Source: an uncultured bacterium (GTDB lineage Bacteria; Krumholzibacteriota; Krumholzibacteriia; Krumholzibacteriales; Krumholzibacteriaceae). Taken from it: a DNA stretch of 59,289 bases. Both the position numbers and the translations under genes were made by a program. The stretch covers positions 1 through 59,289 of the forward strand of contig CBDUYR010000013.1 in NCBI GenBank assembly GCA_965371515.1, written 5' to 3'. How positions within the stretch are numbered: the first letter of the stretch is position 1; the number at the start of each line of letters is the position of its first letter. Of this stretch, positions 1 to 59,289 are shown piece by piece. Below the pieces are notes generated by a model. It was not told the origin of the DNA and did no database searches. It worked only from the letters and a program-made list of their open reading frames with translations.

Positions 1-666
1 TTCTTTCATACCCTGCTCGGTCCGGACCATTATCTCCCCTTCATAATGATGGCGAGAGCGGGGCGCTGGTCTAACTCGAAGACGGCGATCGTTACTGTCC
101 TGTGCGGGGTCGGCCATGTGCTGAGCTCCGTACTCCTCGGATTCGCCGGGATCTTCCTCGGCACTCAGCTCTCGAGGCTCGAGGCGTTCGAGTCGGCACG
201 CGGCGAGATCGCCGCCTGGCTGCTGATCGTCTTCGGGCTCCTTTATTTTATCTGGGGTGTCCGCAGGGCAATCCTCAACAGGCCGCACAGGCACGAGCAC
301 AAGCATCTCGGCGACGTCGTCCACGAGCACTCGCACGACCATCACGACGAACATGCCCATCCTCATCTCGAGAAGGGCCGGCCCAACTACACCCCGTGGG
401 TCCTCTTCGTGATATTCGTCCTCGGCCCGTGCGAGCCCCTGATACCGATCCTGCTGTATCCCGCCGCCAGACACGACATGGGGAGCGTGATCCTCGTCGG
501 TTCGATCTTCTCAGTCGTTACAGTCGGTACGATGCTGGCTGCAGTGATGCTGTCGCTGGCGGGAGTGAAGATGGTAAGGCTGGACAGGCTGGAGAGGTAT
601 TCTCACGCGCTTGCCGGAGCGATTGTCATGTTCAGCGGCCTGGGGATACGCTTTCTCGGGCTCTGA
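1..666 (+). CDS. Nickel/cobalt transporter-like membrane protein (NicO/UreH/HoxN-related), 5'-truncated by the window edge
   Basis: Frame 1 is open from base 1 (FFHTLLGPDHYLPFIMM). It has an HxxxPDH motif, a His-rich loop (HRHEHKH..HEHSHDHHDEHAHPH), a GPCEP motif and several TM segments. Confidence 0.75.
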   Translation, partial: FFHTLLGPDHYLPFIMMARAGRWSNSKTAIVTVLCGVGHVLSSVLLGFAGIFLGTQLSRLEAFESARGEIAAWLLIVFGLLYFIWGVRRAILNRPHRHEHKHLGDVVHEHSHDHHDEHAHPHLEKGRPNYTPWVLFVIFVLGPCEPLIPILLYPAARHDMGSVILVGSIFSVVTVGTMLAAVMLSLAGVKMVRLDRLERYSHALAGAIVMFSGLGIRFLGL

Positions 667-1546
667 GCGTACCGATCTGCGAGACGATTATTCCCAGCAG
701 CATCAGCACGCATCCTGCAAGCCCCCTCGCGGGGAGCACCTCACCGAGAACGAGCCATCCGCCGAGAGCGGCGAAGATTGTCTCGAGGCTCAGTATTATC
801 GCTGCATGGGCGGGAGGAGTCTTGCGCTGTGCTATGATCTGAAGCGTATATGCCACTCCGACCGACAGCAGCCCTCCGTACAGGATGGGGAGGGTGGCGT
901 CAAGTATTCCCGCGATCTCGATCTCCTCGAACAGGAGCGCCGCGGCAAAGCTCAGAACTGAACATGCGACGAACTGTATCATTGCAAGCACCACCGCTTC
1001 GGTCTTGTGGATCAGTACGCTTATCAGCAGCACATGTATCGCCCAGAACAGAGTTCCGGCGAGGACGATCAGATCGCCCTTCGAGATCGAGAAGGTGCCG
1101 GTGAAGCTCAGGAGGTAGAGTCCCGCGGCGGCAAGGAGAACCCCGAACCAGGTGCCGGCTGCGGTCTTGCGGCCGATAGCGATGCCCAGAACAGGCACGA
1201 GGACCACGTAAAGCCCCGTGATGAATCCAGCCTTGCCGGCGGTCGTGTATACGAGGCCCGTCTGCTGGAATGAGGCGCCGAGAAAGATCACAGTACCCGC
1301 GACGATGCCGCCCATCAGCGTCGTGCGTTTCCATCCGCCGCCTTCATCCGGCCCGGCTCCGCGCCGCCTTCGCGCCGCCGCGATCGCAAAAGGCAGGAGC
1401 GCGAGACTTCCCAGCGCGAACCTGACTGCGTTGAAGGTGAACGGCCCGACATGCCTCATCCCCACTCGCTGCGCTACGAACGCGAATCCCCAGATGATCG
1501 CAGCGAGCAGCAGGAGGCCTTCCGATCCGAGCTGGCCCTTTTTCAC
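632..1546 (-). CDS. DMT/EamA family transporter
   Basis: About 10 TM in two repeats, with IWG-F, RF, GFITGLYVV and IILSLE motifs. Confidence 0.9.
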   Translation of the reverse strand: MKKGQLGSEGLLLLAAIIWGFAFVAQRVGMRHVGPFTFNAVRFALGSLALLPFAIAAARRRRGAGPDEGGGWKRTTLMGGIVAGTVIFLGASFQQTGLVYTTAGKAGFITGLYVVLVPVLGIAIGRKTAAGTWFGVLLAAAGLYLLSFTGTFSISKGDLIVLAGTLFWAIHVLLISVLIHKTEAVVLAMIQFVACSVLSFAAALLFEEIEIAGILDATLPILYGGLLSVGVAYTLQIIAQRKTPPAHAAIILSLETIFAALGGWLVLGEVLPARGLAGCVLMLLGIIVSQIGTLRARESVSPGR

Positions 1547-1570
1547 GATATCCTCCCGATAGCGGGACTG

Positions 1571-2713
1571 CTAGTGGCTGAAGGTATACTTGTAATTGCT
1601 GAACAGGCTTCTCGTCTTGTGAAGGTAGAAGTCGTGCTCCACGGGGCTGTAGTCGAGGTACTTGTATCCTTCTATCGACATTGCTCCCGCCGACTCGATC
1701 TGTGTTCCTTCGTGCCATTCGTTGAATGACGTGATCCCGATGAACGGGGGCTGGATCCTGTGCGTCTCGACGAACATCGCGTAATAATACTCTCCCCTGT
1801 CCCGGTCGCGCCTGTTGACGTCGTTCCACGGCCTGATGCGGGTATCGTCGTAGCCGGGGCCGATGCAGGGGATGAAGAGAGTCTCGTTATCGAGTGCCCA
1901 TCCTGCGATATCCTGCCAGTTCGTTGTAGTCGAGCCCCACGTGAAGCCGTCGATCGCGAAATATGTATAACAGCCGTCGAATCCGCTGTCGAGTATGAAG
2001 TCGAGGTGATCCTCCTCGACGAGCAGCCCGATGACCAGTGCGTCGTATTCGGTACCGCGGATAGTGTTCGCGCCTCCGGGCGTGAGTATCGTCTTCCACT
2101 TGTCTGCGTCGATCAGGTACGAGTCGTAGACGTAGAACATCGGCTTCTCGCCGAACCTGTCGGTCCTGTAGAAGGCCGGATGATCGCCGTATTCGTCGAT
2201 TATATATGCGATCGCCTCTCTTGTCGCCGCCGCCGTCCGCCCCTCGAACGGTTCTATATGAAAATCGACCCTGAGGCCGTGCTGCCACGCGGCGTCGAGT
2301 ATGCCGGGGACCGCTTTATCGGAAAAGCTGTTCCGTCCCCACCACGAGACGCAGATCACGCCGGCGCCGGCCAGACGGATCTCGAAGCAGTGCCTGGCGA
2401 TCGTCACGGGGTCGTTCGAGCTGTAGCAGCCGGTTCTCGGGTAGAAATTCGAGCCGATGTCGTCCCCGCCGGGGTAGGACCTGCCGGTCTCGCTTCCATC
2501 CGGCTCGAGAACGGCGTGATTCCAGTGCCTGTATTCGCCGTCGAATTCGGGAGTCCCGTACCAGGCGTAGTAGAAGATGTGGAAATCCATAGACCTGGGC
2601 AGATATTCGGGAAGCCCTGAGATCTGCTCATCCAGTTTGCTGTCGTCTCCGCCGCCGCAGCCGGCTGCGAGGACGAGAATCGCCGCGAGAAGGATACATA
2701 TCGGTCCGCGCAT
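1571..2713 (-). CDS. Glycoside hydrolase family 99 (endo-alpha-mannosidase/mannanase-like) lipoprotein
   Basis: Lipobox LAAGC. Motifs HIFYYAWYG, FYP..GCYSS, FHIEP, PGYDD and the catalytic TSFNEWHEGTQIE. Confidence 0.9.
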   Translation of the reverse strand: MRGPICILLAAILVLAAGCGGGDDSKLDEQISGLPEYLPRSMDFHIFYYAWYGTPEFDGEYRHWNHAVLEPDGSETGRSYPGGDDIGSNFYPRTGCYSSNDPVTIARHCFEIRLAGAGVICVSWWGRNSFSDKAVPGILDAAWQHGLRVDFHIEPFEGRTAAATREAIAYIIDEYGDHPAFYRTDRFGEKPMFYVYDSYLIDADKWKTILTPGGANTIRGTEYDALVIGLLVEEDHLDFILDSGFDGCYTYFAIDGFTWGSTTTNWQDIAGWALDNETLFIPCIGPGYDDTRIRPWNDVNRRDRDRGEYYYAMFVETHRIQPPFIGITSFNEWHEGTQIESAGAMSIEGYKYLDYSPVEHDFYLHKTRSLFSNYKYTFSH

Positions 2714-2778
2714 GTCATTTTCTCCATCGAAACGGGGTACGGGTCGACGACGCCGACCGCAACATCATACGTTATTGC

Positions 2779-2807
2779 AGGATAACCAAGAAGTTCCCGC
2801 CAGTCAA
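2779..2807 (-). promoter_or_regulatory. Putative sigma70 promoter for the GH99 gene
   Basis: TTGACT-N17-TATCCT on the minus strand. Confidence 0.5.
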
Positions 2808-2823
2808 GGGGGCGAAAAGAGTC

Positions 2824-2853
2824 TTGAAGGGGACCGCGGCGGGCATTTAGAAT
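2824..2853 (+). promoter_or_regulatory. Putative sigma70 promoter for the yitT-led gene string
   Basis: TTGAAG-N18-TAGAAT. Confidence 0.45.
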
Positions 2854-2901
2854 GTCAGGGCAGAGATTGACCTCATACTTTATCAGGATTCGGGAGAGAT
2901 C

Positions 2902-3894
2902 GTGAAAGGATCGTTCAGAAGGACCTTCGTCGAATATCTATTCATCACGATCGGGGCTTTCATCATGTCCCTCGGAGTCGGTGTATTCCTTATCGACGCG
3001 AAGGTCGTGCCGGGAGGGGTCACAGGGCTCTCAATGGCTGTGCACTATATGACGGGGAACACGATTCCGGTCGGGATCCTCATGTGGGTACTCAACATTC
3101 CTCTCTTCATCTGGGGAATCGTCGAGCTGGGCAGGTCATTCGGATTCAGGACTTTCTGGGGATTCAGCGTGAACGCCTTCTTCATCGATTTCCTCCGCGG
3201 TGACATCGTGAAGTCGATCAGGCTCCAGGACAGCGTGGCTGTCCAGTACCTTCTCGAGAACGATTTCTTTTTCCTTGTCCTCATCGGTGCAGTCTTTCTC
3301 GGCGTTGGACTCGGGATCATATTCAAGTTCAAGGGCACCACGGCGGGCAGCGACATCGTCGCGGCGATCGCGAGAAAGCGCTGGAAGTTCAAGCCGGGGA
3401 TAACGATCATCGTCACAGACTTTTTCGTCATATGCATCGCCGGGCTGGCGATCCATCTCAAGGGGCTGTCGCCCGGAACGCCGGTCCTCGTCCTCATGCT
3501 TTACTCGTTCCTCCTCCTTCTGATCTCCTCGCAGCTGATCGACGTGATAATATTCGGATTCGACTACGCCAAGTCGGCTTACATCATCTCCGACAGGCAC
3601 GAGGAGATCGCAAGCGAGATAACGCAGGGACTCGGCAGGGGAGCCACAGCCTTCCACGGGAAGGGGCTGTACAAGGGAGTCGAGAGGGACATCATCTTCA
3701 CCGTGGTCAGCCGTCGCGAGATATTCAGGCTCGTCGAGAGGGTAAAGAAGATCGATCCCAATGCCTTCATGATAATCAGCCGCGTGCACGAGGTGCTCGG
3801 CGAGGGCTTCATGCCGAGGGGCGAGGTCGATCTCGACAAGCTGACGATGATAAAGAAAAACAGTAAACAATTGCCGGGAAAGAAGGATGCATGA
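2902..3894 (+). CDS. YitT family membrane protein
   Basis: PGGVTG, NIPLF and GTTAGSDI motifs, plus a C-terminal RGAT..G.G.Y...IDPNAF...EVLGEGF domain. Confidence 0.9.
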   Translation: MKGSFRRTFVEYLFITIGAFIMSLGVGVFLIDAKVVPGGVTGLSMAVHYMTGNTIPVGILMWVLNIPLFIWGIVELGRSFGFRTFWGFSVNAFFIDFLRGDIVKSIRLQDSVAVQYLLENDFFFLVLIGAVFLGVGLGIIFKFKGTTAGSDIVAAIARKRWKFKPGITIIVTDFFVICIAGLAIHLKGLSPGTPVLVLMLYSFLLLLISSQLIDVIIFGFDYAKSAYIISDRHEEIASEITQGLGRGATAFHGKGLYKGVERDIIFTVVSRREIFRLVERVKKIDPNAFMIISRVHEVLGEGFMPRGEVDLDKLTMIKKNSKQLPGKKDA

Positions 3895-4373
3895 ACCGCT
3901 ACCACGTCCGGCGAAAGGAAAAGGAGATAATTGACGCGGGCGAGATGCGCGAAATACTGGTCTCCGGCAGGCTCGCGTCTATAGCGCTGTGCCGGGACGG
4001 CGAACCATACGTCGTCACTATGAATTACGGCTACGATGAGGAGAGCGAGACGCTCTACTTTCACTGTGCACACGAGGGACAGAAGATAGATTTTATCAAT
4101 GACAACGATCGCGCCTGTGCTACCGTTGTCGAGGATAACGGCTACAGGCACGGAGAATGCGAGCACGCATACCGCTCGGTCGTAATCCGCGGCACAATCG
4201 GGATAGTCGAGGAGCTCGAGGAAAAGAAGCACGGGCTGAAGGTCCTGCTCGAGCACCAGGAGAAGGAGCCGGAACCAATAAGGAAACGCACCCTTCCAGA
4301 CGACGGATCGTACGGGAAGCTCGGAGTTCTGAAGATCGACATAGAGAATATAACGGGGAAACAGGGATTGTAA
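3891..4373 (+). CDS. Pyridoxamine 5'-phosphate oxidase-like flavin-binding protein (NimA-like)
   Basis: Motifs PYVV.MNY, LYFHCA.EG.K, YRSVVIRG and ITGK. ATGA overlap with the upstream gene. Confidence 0.85.
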   Translation: MNRYHVRRKEKEIIDAGEMREILVSGRLASIALCRDGEPYVVTMNYGYDEESETLYFHCAHEGQKIDFINDNDRACATVVEDNGYRHGECEHAYRSVVIRGTIGIVEELEEKKHGLKVLLEHQEKEPEPIRKRTLPDDGSYGKLGVLKIDIENITGKQGL

Positions 4374-4396
4374 GGCAACAGGAGGAACGAGGAATA

Positions 4397-5533
4397 ATGA
4401 GAAGAACCCTGATGATGGTCGTAGCTCTCTCACTGGTCTCGGGGATGTCGTGCGAGAAAGTTGGAGAGGGAGGGAATGGATCCAGGGTCTTCTCCGACGA
4501 GGAGTTCGCCAGGCCCGCAGAAGGCATAATACGTAACATCTATCACTGCCAGAGGCTCCGGGGCGAGCCGGTCATCGATGGCAGGATCAACGAGGAGGAG
4601 TGGAAGGGTGCAATCTGGACCGAGGATTTCGTCGATATCACCGGAGGCGGGGAGTATCCTTCGCTGCGTACCCAGGTAAAGATGGCGTGGGACGATGACT
4701 ATTTCTTCCTGGCCGCCAGGCTCGAGGAGCCTCACGTTCAGGCGACGCTTACCGGGCGCGATGCCGTCATATGGCACGACAATGACTTCGAGGTGTTCAT
4801 AGATCCAGACGGTGATACCCACGAATACTACGAACTCGAGATCAACGCTTTGGCAACCGTCTTCGATCTCTTTCTCGTAAAACCCTACCGGGACGGCGGA
4901 CCGGCGGTCCATTACTGGGACATTGCCGGTCTGAAGAAGGCGGTGAGCATTGACGGCACCCTGAACGACCCGTCGGACCGCGACACGGGCTGGGAGATCG
5001 AGCTGGCGATACCGTGGAAGGTTCTTGCCGAGTGCGCCAACCGTGCCGCTCCACCGTCCGAAGGCGATGTCTGGAGGATCAATTTCTCCCGCGTCGAATG
5101 GAAAACGGTTGTCGAGGGAGGGCGTTACGTCAAGGCCACGGATCCAGAAACAGGAAAACCATATGCCGAGAGCAACTGGACCTGGTCGCCGCAGGGGATC
5201 GTGAACATGCACTATCCCGAGATGTGGGGATATGTCCTCTTCACGAACGCGGTCAGGTCATGGGGCGGAAGCGCCTTCGAGCCCGGCCCCGAAGAAGAGG
5301 CCTGGGACGCGCTTCGAGATCTCTATTACGCGGAGAAGACGTGGTTCCTCAAGTACGGAGAATACACCGCCGATTTCGGAGCACTGGGACTGAAGAACAG
5401 GGAAATATTCGATCACGAGTGGCCGCCGGCGCTCGAGGCCACGAAGAACAGGTTCGAGGCGAGGCTTAATGCACTGGACGGCTCGGGCGTCAAACAGATA
5501 ACCGAGGACGGAAGGACCAGGATCATCGAGTGA
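4397..5533 (+). CDS. Carbohydrate-binding family 9-like (sugar-binding DOMON) exported protein, probable lipoprotein
   Basis: ATG at 4397 follows a GGAGG/GAGG RBS and a signal ending SGMSC. Motifs IDG.I.E.EW, DNDFEVFIDP, YYELEIN, WRINFSR and MHYPEMWG. Confidence 0.75.
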   Translation: MRRTLMMVVALSLVSGMSCEKVGEGGNGSRVFSDEEFARPAEGIIRNIYHCQRLRGEPVIDGRINEEEWKGAIWTEDFVDITGGGEYPSLRTQVKMAWDDDYFFLAARLEEPHVQATLTGRDAVIWHDNDFEVFIDPDGDTHEYYELEINALATVFDLFLVKPYRDGGPAVHYWDIAGLKKAVSIDGTLNDPSDRDTGWEIELAIPWKVLAECANRAAPPSEGDVWRINFSRVEWKTVVEGGRYVKATDPETGKPYAESNWTWSPQGIVNMHYPEMWGYVLFTNAVRSWGGSAFEPGPEEEAWDALRDLYYAEKTWFLKYGEYTADFGALGLKNREIFDHEWPPALEATKNRFEARLNALDGSGVKQITEDGRTRIIE

Positions 5534-5570
5534 GCCTCGCGCGGGGCCACAGGGGAGCGATCAAAGCGAC

Positions 5571-6257
5571 ATGAACGAAGCTGTCGAAGCATTCACCGTA
5601 GTGCTGATAGTGGCGAACGGGATTTTCTCGTTCCGAGGATTCGGCAACAGGCTTTTCCTCGAGAGGTATCTCTTTCACGAGGGGAGCATACTGGGGCGGC
5701 GGGAGTATTACAGGCTGTTGACCTCGGGATTCCTTCACGCCAATATCCCGCACCTCGCGTTCAACATGCTTGCCCTATACTCGTTCAGCCAGGGAATCGG
5801 CCGTGTCGTCGGGATACTCGATTTCGTACTGATATATTTCGGTAGTCTCATCGCCGGCAACTTGCTCGCGCTTCAGATCAACCGCAGGAATCCCGAGTAC
5901 AGGGCGCTCGGGGCGTCCGGCGCGGTGAGCGGCGTAATATTCGCCAGCATCCTGATGTACCCGCACGGCTCGATCTCATTCCTCTTCTTTCCAATTGCCA
6001 TCCCGTCGTGGCTCTTCGGGATCGGCTTCGTCCTGATATCGATCTACGGGATAAGGACCGGATTTGGGAACCTCGGCCATGAGGCGCATCTCGGCGGCGC
6101 CATTGCGGGCGTGGTTATGACGACCATCCTCGAACCGGGGATGCTGGGCGCGAGGCTCTGGCTGGTGCTCGCGCTGATCGTTCCATCGGCGGTTTATCTC
6201 TACATTCTGGTCAAGAGGCCGGACCTCGCCGGCAGAAGGAGGCCCGGAAAACGATGA
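5571..6257 (+). CDS. Rhomboid family intramembrane serine protease
   Basis: FLH...HLAFN, catalytic GASG and AHLGG. Confidence 0.92.
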   Translation: MNEAVEAFTVVLIVANGIFSFRGFGNRLFLERYLFHEGSILGRREYYRLLTSGFLHANIPHLAFNMLALYSFSQGIGRVVGILDFVLIYFGSLIAGNLLALQINRRNPEYRALGASGAVSGVIFASILMYPHGSISFLFFPIAIPSWLFGIGFVLISIYGIRTGFGNLGHEAHLGGAIAGVVMTTILEPGMLGARLWLVLALIVPSAVYLYILVKRPDLAGRRRPGKR

Positions 6258-7177
6258 AGAAGATAGGACTGGCACTCGGATCGGGAGCGGCCAGGGGTCT
6301 GAGCCAGATCGGTATGCTGCTCTGGCTCAAGGAAAACAGAATCGAGGTCAGCTGCATATCCGGCACATCGATAGGATCGATAATCGGCGCCGCGATGGCG
6401 TACGGATACACACCTGAGTACCTGAGGGATATCGCCCTCGGTATCAAGTGGACCGATACTCTGAAATATCTCAGGCCGTCGCTCAAAGGCAAGAGCTTCC
6501 TCGAATGGAGAAAAATAGACGAGTTCATGCGCGAGATGTTTGGAGACAGGATGATCGAGGAGCTGAAGATTCCCTACGCCTGCGTTGCCACGGATATCGA
6601 TACGGGCAATGAGTATGTCTTCAGGACAGGACGGGTCACGGAAGCGCTGAGGGCGTCCGCCTGCATTCCGGCGATTTTTCCCGCCGTGGAGATGGAGGGA
6701 CTCCACCTCGTCGACGGCGCGCTGGTAAATCCCGTACCCATAAACGTCGCATTTGAGCTCGGCGCCGAGGTTGTTATCGGCGTCAACGTAAACCTCTCGA
6801 TATTCACCGAGAGGATGACATTCGGGGAGGATGTGCCCGCATCGCGGATGGACCGGGTCGACGGCAGACTGAAAGAGCTCATAGAAAAGAATCCGCTTGT
6901 ACAGAGGGGGCTGATCGATACCAGGAGACTTGGGGAGAAATACGAAAAGCTCCGCAGAAAAAGAAATATAATGGACGTCGTTACCGATACAGCCGCTATT
7001 ACCGCGTCGAAGATCCTTTCACTCCAGCTGCTCGATACCGACGGACCCCTCTACCTTCTCAGGCCGGATGTCGGCGGCTACCAGGATTTCGATTTCGATA
7101 TGGCTGAAGATATCGTGAATCACGGTTACAGGGAGGCAGAGGAAGCAGGCGAGGAACTTCTCGCGTTCTGTCGATAG
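6254..7177 (+). CDS. Patatin-like phospholipase (RssA-like)
   Basis: LALGSGAARG, nucleophile GTSIG, ASACIP and DGA. Confidence 0.9.
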   Translation: MKKIGLALGSGAARGLSQIGMLLWLKENRIEVSCISGTSIGSIIGAAMAYGYTPEYLRDIALGIKWTDTLKYLRPSLKGKSFLEWRKIDEFMREMFGDRMIEELKIPYACVATDIDTGNEYVFRTGRVTEALRASACIPAIFPAVEMEGLHLVDGALVNPVPINVAFELGAEVVIGVNVNLSIFTERMTFGEDVPASRMDRVDGRLKELIEKNPLVQRGLIDTRRLGEKYEKLRRKRNIMDVVTDTAAITASKILSLQLLDTDGPLYLLRPDVGGYQDFDFDMAEDIVNHGYREAEEAGEELLAFCR

Positions 7178-7189
7178 CTGTATGGGGAA

Positions 7190-9025
7190 ATGATGAAGCT
7201 GAAAAAAGAGCTCGGACTCCTCGATGTTTTCTGCCTCGCGAGCGGGGCGATGATCAGCTCAGGACTGTTCATACTCCCCGGTATGGCCCATGCCCGTGCG
7301 GGCCCGGCCGTGATCGCGAGCTATTTCCTCGCCGCGCTCTTCGCACTGACCGGCCTGCTGAGCCAGGCCGAGCTCGTTTCGGCGATGCCCAAGGCGGGAG
7401 GGACGTATTTCTACGTCAAGCGCGCGATGGGGCCGGCGATGGGATCGGTCGACGGACTCGTCACCTGGTTCTCCCTGACGCTCAAGAGCGCATTCGCCCT
7501 CGTGGGAATGGCCGCATTTTCGGCGTATATCATAGATATCGACGTAAGGCTCATCGCGCTGACCCTATGTACGGTGTTCGTTGCCCTGAACCTGGTCGGC
7601 ATCAAGGAAGCGGCCAGGGTGCAGGTCGTCCTCGTGGTCGGGCTGCTCGCGGCGCTCGCCGTCTACACAGTCAGAGGCGTACCGTCGGTCACAGTCGAGA
7701 ACCTCGCACCGTTCAGTCCTTACGGGTGGGGGGCGGTCCTCTCTACGACCGGTTTCGTTTTCGTCTCGTACGGCGGCCTTCTGAAAGTCGCGAGCGTTGC
7801 CGAGGAGGTAAGGAACCCGGGCCGCGTGGTGCCCCTCGGGATGATACTGTCGCTACTCGTAGTAAGCCTGCTCTACGTGGCGGTCGTATTTGTCACGGCG
7901 GGTGTGATGGACGACGCGAAGCTCAATATATCGATTACGCCGATATCTGACGGTGCCGCCGTCTTCTTTGGAAGCAAGGGAAGGATAATCCTCGGTATAG
8001 CGGCTATATTCGCCTTCATCTCGACGGCCAACGCGGGGATCATGGCGGCGTCGAGATATCCTCTGGCCCTGAGCAGGGACGGGCTCCTTCCCGGAATGCT
8101 CGGGAGGATCAATGAGAGGTTCAAGACCCCTCATTTCTCGATCCTAGCCACGGGGATCGTGATGTCGGCCTTCCTCTTCTTCAAACTCGAAATACTCGTC
8201 AAGGCTGCCTCGGCCGTGATGATCCTCACATATTCCTTCTCCTGCCTGTCGATCATTATACTGAGGGAGAGCAGGCTCCAGAACTACCAGCCCGTTTTCA
8301 GGTCGCCTCTGTATCCATGGGTCCAGATAGCCGGAATCGCCGGATCGATCTTCCTCCTTGCGAGCATGGGAAAGACCGCCCTGACGACTGTCGCCGCGGC
8401 CCTCTTCTGCGGATTTCTCGTCTATTGGGTATACGGGAGAATCAGGTCCGGCAGGGAGTTCGCCCTGCTGCACATAATCGAAAGGATAACGGCGAAGGAG
8501 CTTACGACCCGCTCGCTCGAATCGGAGCTCAAGGAGATAATCCGCGAGCGCGACGACATCGTGAAGGACCGCTTCGACCACCTCATAGAGAAAGCCATCG
8601 TGATGGACGTCGCCGGGCCGCTCAAGGCGGCCGAGTTTTTCGCGATGGTCGCCGACGAGATGGCCGACAGACTGGGCATCGAAAAGGCGATCATGATGAA
8701 GCTCCTTCACGACAGGGAAAAGGACAGCAGCACTGTCCTGACGCAGGGTCTGGCTATTCCGCACATCGTCGTACGCGGAGAGGGGCGGTTCGAGATAATG
8801 CTCGCGAGGTGCAGGGGAGGGGTCGAGTTTTCCGAATCGGCCACCAACATCAGGGCGATATTCGTCCTGGCCGGCTCGCGTGACGAGAGGAATTTCCACC
8901 TGCGCGCACTGGCTGGGCTTGCGCAGATCGTACAGGATCCGCACTTTGACAAAAGATGGGTCAGTGCCAAGGGCAGGGAGGACCTCAGGGACCTGATACT
9001 GCTCGGAAAGAGACAAAGGCAATGA
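7190..9025 (+). CDS. APC-superfamily amino acid permease fused to a C-terminal PTS EIIA (Ntr/Fru-type) domain
   Basis: About 12 TM with GAMISSG, AEL...P.AGG.Y and AEEVRNP. The C-terminal domain has RE...ST, AIPH (phospho-His) and HLRALA. Confidence 0.88.
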   Translation: MMKLKKELGLLDVFCLASGAMISSGLFILPGMAHARAGPAVIASYFLAALFALTGLLSQAELVSAMPKAGGTYFYVKRAMGPAMGSVDGLVTWFSLTLKSAFALVGMAAFSAYIIDIDVRLIALTLCTVFVALNLVGIKEAARVQVVLVVGLLAALAVYTVRGVPSVTVENLAPFSPYGWGAVLSTTGFVFVSYGGLLKVASVAEEVRNPGRVVPLGMILSLLVVSLLYVAVVFVTAGVMDDAKLNISITPISDGAAVFFGSKGRIILGIAAIFAFISTANAGIMAASRYPLALSRDGLLPGMLGRINERFKTPHFSILATGIVMSAFLFFKLEILVKAASAVMILTYSFSCLSIIILRESRLQNYQPVFRSPLYPWVQIAGIAGSIFLLASMGKTALTTVAAALFCGFLVYWVYGRIRSGREFALLHIIERITAKELTTRSLESELKEIIRERDDIVKDRFDHLIEKAIVMDVAGPLKAAEFFAMVADEMADRLGIEKAIMMKLLHDREKDSSTVLTQGLAIPHIVVRGEGRFEIMLARCRGGVEFSESATNIRAIFVLAGSRDERNFHLRALAGLAQIVQDPHFDKRWVSAKGREDLRDLILLGKRQRQ

Positions 9026-9615
9026 ATGGAAAGGAAGCCCTCGATAAACTTCTCGGGGGGAACATGAGATATCTTGCGGGCGAGTGCCAGGGGGAGAGAC
9101 GCCACGAGGGCCGGAGGGCCGAGACGGTCTGCGGCCAGGACCCATTCGCTATAGTCCTAGGCTGCTCCGATTCGAGGGTGCCGCCCGAGATCATCTTCGA
9201 CAGCGGCATCGGCGATCTCTTCGTCATACGCGTTGCCGGGGAGGTGGCGGGCGAATTCGTCCTCGGATCGATCGAGTACGCCGCCGCGCATCTTCATACC
9301 CCTCTGCTGCTCGTGCTAGGCCATACGAGTTGCGGAGCTGTTACAGCCGCAGTCTCGGGGGCAGAGGAAGAAGGATGTATCGGGGCCGTCCTCGGCGAAC
9401 TCTGTGAGGCCGTCGAGGCCTCACAGAGCAGTTGTACTGAGGATACGGGCGAGGCCGAACGGGTCCTCGGCGCGGTGAAGGAGAATGCGCTGATGATAGC
9501 CCGGAAGCTGCGTTCGTCGGAACCGATTCTGAAGAAACACGTAGATGACGGTTCGCTGCTTGTCACCGCAGCTCTCTACAACATCGAATCGGGCATCGTT
9601 TCGCTTCTAGAATAA
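9022..9615 (+). CDS. Beta-class carbonic anhydrase
   Basis: Zn-ligand motifs CSDSRV, GDLFVIRVAG and HTSCGAV. ATGA overlap with the permease. Confidence 0.93.
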   Translation: MNGKEALDKLLGGNMRYLAGECQGERRHEGRRAETVCGQDPFAIVLGCSDSRVPPEIIFDSGIGDLFVIRVAGEVAGEFVLGSIEYAAAHLHTPLLLVLGHTSCGAVTAAVSGAEEEGCIGAVLGELCEAVEASQSSCTEDTGEAERVLGAVKENALMIARKLRSSEPILKKHVDDGSLLVTAALYNIESGIVSLLE

Positions 9616-9664
9616 GCGCTGGGATGATGTTGGCCAGAGTACGCTGCGTGTTTCCTGCTGGATG

Positions 9665-9673
9665 TGATATAAT
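9665..9673 (+). promoter_or_regulatory. Extended -10 promoter for the low-GC islet
   Basis: TGATATAAT matches TGnTATAAT. Confidence 0.45.
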
Positions 9674-9720
9674 ATCGCTAATATACGTACCAATAATGAC
9701 CTGAGACTAATGGTTCAGAG

Positions 9721-10215
9721 GTGGATGATATGAGAAGACATTTTATCAGAAGAATGGCAAACAGGTTTCTACATTTCTTGGCGCGCTTTTTACCGGGAGC
9801 AGAATCGGTGCGCCCCTTTCTCCATAAACTGCGCGGAGTAAAAATCGGCAAAGACGTATTTATTGGGGAAGAGGTCTATCTGGAGAATGAATATCCTCAT
9901 TATGTTGAAATCCACGATGAAGCTCAGATCGCATTAAGGTCAATTATCATGGCTCATGTGAGAGGTCCAGGTAAATTGATTATTTGTAAGAAGGCATGGA
10001 TTGGTCCCAATTGCGTTATCAGTGCTGTTACAGGGGAAGTTCTTACTATTGGTGAAGGCGCTGTTGTTGGAGCAGGTTCTGTTGTCACCAAGGATGTTCC
10101 ACCATATACGTTTGTTGGTGGAGTGCCTGCCAAGCCAATAGCCAGGGTGACTGTACCTCTTATTCAGAAAAATACGTATACTGCTTTTAAAGAGGGATTA
10201 TTGCCACTGGAATAG
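9721..10215 (+). CDS. Hexapeptide-repeat (left-handed beta-helix) acyltransferase
   Basis: KIGKDVFIG, AWIG and TIGEGAVVGAGSVVTKDVPP..GGVPAK. Low GC. ATG 9730 is an alternative start. Confidence 0.88.
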   Translation: MDDMRRHFIRRMANRFLHFLARFLPGAESVRPFLHKLRGVKIGKDVFIGEEVYLENEYPHYVEIHDEAQIALRSIIMAHVRGPGKLIICKKAWIGPNCVISAVTGEVLTIGEGAVVGAGSVVTKDVPPYTFVGGVPAKPIARVTVPLIQKNTYTAFKEGLLPLE

Positions 10216-10281
10216 ATTCGTTGATCCTCAGAATATAATAATTATTTATGCAAGGTAGTTGGTGTGTCGGTTATTTAAGTC

Positions 10282-11586
10282 ATGAATTTTGGTAAAATAC
10301 AAAGAGCTGCCAATAGACATAAGTATATGCAGGACTATCCTGCCTATTCTGATTTCCTGAACTATATCCACAAGTTTGATTATGTATGGAAAGTCTCTCA
10401 ATCAGAATTGGCTGAGTGGTGGGAGCGCAGGCAGAGTGTAAAAATCAAATTGGAGATAATGGCGAGAGGTCGATTGCATGTTTCCTGTCCTCTTGATGGA
10501 TCTGTCATTGAAGTGGACGGCAAAGATTTGAGAATTCCGCCATTTGATATTCCTGTTTCAATGGAATTGCCGATTGGCACCGTCCATGTGACCTGCTCCG
10601 ATGAAGAGTGTGTCGATAAAGCCTTTTTTAATGAGATTGTCGGGCATCTTGGTTATGGTCATATTGAGGCTGGATTGTGCAGTGGAGAAGCAACACTGTC
10701 CATTAAATCGATTGAGCCCATATTGAGGAGACTTCGGGAAAACGCCTTCGAACACTGGCGTTACGAGCAGAACGATGTCGGGGATTTAAGAAAAGAAATA
10801 GCAGATGTTCACCATGAAAAAGGTATTCCTGAATTAAGATTATGGACCCTTCCGCACATAACAGGAAAGATACAGCGGGTTTGCGTGTCAGTCCGTTATG
10901 ATGTCGATAAGGCAATTGTAAACTTGCCTTTCATACATGAGCTTGAAGAAGCTTATAACCTCAGGAGCACTGTATATCTGCGCCCATCAGGGTACTTCTA
11001 CGGGAGATCCGATATTCAGAACTATATAGATAATCATGACCAGCACGAAGTCGCACTTCACGGTGAATTTGTCACAACAGCTGAAAATAGATCTACTGAT
11101 GAATTTACTGCTGCAAGAGAAGAAAAAACATTGCTCGAGAAATATATTGGAAGAGAAGTGAAAGGTGTATGCATGCATGGCGGGGAACTTCGTGCAAACT
11201 ACACCAAACGAACTTGGAGAGCAATCGAATCAGCAGGATTCATGTATGAAACCCTTTATCGAAACAAGTATTATTTACCACTTCATCTTCCTTGTGATAC
11301 TGGCACTAGAAAGACTTTAAGCATTGGGCAACATTACGCAGACATAAGTACAAAGGCAGATAAGGAATACAAGAGGGAACTGACCAACAACTTCATTGAA
11401 TGTTTCTTGGAAGCATATGCTGCTGGAGGTGTTTTTATTCTCGTAATGCATCCTATTTACTTTAGTATCAAAAAGTATATCAAACATCCAAAAAATGTTT
11501 GGCGCCTTGCTAAGTTTATGCCTCGATATGCATCCTCTTTGATCAGGATGAAAAGCGCACAGGAATATCTGAATGTTGATGATTAA
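10282..11586 (+). CDS. Polysaccharide deacetylase-like (NodB/CE4-type barrel) protein
   Basis: RYDVD, STVY, HEVALHG, GVCMH and GGVFILVMHP. Low GC. Confidence 0.65.
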   Translation: MNFGKIQRAANRHKYMQDYPAYSDFLNYIHKFDYVWKVSQSELAEWWERRQSVKIKLEIMARGRLHVSCPLDGSVIEVDGKDLRIPPFDIPVSMELPIGTVHVTCSDEECVDKAFFNEIVGHLGYGHIEAGLCSGEATLSIKSIEPILRRLRENAFEHWRYEQNDVGDLRKEIADVHHEKGIPELRLWTLPHITGKIQRVCVSVRYDVDKAIVNLPFIHELEEAYNLRSTVYLRPSGYFYGRSDIQNYIDNHDQHEVALHGEFVTTAENRSTDEFTAAREEKTLLEKYIGREVKGVCMHGGELRANYTKRTWRAIESAGFMYETLYRNKYYLPLHLPCDTGTRKTLSIGQHYADISTKADKEYKRELTNNFIECFLEAYAAGGVFILVMHPIYFSIKKYIKHPKNVWRLAKFMPRYASSLIRMKSAQEYLNVDD

Positions 11587-11643
11587 ATATTGGAAGGGCG
11601 CCCCCTGTTCGGATAGTATCGATGGTCGGAAAGGATGCGGAAG

Positions 11644-11844
11644 ATGCCGATAGACTGCGAGAAACTGAAAAGCAACCTGGAATCCTGCAACTGTACCTAC
11701 TCGGGCTGCCCGAGGATGGGTAACTGCTGCGCCTGCATTCAGTATCACCTGAAGCAGAAGGAACTCCCGGCCTGCGCCTTTCCCGACGACGTCGAGAAGA
11801 CCTGGGACAGGTCATTCAAAAAGTTCATTGAGACCTGGGGTTGA
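11644..11844 (+). CDS. Small Cys-rich protein (DUF6485-like)
   Basis: Pattern CNCTY..CPR.GNCC.CI.YH...ELPAC.F...E..DRS. ATG 11635 is an alternative start. Confidence 0.75.
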   Translation: MPIDCEKLKSNLESCNCTYSGCPRMGNCCACIQYHLKQKELPACAFPDDVEKTWDRSFKKFIETWG

Positions 11845-11849
11845 GTGCG

Positions 11850-12137
11850 ATGCCCGGAAACGATGAATTGAAGGCGGCCCGTGTCAGGGTCAGCGGCGTT
11901 GTGCAGGGAGTAGGGTTCAGGTACTTCGCCCACCGCGTTGCCGTAAGCCTCGGCCTCGACGGGTACGTCCGGAACATGCGCGACGGGTCGGTAGAGGCGG
12001 TTGCCGAGGGGAACGCCGAGATGGTCGATGCCTTCGTCGAGAAGATAGGCAAAGGGCCGCCAGCTTCGAGCGTGAGAGGACTGAGGGTCAGTGAGATACG
12101 CCCTGTTGGCTACAGCGGGTTCGAAATAAGGCTCTGA
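11850..12137 (+). CDS. acyP: Acylphosphatase
   Basis: VSG.VQGVGFR, GYVRN..DG.VE and F.IR terminus. Confidence 0.92.
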   Translation: MPGNDELKAARVRVSGVVQGVGFRYFAHRVAVSLGLDGYVRNMRDGSVEAVAEGNAEMVDAFVEKIGKGPPASSVRGLRVSEIRPVGYSGFEIRL

Positions 12138-12139
12138 TC

Positions 12140-12889
12140 ATGGAAAAGAAAACGATACATCTGATAGACGTGACCGATTTCCGACTCTCCGATGGGACCG
12201 GTAGCGCGGAGTGGTTCGCCGGCGCATTCGAGACCCTCGGCCTCGATGGCGAAACGGACCTGGTAATCCACGACGGCACCGCAGGTGAATATCCCTCCCT
12301 CGATGAATGCTGTGGCAGCGGCAGGGGTGTGATCGTATCGGGAAGCCACGGACCCGTCTGGGAGGAAAAAGAGTGGATCCCTCCGTTGATGGATCTGATC
12401 GGGGAGATCCATGCGCGGAGTGGATGGATGCTCGGGGTATGCTTCGGGCACCAGGCGCTTGGCCATGCTCTCGGCGGCGAGGTCATCATGAATCCGAGGG
12501 GGAGGGAGATGGGCACCGTCTCCGTCTATCTGACCGAAGAGGGGAAGGCGAGCCCGCTCTTTAAGGGATTTTCCTCGGGCGACATGGCCAGCCTCGCCCA
12601 CAGAACGCATGTCTCACGGCTGCCCGAAGGTGCGGTGAGACTCGCCTGGAACAGGATGACCCCGAACCAGGCCTTCGCCGTGGGCAGGTCGTACGGCTAC
12701 CAGCCCCATCCGGAGCTTACGCCGCATCATCTCAGGCTGATGACTGATCTCTACGGGAGTGTACTTATCAGGAGGGAAAAATTCGTTGACGACAAGGAGC
12801 ATCTCGCCAACTTCAGGGACTCGTTTGTCGACACGCCGTCATCGATGGCTGTCCTGAGAAATTTTGTCTCGATGACGACCTCTTATTGA
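12140..12889 (+). CDS. Type 1 glutamine amidotransferase-like protein
   Basis: Nucleophile LGVCFGHQ and QPHPE His-Glu. Confidence 0.85.
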   Translation: MEKKTIHLIDVTDFRLSDGTGSAEWFAGAFETLGLDGETDLVIHDGTAGEYPSLDECCGSGRGVIVSGSHGPVWEEKEWIPPLMDLIGEIHARSGWMLGVCFGHQALGHALGGEVIMNPRGREMGTVSVYLTEEGKASPLFKGFSSGDMASLAHRTHVSRLPEGAVRLAWNRMTPNQAFAVGRSYGYQPHPELTPHHLRLMTDLYGSVLIRREKFVDDKEHLANFRDSFVDTPSSMAVLRNFVSMTTSY

Positions 12890-12898
12890 TTCCCTGTT

Positions 12899-12927
12899 GG
12901 AACTTTTGAGTCGCTTCCGCAATATAA
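12899..12927 (+). promoter_or_regulatory. Possible sigmaE-like promoter of degP
   Basis: GGAACTT-N16-ATATAA upstream of the htrA gene. The -10 is an imperfect match to the RpoE consensus. Confidence 0.4.
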
Positions 12928-12969
12928 CGATGAAGTGATAGAAGTCCTACGCATCATGGAGGTAGAACG

Positions 12970-14409
12970 GTGAAGAGAAGAGTGAGATTCCCGGGAGCAA
13001 TTACCATTTTGATACTTGCCGCCGCCGTCTTCGCGGCGGGATTCGTCGGCGGGAGGCCGGGAACGATCGACGGGGCCGCGGCCCTGATATCGGTGCCTGT
13101 ATCAGCCGCGTTGCAGGAAGAGAGCCTGCCCGACGTGATCGACAGGGTAAGCTGTTCTGTCGTTTATATAGAGTCGAAGAAGATGGTGACCACGGGAAGG
13201 GATCATCCGATGATGAACGATCCCTTCTGGCGAAGGTTCTTCGATGCCCCTAGAGAACGTGAGCAGCAGAACCTCGGCTCCGGCGTCATCGTCAGCAACG
13301 AGGGATACATCCTCACGAACAATCATCTTGTCGGCGGCGCGACCGAAGTAATGGTCAGGTGCAACGACGGGAGGGAGTTCGACGCGGAAGTAATCGGCGC
13401 CGACGCGCAGTCCGATGTCGCCGTCATCAAGGTCGAGGGCGGTGATCTCCCAGCGATAGTACTCGGAAGCTCTGAAACCCTGCGTCTCGGCGAGACGGTT
13501 ATAGCGATAGGTTATCCTTTCGGCATAGGGCAGACAGTCACCAAGGGCATCATAAGCGCGCAGGGCAGATCCCTCGGGCTGGTCGCCTACGAGGACTTTA
13601 TACAGACAGACGCTGCTATCAACCCGGGCAATTCGGGAGGCGCCCTTATTAACGAGAGGGGCGAGCTGATCGGTATCAACACGGCGATCGCATCGAGGAC
13701 GGGGGGAAGTCTCGGCATAGGATTTGCAATACCGATCGATTTTGCCAGCTCGATCATGGACAAGCTGATAACCGATGGCAGGGTCGTGAGGGGATATGTC
13801 GGCGTCTCTCCCCAGGAGATCACAAGCGAGATGGTCGATTACTTCGGGCTCGAGACCACACACGGAGTGCTCATAACGAATATCGGGCCGGATACGCCGG
13901 CAGAGAGGGCCCGAATCGAGCGCGGTGACGCCATCGTCGAATTCGACGGAAAGAAGATCACCGGCGTCGACCAGTTCAGGATGCTCGCGGCGGAAGCCAC
14001 ACCGGGCGAGAAAGTCGATATCGTCGTGATCCGTGACGGAAAATCGAAGACGATCGAGTTGGAGATCGGCGAGAGACCGACGGAGACGGCTGAACGGGCA
14101 ATCGAGGAGGACGCTGAGGTTATTTCCCCGCTCTTTCTCGGGGTCGGGCTTCAGACCCTGCAGGACGAGATTCGCGAGCCGCTCGATATTCCGGGCGACG
14201 TCGTCGGCGTGATCGTCACCGACGTTCAGAGTGGGACCCCGGCGGCAAAAGCCGGTGTCAGGCGGGGGGACGTTTTCGTCGAGATCGATAAGAAACAGAT
14301 CGAGAATCTGGATGATTTCAGGAAGGTAATGGACGATTATGACGAGGACAAGGTCATGGTCGTGATATACCGCGGTGGCGGTTATTTCTACAGGATTATC
14401 AGGCAGTAG
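12970..14409 (+). CDS. degP: Do/DegP (HtrA) serine endoprotease with two PDZ domains
   Basis: Signal peptide, catalytic triad TNNH, SDVAV and NPGNSGG, and two PDZ repeats. Confidence 0.93.
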   Translation: MKRRVRFPGAITILILAAAVFAAGFVGGRPGTIDGAAALISVPVSAALQEESLPDVIDRVSCSVVYIESKKMVTTGRDHPMMNDPFWRRFFDAPREREQQNLGSGVIVSNEGYILTNNHLVGGATEVMVRCNDGREFDAEVIGADAQSDVAVIKVEGGDLPAIVLGSSETLRLGETVIAIGYPFGIGQTVTKGIISAQGRSLGLVAYEDFIQTDAAINPGNSGGALINERGELIGINTAIASRTGGSLGIGFAIPIDFASSIMDKLITDGRVVRGYVGVSPQEITSEMVDYFGLETTHGVLITNIGPDTPAERARIERGDAIVEFDGKKITGVDQFRMLAAEATPGEKVDIVVIRDGKSKTIELEIGERPTETAERAIEEDAEVISPLFLGVGLQTLQDEIREPLDIPGDVVGVIVTDVQSGTPAAKAGVRRGDVFVEIDKKQIENLDDFRKVMDDYDEDKVMVVIYRGGGYFYRIIRQ

Positions 14410-14427
14410 CATAAAAGGAAGGGTCGT

Positions 14428-15111
14428 ATGTCTCTCTTTGTTCTCCTCTCCGTGATCCTCATCTCGGCGCTGATTATCAAGATCGGTGCGATAACTCTCC
14501 GTATGACGGGGATCGACAGGGAGACGGCGCAATTCCAGGCACTGTCCGCCTTCAGCGGCACGGGATTCACCACTTCCGAGGCGGAAAACATCGTCAACGA
14601 CCCTCGAAGGCGCAAGATAGTCAAGGCGCTGATGATTCTTGGCAACGTGGGGATCGTCACGACGCTGGCTATGCTCTTTCTCTCCCTGCAGGGAGCTACA
14701 GTCACGAACGCGCTGGCCAAGTTCGGCGTCATAGGCCTGCTCGTCCTCCTGATGCTGGCCTTACCCCTTTCGAAGGGACTGGACAACCTTCTCGATAACT
14801 TCATAATGAGGCGTTTGTCCAAGAGCACGTATTTCTCGATGGGAGCCTTCTCGCAGATGATGAGATTCGCACGCGGTTTCGGAATCGCCGAGCTGGTCGT
14901 GAGCGATTCGGACAGGCTTTCGGGAAAAACGCTTGCCGAGTCGGGCCTTTCGAGCAGCGATATACTCGTTCTGGCCATACGAAGGAAGCACGACATGGTG
15001 ACCGCTCCCAAGGCGGGGGAGAAGATCCTGCCCGATGACAGGCTCATCTGCTTCGGCCTTCTCGACAACATCGCCTCGGCCGTCGGGCCGGAGCCGGACG
15101 CCAACGAATAA
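14428..15111 (+). CDS. Membrane protein with a C-terminal TrkA-C (RCK-C) domain
   Basis: N-terminal FQALSAFSGTGFTT.EAE segment. C-terminal GKTL.E...VLAIRR....P.....I.P.D.L. Confidence 0.8.
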   Translation: MSLFVLLSVILISALIIKIGAITLRMTGIDRETAQFQALSAFSGTGFTTSEAENIVNDPRRRKIVKALMILGNVGIVTTLAMLFLSLQGATVTNALAKFGVIGLLVLLMLALPLSKGLDNLLDNFIMRRLSKSTYFSMGAFSQMMRFARGFGIAELVVSDSDRLSGKTLAESGLSSSDILVLAIRRKHDMVTAPKAGEKILPDDRLICFGLLDNIASAVGPEPDANE

Positions 15112-15138
15112 AAAAAGGCCCGCCGATCAGGGCGGGCC
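15110..15138 (-). terminator. Intrinsic terminator for ino1
   Basis: Stem GGCCCGCC-GATCAG-GGCGGGCC with a 7-A run on the plus strand (U-tract on minus), between convergent genes. Confidence 0.75.
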
Positions 15139-15165
15139 CGTTACATTCCGATCTTATTCTTCCAA

Positions 15166-16479
15166 TCAGTCGTAATATTCCTGGCCGAGGTGCGTTATCA
15201 GCTCTTGGCCCTGGATGTACCGCAGGGTGTTCTTCAGCTTCATCAGCTGGATGAACAGGTCATGCTCGGGATAGAGCTCCGGCGCGTGCTGCGGCGACTT
15301 GAAGTAGAACGACAGCCATTCCTGGATGCCGCTGAATCCGATCCTCTTCCCGAGGTCCATGAAGAGCGCGAGGTCGAGGACGATAGGAGCGGCGAGGATA
15401 GAGTCACGGCAGAGGAAATCGACCTTGATCTGCATCGGGTAGCCCAGCCAGCCGAAGATGTCGATGTTGTCCCAGCCTTCCTTGTTGTCGCCGCGCGGCG
15501 GATAGTAGTTGATCCTCACCTTGTGATAGAAGTTGTCGTACAGATCGGGATAGAGCTCGGGCTGCAGGATATGCTCGAGAACGGAGAGCTTGCTCTCCTC
15601 TTTCGTCTTGAACGACTCGGGATCGTCGAGGACCTCGCCGTCGCGGTTGCCGAGGATGTTTGTCGAGAACCAGCCGCCCAGGCCGATCATCCGAGCCTTG
15701 AAGCCCGGTGCGAGGATCGTCTTCATCAGCGTCTGACCCGTCTTGAAATCCTTCCCACAGATGGGAGCGTCGTTCTCCTTCGCAAGCGCCATCAGGGCGG
15801 GGATATCGATAGTGAGGTTCGGCGCGCCGTTGGCGAAGGGGATGCCCATCTTGAGCGCAGCGTAGGCGTATACCATGCTAGGCGCGATCTCGGGGCTGTT
15901 TTCCTTCATCGCCTTCTCGAATGCCTCGATCGTCTCGTGCGCGGCGGTCGGCTTCAGGAAGATCTCGGTACTGGCGCACCAGACTATGACGAGGCGGTCG
16001 CAGCCGTTCTCTTTCTTGAAGTTCTTCATGTCGTCCATCAGCTGCTGCGCGAAGTCGTACCAGTTGTCGCCCTTCTTGACCCAGTCACCCGAGAGTTTCT
16101 TGACGTACTTCTGGTCGAATACGGCCTTCATCGGCTTGATGCCCTCGAGGAAGTCCTTTACTCCGTCGAGGAGCTCTTTCTCGAGGACGCCGGCCTTCAT
16201 CGCGGCCTCGTAACAGTTGTCCTCGAAGATGTCCCAGCCGCCGAACACGAGGTCGTCGAGATCGGCCAGGGGAATGAAGTCCTTGATCATGGGGGTGTTG
16301 TTGTCGGTCCTCTTGCCGAGGCGGATCGTACCCATCTGGGTCAGCGATCCGATCGGCTTCGCGAGGCCGCGGCGGATCGATTCGACTCCCGCGATGAATG
16401 TGGTGGACACAGCTCCCATACCGGGAGTCAGTATTCCGAGTTTTCCCTTCGGCTTTTCGGGCTTGTTCTTGATCTCCAT
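15166..16479 (-). CDS. ino1: myo-Inositol-1(3)-phosphate synthase
   Basis: PGMGAV, FGGWD, NGAPN, GKDFKTGQT, NILGNRDG, GDNKE, RDSILAAP and YFKSP. Start MEIKNK follows an AGAAAGGAAG RBS. Confidence 0.95.
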   Translation of the reverse strand: MEIKNKPEKPKGKLGILTPGMGAVSTTFIAGVESIRRGLAKPIGSLTQMGTIRLGKRTDNNTPMIKDFIPLADLDDLVFGGWDIFEDNCYEAAMKAGVLEKELLDGVKDFLEGIKPMKAVFDQKYVKKLSGDWVKKGDNWYDFAQQLMDDMKNFKKENGCDRLVIVWCASTEIFLKPTAAHETIEAFEKAMKENSPEIAPSMVYAYAALKMGIPFANGAPNLTIDIPALMALAKENDAPICGKDFKTGQTLMKTILAPGFKARMIGLGGWFSTNILGNRDGEVLDDPESFKTKEESKLSVLEHILQPELYPDLYDNFYHKVRINYYPPRGDNKEGWDNIDIFGWLGYPMQIKVDFLCRDSILAAPIVLDLALFMDLGKRIGFSGIQEWLSFYFKSPQHAPELYPEHDLFIQLMKLKNTLRYIQGQELITHLGQEYYD

Positions 16480-16538
16480 GCTCGTTCTTCCTTTCTGATA
16501 AATTGTGGACTGGAATCCTTTCGGCAAATCTTACCCTC

Positions 16539-16592
16539 TTGACGGAATTAATCAAATTTATTATACTAATGAAAAGGATAAATAAATCTTAT
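16539..16592 (+). promoter_or_regulatory. lysR promoter and LTTR box in the ino1/lysR divergent region
   Basis: TTGACG-N17-TATACT at 16539-16567. Palindromic T-N11-A box ATAA-N7-TTAT at 16578-16592 overlaps the lysR ATG. Confidence 0.65.
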
Positions 16593-17517
16593 GGATATGA
16601 GAGCCCTTAAATACTTGCTGAGCGTAGAAGAGACGGGGAGCATCACCGCCGCAGCGCGGGAGCACTTCGTCACCCAGCCGGCGGTCAGCATCCAGCTCAA
16701 AAAGCTCCAGGAAGAACTCGGGACGTCCCTCTTCGAGATCGTTGGAAGGGAAGTGCGGTTCACCGCGGCAGGGAAGAAGATCCTCGACTACGCAAGGAGG
16801 ATGTCGGCCCTGGAGAAGGAAATGGCCGCGGAGATCTCGGGGTTAACAGGGCTGGCAAGCGGAGAGGTCTCTATCGGTACGATAGACGCGGCTAGCATAT
16901 ATATCCTGCCCGCAGTCTATTCTTCCTTTCGGAGGAAGTACCCTGGAATAGAACTGAGAATCGACGTATCGCCGACTCTGCCCCTGCTCGAGAGGATGCT
17001 CGACGGGAGGCTCGATTTCGTCGTCGGGACCCTCTTGGCGGAGAAGAGGGCGGGAGTGAGGGAGACGGAGATCTTCAGGGAAAAACTGGTCCCCATAGCC
17101 CCGCCGGACCATCCCGCCGCGGCGAAGCGCGGCGTAGACGTCGAGACATTTGCCAGCCATCCGTTTATCTCATTCCACCGTCATTCGGTAACGAGGCGCA
17201 TGATCGAGGCCGCGCTCCTCGATATGGGCGTGACGCTCGAGGTGGCGATGGAGATCGACAGCCAGGAGGCGATAAAGAATCTAGTCGCCTCTGGGCTTGG
17301 GCTGTCGATCCTTCCGCACGAAACGGTCAGGGGAGAAATAGGCAGAGGTACGCTGGCCCGCCCGAGAGTCAGGGGACTGAAGATAGATAGGTCGATAGGC
17401 CTGATAATGCCCGAGAAGAGACATGTTACGGTGGCTGCCAGGGCCTTTCTCGAAGTGATGAAAGAAGAGTTGAAAATTGATATTCACTGGGTAGATGAAA
17501 GGGATGGAAATGGATGA
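16591..17517 (+). CDS. LysR family transcriptional regulator (CysL-like)
   Basis: HTH GSITAAA...TQPAVS.Q...L..ELG..LF..T.AG. Effector domain with EAIK.LV..GLG.S.LP. Confidence 0.93.
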   Translation: MDMRALKYLLSVEETGSITAAAREHFVTQPAVSIQLKKLQEELGTSLFEIVGREVRFTAAGKKILDYARRMSALEKEMAAEISGLTGLASGEVSIGTIDAASIYILPAVYSSFRRKYPGIELRIDVSPTLPLLERMLDGRLDFVVGTLLAEKRAGVRETEIFREKLVPIAPPDHPAAAKRGVDVETFASHPFISFHRHSVTRRMIEAALLDMGVTLEVAMEIDSQEAIKNLVASGLGLSILPHETVRGEIGRGTLARPRVRGLKIDRSIGLIMPEKRHVTVAARAFLEVMKEELKIDIHWVDERDGNG

Positions 17518-18328
17518 AAGGATCGAGGCGGCCAGGGAAGCGGTGCTGGCGGCTGGAGAACTCGTCAGGGAGAGTTTCGACGGGCGGAATGGTATCGACG
17601 TTGAGGAGAAGGACAGGAATGACTACGTTACGGGGACCGACAGGGCGAGCGAGGAGCTGATCGTCTCGATGCTGACCGCTGCATTTCCCGATATCCCCGT
17701 CATGGGCGAGGAGGGCGGGGGCAGCGTCGGCGAGAAACTCTTCTGGGTGATAGATCCTCTCGACGGAACCACCAACTTCATACACGGGTATCCCCAGGTG
17801 GGAGTGAGCGCCGCGCTGATAGAGGACAGAAAACCTGTTGTTGCGGTGACTTACGATCCGCTGAGAAACGAGGTCTTCGAGGCGGGCAGGGGGGAAGGAG
17901 CCTTCTGCAACGGCCGGCCTCTGTCAGTCTCGAGCGCCGACTCTCTCGAGAAATGTCTTCTCGGCACGGGATTCCCCTTCCGCACATACGAATACTTCGA
18001 TCCATACCTCGATACGTTCAGGAAGCTCTTTCTCAACTGCAGAGGGGTGAGGCGTGCGGGCGCCGCCGTCCTCGATCTCGCCCACGTGGCGGCGGGGAGG
18101 CTCGATGGATTCTGGGAACTGTACCTCAAGCCGTGGGACATGGCAGCCGGAGCGCTGATGATCAGCGAGGCGGGGGGGATTGTTACCGATTTCTTCGGCG
18201 ATGACGGTTTTCTCGCGGCGGGGAATATCGTCGCGGGCAGCAGGACGATTCACAGCAAAATCGTGGAGGTGACCACCGGATCGTTTACTAAAGAGGGAGT
18301 GGCCGCTCTCGCGAACGACCTGATATAG
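17510..18328 (+). CDS. suhB: Inositol monophosphatase family protein
   Basis: GEE, WVIDPLDGTTNF, RR.G.A.LDLA.VA.GR.DG and KPWDMAAG. Start may be 17495, 17504 or 17510. Confidence 0.9.
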   Translation: MDERIEAAREAVLAAGELVRESFDGRNGIDVEEKDRNDYVTGTDRASEELIVSMLTAAFPDIPVMGEEGGGSVGEKLFWVIDPLDGTTNFIHGYPQVGVSAALIEDRKPVVAVTYDPLRNEVFEAGRGEGAFCNGRPLSVSSADSLEKCLLGTGFPFRTYEYFDPYLDTFRKLFLNCRGVRRAGAAVLDLAHVAAGRLDGFWELYLKPWDMAAGALMISEAGGIVTDFFGDDGFLAAGNIVAGSRTIHSKIVEVTTGSFTKEGVAALANDLI

Positions 18329-18392
18329 GATGGAAGGCGGGTGCGGCTCAGGCTGGGTCCAGGCTTGATCCGGCCGGGTCGCCGCCCGCCCG

Positions 18393-18430
18393 AAAAAAAA
18401 GGGGGAGTGCCCCGCCAGGCTCTCCCCCTC
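18393..18430 (-). terminator. Intrinsic terminator of the 18444-19586 gene
   Basis: On the minus strand, GGGGGAG...CTCCCCC followed by 8 T. Confidence 0.75.
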
Positions 18431-18443
18431 ACGAAAGAGGTGA

Positions 18444-19586
18444 TCACATTTTCTCGTTGCAAAGCATGTCCCAGATACCTTTGAAGTATCCCTGGCCCGA
18501 TGCTGTGACCCACTCTCCTTTCAGGCGTCCTTTTACGCCGTGATTGTAGCCGTACCACAGACCCTCGAATGATCCCATATCGTTGATCGGATCGTCTGCG
18601 AAGATCGGGTTGACAGCCCAGTCACCGGCGATTATTCCCCTGAATTCGCCCTTCGGGTTGATATACTTACCGAAGAACTTCTGTTCGTTATTGCTGTTTA
18701 CGCCGTAGATGCCTCTTACGTGACCGACGGCCCAGCCTCTCTCGCTGATCCAGATGCCCTTGAAGTATCCGAATACGATACCCCGCATCTCGCCTGTATC
18801 GGGATTAACGAGCGTGTCGGGTTCATCGGCCCTGTTCCACTCGCCGAGGAGGTAGCCGTTCGGGCAGCCGGGTAGTATCCTGTGGCTGGCGATCGCCATG
18901 TAGTTGTTGCACTCGTCAACGGGTTCCATGACTTCCAGGGCCTCGAGCTCGTCCATCGTGAAGGTCCGCTCGTACGGGCCGGCAATGATAGTCAGCATCG
19001 GCACTGGTATTTCCTCGTCGGGAGTATCGGGCTGAGCGGTGGTCGAGTCTGGGTCGGGTACTGGAGGAACGATCAGGCGGACCTGGATCCCGTCCACGTG
19101 AGGACAGGTCAGCGATTCCCACCTGATTGCGTTCGGTCCCACATGGTGAATCTCGTCGTTCGCTTCGAACTTGATGAGACGCTCGATCACGATTACGCCG
19201 CCCTCGAGTTTCATGCTGCCGGACCAGTTGACCTCGCAGCAGTCGGTGACGGTCGTGTCGTTGACAGCGTTGACCATCCTGCCCCACAACGCGCGTAAGC
19301 GGTATATCCTTACACCGTCCCTGCGCTCCATCTCGCAGACCTGCTCCTCGTTGCGGAGCGGGTCATCGTAATTGCAATCTTCGCCTTCACCCTCTTCAAG
19401 TATGAGGAATGTCTCCGGGTCTGCGAACATTGGCTCCTCGTCCGTCTCCGTGAATCCGCCCGTAGGCGAATCGAGATCGACGACCTGAAGCGTGGGATCG
19501 CCCGAGTTATCGGGGCTGATCGATTCGCATCCGGCCGCAATCAAGGCGAAGACGAGGATCATCGAAAATGCAAGATATCTCTTCAT
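18444..19586 (-). CDS. Hypothetical Cys-rich lipoprotein with repeated G-x-hydrophobic-x-G-x-W/Y strands
   Basis: AGGAG RBS, lipobox IAAGC, 380 aa and its own terminator. Confidence 0.8.
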   Translation of the reverse strand: MKRYLAFSMILVFALIAAGCESISPDNSGDPTLQVVDLDSPTGGFTETDEEPMFADPETFLILEEGEGEDCNYDDPLRNEEQVCEMERRDGVRIYRLRALWGRMVNAVNDTTVTDCCEVNWSGSMKLEGGVIVIERLIKFEANDEIHHVGPNAIRWESLTCPHVDGIQVRLIVPPVPDPDSTTAQPDTPDEEIPVPMLTIIAGPYERTFTMDELEALEVMEPVDECNNYMAIASHRILPGCPNGYLLGEWNRADEPDTLVNPDTGEMRGIVFGYFKGIWISERGWAVGHVRGIYGVNSNNEQKFFGKYINPKGEFRGIIAGDWAVNPIFADDPINDMGSFEGLWYGYNHGVKGRLKGEWVTASGQGYFKGIWDMLCNEKM

Positions 19587-19690
19587 CCTCTGCTCCTTCC
19601 CATCAGTGAATTACAGCTTCCTTGTCTGTCTGATTTACGATAAAAAAGTTTGATTTAGTGTTTCTGTACCACCTTCATGTCTGGGAACCT

Positions 19691-19706
19691 TGCAGGAGAG
19701 ATGCCG
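19691..19706 (-). promoter_or_regulatory. Sigma54 (-24/-12) promoter
   Basis: CGGCATCTCTCCTGCA, i.e. GG-N10-GC, about 105 nt upstream of the 19586 start. Confidence 0.6.
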
Positions 19707-19802
19707 AATCGCAAAACAGGACGTAAAATCATGTATATATAGTATTATCAATAAAATAGCCGCTAATATAAAATTCGTTCCACCGCTCTTTACAGCCGAA
19801 AC

Positions 19803-19850
19803 TGTACCATACAGTACATATCTGGCATATAGACTGTCCACGCAGGTACA
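19803..19850. promoter_or_regulatory. Two TGT-N10-ACA enhancer-like sites
   Basis: TGTACCATACAGTACA (19803-19818) and TGTCCACGCAGGTACA (19835-19850), 32 bp apart. Confidence 0.55.
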
Positions 19851-19874
19851 CAATCGATAATGGTCAGAAAAGCG

Positions 19875-19901
19875 TGCAACAACATGGAGCCGGTCTGCGT
19901 A
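19875..19901 (+). promoter_or_regulatory. ECF-sigma-type promoter
   Basis: TGCAAC-N17-CGTA upstream of 19947. Confidence 0.5.
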
Positions 19902-19946
19902 TCACAATACAACTGGAGCGTTTCGATCACTGACGGAGGATGACCG

Positions 19947-20489
19947 ATGAAGAAGGCACTGCCCCAGATCGCCCTGGCCCTGATCGTTTCCGTGATGTTC
20001 ACGGCGGACGCCGAATCGCACAGGCGCTGCTACGATAAGGACTGGACCTTCAATGCGAAGAGCATCGATTTCGAGGACGGCTCTCTCGTGATCGAGCACC
20101 AGGACGAGGACTGGATAGTCGAGATCACCGAGGACTACAAGCTCTACATCGACGGCGACAAGGTCAGGACAAACAGGCAGCAGAAAAAACTCCTCCGCAG
20201 GTACTACCGCGACTACGAGGATATAGAGGAACTGGCCGCCGAGATCGCCAAAGGGGGAGTGAAGCTCGGTGTGGTCGCCGTGGTGTGCGCGGCGAAGTTC
20301 ATCCTCGAGGATTACGATTGCGACGATATGGAAGACGATTTCGAGATAAAACCTGATGACCTCGAGAAGATGGCCAGGAAGCTCGAGAAGAAAGCGGAAA
20401 AGATCGAGGACATGGCCGACGATTTCGAGAAAACTCATAAAAAACTGAGAAGATCGATCCCCGAGCTTGGAGATCTGGAAGACTTCTGA
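19947..20489 (+). CDS. Exported protein, YggN/DUF2884-like
   Basis: GGAGG RBS and signal peptide. Motif IT.D..LYIDG..V.....Q..LL..Y, a coiled acidic region and an IPEL terminus. Confidence 0.6.
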   Translation: MKKALPQIALALIVSVMFTADAESHRRCYDKDWTFNAKSIDFEDGSLVIEHQDEDWIVEITEDYKLYIDGDKVRTNRQQKKLLRRYYRDYEDIEELAAEIAKGGVKLGVVAVVCAAKFILEDYDCDDMEDDFEIKPDDLEKMARKLEKKAEKIEDMADDFEKTHKKLRRSIPELGDLEDF

Positions 20490-20527
20490 TCGAGCTCTGG
20501 CGAAACGCCGAAAGGAGTGGGGCACAA

Positions 20528-20914
20528 ATGGAGCAGCATATAACGATACTGGGTGTTCTTCATATTGTGTGGGGTGCGCTCGGCGTTCTCATCGCAATGA
20601 TCGTGTTTACCGCTGTGGTTGGAGGGGGGATAATCTCGTGCGATCCGGAAGCGATGGCGATAACGTCGATAGTCGGCACCTCGATCTCATTCTGCCTGCT
20701 CCTTCCATGCCTGCCCGGACTGGTCGGCGGAATAGGAATATTCAAGTACAGGCAGTGGGCGAGGATCACGCTTCTCGTGGCAGGCTTCATCAACCTGCTC
20801 CTCGTCCCCTTCGGGACGATACTCGGCATCTACACGATCTGGGTGCTGATGAATATCGAGGTCAAGGATATGTTCGAAAATCGGGCTGCCGGCGGGGCTG
20901 TGAAGGGGGAATAA
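20528..20914 (+). CDS. Hypothetical membrane protein
   Basis: AAGGAG RBS, 3-4 TM and a PFGTILGIYTIWVL motif. Confidence 0.8.
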   Translation: MEQHITILGVLHIVWGALGVLIAMIVFTAVVGGGIISCDPEAMAITSIVGTSISFCLLLPCLPGLVGGIGIFKYRQWARITLLVAGFINLLLVPFGTILGIYTIWVLMNIEVKDMFENRAAGGAVKGE

Positions 20915-20973
20915 TGAGCATGCTGAAGGATATCATAATCGAGATATTCTATCTGATCAGGTACGGGATCTGA
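20914..20973 (+). CDS. Putative 19-aa small protein MSMLKDIIIEIFYLIRYGI
   Basis: TAATG stop/start overlap with the upstream gene and a purine-rich RBS GAAGGGGG. Confidence 0.4.
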   Translation: MSMLKDIIIEIFYLIRYGI

Positions 20974-20984
20974 CAGCCCGGCGA

Positions 20985-23180
20985 TCAGAAGCGGTATCCG
21001 AGGCCGAACCAGAGCTTCAGACCGTTGCGTTCACTGCCCGCGAGGGTCAGCTCGGCCGGTCCCACCGGCGTTTCGTACGCGACAGTCCCTGCCCATCCTG
21101 TAAAGGCATTCTCACTCCTGAAGAGTTCGCTCCTATCGTCGACCGCCGCACCGGCGTTGAAATGCCCGGCTGCGAGCCACCTGCCGGTGATCTCTATCTG
21201 AAGGGCGGCCGAGGCGATGTAGGCATTCGACCCTGAGATCTCGAAGGGCTCGTAACCGTAGAACGAGACGTCACGCTCACCGTAATAATCGAACCACGAC
21301 ATGATCCCGCCGAGACTGTACCTGTGATGGGGAAGGGGCCTTCCACCGCCGGTGATCCCGTAGAGAAATCTGCCACGCAGCGATACGCGCCTGTGAAACG
21401 GGAGGGCGGCGATGACATTGGCGTACCCCCTGTTGTACGAGATCTTGTTCGCCGACATCTCGGGGAAGGAATACCCTGAGAGCCTGAGCAGGAGCCCCCT
21501 TCGCGGCATCCAGGACCGGTCGAGCGTGTCGAGCCACAGGTCACCGCCGACCAGGAACAGGCTGCCGGATTCGGTAGAGGTACCTTGCGGCGCAATGTCG
21601 GGCCTGATGCTGTACCATTCCCCGCCTGCCCCTATTATGCAGCGGAACATGTAGCCCAGGGAGGTGTCGGCCAGGAGGGCGGCCCTTCCTGCCCTGACTC
21701 CCCACCTTGCCGTTCGCTCGCCGTTCTCGTAATCCTCTATATAATCGTCGACGTAGTTGCCTGCAAGGCCGGGCCTGAGCCACGTGCCGAGGCCGGCTTC
21801 GAGCGTATAGAGACCCTGGAGGTATACCCTGCTGCTGAAGACCATGTCGATGTTGAGCGTCGAGCCGTGACCTATCAGGTTTTTCATCTGTGCGCCGAGA
21901 AGGACCGAGAAAGACCATCGCGTATCGTACCTGAGGCCCAGGCCGAGGTAGTCCATCTTCTCTTCCTCGATGTCGAGGACGAGCGTCTTTTCCCCGTCTT
22001 TCCCCATGAAGCGGTACGAGATCCTCGAGAAATACCCCGTGCTGTACAGTTTCTGCAGCGCTTTGTCCATATCGTCCGCGGTGATCGAGTCGGGCGGCTT
22101 GATCCCGAGCAGGGATGACACGAATTTCGAAGGCACCTCGGAGAGACCGTCGAGCCGCACCCTCGTGATCAAGACAGGGCTGACCGGCGTCTCTTCCATC
22201 TGTTCAGGGGGCTCGCGGAAGCCTCCCGTTTTCTCGACGAGCGAGCGGATCTCTTCGATATGCCTGCGGGCCGCTTTCTCGCCCTGCTCGATGATGAAGG
22301 GGACGTCATCGAAATCGAGGGTGCCCACCGAAACGAGGTCCGGCCTGATATAGAGGTCGCAGTATTTTTTCTGTGCGTCAATCGTCGATTTCATCAGGAT
22401 GTCCATGGTCTGATCGGTGATCTCGAGCAAGCTCCTGAGACTGTCCGCGCCGACGAGTTCACTCGAGACATCGATGCATATGACGATGTCGGCGCCGAGC
22501 TCGATAGCGTCGACGGCTGGCAGGTTTCTCACGAGCCCTCCGTCCACGAGCAGCCGTCCGTCCATTTCGAAGGGTGAGAAGGCGGTCGGGATAGCCATGC
22601 TTGCCCTCATCGCGTCGGCAAGGCTGCCGCTGTCTATCACGTACGGATCGCCCGTGACTATGTCGGTCGCGACGCAGGAGAAATCGCGGGGGAATTCACT
22701 GAAATCGTCGATCTCCAGGACGGGCCAGCAGAGTTCGTAGAAGAGCCTGTGTATCTTCTGACCCTTTATCATGCCAGAGGGGAGGTTGACCCTGCCGCCG
22801 TCTACAGGGAAGGCGAGGAGGTACCGGTCCCTGAACATCTTCTGACGCATCGAGATGTATCTGCGGTCGACCGTCTCGCGGAACAGGCCGAACCAGTCGA
22901 CGTTGTTCGCCATATCTTCAAGAAAGGCGGGGGAATAGCCTGCCGCGTACAGCCCGCCGATGATCGAGCCCATGCTCGTGCCGGTGACGATCTCGGCCTG
23001 GAGCCCCTCCTCCTCGAAGACCTTGAGTACGCCTATGTGGGCAAGGCCCCTGGCGCCGCCCCCGCTGAAGGCGATGCCGATCTTCGGCGGCTCCGAACCG
23101 GTTCCGGCCGCAGTGCCTGCCTGGGTGATAGAGAGGAGAACGGCGACCGTCAGCGAAAATCTCTTCATGAGTTGATACAT
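20985..23180 (-). CDS. Patatin-POTRA-beta-barrel protein (PlpD-like, type Vd architecture)
   Basis: Signal peptide and patatin motifs SGGGARG.AHIG, GTSMG and DGG. POTRA-like segment (L..LYSTGYF), then beta-strands ending LGYRF. Start is 23180 or 23168. Confidence 0.88.
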   Translation of the reverse strand: MYQLMKRFSLTVAVLLSITQAGTAAGTGSEPPKIGIAFSGGGARGLAHIGVLKVFEEEGLQAEIVTGTSMGSIIGGLYAAGYSPAFLEDMANNVDWFGLFRETVDRRYISMRQKMFRDRYLLAFPVDGGRVNLPSGMIKGQKIHRLFYELCWPVLEIDDFSEFPRDFSCVATDIVTGDPYVIDSGSLADAMRASMAIPTAFSPFEMDGRLLVDGGLVRNLPAVDAIELGADIVICIDVSSELVGADSLRSLLEITDQTMDILMKSTIDAQKKYCDLYIRPDLVSVGTLDFDDVPFIIEQGEKAARRHIEEIRSLVEKTGGFREPPEQMEETPVSPVLITRVRLDGLSEVPSKFVSSLLGIKPPDSITADDMDKALQKLYSTGYFSRISYRFMGKDGEKTLVLDIEEEKMDYLGLGLRYDTRWSFSVLLGAQMKNLIGHGSTLNIDMVFSSRVYLQGLYTLEAGLGTWLRPGLAGNYVDDYIEDYENGERTARWGVRAGRAALLADTSLGYMFRCIIGAGGEWYSIRPDIAPQGTSTESGSLFLVGGDLWLDTLDRSWMPRRGLLLRLSGYSFPEMSANKISYNRGYANVIAALPFHRRVSLRGRFLYGITGGGRPLPHHRYSLGGIMSWFDYYGERDVSFYGYEPFEISGSNAYIASAALQIEITGRWLAAGHFNAGAAVDDRSELFRSENAFTGWAGTVAYETPVGPAELTLAGSERNGLKLWFGLGYRF

Positions 23181-23187
23181 GGCCGCA

Positions 23188-23216
23188 ATGCTAACAGCAA
23201 TCGGGGTTCTGCGCAA
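23188..23216 (-). promoter_or_regulatory. Putative sigma70 promoter of the PlpD-like gene
   Basis: TTGCGC-N17-TAGCAT. Confidence 0.45.
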
Positions 23217-23240
23217 TACCGCTGCTGGAGGGATCGAGGT

Positions 23241-23963
23241 TCAGATGAACTTTTCCCTGTTCTGGAGGTTATAGAGCCCGTACAGGATGGCGAGCACGCT
23301 GCCGACAGCGAGCATGATGCGGTTCTGGTAGATGATCCCGGACCATGCGGCAGCCGTCATCTGGTCGGGTACCTGGAATGGATTGAGGAAGAGGTTCCAC
23401 TTGCTCGTTGACAGTGCCTCGGCTCCTATCCAGAATGCCATGCCGATGACCACCATGATCACAGCCGTCCCGTTCCCGTTTCGAATTACAGTCGAGAACA
23501 TGAACGAGAGCGCCCCGAGGAAGAAGATCGGGAACATCAACTGGTAGACCATCTCGAATATGGGAACCTGTACGAATACGACTGAGCTCAGCACAGTCAG
23601 TACTACGAGCAGCGAGAAAGTAATAAGCCATATAAGCGCCATCCTCGACAGCCATACCTTGTACCTGTAGTCAGGTATACCGAAAAGGATCTCGATCATC
23701 CTCGAGTCGACGTCGTTCTGGATGCCGAAAGCGGTAGGGTAGAAGACGAGGAGGATGCCGGGGAACATCAGTATGTAGTATACATCGGGCACGCCCGGGT
23801 TCGAATCGGACGAGAAGAACGAGATGGCTCCTGCGGCGAGGAAGAATATAAAGGAGGCCAGCAGGAAGTAGATAAATTTGTTGGCGAAGATGATCTTCAG
23901 GTTGTACGAAGATATCTTCCTGGCCGAGTAGATCATGTTGCGAACCCTGTCAAACCTGCTCAT
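23241..23963 (-). CDS. ABC-2-type membrane permease (about 6 TM)
   Basis: GGAGG RBS, six hydrophobic segments and a D.DSRMIEILF.IP coupling-helix-like motif. Overlaps the upstream gene's stop. Confidence 0.7.
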   Translation of the reverse strand: MSRFDRVRNMIYSARKISSYNLKIIFANKFIYFLLASFIFFLAAGAISFFSSDSNPGVPDVYYILMFPGILLVFYPTAFGIQNDVDSRMIEILFGIPDYRYKVWLSRMALIWLITFSLLVVLTVLSSVVFVQVPIFEMVYQLMFPIFFLGALSFMFSTVIRNGNGTAVIMVVIGMAFWIGAEALSTSKWNLFLNPFQVPDQMTAAAWSGIIYQNRIMLAVGSVLAILYGLYNLQNREKFI

Positions 23964-26900
23964 CCGCGTCACCTCCCGCGGCTTCTGCCGCCGCTTTCCG
24001 CACGCCCAGCACATCGCTCCCCGAAGATCTCAGCAGCCATAGATAGGCGTCCTCGAGCGTCGGTCTCGCCTCATGCGCGTCGGGCACTGGTTTCACGGCG
24101 GCGAGGCACCTGACCTTTATATTCGCTCCATCGCGCATGTGATGGACGACGAGATGCTCCTTTCTTAACCTCTCGAAATCGGCCGGCTCGACGCTGAATG
24201 ACCAGACCTTACCGGCGGCTGTCGCGGTCATCTTCGTCGGTTCGTCGAGATAGAGCAGCTGTCCCCTGTTCAACACCGCGACCTTGTTGCACGAGCTGTA
24301 TATGTCCTCGATGATATGTGTAGAGAAGATGACGACCCTATCCCTGCTCAGTTCGACGAGGAGGTTTCGGAACCTGATCCGCTCGCGAGGGTCGAGCCCC
24401 GCGGTCGGCTCGTCGACGACGAGGATCCTCGGCAGGTGCAGGAGTATCTGCGCTATCCCGACCCGCTGCTTCATCCCGCCGGAAAATGCACCTATCTTCC
24501 TGTCGGCGTGCTCTTCGATATGCACCGCCTCGAGGACGTAATCGACCATATCGCGGCGTTTTTTCCTGTCGGCGAGACCCTTGAGGATCGCCTGGTAGTC
24601 GAGAAACTCCCTTGCCGTCAAGTTCTCGTAAGTCCCGAACTCCTGCGGCAGGTAGCCGATCAGCCCCTGAAGCTCCTCGCGCTTCTCCGCCGTGTCTATC
24701 CCGTTGATGTATACCTTGCCGTAGCTCTGGTCGAGGATGCCGCAGATAACACGCATAAGTGTCGTTTTGCCCGCGCCGTTCGGACCGAGCAGGCCGAACA
24801 TTCCGTTGCCGATCTCGAGCGACACGCGATCGAGCGCCTTGAAGGGCTGCTTGCGTTTTCCGATGACAGGAATCATGAGCACGAAGCGGTAGAGGGCGCG
24901 GCGGATGCCGGAAAGGCGTCCTTCGATCCTCGCGATGTTGATCTTGTCACGATGGAGCCTGCGCGAGGTGGAGAAGACAGCGATAGCTGTGAACCAGAGG
25001 ACCGCAATGAAGATCACCGCGGCGAGGTTGTCCCATTTCCTGTAGAAGACGGTGAGGTTGACGAGAGGGAAGAGCCATATGAATATCCTCGACAGCCCGC
25101 GCAGCAGGCGCCCCGCTAAGCCCGCAAGCCCTGACAGCCGCTCGCTCCAGCCGTCCCAGACGAACATCAGGAAGAAGAAGAGCAGGTGTGAGAGCACGAA
25201 GGCCCAGAAGAAGGAGGAGAGGTAGTAGTATGCGAAGTAGATAATGAAGCCGAGCACGGGGAGCTGCCAGAGCAGGTCTCCCGCGTCGCTGGTGCGTGTA
25301 TCTCCGCGACTCTCCCTGATACGCCCGCCCTTCTTCCATTCACGGACGAACTTCGACGGCTGGTCGTAGATCTTGACGAGGTTGCGCACCGTGATCGTAA
25401 TCGTGCTGTCACTGTCGATGACCTTTGCCGATGCCTTCCTCAGGCTCGCCAGGATGAACCAGGTCACCGCGGGGATGACCATTATAAGCGTTGCTGTCAG
25501 TGCCGATCTCCAGATCAGCGAATCGATCTTTTCCCAGACGAGCCATATACCGAGAACCGCTGCAAGTCCCTGAGCGAGTTTTATTCTCCAGTCGAGCCCT
25601 CTCAGCCAGCCGAGCGCCGAATCGAGCCCTGAATAAACGACAGGTATGAATACGAGCGTGAAGAGTGTGCTCACCGTCAGGCCGCCTATGACGGTAATGG
25701 CGAAGGGCGCACCGATCACTGAGACCTCTTCTTCCTTTCCCATGGCAAGCGGGATCATCGCTGCGATCGTCGTGATCGCTGTGATCAGGATCGGCCTGAC
25801 CCTCGCCTGCCCCGCCATCATAAGCGCTCTCGTTGAGCGGTAGCCCCTGCGCCTCAGTATCAGCGAGTAGTCGATCAGTATGATCCCGTTGTTGACGACG
25901 ACGCCGAGAAGTATGAGGAATCCGGTCAGCGTGTAGACATCTACGATCGAGGTGCCCGTTAAGATCAGGAGCCAGAGAGAACCTATGGCGGCAAGCGGGA
26001 TGGTGAACATCATCACTACAGGTGTCGTGAGTGATTCGAAGACCGATGCGAGGATCATGTAGATCAGGATGAATGCTGCCAGGATGAGGAACTTGAAATC
26101 GCCAATACCGCTGTCGTCCTCGACGATCTCCACCGCCATTCCCTGCGGGACGATGAGCCCGGCGATCAGATCTTCTATCTCTATCTCGGCTGCTTCGAGC
26201 AGCTTCCTCGAATCGTTGATCCCGTCGATAAAGGAATAGGTTATCGAGATCTGCTTCTCCTGGTTGATCCGCCTTATCCTCGTCATGCCGCGCGAGTAGA
26301 CCATGTCGCTGATTTCCTCGAGCTCGATGACCGCGCCGGAAGGCGACTGGAGGGACATCTCCCGCAGGTCGTCGGTATGGCGCTCCTCGACACCGGCGCT
26401 CCTGATGACGATCTCGTATTCGTCGGTCCCATCCTTGAACACCTGCCCGGTGGACCGCTCAGGCTGGAAGGAGCTAAGCTCCCTGCTGACCGACTGCAGG
26501 GTAAGGTCGTTCCAGGTGAGCAGCGGCATATCGAACATCAGCTGTATCTCGGGGCTGCCCGGGATGACGTCGTAATTTGCCGAGGCGGTCGATGCGAGGT
26601 CGTCAATGTAATCCGCGAGGTTGGAGGCGAATCGCGACATCGCTTCATAGTCGTTTCCCTTTACGACTATGCTTTTCTGCTGCGAACCGAATCCGAAGAA
26701 GCGTCCCATCGCGCCGCCCATCCCTCCGCCGCGTCTTCCCCGGTACCTTGTGCTGGATGTGGGCTCGTCGAAAGATATATCACCCGTTCTGATAGGGGCT
26801 ACCCGCTGCTTCGCGTCGGACTTGACCTGGCCGAGGTTGCGCCTGTCTATATCGCTGTACCCATCCTTCAGCTTTACCGTGATCCGCGCGTCCTCTTCGT

Positions 26901-28692
26901 AGATGTGGCTGATGATGTCCTGCTTCTCGGGGATCCCGTCGAGTCTCTCCTCGATGTCGCGGACGACGGCATCGGTCGATTCGAGTGTAGAGCCGCGCGG
27001 CATGACGAGGAAGATATCGAACGATCCCGTCTCCTCAATATTTGAAGAGCCTGCACTGAGGCCGACGCAGAGTATGATGCTGACGAAGAAGATGACGAGC
27101 GCCCCGACCGTTGTCCTCGCAGGGTATCTCATCCCCGTCTTGAGCAGGACGCGGTATATCTCCATCATCCTGCCGCCCGAGGACTGGACCGGGCTGTAGT
27201 CGGTTCTTTTCTCTTTAGAGAGGAAGTAATGGCTGACCATCGGGACGAGCAGAAGGGCGGCTGCGAGGGAGACGATCAGCGTAGAGACGATTGACACTCC
27301 GATGTGCTTTCCGAGACTCTGAACTATGAAATTCGAGGAGAAGACGAAGGGAAGGAAGACCGTTATCGTGGTCGCCGTCGCGGCAGTTATTGAGCGCCAG
27401 ACCTCGCTCACTCCCTGGATTACGGCTCTGTCGGCGCGGATACCCTTCGATGCGAGCCTGTATATGTTCTCCAGGACGACGACTCCGTTGTCGAGGAGCA
27501 TTCCGATCGCAAGTGCGATCCCGATGAGGGTGAGGGAGTTTATCGATATCCCCGCCGCGTAGAAGAAGTTCATCGCGATGTAAACCGAAATGGGAATCGA
27601 CAGGGCGATCACGAATACGAGCCGGAGGTTCCTGAGAAAGAACCACAGTATGACGATAGCGAGCAGTCCGCCGATGAGGGCGAGCCTGACAATGAGATTT
27701 ATATTGCCGCGTATCGACTCGGCGCCGTCGTACTGGACGACGATCTCCATCTCCTGGCCACGCATCTCGCGATTCAGTCGCTCGACCATCTCGAGGGCCC
27801 TGTCGGAGACCTCGATCATGTTGACCATCTGGTCCTTCATCAGGTTCATCGAGACTGTTTCCATGCCGTTTACACGGGTGATGTTCTCCTGCTTTTTCAC
27901 GCCGAAGTAGATCTCGGCGATGTCGCCTAGCAGGACGGGCCCGTCTGGATGCACGACGATCTTCTCGAGGTCGGCGATGTCGAGATATTCAGTCACAACA
28001 TTGACGAAGTATTTCCTGTCCCTTTCGACCGCCTGACCGACGAAGGTATTGGAAGCGCCGTTCTGAGAGATAAGAGCGGAGATCCTCGACGCTGTGAGCC
28101 CGTAGGCCTCGATAGCCTCGTCGTGGAGGACGATGTCGACCGACTTTTCCCGGCCGCCCGTAACGCTTACCTCGGCAATCCCCTCTATGCTCTCGAACTT
28201 CCTTCTGATCTTATCGTCTACTACCCGGCGGACGCGGTCGATGCCGCCCGTTCCCCGGATCTCGAGGTCCATCAGATTGTCAGAGATCCTCTGTGTGTCG
28301 AACTTGATGACCCTTACGAAGTAGTCCTCGGGGATCGAGGATCTGATCTCGGCGATCTTCTCCTCGAGTTTGAGGTAGGCGTACTTGATTTCTACGCCCT
28401 TCTTGTATTCGATCGTGATACTGCCCGACCCGCGGCCTATGTCTGATTCGATACGCTCGATCCCCTCGAGGGTGCCGGCCGCCTCCTCGATCGGGATAAT
28501 CGCCTCTTTCTCGACGCGGACCGGATCGGCGGGCCTCATTGACCGGACCATTACAAAGAGGTAGGGAAGCTCGATGTCTGGGATCAGCTCCACGGAGAGG
28601 CGCCTCTGCGATATGATTCCGAGCATCACAAGCCCGATGAAGAGCATGCTGATAAAAGTCTTGCGGCGGATTATGAAGTTGCCAGCGCTCAT
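23950..28692 (-). CDS. RND (AcrB-like) permease fused to an ABC ATPase domain
   Basis: The first ~1025 aa are RND (GMLLDNGVVVLENI, FESL..P, GVVVNNGI, RVRPILIT). The C-terminal NBD has GPNGAGKT, LPQ, FSGGMKQ, ILVVDEP and STH. It is one uninterrupted 1580-aa ORF. Confidence 0.92.
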   Translation of the reverse strand: MSAGNFIIRRKTFISMLFIGLVMLGIISQRRLSVELIPDIELPYLFVMVRSMRPADPVRVEKEAIIPIEEAAGTLEGIERIESDIGRGSGSITIEYKKGVEIKYAYLKLEEKIAEIRSSIPEDYFVRVIKFDTQRISDNLMDLEIRGTGGIDRVRRVVDDKIRRKFESIEGIAEVSVTGGREKSVDIVLHDEAIEAYGLTASRISALISQNGASNTFVGQAVERDRKYFVNVVTEYLDIADLEKIVVHPDGPVLLGDIAEIYFGVKKQENITRVNGMETVSMNLMKDQMVNMIEVSDRALEMVERLNREMRGQEMEIVVQYDGAESIRGNINLIVRLALIGGLLAIVILWFFLRNLRLVFVIALSIPISVYIAMNFFYAAGISINSLTLIGIALAIGMLLDNGVVVLENIYRLASKGIRADRAVIQGVSEVWRSITAATATTITVFLPFVFSSNFIVQSLGKHIGVSIVSTLIVSLAAALLLVPMVSHYFLSKEKRTDYSPVQSSGGRMMEIYRVLLKTGMRYPARTTVGALVIFFVSIILCVGLSAGSSNIEETGSFDIFLVMPRGSTLESTDAVVRDIEERLDGIPEKQDIISHIYEEDARITVKLKDGYSDIDRRNLGQVKSDAKQRVAPIRTGDISFDEPTSSTRYRGRRGGGMGGAMGRFFGFGSQQKSIVVKGNDYEAMSRFASNLADYIDDLASTASANYDVIPGSPEIQLMFDMPLLTWNDLTLQSVSRELSSFQPERSTGQVFKDGTDEYEIVIRSAGVEERHTDDLREMSLQSPSGAVIELEEISDMVYSRGMTRIRRINQEKQISITYSFIDGINDSRKLLEAAEIEIEDLIAGLIVPQGMAVEIVEDDSGIGDFKFLILAAFILIYMILASVFESLTTPVVMMFTIPLAAIGSLWLLILTGTSIVDVYTLTGFLILLGVVVNNGIILIDYSLILRRRGYRSTRALMMAGQARVRPILITAITTIAAMIPLAMGKEEEVSVIGAPFAITVIGGLTVSTLFTLVFIPVVYSGLDSALGWLRGLDWRIKLAQGLAAVLGIWLVWEKIDSLIWRSALTATLIMVIPAVTWFILASLRKASAKVIDSDSTITITVRNLVKIYDQPSKFVREWKKGGRIRESRGDTRTSDAGDLLWQLPVLGFIIYFAYYYLSSFFWAFVLSHLLFFFLMFVWDGWSERLSGLAGLAGRLLRGLSRIFIWLFPLVNLTVFYRKWDNLAAVIFIAVLWFTAIAVFSTSRRLHRDKINIARIEGRLSGIRRALYRFVLMIPVIGKRKQPFKALDRVSLEIGNGMFGLLGPNGAGKTTLMRVICGILDQSYGKVYINGIDTAEKREELQGLIGYLPQEFGTYENLTAREFLDYQAILKGLADRKKRRDMVDYVLEAVHIEEHADRKIGAFSGGMKQRVGIAQILLHLPRILVVDEPTAGLDPRERIRFRNLLVELSRDRVVIFSTHIIEDIYSSCNKVAVLNRGQLLYLDEPTKMTATAAGKVWSFSVEPADFERLRKEHLVVHHMRDGANIKVRCLAAVKPVPDAHEARPTLEDAYLWLLRSSGSDVLGVRKAAAEAAGGDADEQV

Positions 28693-31600
28693 CGGCTCCG
28701 ATCCAGGACGGAATAGACACAGGGTATTACTATGAGGGTGAGTATCGTCGACGTAACCAGTCCGCCGATAACCGCCAGGGCCATCGGAGAGCGGAGCGAG
28801 ACTCCCTCGCCGAATCCCAGGGTGAGGGGGAGGAGCGCGAGGATCGTCGTGGCGCTTGTCATCACGATAGGCCTGATCCTCATCCTGCCGGCGGCGACGA
28901 TAGCCTCCATCTTGGCCATGCCGTCGCGCTTCAGACGATTGATCGCATCGATCAGGATGATCGAATCGTTCACCGCTATGCCTACGAGCATGATCATCCC
29001 GATATAGGCCATGACGCTCAGGGGTCGGCCGAGCGCGAAGAAGATCAGTACGGCGCCTACCCCGGCCAGCGGAATCGTCAGAAGGATCGCGAACGGATGT
29101 ATGAGCGATTCGAACTGCGAGGCGAGGACCATGTATACCAGGATCACCGATAGTATCAGGGCAAATCGCAGGTCGCGGAATTCCTCACGCCTCTTGGCCT
29201 CCTCGCCTGCGATCGCGAGCCGGTAGTCGGGCGGAAGGTCTATCGCGGCGAGGGTGCCGTTTATCTCGCGTATCGCGTGGTCGAACGGCCTGCCCTCACG
29301 CTTGTGCGCGGTGACGATTGCGGCCCTCATCTGCCCGCGCCTGTTTATCTCGCGCGGCGCAGTTCCGATCTCGAGGGTCGCCAGTTCGTCGAGGCGGTAT
29401 TTCCTGCCGCCGGAATCGACGTAGATCCTGTCGAGGTCACCGAGTCCCACATCGGGAAGCATTACTGTGATGTCGGTCTTCTCTCCGCCGCGGTCCCATT
29501 CGCCCGCGTTCCGGCCGGTCAGTCTCGATTCGAGGGCTCCGGTCACCTCGCTGAGCTGTACCTGGAGCATACCCGCCCTGAGGCGGTCGACGACGACGCT
29601 GACCTCGGGACGACCGTGCTCGAGGGATGTCTCGACATTGTACAGGTCCTCGATTCCCGAGAGCTTCTCCCTGACCTGATCGGCAAGAAGGGTAAGAGTT
29701 TCGAGGTCGTCCCCCTTGATCTCGATCACCACGGGAGCAGAATCCGCCCCCAGGATGGAGCGAAGGGCCGTCTGGTCCTGCACGAGCCTTGATTCGACGC
29801 CCGGTATCGTCGCGAGCGCCGCTCCGAGGCCGGACATGATCTCTCCGGAGCTGCGGCTGTGCCCTTCAGCGAACTTGATCTTCACGACAGCGGTGTTTTC
29901 GTCCTGGAAGACGGAAGATTCGTCGCTGCCTATTCCGGTCACCGGCCCGGCCGTGCTGTACAGAGTCTCGATCGCGTCGCCGAAGATTCCCTTCATCAGC
30001 TCCTCGAGTCCTCTGACCGTTCCGTCGGTTCTTGTCAGGTCGGAGCCTTCGGGCAGAGTGAGGTATATCGAGTATTCATCGGCATCCGCCTCGGGTATGA
30101 ACTCGCTGCCCACTATGGGAAGGATGAGGACGGCCAGCGCCACGAGGGCGGCAGCCCCGATGATGACAGCCCAGCGTCTCTCGAGCGCCTTCGTCAGAAT
30201 GACGCCGTACCTTTCGAAGCGGACCGGCTGTGCAGCGGTCGCGGCCTTGCCGCTCCCGAGGAACCTGCTGGCCAGCATGGGGATTATCAGTATCGCGACT
30301 GCAAGGGAGGAGAGAAGGGCGAATGCGACGGTCCACGCCTGGTCCTTGAAGAGCTCCCCGGCCGCGCCGTGCAGGTAGACTATCGGGAGGAAAACGACGA
30401 TCGTAGTTATCGTCGAAGCCGTGATCGCGCCGCTGACCTGTGCCGTGCCGGTCGCGGCGGCCTCCCTGACGTTCATGCCCGATTCGATATTCCGGACTAT
30501 GTTCTCGACGACGACGATGGCGTTGTCGACGAGCATGCCGGCGCCGAGGGCGAGGCCTCCGAGCGTCATGATGTTGAGCGACAGTCCCTTGAAGTACATC
30601 AGGTTGAAGGTCGCTACGATCGAGACCGGTATCGATATGCTGATGATAGCAGTGGTCCCGATGCGCCTGAGAAAGACGAAGAGTATGAGTATTGCGAGGA
30701 ATATTCCGAAGAGTGCCGTCTGCCTCACCTCACCGATAGACGAGTTGATGAACTGTCCCTGGTCCTGGATGACGACGAGGTCATATCCGGGCAGCGCCTT
30801 CTCGATACGGTCGAGAGCTGCGATGAGATTATCGCTCGCCTCGACGGTATTGAACCGCATCTCCTTGTATATCGAGAGCCCGAGGCACCTCGTGCCGTTG
30901 ATCCTTACGATGTTCTCCGGATCCCTGTTGCTGAGCGAAACTTCGGCCACGTCGTGCAGGTATACGGGTGCTTTCTCCGTCGATCCGTCATCGGTCTGCA
31001 TGCGCTCCGCGGAGAGCTGCTGCCCCTCGCCGGGCTCCTTCCAGGCGAGGATGATCTGCCTGATATCCTCGATCGATTCCATGACGGAGACGCCCTTGAT
31101 CAGGTAAGAGATGCCCATCTCGGTGACTGTGCCGCCCGAAGCCTCGACGTTGTAGTTTCTTATCGTCGCAGCGATGTCGTCGACCGAGAGGCCGTAAGCT
31201 TCCAGTGTGTAGGAATCTGTCTGTACGATCACTTCCTTGGTCTCGCCTCCCGAGATTTCTACCCCGGCGATCCCATCGATCCTCACAAGTTCGTTTCGTA
31301 TGTAGTTCTCGGCGATCCTGCGCGGGACGTCCATATCGATAACGTCGGGATTGACGAGGGCAACCATCATGACTGGATCGGAGTTAGGATTGTGCTGTGT
31401 GATCGTGATCTCGAGGTCGTCGTATCTCTGCCCGAAGTCGGCCGCGGCCTTCTGGAGGTTGAGGAAGGCCTCGTCCATATCCATGTCCCAGCCGTACTCG
31501 ACTGTGATACGTGCAGCGCCGACCCTGATCATAGAGGAGACCCCGGTGATTCCCTTCTGTGTGAAGATCAGGTTCTCCATATTGTCGACGTACTGCTTTT

Positions 31601-31781
31601 CCATCTCCTCGGGAGGGCGTTCGCCCGCCTCTATCTCGATGAAGAGTCGGGGATTGTTCAGGTCGGGGAAGAGGTCTATTCCGAGGCGCTGGAACGAGAT
31701 CCAGCCGAGCAGGATCACGCCCAGGACGATCATTGTCACGGTAACGGGATGGTTAACGGAAAAGTCCGCTATCTTCCTCAT
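28689..31781 (-). CDS. RND efflux permease (AcrB/AcrD/AcrF family)
   Basis: GMLVDNAIVVVENI, QFESL.HP, GIAVND, RIRPIVMT and MALAVIGGL. TGATG overlap with the adaptor gene. Confidence 0.93.
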   Translation of the reverse strand: MRKIADFSVNHPVTVTMIVLGVILLGWISFQRLGIDLFPDLNNPRLFIEIEAGERPPEEMEKQYVDNMENLIFTQKGITGVSSMIRVGAARITVEYGWDMDMDEAFLNLQKAAADFGQRYDDLEITITQHNPNSDPVMMVALVNPDVIDMDVPRRIAENYIRNELVRIDGIAGVEISGGETKEVIVQTDSYTLEAYGLSVDDIAATIRNYNVEASGGTVTEMGISYLIKGVSVMESIEDIRQIILAWKEPGEGQQLSAERMQTDDGSTEKAPVYLHDVAEVSLSNRDPENIVRINGTRCLGLSIYKEMRFNTVEASDNLIAALDRIEKALPGYDLVVIQDQGQFINSSIGEVRQTALFGIFLAILILFVFLRRIGTTAIISISIPVSIVATFNLMYFKGLSLNIMTLGGLALGAGMLVDNAIVVVENIVRNIESGMNVREAAATGTAQVSGAITASTITTIVVFLPIVYLHGAAGELFKDQAWTVAFALLSSLAVAILIIPMLASRFLGSGKAATAAQPVRFERYGVILTKALERRWAVIIGAAALVALAVLILPIVGSEFIPEADADEYSIYLTLPEGSDLTRTDGTVRGLEELMKGIFGDAIETLYSTAGPVTGIGSDESSVFQDENTAVVKIKFAEGHSRSSGEIMSGLGAALATIPGVESRLVQDQTALRSILGADSAPVVIEIKGDDLETLTLLADQVREKLSGIEDLYNVETSLEHGRPEVSVVVDRLRAGMLQVQLSEVTGALESRLTGRNAGEWDRGGEKTDITVMLPDVGLGDLDRIYVDSGGRKYRLDELATLEIGTAPREINRRGQMRAAIVTAHKREGRPFDHAIREINGTLAAIDLPPDYRLAIAGEEAKRREEFRDLRFALILSVILVYMVLASQFESLIHPFAILLTIPLAGVGAVLIFFALGRPLSVMAYIGMIMLVGIAVNDSIILIDAINRLKRDGMAKMEAIVAAGRMRIRPIVMTSATTILALLPLTLGFGEGVSLRSPMALAVIGGLVTSTILTLIVIPCVYSVLDRSR

Positions 31782-32830
31782 CACCTCACGACCTTTACCT
31801 TCGACCTGTTCCTCAGCGTCTCGAAACCCCTGATTACGAGACGGTCATTGACCTCCAGGCCGTCGAGTACTTCGATCCAGCCGGGGTTCTCGAGGCCCGT
31901 CGTAATGATACGTTCCTGCGCGGCGCCTTTCTGGACGATGAAGACCGTCTTGCCGCGCTGCTTGACCTGGATCACGTCCTTGGGTATGACGATCGTCGAG
32001 TCGCTGCCTGCGACTACGATCTCGGCCTTGACGAACATGCCCGGACGCAGGATCAGATCGGGATTGCCGATCTCGATCATAGTCTTGAACGACCTCGAAG
32101 CAGGATCGAGTGCGGGGGAGACCTGCGTCACAACACCCGAAAGCGTGTCGTCGGGGAGGGTGTAATTCATTATACGTACGTTCTGGCCTGCGTCGGCGCG
32201 GCCGAGTTCCTTGCCGGGGAGGCTCACCTCGAGCTGGAGGCGGCTGTACTCTTTCACGCCGAGCAGTTCGGCTCCCTGTGCCACCTTGACCCCCCGCGTG
32301 TAGTAGGGGAGGCTCGTGATGACGCCTTTAAAGGGTGCGGTGATCTGAAGGTTCTCGAGGCGGAACTGGGCGTTCTCGTAGTCGTACTTCGAGTCGATGT
32401 AGGAGCGCTCGGCCTGGCTCAGCTCCAGTCGCGTGACTCCGCCTTTGTCGTAGAGAGATTTCTGCTGCTCGTATTCGAGACGCGCAGTCTCGAGGGTAAG
32501 TTTCTTCGCATCGATCCTGATGTTGTTTTCTTCCTCGGGATTCACCAGGTGGATTATCCTGGTGCCCTTTGCGACGATTTCGCCCAGAGCGAACGGTTTG
32601 CCCGTTGAGGGATTTTTAAGCAGGATGTACTCGCCGCCTGTCTCGGCGTTGATCGTAACCTCCTTGGAGGCCTTTACCGTACCGGTCGCTGTCACGAACT
32701 CCTCGATCGAGCCGGGAGCGATCTCCTCGACCGAAACGGGAACGGCGACCTCGACGTCTGTTCCCTCGTCCCCGCCTCCACAGGAAGCGAAAGTCAGCAG
32801 GGCGATTGATAACAGTGTGATTTTCTTCAC
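31781..32830 (-). CDS. RND periplasmic adaptor (membrane fusion protein), lipoprotein
   Basis: GTG start after AAGGAG, lipobox FASC, and motifs I.APF.G, LRPGMF, IP and GL...D.LV..G. Confidence 0.9.
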   Translation of the reverse strand: MKKITLLSIALLTFASCGGGDEGTDVEVAVPVSVEEIAPGSIEEFVTATGTVKASKEVTINAETGGEYILLKNPSTGKPFALGEIVAKGTRIIHLVNPEEENNIRIDAKKLTLETARLEYEQQKSLYDKGGVTRLELSQAERSYIDSKYDYENAQFRLENLQITAPFKGVITSLPYYTRGVKVAQGAELLGVKEYSRLQLEVSLPGKELGRADAGQNVRIMNYTLPDDTLSGVVTQVSPALDPASRSFKTMIEIGNPDLILRPGMFVKAEIVVAGSDSTIVIPKDVIQVKQRGKTVFIVQKGAAQERIITTGLENPGWIEVLDGLEVNDRLVIRGFETLRNRSKVKVVR

Positions 32831-32857
32831 TTCCCACTCCTTGCTCAATGATATATA

Positions 32858-34762
32858 TCAGTTCTTTGAATAATTCAGCGGAACGACCTTTGCGTAACCT
32901 ATCTGGGAAAGATCGAGCAGCCGCTGTTTTGTCGATGCTGCCTCTTCCGGCGTCCGATACTCTCCAACGTAGACTCTGTACCATGTCCGACCGTTTACTT
33001 CGGTCGCTAATATGGTAGCGGCGAAACCGTTCTTCTCCAGATAATCGCTCTCGCTGCCCGCCCGCCCGATTTCCGTGAAAGACGCTACATGAACCGTATA
33101 ATACGAGACCTCGTAAGCAGGAGCAGCCGTGGAGGGCTTCCCGACGGGAACCGGTCCGGCCACAATCGCTCTCTCCATACCGTCCGATTCGTATTCTGCG
33201 GGCGCCGCGTCGTCCTGCATACGGTCCTGATCGAATCCGGCGGCACTGCTCTCACCTTCCTCGATGCCAGAGGTTGATATCGTGATGACGGGGCGGTCGT
33301 TTTCGAAATCCCACAATGATTGTATCTTCAGGTCGAGCAGTTGCAGCCTGTAGTTGATAAGGTCATTGATCTCGCTTAGTCTCGCGTTGGAGAGGGACTG
33401 TCGGTAATCGCCAAGCAGCTGACTCGTCAGGTCCCCGTTCTGGTATTTCTCGAGGTTGATCTCGTACGTCTTCTCCGCGCTCTCGACACGTCTGCTGGCG
33501 AGCTCGATCTGGCGGACGAGGTTGTCGAGCGCGCGGCACGACTCGCGGATATCCATAGTTATTTCGTATCTGTCTTCCTCGAGAGTAAGTTTCTGGCTCT
33601 CGAGACTGATCTCGCTGGCGAGTATCGTATTCTTTTTCTGTCCCCAGTCCCAGATCGGTATGTCGAATGAAATGCTGACAAGCTGCTCATCCGTCCGCTT
33701 CTCGTAGATGTTGTTAAAATCAGGATTTGTCCCTGACGATCCCCAGGAGAGATGCAGATCGCCCCTGAATTCGTTGACCGTTCCAGCGCGGACTATTGCG
33801 TTGTAAGCGTTGGCGATTGTGATCTCCTGCTGGCGGAGTTCCATCCTCGTTTCGAGCCCGTGCCTGACGGCGAATTCCATGTTGATGCCGACTGGATTGA
33901 ATCCGATGTCGGTATCGATGTCGATATCGTCGTCGAGGGGGAGGCCGATGAGGTATTTGAAGCGGTCGAAGGCGTTGGCGAGCGAGACGGTCGTGTTGTT
34001 ATAGTTCGATTCGCTCGCAAGCATATCGGTCTCGGCCTGGGTGAGGTCGTCGAGCTTCCCGATTCCCGCATCGTACTTGTTTTTCATGATCCGGTGATTC
34101 TCGCGGTCGGACTCCATTGCGTCACGGTTGATCTCCAGCCTCATCTTGTCTGCGTAAAGATAGTAGAACTCCCTCATCACCCTTCTCTCGATGTTCAGCT
34201 TCGTGATCACGAAGCTGAGCTCACTGCTTTCGAAATCGAGCTCGAGCTCGCTGAGGTCCATCTTCATCCTGTTGTATGTGAACAGGGGCTGGTCGAACTG
34301 GAGATAGAGTGCATTACGGTAGTTCTGAGTCGATTCGTCGTTGACCTCGCTGTAGGTGTCGTGCCAGGAGAGGCGGTCGTTGAGCGAGAGCACGCCGTCG
34401 GTCCACTTGATCGGCTGCCTGATCGAGATCTGTCCGGCTATATCCTTTGATTCGTACGTGTACCAGGTGGAGAAGAACTCGTCGAACCTGTTGGTGTTCT
34501 GATACGAGATCGGTCCGAGGGTCAACCCGAACTGCGTCTTCAGACTCGCCTCCTCTGCCCTGAGCCTTGCCTCGCTCGCGTCCAGGCGGAATTTCGTATG
34601 CCTGATATCGGGGCTGTTCTCCATCGCGATGGAAAGGGCGTCGTTGAGCGACAGTATGTGCTGCGCCGACACACCGGACGGCACGGCGGCCAGCAGCAGA
34701 GGGGCAAGCAGTACTGCGGCGAACCTCCTCGCCGCTCCGGAGATCCTCGATTCGGATACCAT
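32858..34762 (-). CDS. TolC-family outer membrane factor fused to a C-terminal SPOR domain
   Basis: Signal peptide and TolC motifs LSL.DAL..A.ENSP, QPLF, IPIWDWG and Y..G. After an acidic linker come YTVHVASF...A......L...GF and WYRVYVG.Y....EA. Confidence 0.85.
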   Translation of the reverse strand: MVSESRISGAARRFAAVLLAPLLLAAVPSGVSAQHILSLNDALSIAMENSPDIRHTKFRLDASEARLRAEEASLKTQFGLTLGPISYQNTNRFDEFFSTWYTYESKDIAGQISIRQPIKWTDGVLSLNDRLSWHDTYSEVNDESTQNYRNALYLQFDQPLFTYNRMKMDLSELELDFESSELSFVITKLNIERRVMREFYYLYADKMRLEINRDAMESDRENHRIMKNKYDAGIGKLDDLTQAETDMLASESNYNNTTVSLANAFDRFKYLIGLPLDDDIDIDTDIGFNPVGINMEFAVRHGLETRMELRQQEITIANAYNAIVRAGTVNEFRGDLHLSWGSSGTNPDFNNIYEKRTDEQLVSISFDIPIWDWGQKKNTILASEISLESQKLTLEEDRYEITMDIRESCRALDNLVRQIELASRRVESAEKTYEINLEKYQNGDLTSQLLGDYRQSLSNARLSEINDLINYRLQLLDLKIQSLWDFENDRPVITISTSGIEEGESSAAGFDQDRMQDDAAPAEYESDGMERAIVAGPVPVGKPSTAAPAYEVSYYTVHVASFTEIGRAGSESDYLEKNGFAATILATEVNGRTWYRVYVGEYRTPEEAASTKQRLLDLSQIGYAKVVPLNYSKN

Positions 34763-34784
34763 CGTAATCTTTCCTTTCTTGAAT

Positions 34785-37700
34785 CTAGCGCCCGACCCAC
34801 TTGACCGCGTCGGCGATCACGAACCGTGCCTCTGACTCGTTGGTAATCTCGATCTTTGCCTCACCCTGAGAGATGTAGTACGAGCCGAGGTAGTTCCATC
34901 CGTCTTCGGCGCTGTTGAGATCGAGTTCGGTCTCTTCGACGCCGTCATCGTGATATATGAGAAAGTGGACCTTTCCGTAATCGGCATCATGGCCTCCGCC
35001 TCTGTGCCTTCGCCAGGGCGAGACGATCCTGCTCGCGTGATAGTAGACGTCGAAGTGCCCGCTCTTCTCGAGTGTGGCCGTGAACGCGGCTGTATGGTCG
35101 CCGCTGCCGCTCGCTATGAAGTGGGCCGAGCGGATCTGGGCGCCGTAGAATTTCGTGTCGATCGTCGGCTGCCACCTGCTCGACTCGCTGCCCCCGTCCC
35201 AGAAACGCATCCCGACATATTTCACATCTTTCTCGCTCGCGCCGCGTGGGATGAGCCTTTTAAGCAGGCTCTTCGATGTGCCCGACGACGATGAGAATCC
35301 GGGATCCTCGTTGTCTACGACCGTCTCTCCCTTGACAGTGAGCTCTACCGGTTTGTCCAGGACCCTTTCGCCGTCAAAAGGTGTGATTTTCTTTTTCTCT
35401 TCAAGTTCCTCGGGAAGATCGATATCCATGAGCACCGGCAGGTTGCGGGAGACCAGTGTGTTGACCTGGACGGATGACGGCTGGAATCCCAGGACGAAAC
35501 CGAGTTCCCTCGTCTCGCCGGCCTTGACCGGAACGTACCGGCTGTAATCCTTGCCCATCGTCATCGTGGCGGTCATCATCCGTCTCATGCGTCCCCCGCC
35601 GCCGCGCATGTTTACGTCCATCTGCTTGAAAGTAAATACAATAAGCCCGTCGGTATCCTCGTTATTGGTCACACTTAGACGGACCTGGAACTTCTCGCGT
35701 TCTTCGTCGATGAACTTGAATATCTCCACCGGGGACATCGTAAATCCGGGGACGGAGATGCCGTCATACCAGCCCTCCGTGATCGCTGAAAGGTCGATGT
35801 TGAACTCATCATTCAGGGAGGAAACAAAGACATCACCGGGCACATTGTCGTACTCGTATTCCTCGAACAGTCCCTTGATAATCTTGTCGAGTTCGTCCCG
35901 GCTCGCGGCGCTCTCCAGCATCCTCAGGAGGAAACTTCCCTTAGATTTGAGGGCGTAGTGAGACATCTTGCGGTATTCGGGGTCGAGGATGAGGTCACGA
36001 AGACTCATCTCGGCGAGCTTGAGGTTGACCCTTTCATCGAGCGTCATCCCCCAGCGCATCCTGCTCCAGCTGAACGTGTTGTCCTCGAGTCTCGACGCGT
36101 ACCATGACTCGAGGGCCATCCCGAGCCAGGGCATCTCCTTCGAATCGATCCCGCCTCGGAAAGCGAGCATGTTGGGGAATACGTTATACGAAGGCGACCT
36201 CTGGAACGGATCATCAGAGTCCCAGTCCGATCTTCCGAATCGCCCGGTAAGTGTCGCGTTCACGAATACCGCGAACATCCCCGCCTGGTTCTCCATCTCC
36301 GAGATATCCTCGTTGCTCCGTTCCTGCTGTCGCTTGGTCCTTCGCTTCATCCTTCTGAAATCAGCGCCACGAATGGTGATGCCCCGTTCGGGGATGAAGA
36401 CCATCTCCGGCTGGACCGTCTCCTGGTAGACCGACCAGGCGTGATAGAACGCCGAGTAATGGACCGGGACCTCGACTATAGAGAATCTCGGGAAGGGATA
36501 TTCGAGGTTGAGATTATTTTCATATGTCTGCCTGAGGTCCCTGATCATAGCCTCGAGAGTGTCCCCGACCTCGGTCATGTACTCCGACCAGTAATCGTTC
36601 CCCGGGCCGAAATAGATATTGTATTCGACCGAGTCGACGACAGCTGTATGTCTCTCGAACCCGGCTATCGTCAGGGAGATCGCAGGGAGGCGGTTTTCGG
36701 GCCTGAAGCTGAATTTTCCCGGGGAGTCATTCGATGACGCACCCTGTGAGACTGCCGTCAGGCCGGGAGTGGTTGTGACATCGAGTGAGAAATCTACGAA
36801 ATCGTGCCTGCGCTCGAGCGGCCTCGAGGGGATGAAGCCGGGCCCGGCGGCGGGGTACCACATCGTCTCCGGGGTGAGCAGGACATATCCGGGATGGATA
36901 TACGAGTATCTCCGCCCCATAACGAAGAACATGAGCCTGTTCATGCCGGTGAGTGTCCCTACATCTATATCGGTATAGAGAGCATCTTCGTTAATAATCC
37001 CTCTCCACTGTATACTGAACGAGTCCTCAGCGCCGGCGGCGAGCGGGCTGCCGGGAACGACCATCAGTATATGCTCATCCCGTTCGTACTTCAGCGTTCC
37101 TGATGCTCCCTCTACTTCACGGACGGTGAGTCCCGGATTGAGGTTGAATATATATGATGAAAGGGGGGCGCCGGTCTCGTTCCGCACTGTTATCTCCGCC
37201 GTGGCGTCTATCAGTCCGCCTTCGTGTTTGAGATCGATGTGGCAGGAGAGGGGCGTCGCGACATCTCTCGCGGAGGCCGCTTCAGATGCTGCAAGTATCC
37301 TCTCGCGCTGGCGAGCCATATTCCCGTCCCTGCCTGTGTAGACTACGATAAGCACTATGGCGAGAGCCGCGCAGGCGAATCCGGCGATCCGCGCAAATCC
37401 CGTCATCACCCTCGATTGCGGGAGCCTGCGTATCATGACGATCGTGAGGGAAATGAACGAAAGGCCGAAGAGAAGATAGATCAAACGCTGCACGAGCATA
37501 TGCGTGATGTCGGCGAAGCCTGTGAACTGCGAATAGACCAGAGGGACGTTGAAGGCGATATAGTCGAAGACGTTGTGAATCCTTGGCCCGAGATAGAAGA
37601 GTGTCATCCCGATATATCCCAGCAGGACGATGAATGTCACAGCCTGGTTACGGATCGTGACCATCATCAGGAAAGCGAATCCCAGGATGAAGATCAGGGT

Positions 37701-38168
37701 CGGGATGCTGATAACGACGGGATATATGAGGTAGGCGATTCCGGCGAATGTCGTATCTGCGAAGAAGACATTGAAGACCAGGCCTATCAGCAGGATCACG
37801 ATATTGAGGAGGAGGAACATCGTCATGATCCCGACCGTCTTGCCGAGGACGTAATCGGTGTTCGTCATCGAACGCATGTATACGACCTCGGTCGTATCGA
37901 GCTTCTTGTCCCTCTTGAGGAAATCTGAGGCGAGGAAGACTGCGATGATCGCCTGCGCCACATTGAGAAAGAGGATGTTCATGTAAGGGATCGTTGTCGG
38001 TACGCCCTGTAAGGCCCACGGTGCGTGTGTGACGTTGGAGAGGGATACGAAATCGAAGAAACCGATGATCGCGACGGAGAGTATGGAGAATATCCGGAAG
38101 AACCAGCTCCTCCACAGTGTCTTCGCCTCGAACCTGGCCACTGTGAGGATATTGTAGATTGATATCAT
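34785..38168 (-). CDS. ABC-2 permease with a large periplasmic M1-aminopeptidase-like region and a C-terminal golvesin/xanthan-lyase CBD-like domain
   Basis: About 7 N-terminal TM (ARFE.K.L.RSWF, RD...DT.EV.Y.R.M.N..Y..GK). Then F.LNPGL, WYP and YPF.R...VEVP, and a C-terminal VVDNED.GF...GWNYLGSY...VIADAVKW. Confidence 0.75.
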   Translation of the reverse strand: MISIYNILTVARFEAKTLWRSWFFRIFSILSVAIIGFFDFVSLSNVTHAPWALQGVPTTIPYMNILFLNVAQAIIAVFLASDFLKRDKKLDTTEVVYMRSMTNTDYVLGKTVGIMTMFLLLNIVILLIGLVFNVFFADTTFAGIAYLIYPVVISIPTLIFILGFAFLMMVTIRNQAVTFIVLLGYIGMTLFYLGPRIHNVFDYIAFNVPLVYSQFTGFADITHMLVQRLIYLLFGLSFISLTIVMIRRLPQSRVMTGFARIAGFACAALAIVLIVVYTGRDGNMARQRERILAASEAASARDVATPLSCHIDLKHEGGLIDATAEITVRNETGAPLSSYIFNLNPGLTVREVEGASGTLKYERDEHILMVVPGSPLAAGAEDSFSIQWRGIINEDALYTDIDVGTLTGMNRLMFFVMGRRYSYIHPGYVLLTPETMWYPAAGPGFIPSRPLERRHDFVDFSLDVTTTPGLTAVSQGASSNDSPGKFSFRPENRLPAISLTIAGFERHTAVVDSVEYNIYFGPGNDYWSEYMTEVGDTLEAMIRDLRQTYENNLNLEYPFPRFSIVEVPVHYSAFYHAWSVYQETVQPEMVFIPERGITIRGADFRRMKRRTKRQQERSNEDISEMENQAGMFAVFVNATLTGRFGRSDWDSDDPFQRSPSYNVFPNMLAFRGGIDSKEMPWLGMALESWYASRLEDNTFSWSRMRWGMTLDERVNLKLAEMSLRDLILDPEYRKMSHYALKSKGSFLLRMLESAASRDELDKIIKGLFEEYEYDNVPGDVFVSSLNDEFNIDLSAITEGWYDGISVPGFTMSPVEIFKFIDEEREKFQVRLSVTNNEDTDGLIVFTFKQMDVNMRGGGGRMRRMMTATMTMGKDYSRYVPVKAGETRELGFVLGFQPSSVQVNTLVSRNLPVLMDIDLPEELEEKKKITPFDGERVLDKPVELTVKGETVVDNEDPGFSSSSGTSKSLLKRLIPRGASEKDVKYVGMRFWDGGSESSRWQPTIDTKFYGAQIRSAHFIASGSGDHTAAFTATLEKSGHFDVYYHASRIVSPWRRHRGGGHDADYGKVHFLIYHDDGVEETELDLNSAEDGWNYLGSYYISQGEAKIEITNESEARFVIADAVKWVGR

Positions 38169-38219
38169 TGCATCAGCCTTTCATCGGTCGGTGGGGATCG
38201 CAACGCCTCCGGGGCGTTC

Positions 38220-39101
38220 TCAGTTCTCGGACTGGTTCTCCATGAAATAGACGTAAGCGTGCTCGAGATTCGGCTCTATTTCTTCACCGGGCCATCTGCC
38301 CGTATCGTCGGCCACGACGTGGACCTCCCAGCCGTCGTCTGCGGGGATGGTCGATATCACCGGGAAGGTCGTCTTTATCTCCTCGAGTTCGCTGTCGAGC
38401 GCGCGTATTTTCCACGACCGCCCGCGGGCCTTCTCGATAAGCTCGTCGGGGGAGCCGCGGAAAACGACGCGGCCGCGGTCGAGCAACGCCATGTTATGGC
38501 AGGTGCTCGATATGTCGCCGACGATATGAGTCGAGAGGATGATGGCGATATCCTTCTGGCCCATGTCTGCGAGCAGGTTTCTGAATCTGATCCGCTCCTC
38601 GGGATCGAGGCCGGTCGTCGGTTCGTCGACGACTATGATCTTCGGCTCTCCGATCAGAGCCTGGGCGATCCCCAGCCTGCGTTTCATTCCCCCGGAGAGC
38701 TTGTTGGCGAGCCGGTCGCGCACGTCGTAGAGGCCGACCTGTTCAAGCATCTCGCCGACGGCCTTTGTCCGCTTCTTCGTTTCCCTCAGGCCGGCGAGGC
38801 GCGTCACGTAATCGAGGAATTCCCATGTAGTGAGTTTGGAGAAGAACCTGAACTCCTGCGGAAGATATCCGAGCATCGACCTGATCTCGCGCCGGTTCTT
38901 CTGCAGGTCGAGATCGTTCACCCTGACGCTGCCGCCCGTCGGCTTCATCAGCGTGACGAGGATCCTCATCAGGGTCGTCTTTCCCGCGCCGTTCGGCCCG
39001 AGCAGGCCGAACATCCCGCTGCCTATATCGAGGTCCACTCCTGTGAGGGCTGCCGTGCCGCCCTTGTATGTCATGCTCAATCCTTTGACCGATATGTTCA
39101 T
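38220..39101 (-). CDS. ABC transporter ATP-binding protein (ABC-2/DrrA-like)
   Basis: GPNGAGKT, LSGGMK, IIVVDEP and STH. Confidence 0.95.
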   Translation of the reverse strand: MNISVKGLSMTYKGGTAALTGVDLDIGSGMFGLLGPNGAGKTTLMRILVTLMKPTGGSVRVNDLDLQKNRREIRSMLGYLPQEFRFFSKLTTWEFLDYVTRLAGLRETKKRTKAVGEMLEQVGLYDVRDRLANKLSGGMKRRLGIAQALIGEPKIIVVDEPTTGLDPEERIRFRNLLADMGQKDIAIILSTHIVGDISSTCHNMALLDRGRVVFRGSPDELIEKARGRSWKIRALDSELEEIKTTFPVISTIPADDGWEVHVVADDTGRWPGEEIEPNLEHAYVYFMENQSEN

Positions 39102-39134
39102 CCTCGCCCCTTCCGGCGTCGTAGATATCCTTCG

Positions 39135-39187
39135 TACGCCTTCGACCTCATATAGTTTCAGTCAATCGCCAGCGCGTTTCGGTTACA
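39135..39187 (-). promoter_or_regulatory. Tandem ECF-sigma-type promoters of the ABC-RND operon
   Basis: TGTAAC-N17-TGAC (39187-39161) immediately followed by TGAAAC-N16-CGTA (39160-39135). Confidence 0.6.
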
Positions 39188-39259
39188 GGAAAAATCGGCA
39201 AATATGCCGGATGTGAAGTTTATATCATCGATTCGGTCCGCTCAACACAAAAGGTCCCG

Positions 39260-41548
39260 TCAGGTCTCCTTCGGACCGCTGATTTTCAGGAATATGTCCA
39301 TCGCGCGGACAGCCCGGTCGATCTTCCTGAAGACAGGTATCCCTGCCCGTTCCATCATCTCGACCGCCGGGTCGTAGATCGCGCCTTCGTTGAGGCATAC
39401 GACCATCGGCTTTTCCGTAGAGCGAAAGAGCCTGATCATCGTGTTTGGATGGGAGGATTCCCGGTTGATGTCTTCCCCGTGGCCTGGTCCGGCGGGGAGG
39501 TTCTCCTGAAACGGGGTGGAGGCGACGTTCGATATTAAGACGCAGTCGACGTTGTCGTCCTCCAGGACCGCCTCTATGCACTTCCCGTACTTCTCCGTCG
39601 TGATCGCCGGTGTGGCGTCGATCGGGTTGTGGACATCTATGAACCCGGTGGGGAGGAGATCGCCGAGCCGTTCGAGCGTTTTCTCCGAGAACCGGGCCAG
39701 CTCCATCGATCCGAGCCTGTCGGCCGCCACGGAGCATTCGTAGCCTGCGTCGCTCGATATCGCGATGCGGTTTCCGCCCGCGCGTCTCCCCTCGAGCAGG
39801 GTGAGGACCTTCATCGCGTCCTCCATCTCCTCCAGGGAGTCGGCGACATGGATCCCGGCGTCGCGCAGGAGCCGCTCGAGTACGGCGTAGTCGCCGGCCA
39901 TCGCTGCGGTGTGCGACGCGACGGCCGCGGCGCCCTCGTCGGTCCGTCCGGCCTTGTAGAGGATGATGCTGCGGCCGGAGGATATGATCCTCCGGGCCAG
40001 TTCGAGGAATCGCTCGCCCTCCCAGGCACGAAAACCTTCTATGTATATACAGAACAGGTCGATATCGGGATCGCCTGATATGTTTTCGAGATGATCGGTG
40101 ATCGTGAGGTCGATCTGGTTGCCGACAGTTATCATGTATCGCGGCTGCAGGAACGCCGCCTGCGTGTTGAGCAGTGTAACGAGCCACGCTCCGCTCTGGC
40201 TTATGACGGCGCTGCGCTTCCCGAACTCTCCCTCGAGAGGAAACTTGTACTCGGGGAGAAAGAATGTGTTGTAGCCGCCCGGTTCCGAGATGATACCCAT
40301 GCAGTTGGGGCCGTTGACGATCGTGCCTCCGCCCGGGAGTTCCCGGCCATCGGCGATGGCCTTTCTCAGTCTCAGGGAAAGCTTGCGGCCTCCCTCGGTC
40401 TCGCCGTATCCCCCCGATATGAGGATTATCGATTCGGTCCTCTCGCCGAGGATCAGTTCCTCGAGGAGAGCCTCCGATTTCTCGCTCGCAGGGATCGTGA
40501 AGACGGTCGTATCGACCTTCTCCGGCAGGTCGGCGGGTGACCGGAAGGCCGCGCACCCTTCGATCGAATCGGCCTCGGGATGGAGGAGGTAGATCCTCTC
40601 GCGCGGTATCGTCTCCGACGCGGCGAGGTTCCTCAGTATCACGCGGCCCATGTTGACTTTGGCTGCCGATGCTCCGATGACGAGGATGCTCATCGGTCGA
40701 AGCAGCCTGTCGATCTTCTCCTGCGGAGCCGCCTCGCGGCTCCCTTTTATGCGCGAGAGCTTCATCATCGCGTCCAGCGGGACGAGCCCGCCGTCGCCGG
40801 TTATCTGGAGCGGATTTATCTCGAGCTCTTCTATTGTTACTGGAGTCCGGTCGGAGAGGGGGGAGAAGCTCGCGGCCAGAGAGGCGAACCGCTGCACCAC
40901 CTCGACGAACGCGCCGGGAGCGATCATCGGCTGCGAGGATATCCGCGTCTGTCCGGTGATGATCGGGAAAAACAGCGTATTCATCAGTGCGTTCTCTACT
41001 GATTCCTTTTCGGCGCACATCGACGAGGCCATCACGCGCAGCCCGCGGTCTTTCTTCAGCCCCTCGTTGTATACCTCCGTTCCCGTCCCGCCCAGTCCGG
41101 CGGCGACGACGGGGCCGAATGCCCTGTCCTGCTTCAGAGAGAGGAGCAGTTGCCTGGGGACCGACTCGTCCACGTCGAGGCGGCGGGCTACGAGCATCCC
41201 GGAGAACTCTACCCCGAGTCTCGAGGCGGTCGCTTCGAAATCCGAGAATACGCCGCGCAGCGTCTCAGGCCTCTTTTCGGTGAATCTGATGCCGCCGTGT
41301 TCGGTGCGGTGAGCGACCTGCGGTGAGATGAACTTGCAGACGACCTCGTTGCCCGGCAGGGAGGCGAGCGCTTCCTCGGCTATCTCGTCGGCCGAGGTCA
41401 CGAAGACGGCCTCGGGCGTCTCGAATCCGAGAAGGTCGAGGACGGCATAGACCTCGTCCTCGCGGGGGATCTCCCTGCCCTCGTCGAGAATACCGAGCAG
41501 GATCTCCTCGATCGCGGCGAGCACCCGCGGCTCGATCGTATTATTCAT
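39260..41548 (-). CDS. Acetate/acyl-CoA ligase (ADP-forming), ATP-grasp domain first (beta-alpha fusion)
   Basis: N-terminal K..S....H.TE.GG, D..FGP and ELEINP. Then VIGAS, GPNCMG, ISQSG, GNQ.D, phospho-His ASHT and NPID. Confidence 0.88.
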   Translation of the reverse strand: MNNTIEPRVLAAIEEILLGILDEGREIPREDEVYAVLDLLGFETPEAVFVTSADEIAEEALASLPGNEVVCKFISPQVAHRTEHGGIRFTEKRPETLRGVFSDFEATASRLGVEFSGMLVARRLDVDESVPRQLLLSLKQDRAFGPVVAAGLGGTGTEVYNEGLKKDRGLRVMASSMCAEKESVENALMNTLFFPIITGQTRISSQPMIAPGAFVEVVQRFASLAASFSPLSDRTPVTIEELEINPLQITGDGGLVPLDAMMKLSRIKGSREAAPQEKIDRLLRPMSILVIGASAAKVNMGRVILRNLAASETIPRERIYLLHPEADSIEGCAAFRSPADLPEKVDTTVFTIPASEKSEALLEELILGERTESIILISGGYGETEGGRKLSLRLRKAIADGRELPGGGTIVNGPNCMGIISEPGGYNTFFLPEYKFPLEGEFGKRSAVISQSGAWLVTLLNTQAAFLQPRYMITVGNQIDLTITDHLENISGDPDIDLFCIYIEGFRAWEGERFLELARRIISSGRSIILYKAGRTDEGAAAVASHTAAMAGDYAVLERLLRDAGIHVADSLEEMEDAMKVLTLLEGRRAGGNRIAISSDAGYECSVAADRLGSMELARFSEKTLERLGDLLPTGFIDVHNPIDATPAITTEKYGKCIEAVLEDDNVDCVLISNVASTPFQENLPAGPGHGEDINRESSHPNTMIRLFRSTEKPMVVCLNEGAIYDPAVEMMERAGIPVFRKIDRAVRAMDIFLKISGPKET

Positions 41549-41815
41549 CTTCCTTCTCCGTAGTCATATCGAGGCAGAGCGCGCTTTTCTGTACGAGTCT
41601 GCCGTATTTATCGCACCAGAGGGCTATGCTGGTGCGGCAGGCGCCGTCGAGTGCGTCCTTGTCCGGAAAAGACGCGTGGCGGCAGTCGGGGTCGCACCAT
41701 CTGGGCTGTCGCGTCATGATCGGCCTTTCGAATAATTTAAACGTAGAATATTATATGCGAAGGCAATATTGTTGTCGAACATTATCACCCCTCTGTCGCG
41801 CACGGGAGAGAGACG

Positions 41816-43474
41816 ATGACGGCAAGGCAATCGATAGAAAAAGAGATAAAGGCCCAGAGGTCAGTCATCAGGAGTCTGAAGAGGGAGATATTCGGACTCG
41901 ACAAGACCTCGAAGTCGTCGTATATCCGCGAGTTCCATTCAGAGCTGTCCGGTTACAGGAAGATCTGCTCGAAAGAGGAAGTCCTCGAAAGGGCCGCCGC
42001 CAGCGACATCGTCTATTTCGGTGATTATCATCCGCTCGACGCGAGCCAGAAGCTCGCGCTCGACTTTCTGGCCGAGTTGAAGGCGAGGGGGACAAAGGTC
42101 ATCCTTGCCCTCGAGATGCTCTACGAGTACGAGCAGGAGACGCTCGACAGGTGGATGAAGGGGGCGATGAGCGAGGAGGAGTTCGTCGAGGCGATTAACT
42201 ACAGTTCGGAGTGGGGATTCAACTGGGAGAGCTACCGCCGTTTTTTCGAAGCGGCGAAGGACCCGTTCGTGCCGATCTTCGGGATCGATTACGAGCCCCG
42301 CGACCAGCTCCGCTTCATCCGTCACAGGGACAGGATGATCGCCCGCAAGATAGCCTCGATAAGGGATTTCTTTCCCGACCATACGATCCTCGTCGTCATA
42401 GGCGAATCCCACATCGCATCGAGCCACCTGCCTGCGGACGTGAGAAAACTCACCGGCGGTCGCCTGAAAGAGACGACGATCGTCCAGAACATCGACGAGA
42501 TATACTGGAGGCTCCTTCGAAAGGGGCGCCAGGACGCCGAAGCGGTACAGATCGGAGCGGGGAGGTACTGCATCTTCACCGCCTCACCGATGATAAAGTA
42601 CCAGTCGTACCGCCGCGTGATCGACATCTGGACCGAGGGAGCCGGGTGCGACATCCACACCCCGTCGATGGGCGAGATGTTCGACAATATCCTCAACTTC
42701 ATCGTCGGCGGGAGGGGACGCCTCGAAGTCACCGCCGGCGAGGACTGGTGCGAGCCGGTCGAATCGGTCGTTCCCGAGATCCACTGCGGCACGACATACA
42801 AGTCGATATCGGCCCACCTCCGTTCTCTCGGGATGACGCAGAAGGGCGTGCTGGCCGCAGCCGAAAATCTGCGGCGTTCGGGCATGAGCTACATCCCTGT
42901 TGTCAATAAGCTGGTGATTCAGCGCTTCGACATAGTATGCGCCGCACGTGAAGCGGCGAGGTTCGTCCTCTACGCGATGCGCGACGAGATCGGTCCGCTG
43001 CGGAAGATCAGGAGGACGATGGAGGACAGATTCTATGCATTTGTCTTCGAGGAGGCGCTCTGCACCCTGGGCGCCAGGCTGGTAAATCCTGTGATATCGT
43101 GCGGGGGACCGGGAGAGCTCTTCGAAGCGATGGGAGAGAACGGTCCGGTCGGTGGCCCGGTGCCCGGAATGACCCTGGCCGAGACGAGGGAGGCAGCGGC
43201 CCTGCTGAGGTACCACATCGCCCGCGAGAAGACCGGCGGGAAGATGTCGACCGGGAAGATGAAACGGATACACAGTCTCGGCATCAGGAAGAGGTTGTGG
43301 ATCATCAAGGCACTCGGGTGGACGCTGGGAGACGCGTTCTACAGCGGGTTCCACGACGGGAAGGTCTCCCTCGAGGAGCTCCAGGCCCTTTTCCGCGAGA
43401 GGTTCGCCGTGGAGGGCGCCGCCGCGCCGCTATACCTCGAATGGGTCGGCAAGCTGCACCCCTATCGAGGCTGA
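41816..43474 (+). CDS. ChaN/Tiki-superfamily domain protein with a C-terminal extension
   Basis: DIVYFGDYH, LALEM, W.F.W..Y, RD..IA and VVIG.SH. No signal peptide. Confidence 0.65.
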   Translation: MTARQSIEKEIKAQRSVIRSLKREIFGLDKTSKSSYIREFHSELSGYRKICSKEEVLERAAASDIVYFGDYHPLDASQKLALDFLAELKARGTKVILALEMLYEYEQETLDRWMKGAMSEEEFVEAINYSSEWGFNWESYRRFFEAAKDPFVPIFGIDYEPRDQLRFIRHRDRMIARKIASIRDFFPDHTILVVIGESHIASSHLPADVRKLTGGRLKETTIVQNIDEIYWRLLRKGRQDAEAVQIGAGRYCIFTASPMIKYQSYRRVIDIWTEGAGCDIHTPSMGEMFDNILNFIVGGRGRLEVTAGEDWCEPVESVVPEIHCGTTYKSISAHLRSLGMTQKGVLAAAENLRRSGMSYIPVVNKLVIQRFDIVCAAREAARFVLYAMRDEIGPLRKIRRTMEDRFYAFVFEEALCTLGARLVNPVISCGGPGELFEAMGENGPVGGPVPGMTLAETREAAALLRYHIAREKTGGKMSTGKMKRIHSLGIRKRLWIIKALGWTLGDAFYSGFHDGKVSLEELQALFRERFAVEGAAAPLYLEWVGKLHPYRG

Positions 43475-43578
43475 TCTGCTTCAATATCCCTTTTTTCCTT
43501 TGAATTCCACCGTGCTTACGGGCAGTATCACCGGGATGCACCGGCGCCAGGCGCTGGAAAGAGACAGGAGTACCCGAT

Positions 43579-43941
43579 ATGAATGACGCGAGGGATATCA
43601 TCGACCGGACCGTACTGGTCAAGCTGGAGAGCTGCGAGGGGATCGAGTTCACCGGCATCGAGAGCGAGGGACCGTTTTTCTGCAAGGTCAAGGCCGTCGA
43701 CGAAGCGGGGATCTGGGTGGAGAACAGGAAGTTCATGACCGTTGAGTTGAGGGACTCGAGCGGGCGGGCTGTACCGAAGAAAAAGAGAAAGCCCCAGAAG
43801 CACACGGTCAACATCCTCCTCCCGTGGAGGACGATCCAGACGATCATAATGTTCGAGGATGAGAACGGGGAGAACCTGGAAATCGACGAAGAGGCTCTCG
43901 GTTTAGCCGAGCAGTCGGGAAGGATAGGTTTCATAAAGTAG
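43579..43941 (+). CDS. Hypothetical protein (possible Sm-like fold)
   Basis: AGGAG RBS, 120 aa, host-like codon usage. Confidence 0.7.
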   Translation: MNDARDIIDRTVLVKLESCEGIEFTGIESEGPFFCKVKAVDEAGIWVENRKFMTVELRDSSGRAVPKKKRKPQKHTVNILLPWRTIQTIIMFEDENGENLEIDEEALGLAEQSGRIGFIK

Positions 43942-43970
43942 GACGCCCCCCGGCGACCCGCAGCGATCTC

Positions 43971-45365
43971 ATGTACGACGCAAAAACAAACAGTTTCAGG
44001 AGGAAGGTCAAGAGGAAGATCCAGCGGATGCCTCCCGGGCTCGTCGTGGCGCTGAGCTTCCTTCTGACGGCGACGCTCGGGGCGATCCTCCTCTCGCTGC
44101 CCGCCGCTTCGACGGGCAGCCCGCTGGGCAGGCTCGATGCCTTCTTCACTGCCATATCGTCAGTCTGCGTGACAGGACTCGTCGTCATCGATATCGGGAC
44201 GAAGCTGACCGTCTTCGGCAAGATCGTAGTCATGACGCTGATACAGGTCGGCGGGCTCGGCATCATGACGTTTTCCGTCTTTCTTTTTCTGTTTATCGGA
44301 AAGAGCCTGGGGACGAAGGAGAGATGGATCATCAACGAGTCGTTCCTTCCCGATCCTATCGTTGACATCAGACAGTTGATCCGGATGATATTCGTATTCA
44401 CCTTCACCGTCGAGGTGGTCGGGGCCGCACTGCTCTTCCTCGTCTGGAGAAGGGAGATGCCGCTGCAGCCGGCGATCTTCACGAGCGTCTTTCACGCGAT
44501 ATCTTCGTTCTGCAACGCTGGATTCTCGTTCTTCTCAACGAGCTTCATGCAATACCAGGGGAACATACTGCTCAACGTCACGGTGATGAGCCTGATAATC
44601 CTCGGGGGCCTCGGATTCCCGGTTATCAACGAGTTCTACTGGAGGATCAGGCACCGCAGGGACCGCAAGCGTTACCATTTCTCCCTACACACGAAGCTGG
44701 TCCTGTCAACGACAGCAGTTCTGATAATCGGCGGGGCGCTGCTGATATTCTTCATCGAGAGGGGGCCGGAGTGGGAGACGCTGACGCTGAGGAACAGGAC
44801 GCTGGTATCTATCTTCCAGTCGGTCACAGCAAGGACGGCCGGTTTTAACACGGTCGATATCTCGGCGCTCGAGCCAGCCACGCTTTTTATAATAATCATG
44901 CTGATGTTCATCGGGGCGAGCCCCGGTTCTACGGGAGGGGGGATAAAGACGACGACCCTCGCCGTGTTCGCCGCAATAATCAAGAGCCGGATCTCCGGCC
45001 GCCAGTCGGTCGGCGTGTTCAGGAGTACGATACCGGAAGGAAGGATAGGGAGGGCGCTGTCGATCCTCGCCATGGCGGTCATCACAGTGTCGGTCGGGCT
45101 GGTCCTGCTCCTCATCTTTCACATGGACCTGGCGCATGGATCGACCGACTATTTCCTGTCTGCGCTCTTCGAGACGGTTTCGGCCTTCGCCACGGTAGGC
45201 CTCTCGATGGGAACTACAGGCACGCTTAATCCGGCCGGCAAGGTCGTAGTGATCGTTCTGATGTTCCTCGGAAGGGTGGGCCTGCTGACGATGGCCTACA
45301 TCGTTACCAGCCGGCTACGCCCGATAACTTACAGATACGCTGATGGAAGAATCATGATAGGATGA
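43971..45365 (+). CDS. ktrB: Ktr/Trk K+ uptake membrane subunit
   Basis: Four pore loops: CVTGL, CNAGF, RTAGF and ATVGL. Also GSTGGGIK and MFLGRVG. Confidence 0.92.
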   Translation: MYDAKTNSFRRKVKRKIQRMPPGLVVALSFLLTATLGAILLSLPAASTGSPLGRLDAFFTAISSVCVTGLVVIDIGTKLTVFGKIVVMTLIQVGGLGIMTFSVFLFLFIGKSLGTKERWIINESFLPDPIVDIRQLIRMIFVFTFTVEVVGAALLFLVWRREMPLQPAIFTSVFHAISSFCNAGFSFFSTSFMQYQGNILLNVTVMSLIILGGLGFPVINEFYWRIRHRRDRKRYHFSLHTKLVLSTTAVLIIGGALLIFFIERGPEWETLTLRNRTLVSIFQSVTARTAGFNTVDISALEPATLFIIIMLMFIGASPGSTGGGIKTTTLAVFAAIIKSRISGRQSVGVFRSTIPEGRIGRALSILAMAVITVSVGLVLLLIFHMDLAHGSTDYFLSALFETVSAFATVGLSMGTTGTLNPAGKVVVIVLMFLGRVGLLTMAYIVTSRLRPITYRYADGRIMIG

Positions 45366-45398
45366 TGCCGCGCCCCCGCGGAGGGAAAGGAAAAGGAG

Positions 45399-46064
45399 AT
45401 GGCAAAGAAATTCACCGTACTGGGACTCGGGAGTTTCGGGTTCAACGTGGCGAGAACGCTGTTCGAGGAGGGCCACGACGTCATCGCCCTCGACCGGGAC
45501 AACGATCTCGTCCTTAAAATACAGCCGTTCAGCTCGCAGGCCATAATCGGGGATGCGACCCAGAAGGAGATGCTTGCCACGCTCGGCCTCGACGAGATGG
45601 ACGCCGTTGTGGTCAGCATGGGCGACAACGCCAGCGCCTCGACCCTCGCCACCTTTTACGTAAAGGAACTCGGGGCGAAGAAGATCGTCGTGAAGGCCTC
45701 GAACACCGATCACGGCAAGATACTGAGAAAGGTCGGGGCCACACAGGTCATCTTTCCCGAGATGGATATGGCGGTGAAAGTGGCGAGGAATCTCTCCACT
45801 CCCGACGTGCTCGACTACTTCCCGATGACCGGCGATTACATCATCGCCGAGATCGCCCCGGTCCAGGAGTTCGTGGGAAAGACACTTGCGGAGCTGAAGC
45901 TGAGGTCGCAGTATAACGTGAATGTCATCGGTATCAAGGAGTTCATCCCGGAGAACTTCGTCCTGGTGCCCGCGGCAGATTTTACTATCAAGGACAGCGA
46001 CGTGCTGCTCGTCATAGGCACACGCGACGACATAAAGAAGATCAAACAACTGAGCAAGGGTTGA
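45399..46064 (+). CDS. ktrA: Ktr/Trk K+ uptake NAD-binding subunit
   Basis: GLGSFG Rossmann motif, FPE and an RCK-C domain. Confidence 0.92.
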   Translation: MAKKFTVLGLGSFGFNVARTLFEEGHDVIALDRDNDLVLKIQPFSSQAIIGDATQKEMLATLGLDEMDAVVVSMGDNASASTLATFYVKELGAKKIVVKASNTDHGKILRKVGATQVIFPEMDMAVKVARNLSTPDVLDYFPMTGDYIIAEIAPVQEFVGKTLAELKLRSQYNVNVIGIKEFIPENFVLVPAADFTIKDSDVLLVIGTRDDIKKIKQLSKG

Positions 46065-46141
46065 TCGCGAGGAGGGCGGGAACGAAGAACACTGCATGAA
46101 TTATCGCATTGCTGTTTTCAATGTCTATTACTGGAGGCAAC

Positions 46142-46918
46142 ATGAAAAAGTTCATCGCTCTCGCGATCGCACTGGCGGTCACCGCGGCGGCGGTCCCGGC
46201 CGAGGCCGGGTTCGGCATCAAGGTCAAGGGCGGGTTCACCCATATCAGCTACGGGGACTATAATGACTGGGTGGACAAAAGTAATTCAGAGATTCCGCCA
46301 GGATACCCCACTTATGAAACACTCCACTGGATCCCCGAGGTCTCGGCAGAATTCACATTCCCTCTCATGCCTTCCTTTTCGGGGTCGATCGGAATCGGTT
46401 ATTTTTCAGGTAAAACGGATTACAATGTCGACCTTGGCCTTATTTCATACAGCTACGCACACAGGGTGAAATCGACGCCGATTTTCCTGAACGTATACTG
46501 GGAACCCCCACTGACAGCAATCAATCCGTTCGTTTATGGAGGAGTCGGATTCTACAGGACTATCCTTGAATTCGAAGAATCATTGACTGAAGGCGGGCAG
46601 ACAGACGGTGGAAATTCCGAGCTGGACAAGTGGGAATTCGGGCTCCAGGCCGGTGGCGGCGTCAGGATAGCGCTCGCTCCTACGATCAGTTTCGATGTCG
46701 GTATCCAGGGGCGTTGGGCGGATATCAGTGGATTCGAGGGTACCTCAACGAATCTGGACGGCGAGCAGAATGAAGTCTATCTTGGGAAGGGTGAAGTCGA
46801 GATAGAGGGCATTATAATGCCCTATTATGGACCTGCAACAGAGGATTCCGGATTAGAGGAAGCCTCCGTCAACCTGAGTGGTTACACGATCTTTATCGGG
46901 ATGACATTCAGTTTCTGA
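46142..46918 (+). CDS. Outer-membrane beta-barrel protein (8-stranded OmpA/porin-like)
   Basis: GGAGG RBS, signal ending AEA, strands PFVYGGVG and FGLQAGGG, and a terminal Phe. Confidence 0.75.
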   Translation: MKKFIALAIALAVTAAAVPAEAGFGIKVKGGFTHISYGDYNDWVDKSNSEIPPGYPTYETLHWIPEVSAEFTFPLMPSFSGSIGIGYFSGKTDYNVDLGLISYSYAHRVKSTPIFLNVYWEPPLTAINPFVYGGVGFYRTILEFEESLTEGGQTDGGNSELDKWEFGLQAGGGVRIALAPTISFDVGIQGRWADISGFEGTSTNLDGEQNEVYLGKGEVEIEGIIMPYYGPATEDSGLEEASVNLSGYTIFIGMTFSF

Positions 46919-46986
46919 TGCGGACATGATCGAAGGCCCGGGGAGAGGTGCGTTCCATTCTCCGGGCCGTGTCAAAGGCGGGCAAT

Positions 46987-48381
46987 ATGCTGTCATCGAT
47001 CAGGAAGTTCCCGAAAACCTTCTGGTCGGCCAACACGATCGAGCTCTTCGAGAGGTTGGCCTATTACGGGATGAACATCATCCTCGTCCTGTACCTTACG
47101 AGGAGGGTGGGGTACAGCATCGAGGCCTCGGCCACGATCACGGGAATGTTCATTGCGGCGCTCTATCTCCTGCCGATACCCACTGGTGCGATATCCGACA
47201 AGATCGGGTTCAGGAACGGTCTCTTCATAGCTTTCTCAGTCCTCGCGATCGGATACGGCCTGCTTGGACTCTTCCCGTCGAAATCGATGGTCATCTTCTC
47301 GCTTGTACTGATCGCCATCGGCGGCTCGTTCGTCAAGCCGGTGATCTCCGGCACGGTGAAGAAAGCGTCCCCTGCCGACCTCTCCAAGCTCGGATTCTCG
47401 ATCTTCTACATGATCGTCAATGTCGGCGGATTTACCGGCAAGATCGTCGCCAAGCTCCTCCGGCAGAATCTCGGCGAGTGGCTCTCACGCTCCGATTACG
47501 AGGGGCTGAAGAGCTGGATCTCCGCCAATGTACCGCCGTTCGAGATGAACGAGGGACTTGCCGCGAGGGCTGCCGAGCAGTCACCGCCGATATCCCCCGA
47601 GGCGTTCATGGAGATGCTGAAGTGGCAGGGATTCGGTATGCAGGCGATATGTGTATTCTCGATGCTGATGGCCCTGATCGCCCTCGCATTCGTCGCCTTC
47701 ACCTACAAGGAACCCGACAGGACCGGTGAGCCGCAGAGGTCGATGAAAAAGACCTTCATCGACATGTTCAGGCTGTTCGGCGATGTCAAGTTCGTCACGT
47801 TCATCCTTATTTTCGCCGGTTTCGACCTGATGTTCTGGCAGCTGTACATATCGATACCGAAGTACATCGTGACACACATATCGGAAACGGCCCCGATGGA
47901 GCTGATCGTCGCGATCAATCCGCTGATGATCATTCTTTTCCAGCTCCCCGTCGCAAGAGTCGTGATGAAGATGAAGTCGACGCGCACGATGGCGCTCGGT
48001 ATGGGGATATCAGCTCTGGCTATGGTGATGATGGGGCTCATCCCGACTCTCTGGGGAGCATGCCTCTCGATAATGCTCTTTGCGCTGGGCGAGATGACAT
48101 TCGCGCCGCGCTTCCTCGACTATGTGTCGAGCCTCGCTCCGAAGGGCAAGGTCGGGCTCTACCTCGGGTTCGCTTACATGCGCTCGTTCATTGCCAACAT
48201 GATCGGGGGCCCGCTCGGCGGATACCTGCTCGCAAAGCATGTACCCGAAGAGGGAACGCGCGAGCCGTGGAAGATGTTCTTCGTCTTCGCTGCCGTAGGC
48301 GTCGTGGCGCTCATAGCGCTGTTCTTCTATAACAGGCATTACGGCGAGCAGTCGGAAGACGGGGTGACAGCCGGAGAATGA
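46987..48381 (+). CDS. MFS peptide transporter (POT/PTR-like)
   Basis: ELFERLAYYG (ExxER), G..SD..G.R, KP and FSIFYM.VN.G. Confidence 0.85.
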   Translation: MLSSIRKFPKTFWSANTIELFERLAYYGMNIILVLYLTRRVGYSIEASATITGMFIAALYLLPIPTGAISDKIGFRNGLFIAFSVLAIGYGLLGLFPSKSMVIFSLVLIAIGGSFVKPVISGTVKKASPADLSKLGFSIFYMIVNVGGFTGKIVAKLLRQNLGEWLSRSDYEGLKSWISANVPPFEMNEGLAARAAEQSPPISPEAFMEMLKWQGFGMQAICVFSMLMALIALAFVAFTYKEPDRTGEPQRSMKKTFIDMFRLFGDVKFVTFILIFAGFDLMFWQLYISIPKYIVTHISETAPMELIVAINPLMIILFQLPVARVVMKMKSTRTMALGMGISALAMVMMGLIPTLWGACLSIMLFALGEMTFAPRFLDYVSSLAPKGKVGLYLGFAYMRSFIANMIGGPLGGYLLAKHVPEEGTREPWKMFFVFAAVGVVALIALFFYNRHYGEQSEDGVTAGE

Positions 48382-50177
48382 TACTCTCATCGCCCGACAT
48401 AGTCGTTCTTTCGCTCTATCTCATAATCGTATTCAGCATCGGCGTCGCAATGTCGCGGCGGGCGTCGCGCAGCACAGAGGAGTTCTTCGTCTCGGGCCGC
48501 TCCCTGCCGTGGTGGATTGTCGGCACGTCGATGGTGGCAACGACCTTCGCCGCCGATACCCCGCTCGTAGTGTCCGGCCTCATGGCCCAGGGCGGGATAT
48601 TCAGTAACTGGATGTGGTGGAACTGGGCGTTCGGCGCGATCCTGACCGTCTTCCTTTTCGCGCCACTTTGGAACAAGGCGAGGATCACGACCGATGCCGA
48701 GCTGATCGAGCTGCGCTACGACGGAAAACCGGCGCGGGGGCTGAGGTTTTACCGCGCCGCCTGGTTCGGCATATTCCAGAACGTTCTCGTGATCGCCTGG
48801 GTGATGCGGGCGATGGCCAAGATCATCCTCGTCGTGATGGGCTGGGACAGCGGGACGACTATACTCGGTATGCAGGCCGATGTCTTTACCGTACTTGCGC
48901 TGTTCGTCATAGCCGTTACCTATACAGCCCTCTCGGGATTGTGGGGGGTGGTCGTCACCGATGTCCTTCAGTTCGCCATGGCGATGGGAGGCTCCATCTA
49001 TCTCGCCGTCGCGACCTGGTCGAGGCTTGGCGGGCTCGACGGGATCATGTCACGCCTGCCCGACTCTGGATTTAACGCGGTGGAGGTCCTCAGGATGCTC
49101 CCCGCTCCGGACAAGCTTCTGGCAGCAAACCCGTTCACCGAGTTCCTGCTGTTGATCCTTGTCGTATGGTGGGCGTCGTACCAGGTCGACGGCGGGGGTT
49201 ATATCTCGCAGAGGCTGTTTGCCGCGAAGGACGAGCGGCACTCGGTGTTTGCCTATCTCTGGTTCTGCGTAGCGCACATATGCCTTCGGCCATGGCCGTG
49301 GATAATCGTAGGCCTCGGAGGGATGGCCCTGTTCGGGCAGGTCGGCGATCCGGAGACTTACTACCCGATGATGATGAGGGAGATACTGCCGCCCGGAATA
49401 TTCGGGCTGGTACTCGCGTCGTTCTTCGCGGCGTTCATGTCGACCATCGATACGCAGCTCAACTGGGGATCCTCGCTCGTGGTCAACGATCTTCTTCGCC
49501 GCTTCCTCTGGAAGGGAAAGAGCGACAGGAAATATATGGCGGCTGCGCGCCTGTCGGTCCTCGGGCTGGCCGTGCTCGGCGCTCTCGCCTCCTTCGCCGT
49601 CAGCGATATTTCGTTTGCCTGGAAGCTGATCATCTCGATAACAGCGGGGATCGGGTCGGTCTACATCGCCCGCTGGTACTGGTGGCGGGTCAACGCGTGG
49701 TCGGAGATATCGGCGATGGTCACCGCCGGAATCTGCACGCTCGTATTCGCGATCATGGCATCGACAGAGAGATTCGCCGGTTCGCCGGTGACGCAGTTTC
49801 CTTATTCGACCGTTATCACATTCTTCATAGTCGTGCCTGTATGGATCATCGTGACGATGCTGACCAGTCCTGTAAGTGACGAGCGTCTCGTTGATTTTTA
49901 TAAACGGGTCAGGCCCGGCGGGCCCGGATGGGAGAGGGTCAGGGTGAAGGCCGGCATTCAGGCCGTTCCCGGCACTGCCCTTCGGACTGCGGCGAAGATA
50001 GTCGCCGGGGCCGTCCTCGTATTCGCGACGCTTATCGGGACTGGGAGCCTGATACTCGGCGCGCCGAGCCGGGGGCTCCTGCTCCTCGGTCTTGCTGCCG
50101 CCGCCGGAGTGGTGCTTTACCTCCTTATGCGTGGAGAAATGAAACATTCTGGCGTTGAACGTGTATTAGATGAATAA
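48378..50177 (+). CDS. Sodium:solute symporter family protein
   Basis: FFVSGR.LPWW, SMVATT, GL.GVV.TD..Q, QR..AAK and AAFMST.D. Confidence 0.92.
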   Translation: MILSSPDIVVLSLYLIIVFSIGVAMSRRASRSTEEFFVSGRSLPWWIVGTSMVATTFAADTPLVVSGLMAQGGIFSNWMWWNWAFGAILTVFLFAPLWNKARITTDAELIELRYDGKPARGLRFYRAAWFGIFQNVLVIAWVMRAMAKIILVVMGWDSGTTILGMQADVFTVLALFVIAVTYTALSGLWGVVVTDVLQFAMAMGGSIYLAVATWSRLGGLDGIMSRLPDSGFNAVEVLRMLPAPDKLLAANPFTEFLLLILVVWWASYQVDGGGYISQRLFAAKDERHSVFAYLWFCVAHICLRPWPWIIVGLGGMALFGQVGDPETYYPMMMREILPPGIFGLVLASFFAAFMSTIDTQLNWGSSLVVNDLLRRFLWKGKSDRKYMAAARLSVLGLAVLGALASFAVSDISFAWKLIISITAGIGSVYIARWYWWRVNAWSEISAMVTAGICTLVFAIMASTERFAGSPVTQFPYSTVITFFIVVPVWIIVTMLTSPVSDERLVDFYKRVRPGGPGWERVRVKAGIQAVPGTALRTAAKIVAGAVLVFATLIGTGSLILGAPSRGLLLLGLAAAAGVVLYLLMRGEMKHSGVERVLDE

Positions 50178-50210
50178 ACAGGACCGGATCATTCACCACA
50201 AGGAGGGCAG

Positions 50211-53477
<3,267 letters not shown>

Positions 53478-53498
53478 GCCTACTTGTAGATGACTGCA

Positions 53499-53531
53499 GG
53501 GGCCGGTTCCCTTCGGGGAGCCGGCCCTTTT
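53499..53531 (+). terminator. Intrinsic terminator
   Basis: GGGCCGGTTCCC-TTCG-GGGAGCCGGCCC followed by TTTT. Confidence 0.85.
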
Positions 53532-53623
53532 AATATCCTGTCCCATATGTTAATGTCCGTCGGAGGTAATGCTCCAGGCAGCAAAGTCAGACTCCACGAG
53601 GGCAGGTAAACGGAGGTAAAGAT

Positions 53624-54946
53624 ATGAGGAAAGTATTGGCGGTCTTTCTGGCGACAGTCGTTATCGCCGCTATATTCGCCGGCACGGTATCGGCCGACAA
53701 GAGGGACAGGGTGCGGTACGATAAGTACAAGCGCGATCCGGTCCTCAAGGGGATCATCGAGGAGATGGACAGCCTCAAGGCGGTCGCCGACAGCATCACG
53801 AAAGAAATAGACGCTGAGTACAAGGCGAAAAAGAAGGAGAAGAAGAAGGACCGTAAGGTCATCCGTTTCGATTTCTCATCGATCGCCATACCCGAGTCCC
53901 CCGAAAGCTTCAATGCGCCTTTTCATACTCCCCCGATCCCGCAGCACCTGACCGGGATGTGCTGGTGCTTTGCCACTACATCGTTCCTCGAGTCGGAGGT
54001 TGCGAGGCTGCACGGCCGTGAGATCAAGGTCTCCGAGCTGCACACGATCTACTGGGAGTATGTCGAGAAGGCGCGCGGCTATGTCCGGAAACGCGGCAAT
54101 CAGCCGTTCGCGCAGGGGGGCGAAGCGGATGGCGTTCTGATCATATGGGAGAAATACGGAGCCGTGCCGGCCGAGACCTACACCGGCCTGCTTGACGGTT
54201 CTACGAAGCACAATCATCGCCTTATGATAAATGAGATGAGGTCGTTTCTCGAGCTGTGCAAAGAGCATGGATACTGGAACGAGGAGGCGATCATCAGCCA
54301 TATCCGGCTGATCCTCGACGAGTATATCGGCAGCCCGCCTGCGACGGTCGAACACGGGGGGATGACGATGACGCCGAACGAATTCTACCGCGACGTCCTC
54401 GCTATCGTTCCGTCGGACTACGTCATGATGATGTCGACGTTGTCGGTCCCGTTCAATACGCTGGACAAGTTCAATGTCCCCGACAACTGGCGCCCGACGT
54501 ACAGCTACTACAATCTTCCACTGGACAAATATTACGGATATATAAAGAGGGCGACGCAGAAGGGGTATACCGTCTGCATAGGGGGCGACGTCTCAGAGCC
54601 TGGATACTACGGCACGGAGGATGCCGCCGTGGTGCCGACATTCGACATCCCGCGCGACTACATCGACCAGGACTCGCGCGAGCTGAGGTTCTACAACAAG
54701 ACCACCGGGGACGACCACCTTCTCCACGTGCTCGCCTATAAAAAGGTGAAGGGCAGGGACTGGTACCTGATAAAGGACTCATCCAGAGCTGCGCGGCGCG
54801 GGAAGTTCCACGGTTACCTCTTCTACAGGGCCGACTACATCAAGCTCAAGATGCTGATGTACATGGTCCACCGCGACGTCGTTGCCGACATATGGCCGAA
54901 AATAGAGCAGTCGCGGAAGGAACTCGAGAAGGGCGGAAAACTGTAA
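53624..54946 (+). CDS. Papain-superfamily C1 (C1B/aminopeptidase C-like) cysteine peptidase, exported
   Basis: Signal peptide, QHLTGMCWCF, DVSEPG, DDHLLH and YLIKDS. Confidence 0.85.
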   Translation: MRKVLAVFLATVVIAAIFAGTVSADKRDRVRYDKYKRDPVLKGIIEEMDSLKAVADSITKEIDAEYKAKKKEKKKDRKVIRFDFSSIAIPESPESFNAPFHTPPIPQHLTGMCWCFATTSFLESEVARLHGREIKVSELHTIYWEYVEKARGYVRKRGNQPFAQGGEADGVLIIWEKYGAVPAETYTGLLDGSTKHNHRLMINEMRSFLELCKEHGYWNEEAIISHIRLILDEYIGSPPATVEHGGMTMTPNEFYRDVLAIVPSDYVMMMSTLSVPFNTLDKFNVPDNWRPTYSYYNLPLDKYYGYIKRATQKGYTVCIGGDVSEPGYYGTEDAAVVPTFDIPRDYIDQDSRELRFYNKTTGDDHLLHVLAYKKVKGRDWYLIKDSSRAARRGKFHGYLFYRADYIKLKMLMYMVHRDVVADIWPKIEQSRKELEKGGKL

Positions 54947-54963
54947 GGCGGCAGTCTCAGCGG

Positions 54964-55049
54964 TTGACCGGGCAAAGCGTTGACTTTATATTAAAAGCGA
55001 GATGTTAAGCTCGCCGCAGTGCCGGAGCATAACCGGAATGTGGTATAAT
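54964..55049 (+). promoter_or_regulatory. Putative sigma70 promoters
   Basis: TTGACC-N17-TATATT (54964-54992) and extended -10 TGGTATAAT (55041-55049). Confidence 0.45.
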
Positions 55050-55097
55050 AAGAGAGATTGAGAGATCCAAGCTCCAACCCCACCAGGGGGGCGTTCA

Positions 55098-57332
55098 GTG
55101 GTAAGGAAGAGATACCCGTATGTGGCCGCCGTCGTTGTTATAGGGCTCCTCGCTCTGGCGGCCGGCTGCTCGAACGATGTTTTCACGGGGACCCACGAGA
55201 CAAACAAGGTTCCCGAGGTCTGGCTCTCCAGCGGGCCGGTCGAGGGAGATACCATAGGTTACCAGGTGCGCTTCTACTGGGGTGGATGGGACCCTGACGG
55301 CGAGATCGACTTCTTCGAGTTCATCGTGGCGGCCGGCGATCCGCTCGGATTCGATCCGGTCGATACCACCGGTCTGGACAAATGGAACAGGACCGAATCG
55401 TACGACAGCGTTATCAGCGTCTCCGCCGACGAAAACCCGAGGGACTACGAGGAAGACGACAATTACACGAAATACGACAAGACACATACTTTCTTTCTCC
55501 GCGGGGTCGACATGCAGGGGAAAAGGTCAAAAGTCGTAACGAGATCGTTTACCGCCTGGACGCTGGCGCCGTTCGTACAGATCACGCATCCAGAGGGCGT
55601 CAACAGGATCTACAGCAATGTCATCACGTTCCGGTGGGAGGGCAGGGACCCGATTGACAGCCCGTCAAACTTCCAGTACCCCGACTCGATCAGGATCCTG
55701 TGGTCGCAGGTCGTAGACCAGGAAGGTGTTTACAATTCGAACTTCGACATCATAAGGGACCTGAACGAAAACTTCGAATTCTACGAACCGCTCTGGGGCC
55801 CGTGGATCTGGTATATCGCCGAAGGAGATTCGGGCATTTCGACGATCCTCGGCGACGACGAAATCATCGAAATGAACCTGAATCACGTCTTCGTAGTCCA
55901 GGCGAAGGACGAGGCGGGGGCCGTGACGGCGATATTCAAAGGTGATCAGAACGCCCGGAAGTTCTCAGTCTCCCCGAAAACGGGGCCATTGCTGACGATA
56001 ACAGAACCGTTCCTCGGAGGGTTCATGTTCATGGGTGCTGATCTAAATCCCATCCAGGTCGAGCTGCCTCCCGGGATAGAACTGAATTTCTGCTGGTCGG
56101 CCGACGCGAGCATCTACGGCGGGGAGATCAGGAGCTACAGGTACGGGTGGGACATCCAGCAGCTCGATGACCCGGCCCAGTGGGCGGTCGATTCGAGCCC
56201 GTTCATCAAATGCGCGGCCCCGAGGACCTGGTACAGCGGTATCCATACGATTTATATTGAGGCCGTCGACAACGGCGGAAGGATCACCCTCGGAAGGATA
56301 CAGATCGAGATCATTCCCTTCTCAATGGAAAGAACGCTTCTCTGGGTCGATGACTGGGCCCTTGGAGACGAGGTCCTGGTCAACATGATGCTTCCCGACG
56401 AAGAGACGCACGATAATTTCTGGATCGATATCTGCTCTAAGAATCCCCAGTTCATAGAATCGAGGGATGTCTACGACTGCCGTGAACATAACAACGTTCC
56501 ACCCGAGATGACGGTCGTCGGCAAGTACCAGAACATCATTTGGACGTACGGCAACTCTAAGGAAGGTACGCTGCGGGATGTCATAAGGTTCACTCCGGAA
56601 TCGCAGATTCTACAGAACACCGTCGTTCTTATCAATTACATGTCTCTCTTCCTGCTGAGAGGCGGCCATGTCTGGACGAGCGGGAGATCGGATCTTGCAT
56701 CGGGAGGCCTGTCAGTGATATTCGAATTCCCCCCAGAGTTCCCCGCGACGTTCCAGTTCGATATGACCGGCGGGTTCGATACGAGCGGTGTGAATTGCAT
56801 GGGGCACAGGGATTACTGCATATCGATAGTCGACAAGATCATTGGGACGTTCCGTACCGGCAGTGAAATGCCGGTGCGGAAGCGGGAACAGGACGTTCTC
56901 AGACATTGTGTGATCGAAGCCGAGGATCCGATAACAATGCTGTATCCCGGTCTTCCGCTCGATCTCACCCTGAGCGAGGACGTGACCCAGCCGGGCATGT
57001 TCTTCGATCCGCTGAATGTAACTGTGGGTGGATTCACCTATGTAGAGGTGTATAATCCGGCATACTGGGTCGAGACGAGCGGCATACGCGAACAGAAATG
57101 CTTCCATCCGATGTACAGAATGCGGGCGCGCAACACGAGATCGCCACTCGATAGTGCGACGGTCGCCATATGGATCGACAAATATTCCAGCGTAGTGCCC
57201 GAGGGAGCCGGTTCGCCGGCCGTGGCGGCAAGGAGTGTACACTTCGGGCTGCCGCTCTGGTTCTTCAGGTTCACGGCAGTCGATTCCATCGCCAATGTGG
57301 TCTTCGAGGAGTGGGGGCTGACAGGAGAATAG
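55098..57332 (+). CDS. Large hypothetical surface lipoprotein with repeated Ig/FN3-like modules
   Basis: Lipobox LAAGC. Three modules with F.W.G/A.D and H.F.(L/V/I).(G/A).D motifs, then a LWVDD-led C-terminal domain. Confidence 0.75.
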   Translation: MVRKRYPYVAAVVVIGLLALAAGCSNDVFTGTHETNKVPEVWLSSGPVEGDTIGYQVRFYWGGWDPDGEIDFFEFIVAAGDPLGFDPVDTTGLDKWNRTESYDSVISVSADENPRDYEEDDNYTKYDKTHTFFLRGVDMQGKRSKVVTRSFTAWTLAPFVQITHPEGVNRIYSNVITFRWEGRDPIDSPSNFQYPDSIRILWSQVVDQEGVYNSNFDIIRDLNENFEFYEPLWGPWIWYIAEGDSGISTILGDDEIIEMNLNHVFVVQAKDEAGAVTAIFKGDQNARKFSVSPKTGPLLTITEPFLGGFMFMGADLNPIQVELPPGIELNFCWSADASIYGGEIRSYRYGWDIQQLDDPAQWAVDSSPFIKCAAPRTWYSGIHTIYIEAVDNGGRITLGRIQIEIIPFSMERTLLWVDDWALGDEVLVNMMLPDEETHDNFWIDICSKNPQFIESRDVYDCREHNNVPPEMTVVGKYQNIIWTYGNSKEGTLRDVIRFTPESQILQNTVVLINYMSLFLLRGGHVWTSGRSDLASGGLSVIFEFPPEFPATFQFDMTGGFDTSGVNCMGHRDYCISIVDKIIGTFRTGSEMPVRKREQDVLRHCVIEAEDPITMLYPGLPLDLTLSEDVTQPGMFFDPLNVTVGGFTYVEVYNPAYWVETSGIREQKCFHPMYRMRARNTRSPLDSATVAIWIDKYSSVVPEGAGSPAVAARSVHFGLPLWFFRFTAVDSIANVVFEEWGLTGE

Positions 57333-57335
57333 GGG

Positions 57336-59288
57336 ATGGACTTTCGGAAGGATCGATTGGTAGACATTTCATATACAGCAACAGACAGCCGGGGGCGCCG
57401 CCCCCGGCTTTTATCTGCGGCGCTGGCAATATGTCTGCTGACGGCTGCGGGGCCGGTCGCAGGAAATGCACTTCTGACTGTCGTGGTCATCGACGCGGAG
57501 AGTGGAGAACCGACCCCCGCCCGATGCAGTGTGATCGACAGCCTCGGCTATAGCAAGTTTCCCTACATGTATATTTCGCTCTACCATTCATACGGGCAGG
57601 GTTATTTCTACTGTGACGGGGATTTCACCCTGTCGGTCCCGACGGGGCCGACAATCGTCAGGATTGCCAAAGGCCCCGAATATTATCCATACATCGATAC
57701 ATTGACTATCCATGGGGACACGACCGTCACCTGCAGCATGGAGAGGCTTGTCGATATGAGAGATTCGGGGTGGTACAGCGGTGACGTCGAGATACATATC
57801 GACCACGATGGAGGGATCTTCAATCTCGATCCGTCGGATGCCCACTGGATGGGACAGGCCGAGGACCTGCATTTTGTAAACTGCCTCGACAACGGATTCT
57901 GGTTCACCGGGGCGAGTGATACAGTAAGTACGGAAGACTGCGTTGTCTACATGTCCGAAGAGCTTCGCAATCACGTCTACGGTCATTGCGCGCTGCCAGG
58001 ACTGAAAAGCCTTATCGAACCCGTATGGGCCAGCTGGGACTGGCTGTTGATGGATGTTGCCGACTCGGTGCACGCACAGGACGGGCCACTGATGATCTGC
58101 TCCCATCCCGTTACGACATACGATTTCGATCAGATAGAGGAATGGCCCGGTTCCGGCCTGGCGAGGGAGCTGCCTGTCGACGTGATATACGGAAAAATTG
58201 ACGCGATAGAGGTCATGAGCTACTCAAACATCAATGGTGGGGTCGAGCTCGATATGTGGTACAAGCTCCTCAACTGCGGATTCAGGATGCCGCCGTGCGC
58301 CGGCAGCGATGCTGCTATCAACAGGGCCAGTGACGCGCCTATAGGAGGATTCCGGGTTTATGTCGAGCACAAAGGGGGATCCCCCGATATCTACCAGTGG
58401 CTGGAGGGTATTGCGGCGGGGAGGACTTTTGTCACGAACGGGCCCCTGTTCACTGAATTCAGAATGCTTGGATCGTTGGGGATCGGCGACAGCCTCTATG
58501 TCAACGGGAACACCTTCGAGATCATTCTCGACGTTACAGCGGAATGCGCATTTCCCATGGACAGGGTCGATATTGTGATGAACGGGAGGGTAGTCGACAC
58601 ACTGCTTCCCGAAGGCGATCCCCGGGTCATATCGGGAAGTAGCAATTTCTTCATATATAAGAGCTGCTGGATAGCCGCCATGGCGGTTGGTCCTGCGGGC
58701 GAGTGGGTAACCATCGGCGACGAACTGTTCGCACACACAGGCCCGTTCTATTTCGACATGAACGGAGAACACATCCGGACAAGGGAATCGGCTGTCTTTT
58801 TCATGGAGTGGGTCGATTCACTGATCGGACTTGCGTCCGACAAGGGGGAGTGGATTACACCGGAGGACTCGATCCGCGCCTTCTACGAGTTCGGCGCCGC
58901 GCGTGAGTGGTACGCAAACCTCGTTGATATCACCACCGGAACAGAGGATCTTCCTGACGGCTCCCTTCCGGCAGCTCCGGTGATAACGGTCCATCCCAAT
59001 CCCTTCTCCTGCTCGGCGGAGATACGATTCGAGGTGAGTCCGGTGCCGGACGGCAGTGAAGAGCGGTACATATCGCAGGGTGCTGCGTCGGCGACCGATG
59101 TGGCCATATACGATGTCTCCGGCAGGCTTGTCAGGAGGCTTGCGGCTGGCGTGATACCCGCGGGACGGCGCTCGATCACATGGGACGGGAGAAACGATGC
59201 CGGGAAGATGGCAACAAGCGGGATCTACTTCTGCCGCGTGAGGAGCGGATCGACGGAGTTGTCGGCCAAGATATTGCTGGTCAGATAA
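57336..59288 (+). CDS. CehA/McbA-like PHP metallohydrolase with a C-terminal FlgD-Ig/T9SS-like sorting domain
   Basis: GWYSGD, GH, SHP, WY.LLNCGF..P..AGSD and GRTFVTNGP. C-terminal PNPF...IYDVSGRLVR.L...WDG.N..G....SGIYF. Confidence 0.8.
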   Translation: MDFRKDRLVDISYTATDSRGRRPRLLSAALAICLLTAAGPVAGNALLTVVVIDAESGEPTPARCSVIDSLGYSKFPYMYISLYHSYGQGYFYCDGDFTLSVPTGPTIVRIAKGPEYYPYIDTLTIHGDTTVTCSMERLVDMRDSGWYSGDVEIHIDHDGGIFNLDPSDAHWMGQAEDLHFVNCLDNGFWFTGASDTVSTEDCVVYMSEELRNHVYGHCALPGLKSLIEPVWASWDWLLMDVADSVHAQDGPLMICSHPVTTYDFDQIEEWPGSGLARELPVDVIYGKIDAIEVMSYSNINGGVELDMWYKLLNCGFRMPPCAGSDAAINRASDAPIGGFRVYVEHKGGSPDIYQWLEGIAAGRTFVTNGPLFTEFRMLGSLGIGDSLYVNGNTFEIILDVTAECAFPMDRVDIVMNGRVVDTLLPEGDPRVISGSSNFFIYKSCWIAAMAVGPAGEWVTIGDELFAHTGPFYFDMNGEHIRTRESAVFFMEWVDSLIGLASDKGEWITPEDSIRAFYEFGAAREWYANLVDITTGTEDLPDGSLPAAPVITVHPNPFSCSAEIRFEVSPVPDGSEERYISQGAASATDVAIYDVSGRLVRRLAAGVIPAGRRSITWDGRNDAGKMATSGIYFCRVRSGSTELSAKILLVR

Positions 59289-59289
59289 G

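Follow-up and report, generated by a model that had tools for sequence, protein, structure and literature searches.

Described systems closest to the locus

The RND and ABC families are usually seen as alternative engines for TolC-type channels, and cooperation between them is known only genetically, from DrrABC and MmpL7 of mycobacteria. DrrABC and MmpL7 mutants share a phenotype (PMC11539658), and in PDIM export both the ABC and the RND protein are needed for the one cargo (PMC11539658, PMC8427324); MmpL7 lacks the proton relay and is proposed to be a scaffold (PMC8427324). As at the locus described here, the DrrABC-MmpL7-LppX cluster encodes a type V ABC transporter whose two permeases differ, together with a protein of the RND superfamily, and we regard DrrABC with MmpL7 as the nearest analogue. 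DrrABC and MmpL7 are, however, separate proteins whose contact is unproven, and they have neither adaptor nor TolC, whereas here the link is covalent and both of these components are present. The RND proteins here are of the AcrB type with a TM4 aspartate, unlike MmpL7, and the two ATPases differ from each other, unlike in the DrrABC system. The initial annotation, which held that ABC and RND families work as separate machines, had missed this genetic precedent.

Other systems share parts of the arrangement. MdtABC-TolC has the same full RND architecture (one adaptor, two RND paralogues, one outer membrane factor [OMF]), but MdtB carries Asp-Asp in TM4 and Lys in TM10, where RND1 of our locus has Asp-Asn and Asn, and there is no ABC part. 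In rhizobia, NodIJ, NolFGHI, and NodT link an ABC-2 exporter, an RND protein, and an OMF to the export of one lipid-bearing signal; these are separate genes and proteins, and we know of no fusion or common complex. The YbhFSR-YbhG operon (PMC8277102, PMC13739795) encodes, as here, a pair of ATPase domains, two permeases unlike each other, and an adaptor, but its ATPase domains are fused to each other and not to an RND protein, which is absent. No description of an RND-ABC fusion was found in the open literature searched, in agreement with the initial statement that no characterized example was known.

The locus combines a complete RND-adaptor-TolC set with a two-ATPase, two-permease ABC set, joined by a single RND::ATPase polypeptide. 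On genetic grounds we consider it very probable that the seven genes are one functional unit, and we think it probable that their products form one physical complex. The mechanism that we favor, with a probability of roughly 0.5, is a hand-off of amphipathic cargo to RND, adaptor, and TolC by a heterodimeric type V ABC transporter that is tethered to a mixed RND trimer. Since several phyla keep RND and ABC parts fused in a single chain, that chain could allow transfer from an inner-membrane transporter to an RND pump to be examined within one purifiable complex, if such a complex forms.

Organization of the gene cluster

The window (the whole stretch of DNA analyzed) comprises 59,289 nt of contig CBDUYR010000013.1 (GCA_965371515.1) from an uncultured member of the Krumholzibacteriaceae. 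The cluster was first noted at 23241-39187, but its outer edge needs correction, as the first start codon lies at 39101. The ORF listing of the window gives seven ORFs, all on the minus strand and in one direction as originally reported, with the following features.

38220..39101, minus strand: NBD1, free ABC ATPase subunit, 293 aa, DrrA/GldA-like (Pfam, NCBIfam, motifs)
34785..38168, minus strand: large permease, 1127 aa, ABC-2-type membrane domain and seventh helix, followed by a large part predicted to be periplasmic (hydropathy, AlphaFold, loop charges)
35634..37292, minus strand: predicted pseudo-peptidase, M1-aminopeptidase fold within the large permease, about aa 293-845 (Foldseek, VIA-align)
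34797..35186, minus strand: Golvesin_C/xanthan-lyase-type β-sandwich, C terminus of the large permease (Pfam)
32858..34762, minus strand: OMF-SPOR, TolC-family outer membrane factor, 634 aa (Pfam OEP, SPOR)
32918-33106, minus strand: SPOR domain, C-terminal in the OMF (Pfam)
31781..32848, minus strand: periplasmic adaptor (MFP), RND type (TIGR01730)
28689..31781, minus strand: RND1, complete AcrB-family permease, 1030 aa (Pfam ACR_tran)
23950..28692, minus strand: RND2::NBD2 fusion, 1580 aa, full RND protein, two extra helices, and ABC ATPase with internal insert
25366..25395, minus strand: first β-strand and A-loop aromatic Y1109 of NBD2, before the insert (alignment)
24847..25362, minus strand: insert in NBD2, about 170-210 aa, four predicted membrane helices
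24025..24843, minus strand: NBD2 core with Walker A, Q-loop, signature, Walker B Glu, D-loop, and H-switch (homologue alignment)
23241..23963, minus strand: small ABC-2-type permease, 240 aa, six predicted helices

The three reported overlaps were all found: TGATG between adaptor and RND1 (RND1 ATG at 31781), ATGA between RND1 and RND2, and 14 bp between RND2 and the small permease (ATG at 23963). The remaining three intergenic gaps are 51, 22, and 9 bp. A promoter and terminator scan gave no minus-strand promoter-like site, with counts at or near the level of shuffled sequence. Flanks vary among loci, and no biosynthetic or substrate gene is kept beside the cluster. Two neighbors were considered as further parts and set aside: a co-directional patatin-POTRA-Omp85 gene 24 bp downstream, co-directional in close kin only, and an upstream acyl-CoA ligase, a neighbor within the order only.

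An RND permease fused to an ABC ATPase with a predicted membrane insert

A single ORF holds both ACR_tran (residues 5-1021) and ABC_tran (1288-1431) by Pfam, with 18 predicted membrane helices; the NBD2 chain itself has no ABC permease. Both domains are present in all of the best 120 matches to the fusion, and 19 full-length clusters (50% identity) retain the ATPase motifs. None of 32 shorter matches is a stand-alone inserted ATPase or unfused form; they start at scattered points within the fusion. The reading frame is intact in 62 of the 66 related loci that span it and broken in 4, as it also is in G486. While such split frames in a few loci might hint at an assembly or annotation artifact, unrelated assemblies as well as cultured isolates also carry the fusion, at 44-90% identity, and single contigs span it, which leaves an artifact exceedingly improbable. 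Contigs from two public runs, candidate source runs for this assembly, cover the entire fusion with zero differing letters. The covalent link between ABC and RND sets that the initial annotation had proposed is thus real and conserved.

Every ATPase motif listed above for the NBD2 core is kept in 112/112 full-length homologues, and in the same 112 the TM4 Asp, the Glu-Asn, and the TM11 Arg and Thr are invariant; both engines, ABC and RND, therefore look maintained, judged by sequence. An overlooked feature is a predicted insert of four membrane helices that splits NBD2 behind the first strand. The strand preceding the insert is where solved ATPases align with their residues 1-3, and the A-loop aromatic is present in 81/81. 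No sequence or Atlas look-alike of the insert was found, a result that marks it neither as novel nor as absent elsewhere; an ATPase whose first hairpin houses four predicted membrane helices is unusual.

RND permeases, adaptor, and outer membrane factor

RND1 matches ACR_tran over residues 5-1027 (Pfam), and both RND proteins have the 12-helix architecture with two large periplasmic loops (ACR_tran span and hydropathy). The nearest solved structure to RND1 is MdtB (9lyq; E value, 4.7e-94). Against the NCBIfam MdtB and MdtC models it scores 369 and 393, below the cut-offs of 1584 and 1774, and RND2 scores lower still.

The proton relay of AcrB consists of D407, D408, K940, R971, and T978 (PMC8277102). 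Both RND proteins retain it only in part: equivalents of D407, R971, and T978 are present, and those of D408 and K940 are Asn (in RND1, Asp-Asn in TM4 and Asn in TM10), a point missed by the initial annotation, so proton pumping is not assured. These substitutions could suggest an ATP-driven RND pump, in which the ABC module carries no cargo and acts by mechanotransmission. It would either drive or gate the trimer of RND proteins or shift the periplasmic domain of the large permease, with cargo taken from the periplasm. NosFY moves NosD in this way, and MacB its own periplasmic domain. NBD2 has NosF among its best structural matches, JGI labels some large permeases multi-copper-enzyme maturation (NosY-type) permeases, the insert anchors the ATPase in the membrane next to the RND protein, and MmpL7 is a relay-less proposed scaffold (PMC8427324). 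The NosF match is, however, not clearly ahead of other ATPases (Z score of 24.8, within a range of 23-27), and the invariance of the TM4 Asp, Glu-Asn, and TM11 Arg and Thr argues against loss of the proton engine. ABC-free RND pumps of the same genome show the same Asp-Asn/Asn pattern, which therefore did not arise with the fusion and is not a specific mark of take-over by ATP. We regard this alternative as unlikely.

The adaptor scores above the cut-off for TIGR01730 (RND_mfp) and matches Pfam HlyD_D23. A lipobox-like FASC, read from the sequence with GTG at 32827 as the likely start, makes it a probable lipoprotein. It is the single adaptor gene for both modules of the cluster. The OMF, with 634 aa, is longer than those of intact relatives (about 430-520 aa, mostly 490-510), and its SPOR domain, 63% like another SPOR domain in the same genome, is private to this genome. 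SPOR, absent from the OMFs of relatives, was rejected as a general part of the system.

A second ATPase and two different permeases

NBD1 is an ABC ATPase (Pfam ABC_tran; E value, 2.9e-31) whose best NCBIfam model is drrA, below cut-off. Its catalytic motifs are all intact, with motifs checked in 23 loci, and of all proteins in the genome NBD2 is the paralogue nearest to it (42%). The two ATPase domains of an ABC exporter, with Walker A/B, Q-loop, signature, and H-switch, are thus both encoded.

The cluster supplies, beside this paralogous second ATPase, exactly two ABC-2-type permeases. The copies in the window match no ABC-2 Pfam model, so that this part of the initial assignment rests on homologues of both; the helix pattern agrees with the two six-helix permeases of such an exporter. 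For the large permease, homologue L135 matches ABC2_membrane_2 above cut-off. For the small permease, 16/81 homologues match ABC2_membrane_3 at E values up to 0.1 (best, 3.3e-7), and its Atlas look-alikes are ABC-2 clusters. The two permeases show a weak collinear match between the small one and the N terminus of the large one (E value, 0.01; probability, 4%). With these parts identified, the genes do encode the full set of two ATPases and two permeases plus a full RND tripartite set.

A predicted, catalytically stripped aminopeptidase fold on the large permease

The AlphaFold model of the large permease (pTM, 0.85) contains an M1 aminopeptidase fold that the initial annotation had not noticed (Foldseek E value, 1e-17; VIA-align Z scores of 21-22 over about 380-470 residues of the predicted model). 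M1 (gluzincin) aminopeptidases such as ERAP1, IRAP, tricorn factor F3, and PepN have this thermolysin-like domain and β-sandwich in common, but here the HExxH-18x-E zinc site, GxMEN, and the catalytic Tyr are absent: the third zinc Glu and the Tyr columns are replaced, the Tyr column by Lys/Arg in 93/110 (GxMEN and HExxH positions were mapped by eye, the profile alignment to four local M1 peptidases being reliable at the C-terminal end only). An HExxH string occurs in 1 of 121 large-permease homologues, where it starts away from the M1 site, at residue 312. The domain is thus a predicted, catalytically inactive pseudo-peptidase. ABC-2 permeases fused to active M1 peptidases exist; a pseudo-peptidase on an ABC permease is unusual. 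This one differs from M1 peptidases also in being joined to an ABC-2 permease and a C-terminal Golvesin_C domain (Pfam E value, 7.6e-13). The match to xanthan lyase (PDB 6f2p; E value, 2.4e-8) is limited to the C-terminal domain of that enzyme, about its last 116 residues; the lyase catalytic domains are not matched, and we rejected a xanthan lyase identity.

A dead peptidase could serve peptide defense: on the outer face of the inner membrane it would capture peptides that are antimicrobial or damaged, the ABC module would strip these from their membrane target, much as LanFEG does, and RND-TolC would expel them. Conservation of the acidic residues E583, E594, and E687 in an M1 fold that has no metal site would suit this, as would the fast-diverging orphan copies of the large permease, the patchy spread and block loss of the cluster, as accessory defense genes show, and the modest bile induction of its likely Bacteroides orthologue (see below). 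Lantibiotic immunity transporters, however, have in LanF an E-loop in place of the Q-loop; here both ATPases have the Q-loop, and scores of 135 and 143 for TIGR03740 fall far below the cut-off of 310, so we rejected LanFEG as an identity. Only BT0298 has an adjusted P value under 0.05 in bile, and no resistance phenotype was found in print. We consider this explanation doubtful.

In the hand-off mechanism that we prefer, the envelope-spanning exporter would work in two steps. The ABC heterodimer, pairing the small permease with the fused NBD2 and the large permease with NBD1, would first spend ATP on flopping an amphipathic cargo or extracting it from the inner membrane. The stripped M1 domain and β-sandwich may bind this cargo without cutting it; a peptide-bearing lipid or glycopeptide is our guess for its nature. 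The cargo would then move to the neighboring RND trimer, probably mixed RND1/RND2 as in MdtB/MdtC, and the trimer, with its D407, R971, and T978 equivalents, would drive it out by way of adaptor and TolC. Beside the trimer, the ABC module may be held in place by the six extra helices. There is about an even chance that ATP and proton motors act in series in one complex, with an ATPase sewn into the membrane and a dead aminopeptidase as an exchangeable cargo receptor for TolC; if so, it would be a new class of envelope machine.

Conservation and loss of the cluster

Synteny of the seven genes, proposed earlier as a check, holds across several phyla, with carriers that range from bacteria of sediments to some Bacteroides of the gut. 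In loci of sufficient length, RND1 is among the neighbors of the fusion in 62/65, the adaptor in 58/61, the OMF in 52/54, the large permease in 50/51, and the small permease in 72/73. The operon is scattered in three exceptions, all of which (3/3) have RND1 and both permeases elsewhere in the genome. The genes also co-occur: fusion, large permease, and small permease are found in the same 12 of 151 Bacteroides-genus genomes, which are kin and so not independent, and in the same 2 of 301 genomes. Spread is patchy, and most Bacteroides lack the system. One relative, G026, lost the block in one go, leaving an NBD1 piece abutting a small-permease piece.

These patterns bear on whether the fusion merely co-locates an ordinary two-RND pump and an ABC module with another task, or an NBD2 that is a nucleotide sensor. 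The RND proteins of this genome that are most closely related to RND1 and RND2 belong to an adaptor-RND-RND cassette free of ABC parts (quick tree, long branches), and BT0295, probably the NBD1 gene, is expressed above the rest and is not induced in published data on bile, both of which would be compatible with such independence. No unfused form was found, however, the parts are retained when scattered and lost together, and the catalytic Glu and His are invariant, unlike in a sensor. Independent working is, in our estimate, a little less credible even than peptide defense.

The gut carriers are, by source name, B. thetaiotaomicron, B. faecis, and B. caecimuris; since these include cultured Bacteroides, the system is experimentally tractable now. 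Fitness data for BT0295-0302 do not occur in nine supplements of PMC8121099 and may exist elsewhere. In published work, deletion of BT0297-0300, which is probably the orthologous cluster, affected biofilm mildly at most. The Bacteroides copies are annotated as an ordinary RND pump and a "xanthan lyase," the latter name likely because of the C-terminal Golvesin_C/xanthan-lyase-type domain.

The seven-gene cluster

A block of seven minus-strand genes spans positions 23241-39101 of the window.

Genes of the block, from first to last

(-), 293 aa: NBD1, a free ABC ATPase
(-), 1127 aa: large ABC-2-type permease
(-), 634 aa: TolC-family outer-membrane factor (OMF) with SPOR
(-), about 348 aa: periplasmic adaptor
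(-), 1030 aa: RND1, a separate RND permease
(-), 1580 aa: RND2::NBD2, a fusion of an RND permease and a second ABC ATPase
(-), 240 aa: small ABC-2-type permease

The intergenic gaps among the first genes are 51, 22, and 9 bp, and the three overlaps reported by the initial annotation to join the last four genes (adaptor, RND1, RND2::NBD2, and small permease) are present. Its claim of seven co-directional genes including an RND-ATPase fusion was borne out: Pfam placed both ACR_tran (residues 5-1021) and ABC_tran (1288-1431) within a single ORF. As a check on misassembly, two public marine-sediment runs each have one contig that crosses the fusion without a differing letter; these runs may be the source of the window DNA and so are not independent. 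Among named records, those nearest are Krumholzibacteriota (89% in the linker, the region joining RND to ATPase).

SPOR, which had been taken as part of the TolC component of the system, occurs on the window genome's OMF and on none of the relatives' OMFs. The sequences suggest a recent domain gain; the SPOR part (window 32918-33106) is 63% like G000:C4:16108-16386 of the same genome. A PlpD-like patatin-POTRA-Omp85 gene lies 24 bp downstream of the cluster on the same strand (20985-23216); this shared orientation is confined to close kin, and some Bacteroides loci have a similar gene lying head-on.

Predicted structure of the fusion and the large permease

In the predicted model of the fusion (pLDDT 81, pTM 0.62), NBD2 is an ABC ATPase interrupted after its first strand. 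This strand, ITITVRNLVKIY (residues 1098-1109), matches the first strand of NBD1, and its last residue is the A-loop aromatic, Tyr or Phe in 81/81 sequences. Solved ATPases align to the NBD2 model at this strand, from their residue 1-3; LptB (4p33) aligns over 231/235 residues at 2.5 Å. The next strand follows only after an insert of about 170-210 residues, which contains four hydrophobic helices; the initial annotation was right about the fused ATPase but missed the predicted membrane helices that split it. Two further helices connect RND helix 12 to the first NBD2 strand. Basic residues are concentrated on the fusion's loops expected inside, which argues for a cytoplasmic NBD2.

The RND domains were compared with the AcrB relay residues (as in PMC8277102). 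Equivalents of D407, R971, and T978 are kept in RND1 and RND2, and those of D408 and K940 are Asn in both; Asn at these positions is common to the ABC-free RND pumps of the window genome. ATP might drive the RND or a periplasmic domain, moving no cargo across the membrane, a reading we consider rather unlikely.

In its predicted model (pTM 0.85), the large permease combines an ABC-2-like membrane domain, as annotated, with a seventh helix that would put the remainder of the protein in the periplasm. In that remainder, residues 293-845 of the model resemble M1 aminopeptidases (E 1e-17 in Foldseek; Z 21-22 at an rmsd of 4-6 Å), a domain previously overlooked. None of 121 homologues has HExxH at the M1 site, the one such string (1/121) lying outside it. 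Alignment with PDB 3cia shows other residues in place of the third zinc Glu and the catalytic Tyr; Lys or Arg occupies the Tyr column in 93/110. We predict that the M1-like domain is a dead peptidase. The protein ends in a Golvesin_C domain, to which its likeness to "xanthan lyase" is limited; that identity was rejected.

The large permease has a second copy, an orphan (G000:C1:7979-11341, 28% identity), which is also found in six other loci (L144, L146, L147, L150, L152, and L153). By neighbor names read by eye from the sequences, the genus copy sits within a pyrG-kdsA-kdsD-acyltransferase-lptC-lptB-rpoN run, and in G009 it adjoins lptC-lptB; other relatives carry orphan copies at unrelated places. 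Intact orphan copies diverge faster than their neighbors (58-64% versus 74-96%). Orphan, fast-diverging copies without their own ATPase weakly fit an exchangeable specificity subunit.

Conservation, gene order, and loss

A query of fusion residues 1030-1330 matched 2,835 of 7,999 scored candidates. Because this stretch reaches into the ATPase core, weak matches may be ATPase only; the best 120 all have both ACR_tran and ABC_tran. Among homologues longer than 1,500 residues (112/121), the Walker A Lys, Q-loop Gln, signature SGGM, Walker B Asp-Glu, D-loop, and switch His are invariant (112/112), as are the TM4 Asp and TM11 Arg/Thr. A linker profile search found 132 clusters at 50% identity; the 19 full-length ones all keep the signature, Walker B, and switch motifs, and 32 shorter matches start at scattered points within the fusion, as fragments do. 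The fusion is thus present in other genomes, under source names from Krumholzibacteriota, KSB1, Bacteroidota, Latescibacterota, Zixibacteria, Calditrichaeota, and one Chlorobiota-labelled bin. It is one frame in 62/66 loci long enough to tell. It is split near the linker start in two Bacteroides-genus genomes (L129:12808-17518 of G486, and G472:C89); in G472 the large permease is also interrupted by a stop, which suggests decay.

The seven-gene order is conserved too. The genome collection gave 154 confirmed matches, of which the best 80 were used; counting only loci long enough, the fusion is preceded by RND1 (62/65), adaptor (58/61), OMF (52/54), and large permease (50/51), and followed by the small permease (72/73). 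NBD1, which lies past the flanks counted, is the first gene of the cluster in longer regions reaching it. In three exceptions (L079, L083, and L089), a search for the RND1 orthologue and both permeases found all three elsewhere in the same genome. In one locus (L020:4711-8585, G027), large permease and OMF are separated by an insertion of about 3.9 kb with unrelated genes, the remaining order being kept.

The system is common in the window genome's order and rare across Bacteroidota. In the genus to which Bacteroides sp. 519 belongs, the same 12/151 genomes have linker, large permease, and small permease; in its phylum the same 2/301 have them, one being the centre genome, and in its family 15/301 have the linker. 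Strong matches to the linker occur in 23 of 41 relatives of the window genome, the large permease in 26, and the small permease in 23. Three genomes of 80-84% completeness, a contig end (G002), and G026 account for the mismatches. These counts come from kin, which are not independent, and do not amount to a statistical test. G026 lost the operon by clean block deletion, since an NBD1 piece abuts a small-permease piece between conserved flanks (L154 = G026:C5:10000-28000, 8721-9355). That the ABC and RND parts are independent modules is improbable in our estimate.

Probable origin and proposed working

A quick tree places RND1 together with the first RND in an ABC-free adaptor-RND-RND cassette, whose second RND is the best local match of RND2. 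This cassette (G000:C36:12092-19479) holds their closest local relatives, with the same Asp-Asn/Asn pattern. From this kinship and shared pattern, we infer that the system probably arose by such a cassette taking up an ABC module.

An ABC ATPase works as a dimer on a permease pair. The NBD2 chain has no ABC permease of its own, the cluster has two ABC-2 permeases, and NBD1 is the closest NBD2 paralogue in the window genome. In the simplest assembly, NBD1 and NBD2 would sit on the large and small permeases beside an RND trimer, which would meet TolC via the single adaptor; by analogy with MdtBC, one RND2 per trimer would mean one ABC per trimer. ATP-driven flopping or extraction of cargo at the inner membrane would be followed by capture by the predicted dead peptidase domain and export by RND-TolC. 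We give this two-step reading a probability of about 0.5. The observation of the initial annotation is confirmed, and its interpretation as one complex is partly supported, the hand-off staying a proposal. No conserved neighbor gene pointing to cargo was found in the flanks of the compared loci; a peptide-defence pump would be an unlikely alternative.

Published context and the Bacteroides counterpart

No description of an RND-ABC fusion or of the seven-gene operon was found in the literature searched, in keeping with the earlier statement that no characterised example was known; a term search of the accessible text of a review of ABC nanomachines (PMC10094684) gave no whole-word "RND." Functionally, the closest precedent is DrrABC with MmpL7, which share identical mutant phenotypes; in the available portions of those reports the link is by phenotype, direct contact evidence being absent (PMC11539658, PMC8427324). 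The parts are all of known folds, but no described system was found in this literature that joins these two engines.

Protein clusters of the operon are named from B. thetaiotaomicron, B. faecis, B. caecimuris, and others. The Bacteroides locus L129 reads YjbH, lipoprotein, NBD1, large permease, OMF, adaptor, RND1, RND2, an order that fits the tags BT0293 (YjbH), BT0297 (outer-membrane SilC), and BT0299 (RND) published in PMC10434189 and PMC4380924; BT0295-0302, mapped by gene order only, is thus probably the operon. One preprint handles BT0297-0300 as a plain RND pump and counts it as bile induced; its deletion belongs to the group whose effect on biofilm was mild at most (bioRxiv 10.1101/2023.07.26.550638). 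Log2 changes in bile from BT0295 to BT0302 are -0.5, 1.1, 2.1, 2.8, 1.2, and 2.0, with adjusted p <0.05 for BT0298 only; rows for BT0300 and BT0301 are absent from the all-genes table of this supplement, and the value printed for "BT0300" is that of BT0302 (PMC11078008). The G486 fusion is two frames, and the state of the gene in a lab strain therefore matters for reading such phenotypes.

Elsewhere in the window, G+C drops to 0.45 at 10001-12000 (about 0.57 in the surroundings) around a 434-aa ORF (10282-11586) that had no match in a Pfam search and was possibly acquired. The window also holds a rhomboid (5571-6257), a DegP-like protease (12970-14409), and a tricorn-protease-like gene followed by a C1-like peptidase (50211-54946).

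Follow-up and report, generated by a model that had tools for sequence, protein, structure and literature searches.

The window, by which we mean the whole 59,289-nucleotide stretch of DNA from an uncultured bacterium of the Krumholzibacteriaceae, carries seven co-oriented genes in the order NBD1, TMD1, TolC-type channel, adaptor, RND2, RND-ABC fusion and TMD2. These genes and all of the features described below lie on the minus strand. The fusion, gene 6 of the series (23950-28692), is a single frame of 1580 aa. Its RND permease domain (aa 5-1021; 25630..28680) is full-length and matches Pfam ACR_tran (PF00873; AcrB/AcrD/AcrF family) over positions 3-1018 of 1021, with an E-value of 2.3e-154. 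Two predicted membrane helices follow, and behind them an ABC nucleotide-binding domain (NBD) in two pieces. Strand 1 (aa 1098-1109; 25366..25401), with the A-loop residue Tyr1109 at its end, is separated from the NBD core, which begins at strand 2 (aa 1284-1492; 24217..24843) and contains all five ATPase motifs, by an insert of 176 aa (aa 1110-1285; 24838..25365) where NBD1 has 5. A small C-terminal domain, common to NBD1, lies behind the NBD (aa 1496-1556; 24025..24207).

The partner genes provide the context of this protein. The free NBD1 (38220..39101; 293 aa) is an uninterrupted sister paralogue of the fused NBD, aligning to it from aa 1286 with 42% identity over 276 aa, while its first 17 residues are left unaligned. 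TMD1 (34785..38168; 1127 aa), which bears a large M1-peptidase-like and Golvesin_C extension, and the small TMD2 (23241..24014; likely start Met19) are permeases that we take to be ABC-2-like, on account of their helix pattern and a coupling-helix-like motif, conserved in TMD2, set against the features of that family; neither the membrane part of TMD1 nor TMD2 has a match in Pfam or NCBIfam. Domain matches identify the TolC-type outer membrane factor, here with a SPOR tail (32858..34762), the periplasmic adaptor or MFP (31781..32848), and RND2, a second, unfused RND permease of 1031 aa (28689..31784). Promoter and terminator scans gave results at or below chance. In a tree of 23 fused NBDs and 22 NBD1s with a narrow outgroup, 19 other NBDs from this genome only, the fused NBDs and the NBD1s are sister clades (support 99/95), which suggests that an NBD was duplicated and that insertion and fusion followed.

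Distribution of the locus and the RND permeases

Residues 1030-1300 of the fusion match 622 homologous proteins with lengths of 869-2765 aa. A pattern search of 185,579 species genomes found 271 loci, and the following observations concern the 80 of these that were listed. They come from Krumholzibacteriota, KSB1, Calditrichaceae, Melioribacteraceae, Latescibacterota, Chlorobiota and many Bacteroidota, including cultured members of the genera Draconibacterium, Marinifilum and Maribellus. The insert lies in one frame with RND and NBD sequence in all 80 listed genome loci of the 271. RND2 precedes the fusion in 73 of the 80, the other seven being cut at the contig start; TMD2 is the next gene in 75, and the full upstream gene order is visible within the 10-kb flank in 57. 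TMD1 was found in 32 of 32 genomes tested, and NBD1 stands immediately upstream of TMD1 in 30 of 30 loci listed. Among 80 metagenome loci, the insert is fused to an RND in 71 and cut by the contig end in eight, and one (L176) has a closed frame with no RND match; TMD2 is the next gene in 76. The operon NBD1-TMD1-OMF-MFP-RND2-fusion-TMD2 recurs in KSB1, Krumholzibacteriota and Bacteroidota, the latter including Bacteroides thetaiotaomicron, whose recorded orthologue of 1569 aa is 49% identical and has the same layout.

P0126 and the P0127 cluster (four members of 483 aa, which begin some 12 aa ahead of strand 1) looked like a free form of the split NBD. They are candidates at most, as the two closest loci (L112 and L113, 87% identical) are fused to an RND.

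In AcrB, the relay consists of two Asp residues in TM4 and a Lys in TM10. The fused RND has a single TM4 Asp (DN in 132/143) and NN in TM10 (134/143), and it keeps the Arg and Thr of TM11; the AcrB-type Asp-Asp-Lys relay is absent. These observations bear on the idea that the insert is a connecting rod, through which NBD motion drives or times the RND cycle via the six helices and makes the protein an ATP-assisted RND pump. Its favorable points are that, in the 80 genome and 80 metagenome loci, the insert was never found without an RND in an intact locus and that the fused RND lacks the AcrB-type relay. However, RND2 shows the same DN (110/119) and ND/NN motifs, and the reduced relay is therefore a family trait rather than a result of the fusion. 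The two ABC permeases and the second NBD of the operon also account for the motor, and the fused NBD belongs with ABC-2 exporter ATPases, its best family matches being GldA and DrrA, below cut-off. We consequently regard the connecting rod as improbable.

Strand 1 and the interrupted nucleotide-binding domain

The preliminary description placed the first NBD strand, ITVRNLVKIY, about 175 residues ahead of the second. Translation and motif positions give the same coordinates and spacing: ITVRNLVKIY occupies aa 1100-1109 (nt 25395-25366) and the strand-2 motif starts at aa 1285 (nt 24840), with 175 residues between the two. The Tyr-to-'AL' spacing is 176 in the fusion and 164-210 over 121 rows of the family alignment, compared with 5 in the free NBD1.

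An 11-column profile, built solely from strand 1 of 31 NBD1 orthologues, selected aa 1099-1109 as the top window of the whole 1580-aa protein with 14.4 bits, against 5.8 for the runner-up and a background over the fusion windows with a mean of -27.6 and a standard deviation of 7.9. The equivalent window was selected in 114 of 120 homologues, and in the other six an RND membrane segment scored slightly higher. Strand 1 is highly conserved across the 120 homologues: I1100 is kept in 99%, V1106 in 98%, and K1107 and Y1109 in 100%. Tyr1109 is thus the invariant A-loop aromatic (120/120; motif as defined in PMC3971661), and the insert adjoins it, which bears out the earlier proposal that the insertion lies next to the adenine-stacking residue.

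The Pfam ABC transporter family match covers fusion residues 1288-1431. Walker A (1303), the Q-loop (1347), the signature (1403), Walker B with its Glu (1423) and the H-loop (1456) are each intact in 112 of 112 full-length homologues, with FSGGM or YSGGM as the signature, and because of this the split NBD is likely to be an active ATPase. Among 31 distant cluster representatives with a Walker A and enough sequence upstream, the strand-1 motif was recognized by pattern in 30, 182-222 residues ahead of the Walker A region, and by eye in the last; none of the 31 has an insert of intermediate length.

Structure prediction points in the same direction. An AlphaFold model of aa 860-1580, made from an alignment of 121 sequences (mean pLDDT 78.4, pTM 0.68), has a strand at aa 1100-1109 (model residues E241-250) with a pLDDT of about 90. 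After it come one helix (1114-1128), a group of four (1137-1248), another single helix (1261-1273) and then strand 2 (1284-1294). The proposed packing of the segment into the NBD sheet is reproduced: the model puts aa 1098-1109 as NBD strand 1, and the superposition of canonical NBDs starts with their own residues 1-4 on model residue 237-241 (aa 1096-1100), as judged from aligned ranges and counts rather than coordinates. MJ0796 superposes with 219 aligned residues (rmsd 2.4, Z 25.4), and since strand 2 to the end of the range comprises 203 model residues, at least 16 of its pairs precede strand 2; for 4rvc, 238 of 240 residues are aligned (rmsd 2.9, Z 24.4). In a second model, predicted without the NBD core, the strand-1 residues are coil (pLDDT 57-64), and therefore the segment becomes a strand only together with the NBD.

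In a simple analysis of coevolution (291 rows, effective depth 135-148), N1104-Y1324 came fourth among the strongest pairs of the region. Of the 20 highest-ranking long-range pairs that involve strand 1, five match the sheet registers expected, which hold 118 of 3010 pairs (nominal P 8e-4, for bands chosen from general knowledge of NBD topology after a first look at the ranking), and 0 of 63 shifted control bands reached five. The other 15 pairs lie outside the bands and most top pairs are noise; the signal is thin, and it is not independent of the model because both draw on the same family.

It could be argued that aa 1100-1109 is a chance look-alike, and that the NBD begins near aa 1270 with a replacement strand, the helices being a linker before an ordinary domain. 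BLAST and Pfam do begin the NBD at aa 1286-1288, and some NCBIfam models reach aa 1272-1279. Nevertheless, the profile scan, the invariance of K1107 and Y1109, the model, the superposition and the coevolution all indicate aa 1098-1109, and aa 1261-1273 is helical in both models, which leaves the look-alike extremely improbable. The interruption of the NBD after strand 1 is confirmed and well supported.

The six-helix membrane unit

Strand 1 is flanked by predicted membrane helices on both sides, each identified from the model together with hydropathy. Helix a (aa 1035-1055; 25528..25590; model helix H176-196), which is weak in this protein, and helix b (aa 1059-1084; 25441..25518; H200-225) form a hairpin ahead of it, and the insert contains TM1 (aa 1140-1158; 25219..25275), TM2 (aa 1161-1180; 25153..25212), TM3 (aa 1200-1218; 25039..25095) and TM4 (aa 1223-1241; 24970..25026). 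The insert opens with a conserved amphipathic helix after strand 1 (aa 1114-1128; 25309..25353; H255-269), at the position of the Wzt gate helix and with a hydrophobic moment of 0.63 over aa 1112-1122, and a basic amphipathic helix lies before strand 2 (aa 1261-1273; 24874..24912; H402-414; moment 0.61). Overall, the insert is predicted to be helical, with pLDDT mostly 70-90, and hydrophobic.

The four hydrophobic segments of the insert and the two before strand 1 (about aa 1036-1055 and 1060-1084 by hydropathy), as given in the preliminary description, are present, but three of the six are of moderate hydrophobicity. Taking the six segments from first to last, the best 17-residue Kyte-Doolittle mean is at least 1.5 in 84, 119, 85, 109, 104 and 121 of 121 rows; helix a reaches just 1.22 in this protein, and insert helices 1 and 3 are moderate. 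As controls, four RND helices pass in 121 of 121 rows each and an NBD helix in 0 of 121. With a crude segment counter, 30 distant 50%-cluster representatives gave four segments in 16, five in one, three in six and two in seven.

The predicted topology agrees with the earlier suggestion of a membrane-embedded insert whose even helix count (2 + 4) keeps both NBD pieces cytoplasmic. Predicted inner loops contain on average 15.2, 5.2 and 11.2 Lys/Arg (121 rows), whereas the predicted outer loops are short (6-9 aa) and charge-poor, with 0.3-1.3 Lys/Arg on average. RND helix 12 ends inside in the established RND topology; two plus four crossings from that point therefore place strand 1 and the NBD core, by prediction, in the cytoplasm. 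The position of hairpin, bundle and NBD relative to each other is uncertain in the two models (pTM 0.68 and 0.54). The six-helix unit could not be placed from its coevolution with RND helices 8-12, where the noise was too high, and nothing but noise, including a single hub column, came from inter-protein coevolution of the fusion tail with TMD2 over 138 paired loci.

No relative of the six-helix unit was recognized by fold, atlas or profile search. Foldseek gave no match at E <= 0.001 and the ESM Atlas no usable match; in a fold comparison of the unit (model pTM 0.54), the best VIA Z was 8.7 (rmsd 9.8), with generic bundles of which none was outstanding. The profiles of the unit and the operon permeases show no similarity, with hhalign probabilities of 0.8% and 0.4%. 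This result weighs against the reading in which the RND carries a fused half ABC transporter with the six helices as its membrane domain, an arrangement whose size six predicted helices and an NBD would match. The operon already provides its two NBDs with two permeases, the NBD itself encloses four of the six helices, and we know of no ABC membrane domain with helices placed in this way. A half transporter is thus very unlikely.

Regarding the origin of the insert, we looked for a separate donor family. However, 97 of 100 short matches are at least 90% covered by a full-length fusion, and for 117 of 141 library-wide matches the fusion profile covers 80% or more, the other 24 being short, or apparently frameshifted or chimeric; a donor was indicated by no short or library-wide match. 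In hhalign, the hairpin that precedes strand 1 shows a resemblance to the first hairpin of the insert (score 21.7, probability 60%; 7.7 for the reversed control and at most 13.5 in 60 column shuffles), which is a hint that the insert may have begun as a duplication of the preceding hairpin.

Conservation of the insert among homologues, on which the proposed membrane anchor partly depended, is complete in that every relative examined keeps it: no shortened or insert-less fusion occurs among 120 homologues, 160 loci and 31 distant representatives reaching far enough upstream. The stems of the insert are more conserved (mean modal identity 0.72 and 0.69) than its helices (0.63, 0.56). R1117, E1118, W1119 and G1122 are found in 97-99% of 120 homologues, and G1258, P1275, G1278 and F1284 are invariant. 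A conserved buried charge is missing from the insert helices, which average 0.02-0.9 charged residues, and the linker between helices 2 and 3 varies from 13 to 36 aa.

These features can be read in two ways. The main rival of a working role for the insert is that the six helices are a rigid scaffold, which fixes the position and stoichiometry of the ABC module beside the RND trimer and does no work in the cycle. Helices that are apolar and variable in sequence and linker length would suit a scaffold, as would the coevolving pairs inside the unit (1137-1181, 1154-1171, 1155-1212, 1175-1208 and 1048-1069), which fit a compact bundle, and the insertion at the same site in CFTR, which is largely dispensable (PMC2217481). 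On the other hand, helices a and b already tether the NBD, so that interrupting it is needless for anchoring; the stems are highly conserved, and a fusion with a short insert or none is missing from the relatives examined. A purely structural scaffold is, in our judgment, unlikely.

Possible function and comparison with known systems

The reading that we tentatively prefer, with confidence slightly short of even, is that the insert serves as a gate arm embedded in the membrane, which ATP-driven closure of the NBD sets in motion, within an ABC exporter that is physically tied to an RND pump. A working arm is favored over a scaffold because the NBD has its anchor in hairpin a/b in any case and conservation is higher in the stems than in the helices. 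The protein has strand 1 together with the full set of catalytic motifs, and all are conserved. The strand is predicted to lie in the NBD sheet, flanked by the two-helix hairpin on its N-terminal side and by the four-helix insert on its C-terminal side, and both pieces of the NBD are predicted to be cytoplasmic. Judging from the operon and the tree, the fused NBD would pair with NBD1, and both would power TMD1 and TMD2; because a single operon contains two NBDs and two permeases, we infer an ABC exporter that is a heterotetramer and has one of its NBDs suspended from the RND; this 2+2 exporter would be fixed to an RND heterotrimer, the adaptor and the TolC channel. By analogy with Wzt, the loop between strands 1 and 2 would face the membrane at the permease interface and shift with ATP binding, and the insert would thereby open and shut a lateral site at which a membrane-bound substrate enters or is handed over, with the ABC cycle synchronized with RND loading.

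Under this analogy, the insert may couple nucleotide binding to a membrane domain, as the preliminary description had supposed, and the domain served is most likely the ABC-2 permease pair of the operon rather than the RND. Against a gate arm, variable helices without conserved buried charge suit a structural role equally well. A bolder interpretation, which we consider possible but rather doubtful, is that ABC and RND are one machine and a new class of envelope exporter, in which the NBD crosses the membrane four times and the bundle, as the moving part, passes substrate from the ABC permeases to the RND or drives the cycle of the RND with ATP.

The usual teaching is that ABC nucleotide-binding domains form compact, soluble cassettes. 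In the fusion, the cassette is interrupted by a predicted membrane bundle and joined to an RND pump, in an operon whose distribution takes in uncultured phyla of sediments as well as B. thetaiotaomicron, a model organism of the gut. If a gate arm is at work, the gate-helix principle would extend from a 20-residue loop to a membrane domain, and the operon offers a single genetically reachable system for asking whether and how ATP-driven and RND-type export are coupled. In the open literature on RND-ABC fusions, NBD-inserted TM helices and Bacteroides RND and ABC systems, no description of the fusion or the split was found; the accessible portions of PMC8277102, PMC10102347 and PMC10434189 contain no description of either. 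Our findings therefore point to a conserved, real and apparently undescribed variant of the ABC cassette. The insertion site has precedents, short and soluble, in Wzt and CFTR; neither a membrane-spanning insert at this site nor the RND fusion turned up in the literature searched.

Several known systems share part of this arrangement. MdtABC-TolC combines two RND paralogues, one adaptor and one outer membrane factor, with no ABC module. The operon resembles it in the two-RND set-up and differs by its ABC module and by the TM4 and TM10 residues (DN, NN). The best sequence and structure matches of the fused NBD with its C-terminal domain are the ABC-2 exporter ATPases of the GldA, DrrA, NosF and TM_1403 type: the best NCBIfam matches of the NBD are GldA (TIGR03522) and DrrA (TIGR01188), with scores below cut-off, and the best structure matches are 4yer (Z 26.6) and 7qba (Z 24.4). 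Unlike the fused NBD, these ATPases are uninterrupted soluble subunits.

In CFTR NBD1, a regulatory insertion (residues 404-435) separates strands 1 and 2 of the antiparallel sheet, and ATP dependence remains intact when it is severed or largely lost (PMC2217481). The two proteins share the site, and CFTR illustrates that an NBD tolerates a break there; an insert at this site therefore need not be a working part, which counts against a gate arm. Only the position is common to both, however, since the CFTR insertion is a mobile, soluble, phosphorylated and largely dispensable segment of 32 residues, whereas the insert of the fusion is more than five times longer, hydrophobic and always kept.

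The nearest functional parallel comes from the type V polysaccharide ABC exporters, whose ATPases Wzt and TarH have a gate helix. In Wzt, it is an extended connection between strands 1 and 2 that lies at the water-lipid interface against the permease pair and moves about 8 A upon ATP binding (PMC6379404). The helix is inserted right behind the A-loop aromatic (PMC13018209), and it changes conformation and is essential in mycobacteria (PMC13018209, PMC13649706); gate-helix residues A18-S40 were deleted in the M. abscessus study. Wzt/TarH and the fusion have in common an insertion between strands 1 and 2 after the A-loop aromatic, which starts with an amphipathic helix and reaches the membrane. 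Aquifex Wzt (7k2t) aligns to our model over 236 residues in the chain range 1-241 (Z 21.2, rmsd 4.5), so that the model contains an equivalent for most of the Wzt gate loop; the first part of the insert probably runs along the gate-helix route in the predicted structure. The two also differ: the gate insertion of Wzt/TarH comprises about 20 soluble residues, compared with 164-210 residues and four predicted membrane helices in the fusions, and Wzt is a free NBD in a Wzm-Wzt homodimer pair, whereas the fused NBD is tied to an RND and has heterologous partners. Nor is Wzt the nearest structural match, at Z 21.2 against a best value of 26.6. The fused NBD would work like the Wzt/TarH gate-helix ATPases and is not a member of that group, because of its 176-aa hydrophobic insert, its fusion to an RND, its two different permease genes and its nearer structural matches elsewhere.

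Loop and hairpins of the split ATPase domain

In two other ABC ATPases encoded in the same genome (G000:C8:53782-54783 and G000:C1:75840-76901), strand 1 appears to be followed by a short additional stretch before strand 2 begins, which is in line with a strand 1/strand 2 loop that tolerates changes in length. Within the fusion itself, the hairpin that precedes strand 1 (window 25441-25590, minus strand) and the first hairpin of the insert (25153-25275, minus strand) have in common a Tyr...Ser/Asp...Trp turn pattern, and this likeness possibly reflects an internal duplication.

Atypical records related to the fusion

Proteins P0126 and P0127 (and P0314) are 483 aa long and start just ahead of NBD strand 1. 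Four members form one cluster, on contigs of up to 19.6 kb. Such proteins could be either split NBDs that exist on their own or fusions that have been broken; their near relatives are fused. In P0129, the first half of TMD2 is joined to the tail of the fusion, with the junction at the hairpin before strand 1. This protein is a single record on a 2.7-kb contig, its tail is 94% identical to that of a normal fusion, and it is probably an assembly chimera. At the locus L117:164-6311, the gene immediately upstream of the fusion is NBD1-like, with no TMD1, channel, adaptor or RND2 in between.

Additional domains and the neighbouring gene

The permease TMD1 (window 34785-38168, minus strand) has one more hydrophobic segment, the seventh, as well as a large extension that ends in a Golvesin_C domain. 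The extension matches M1 peptidases weakly (E 1.2e-5, below the cut-off); despite this match, the HExxH motif is absent from the TMD1 sequence, and the extension may be a domain that binds substrate but is inactive as an enzyme. Elsewhere in genomes G001, G002, G003 and G024 there are second TMD1-like genes, which are more distant (26-35% identity).

At its C terminus, the TolC-type protein (window 32858-34762, minus strand) has a SPOR domain (aa 553-615), a tail seemingly missing in most of its orthologues, which are mostly about 500 aa long. Following TMD2, a patatin-POTRA-Omp85 gene (20985-23216, minus strand) is present in the window, and likewise in the five closest loci whose sequence extends to this point. 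In L173 and similar loci a related gene adjoins the operon on the opposite strand.
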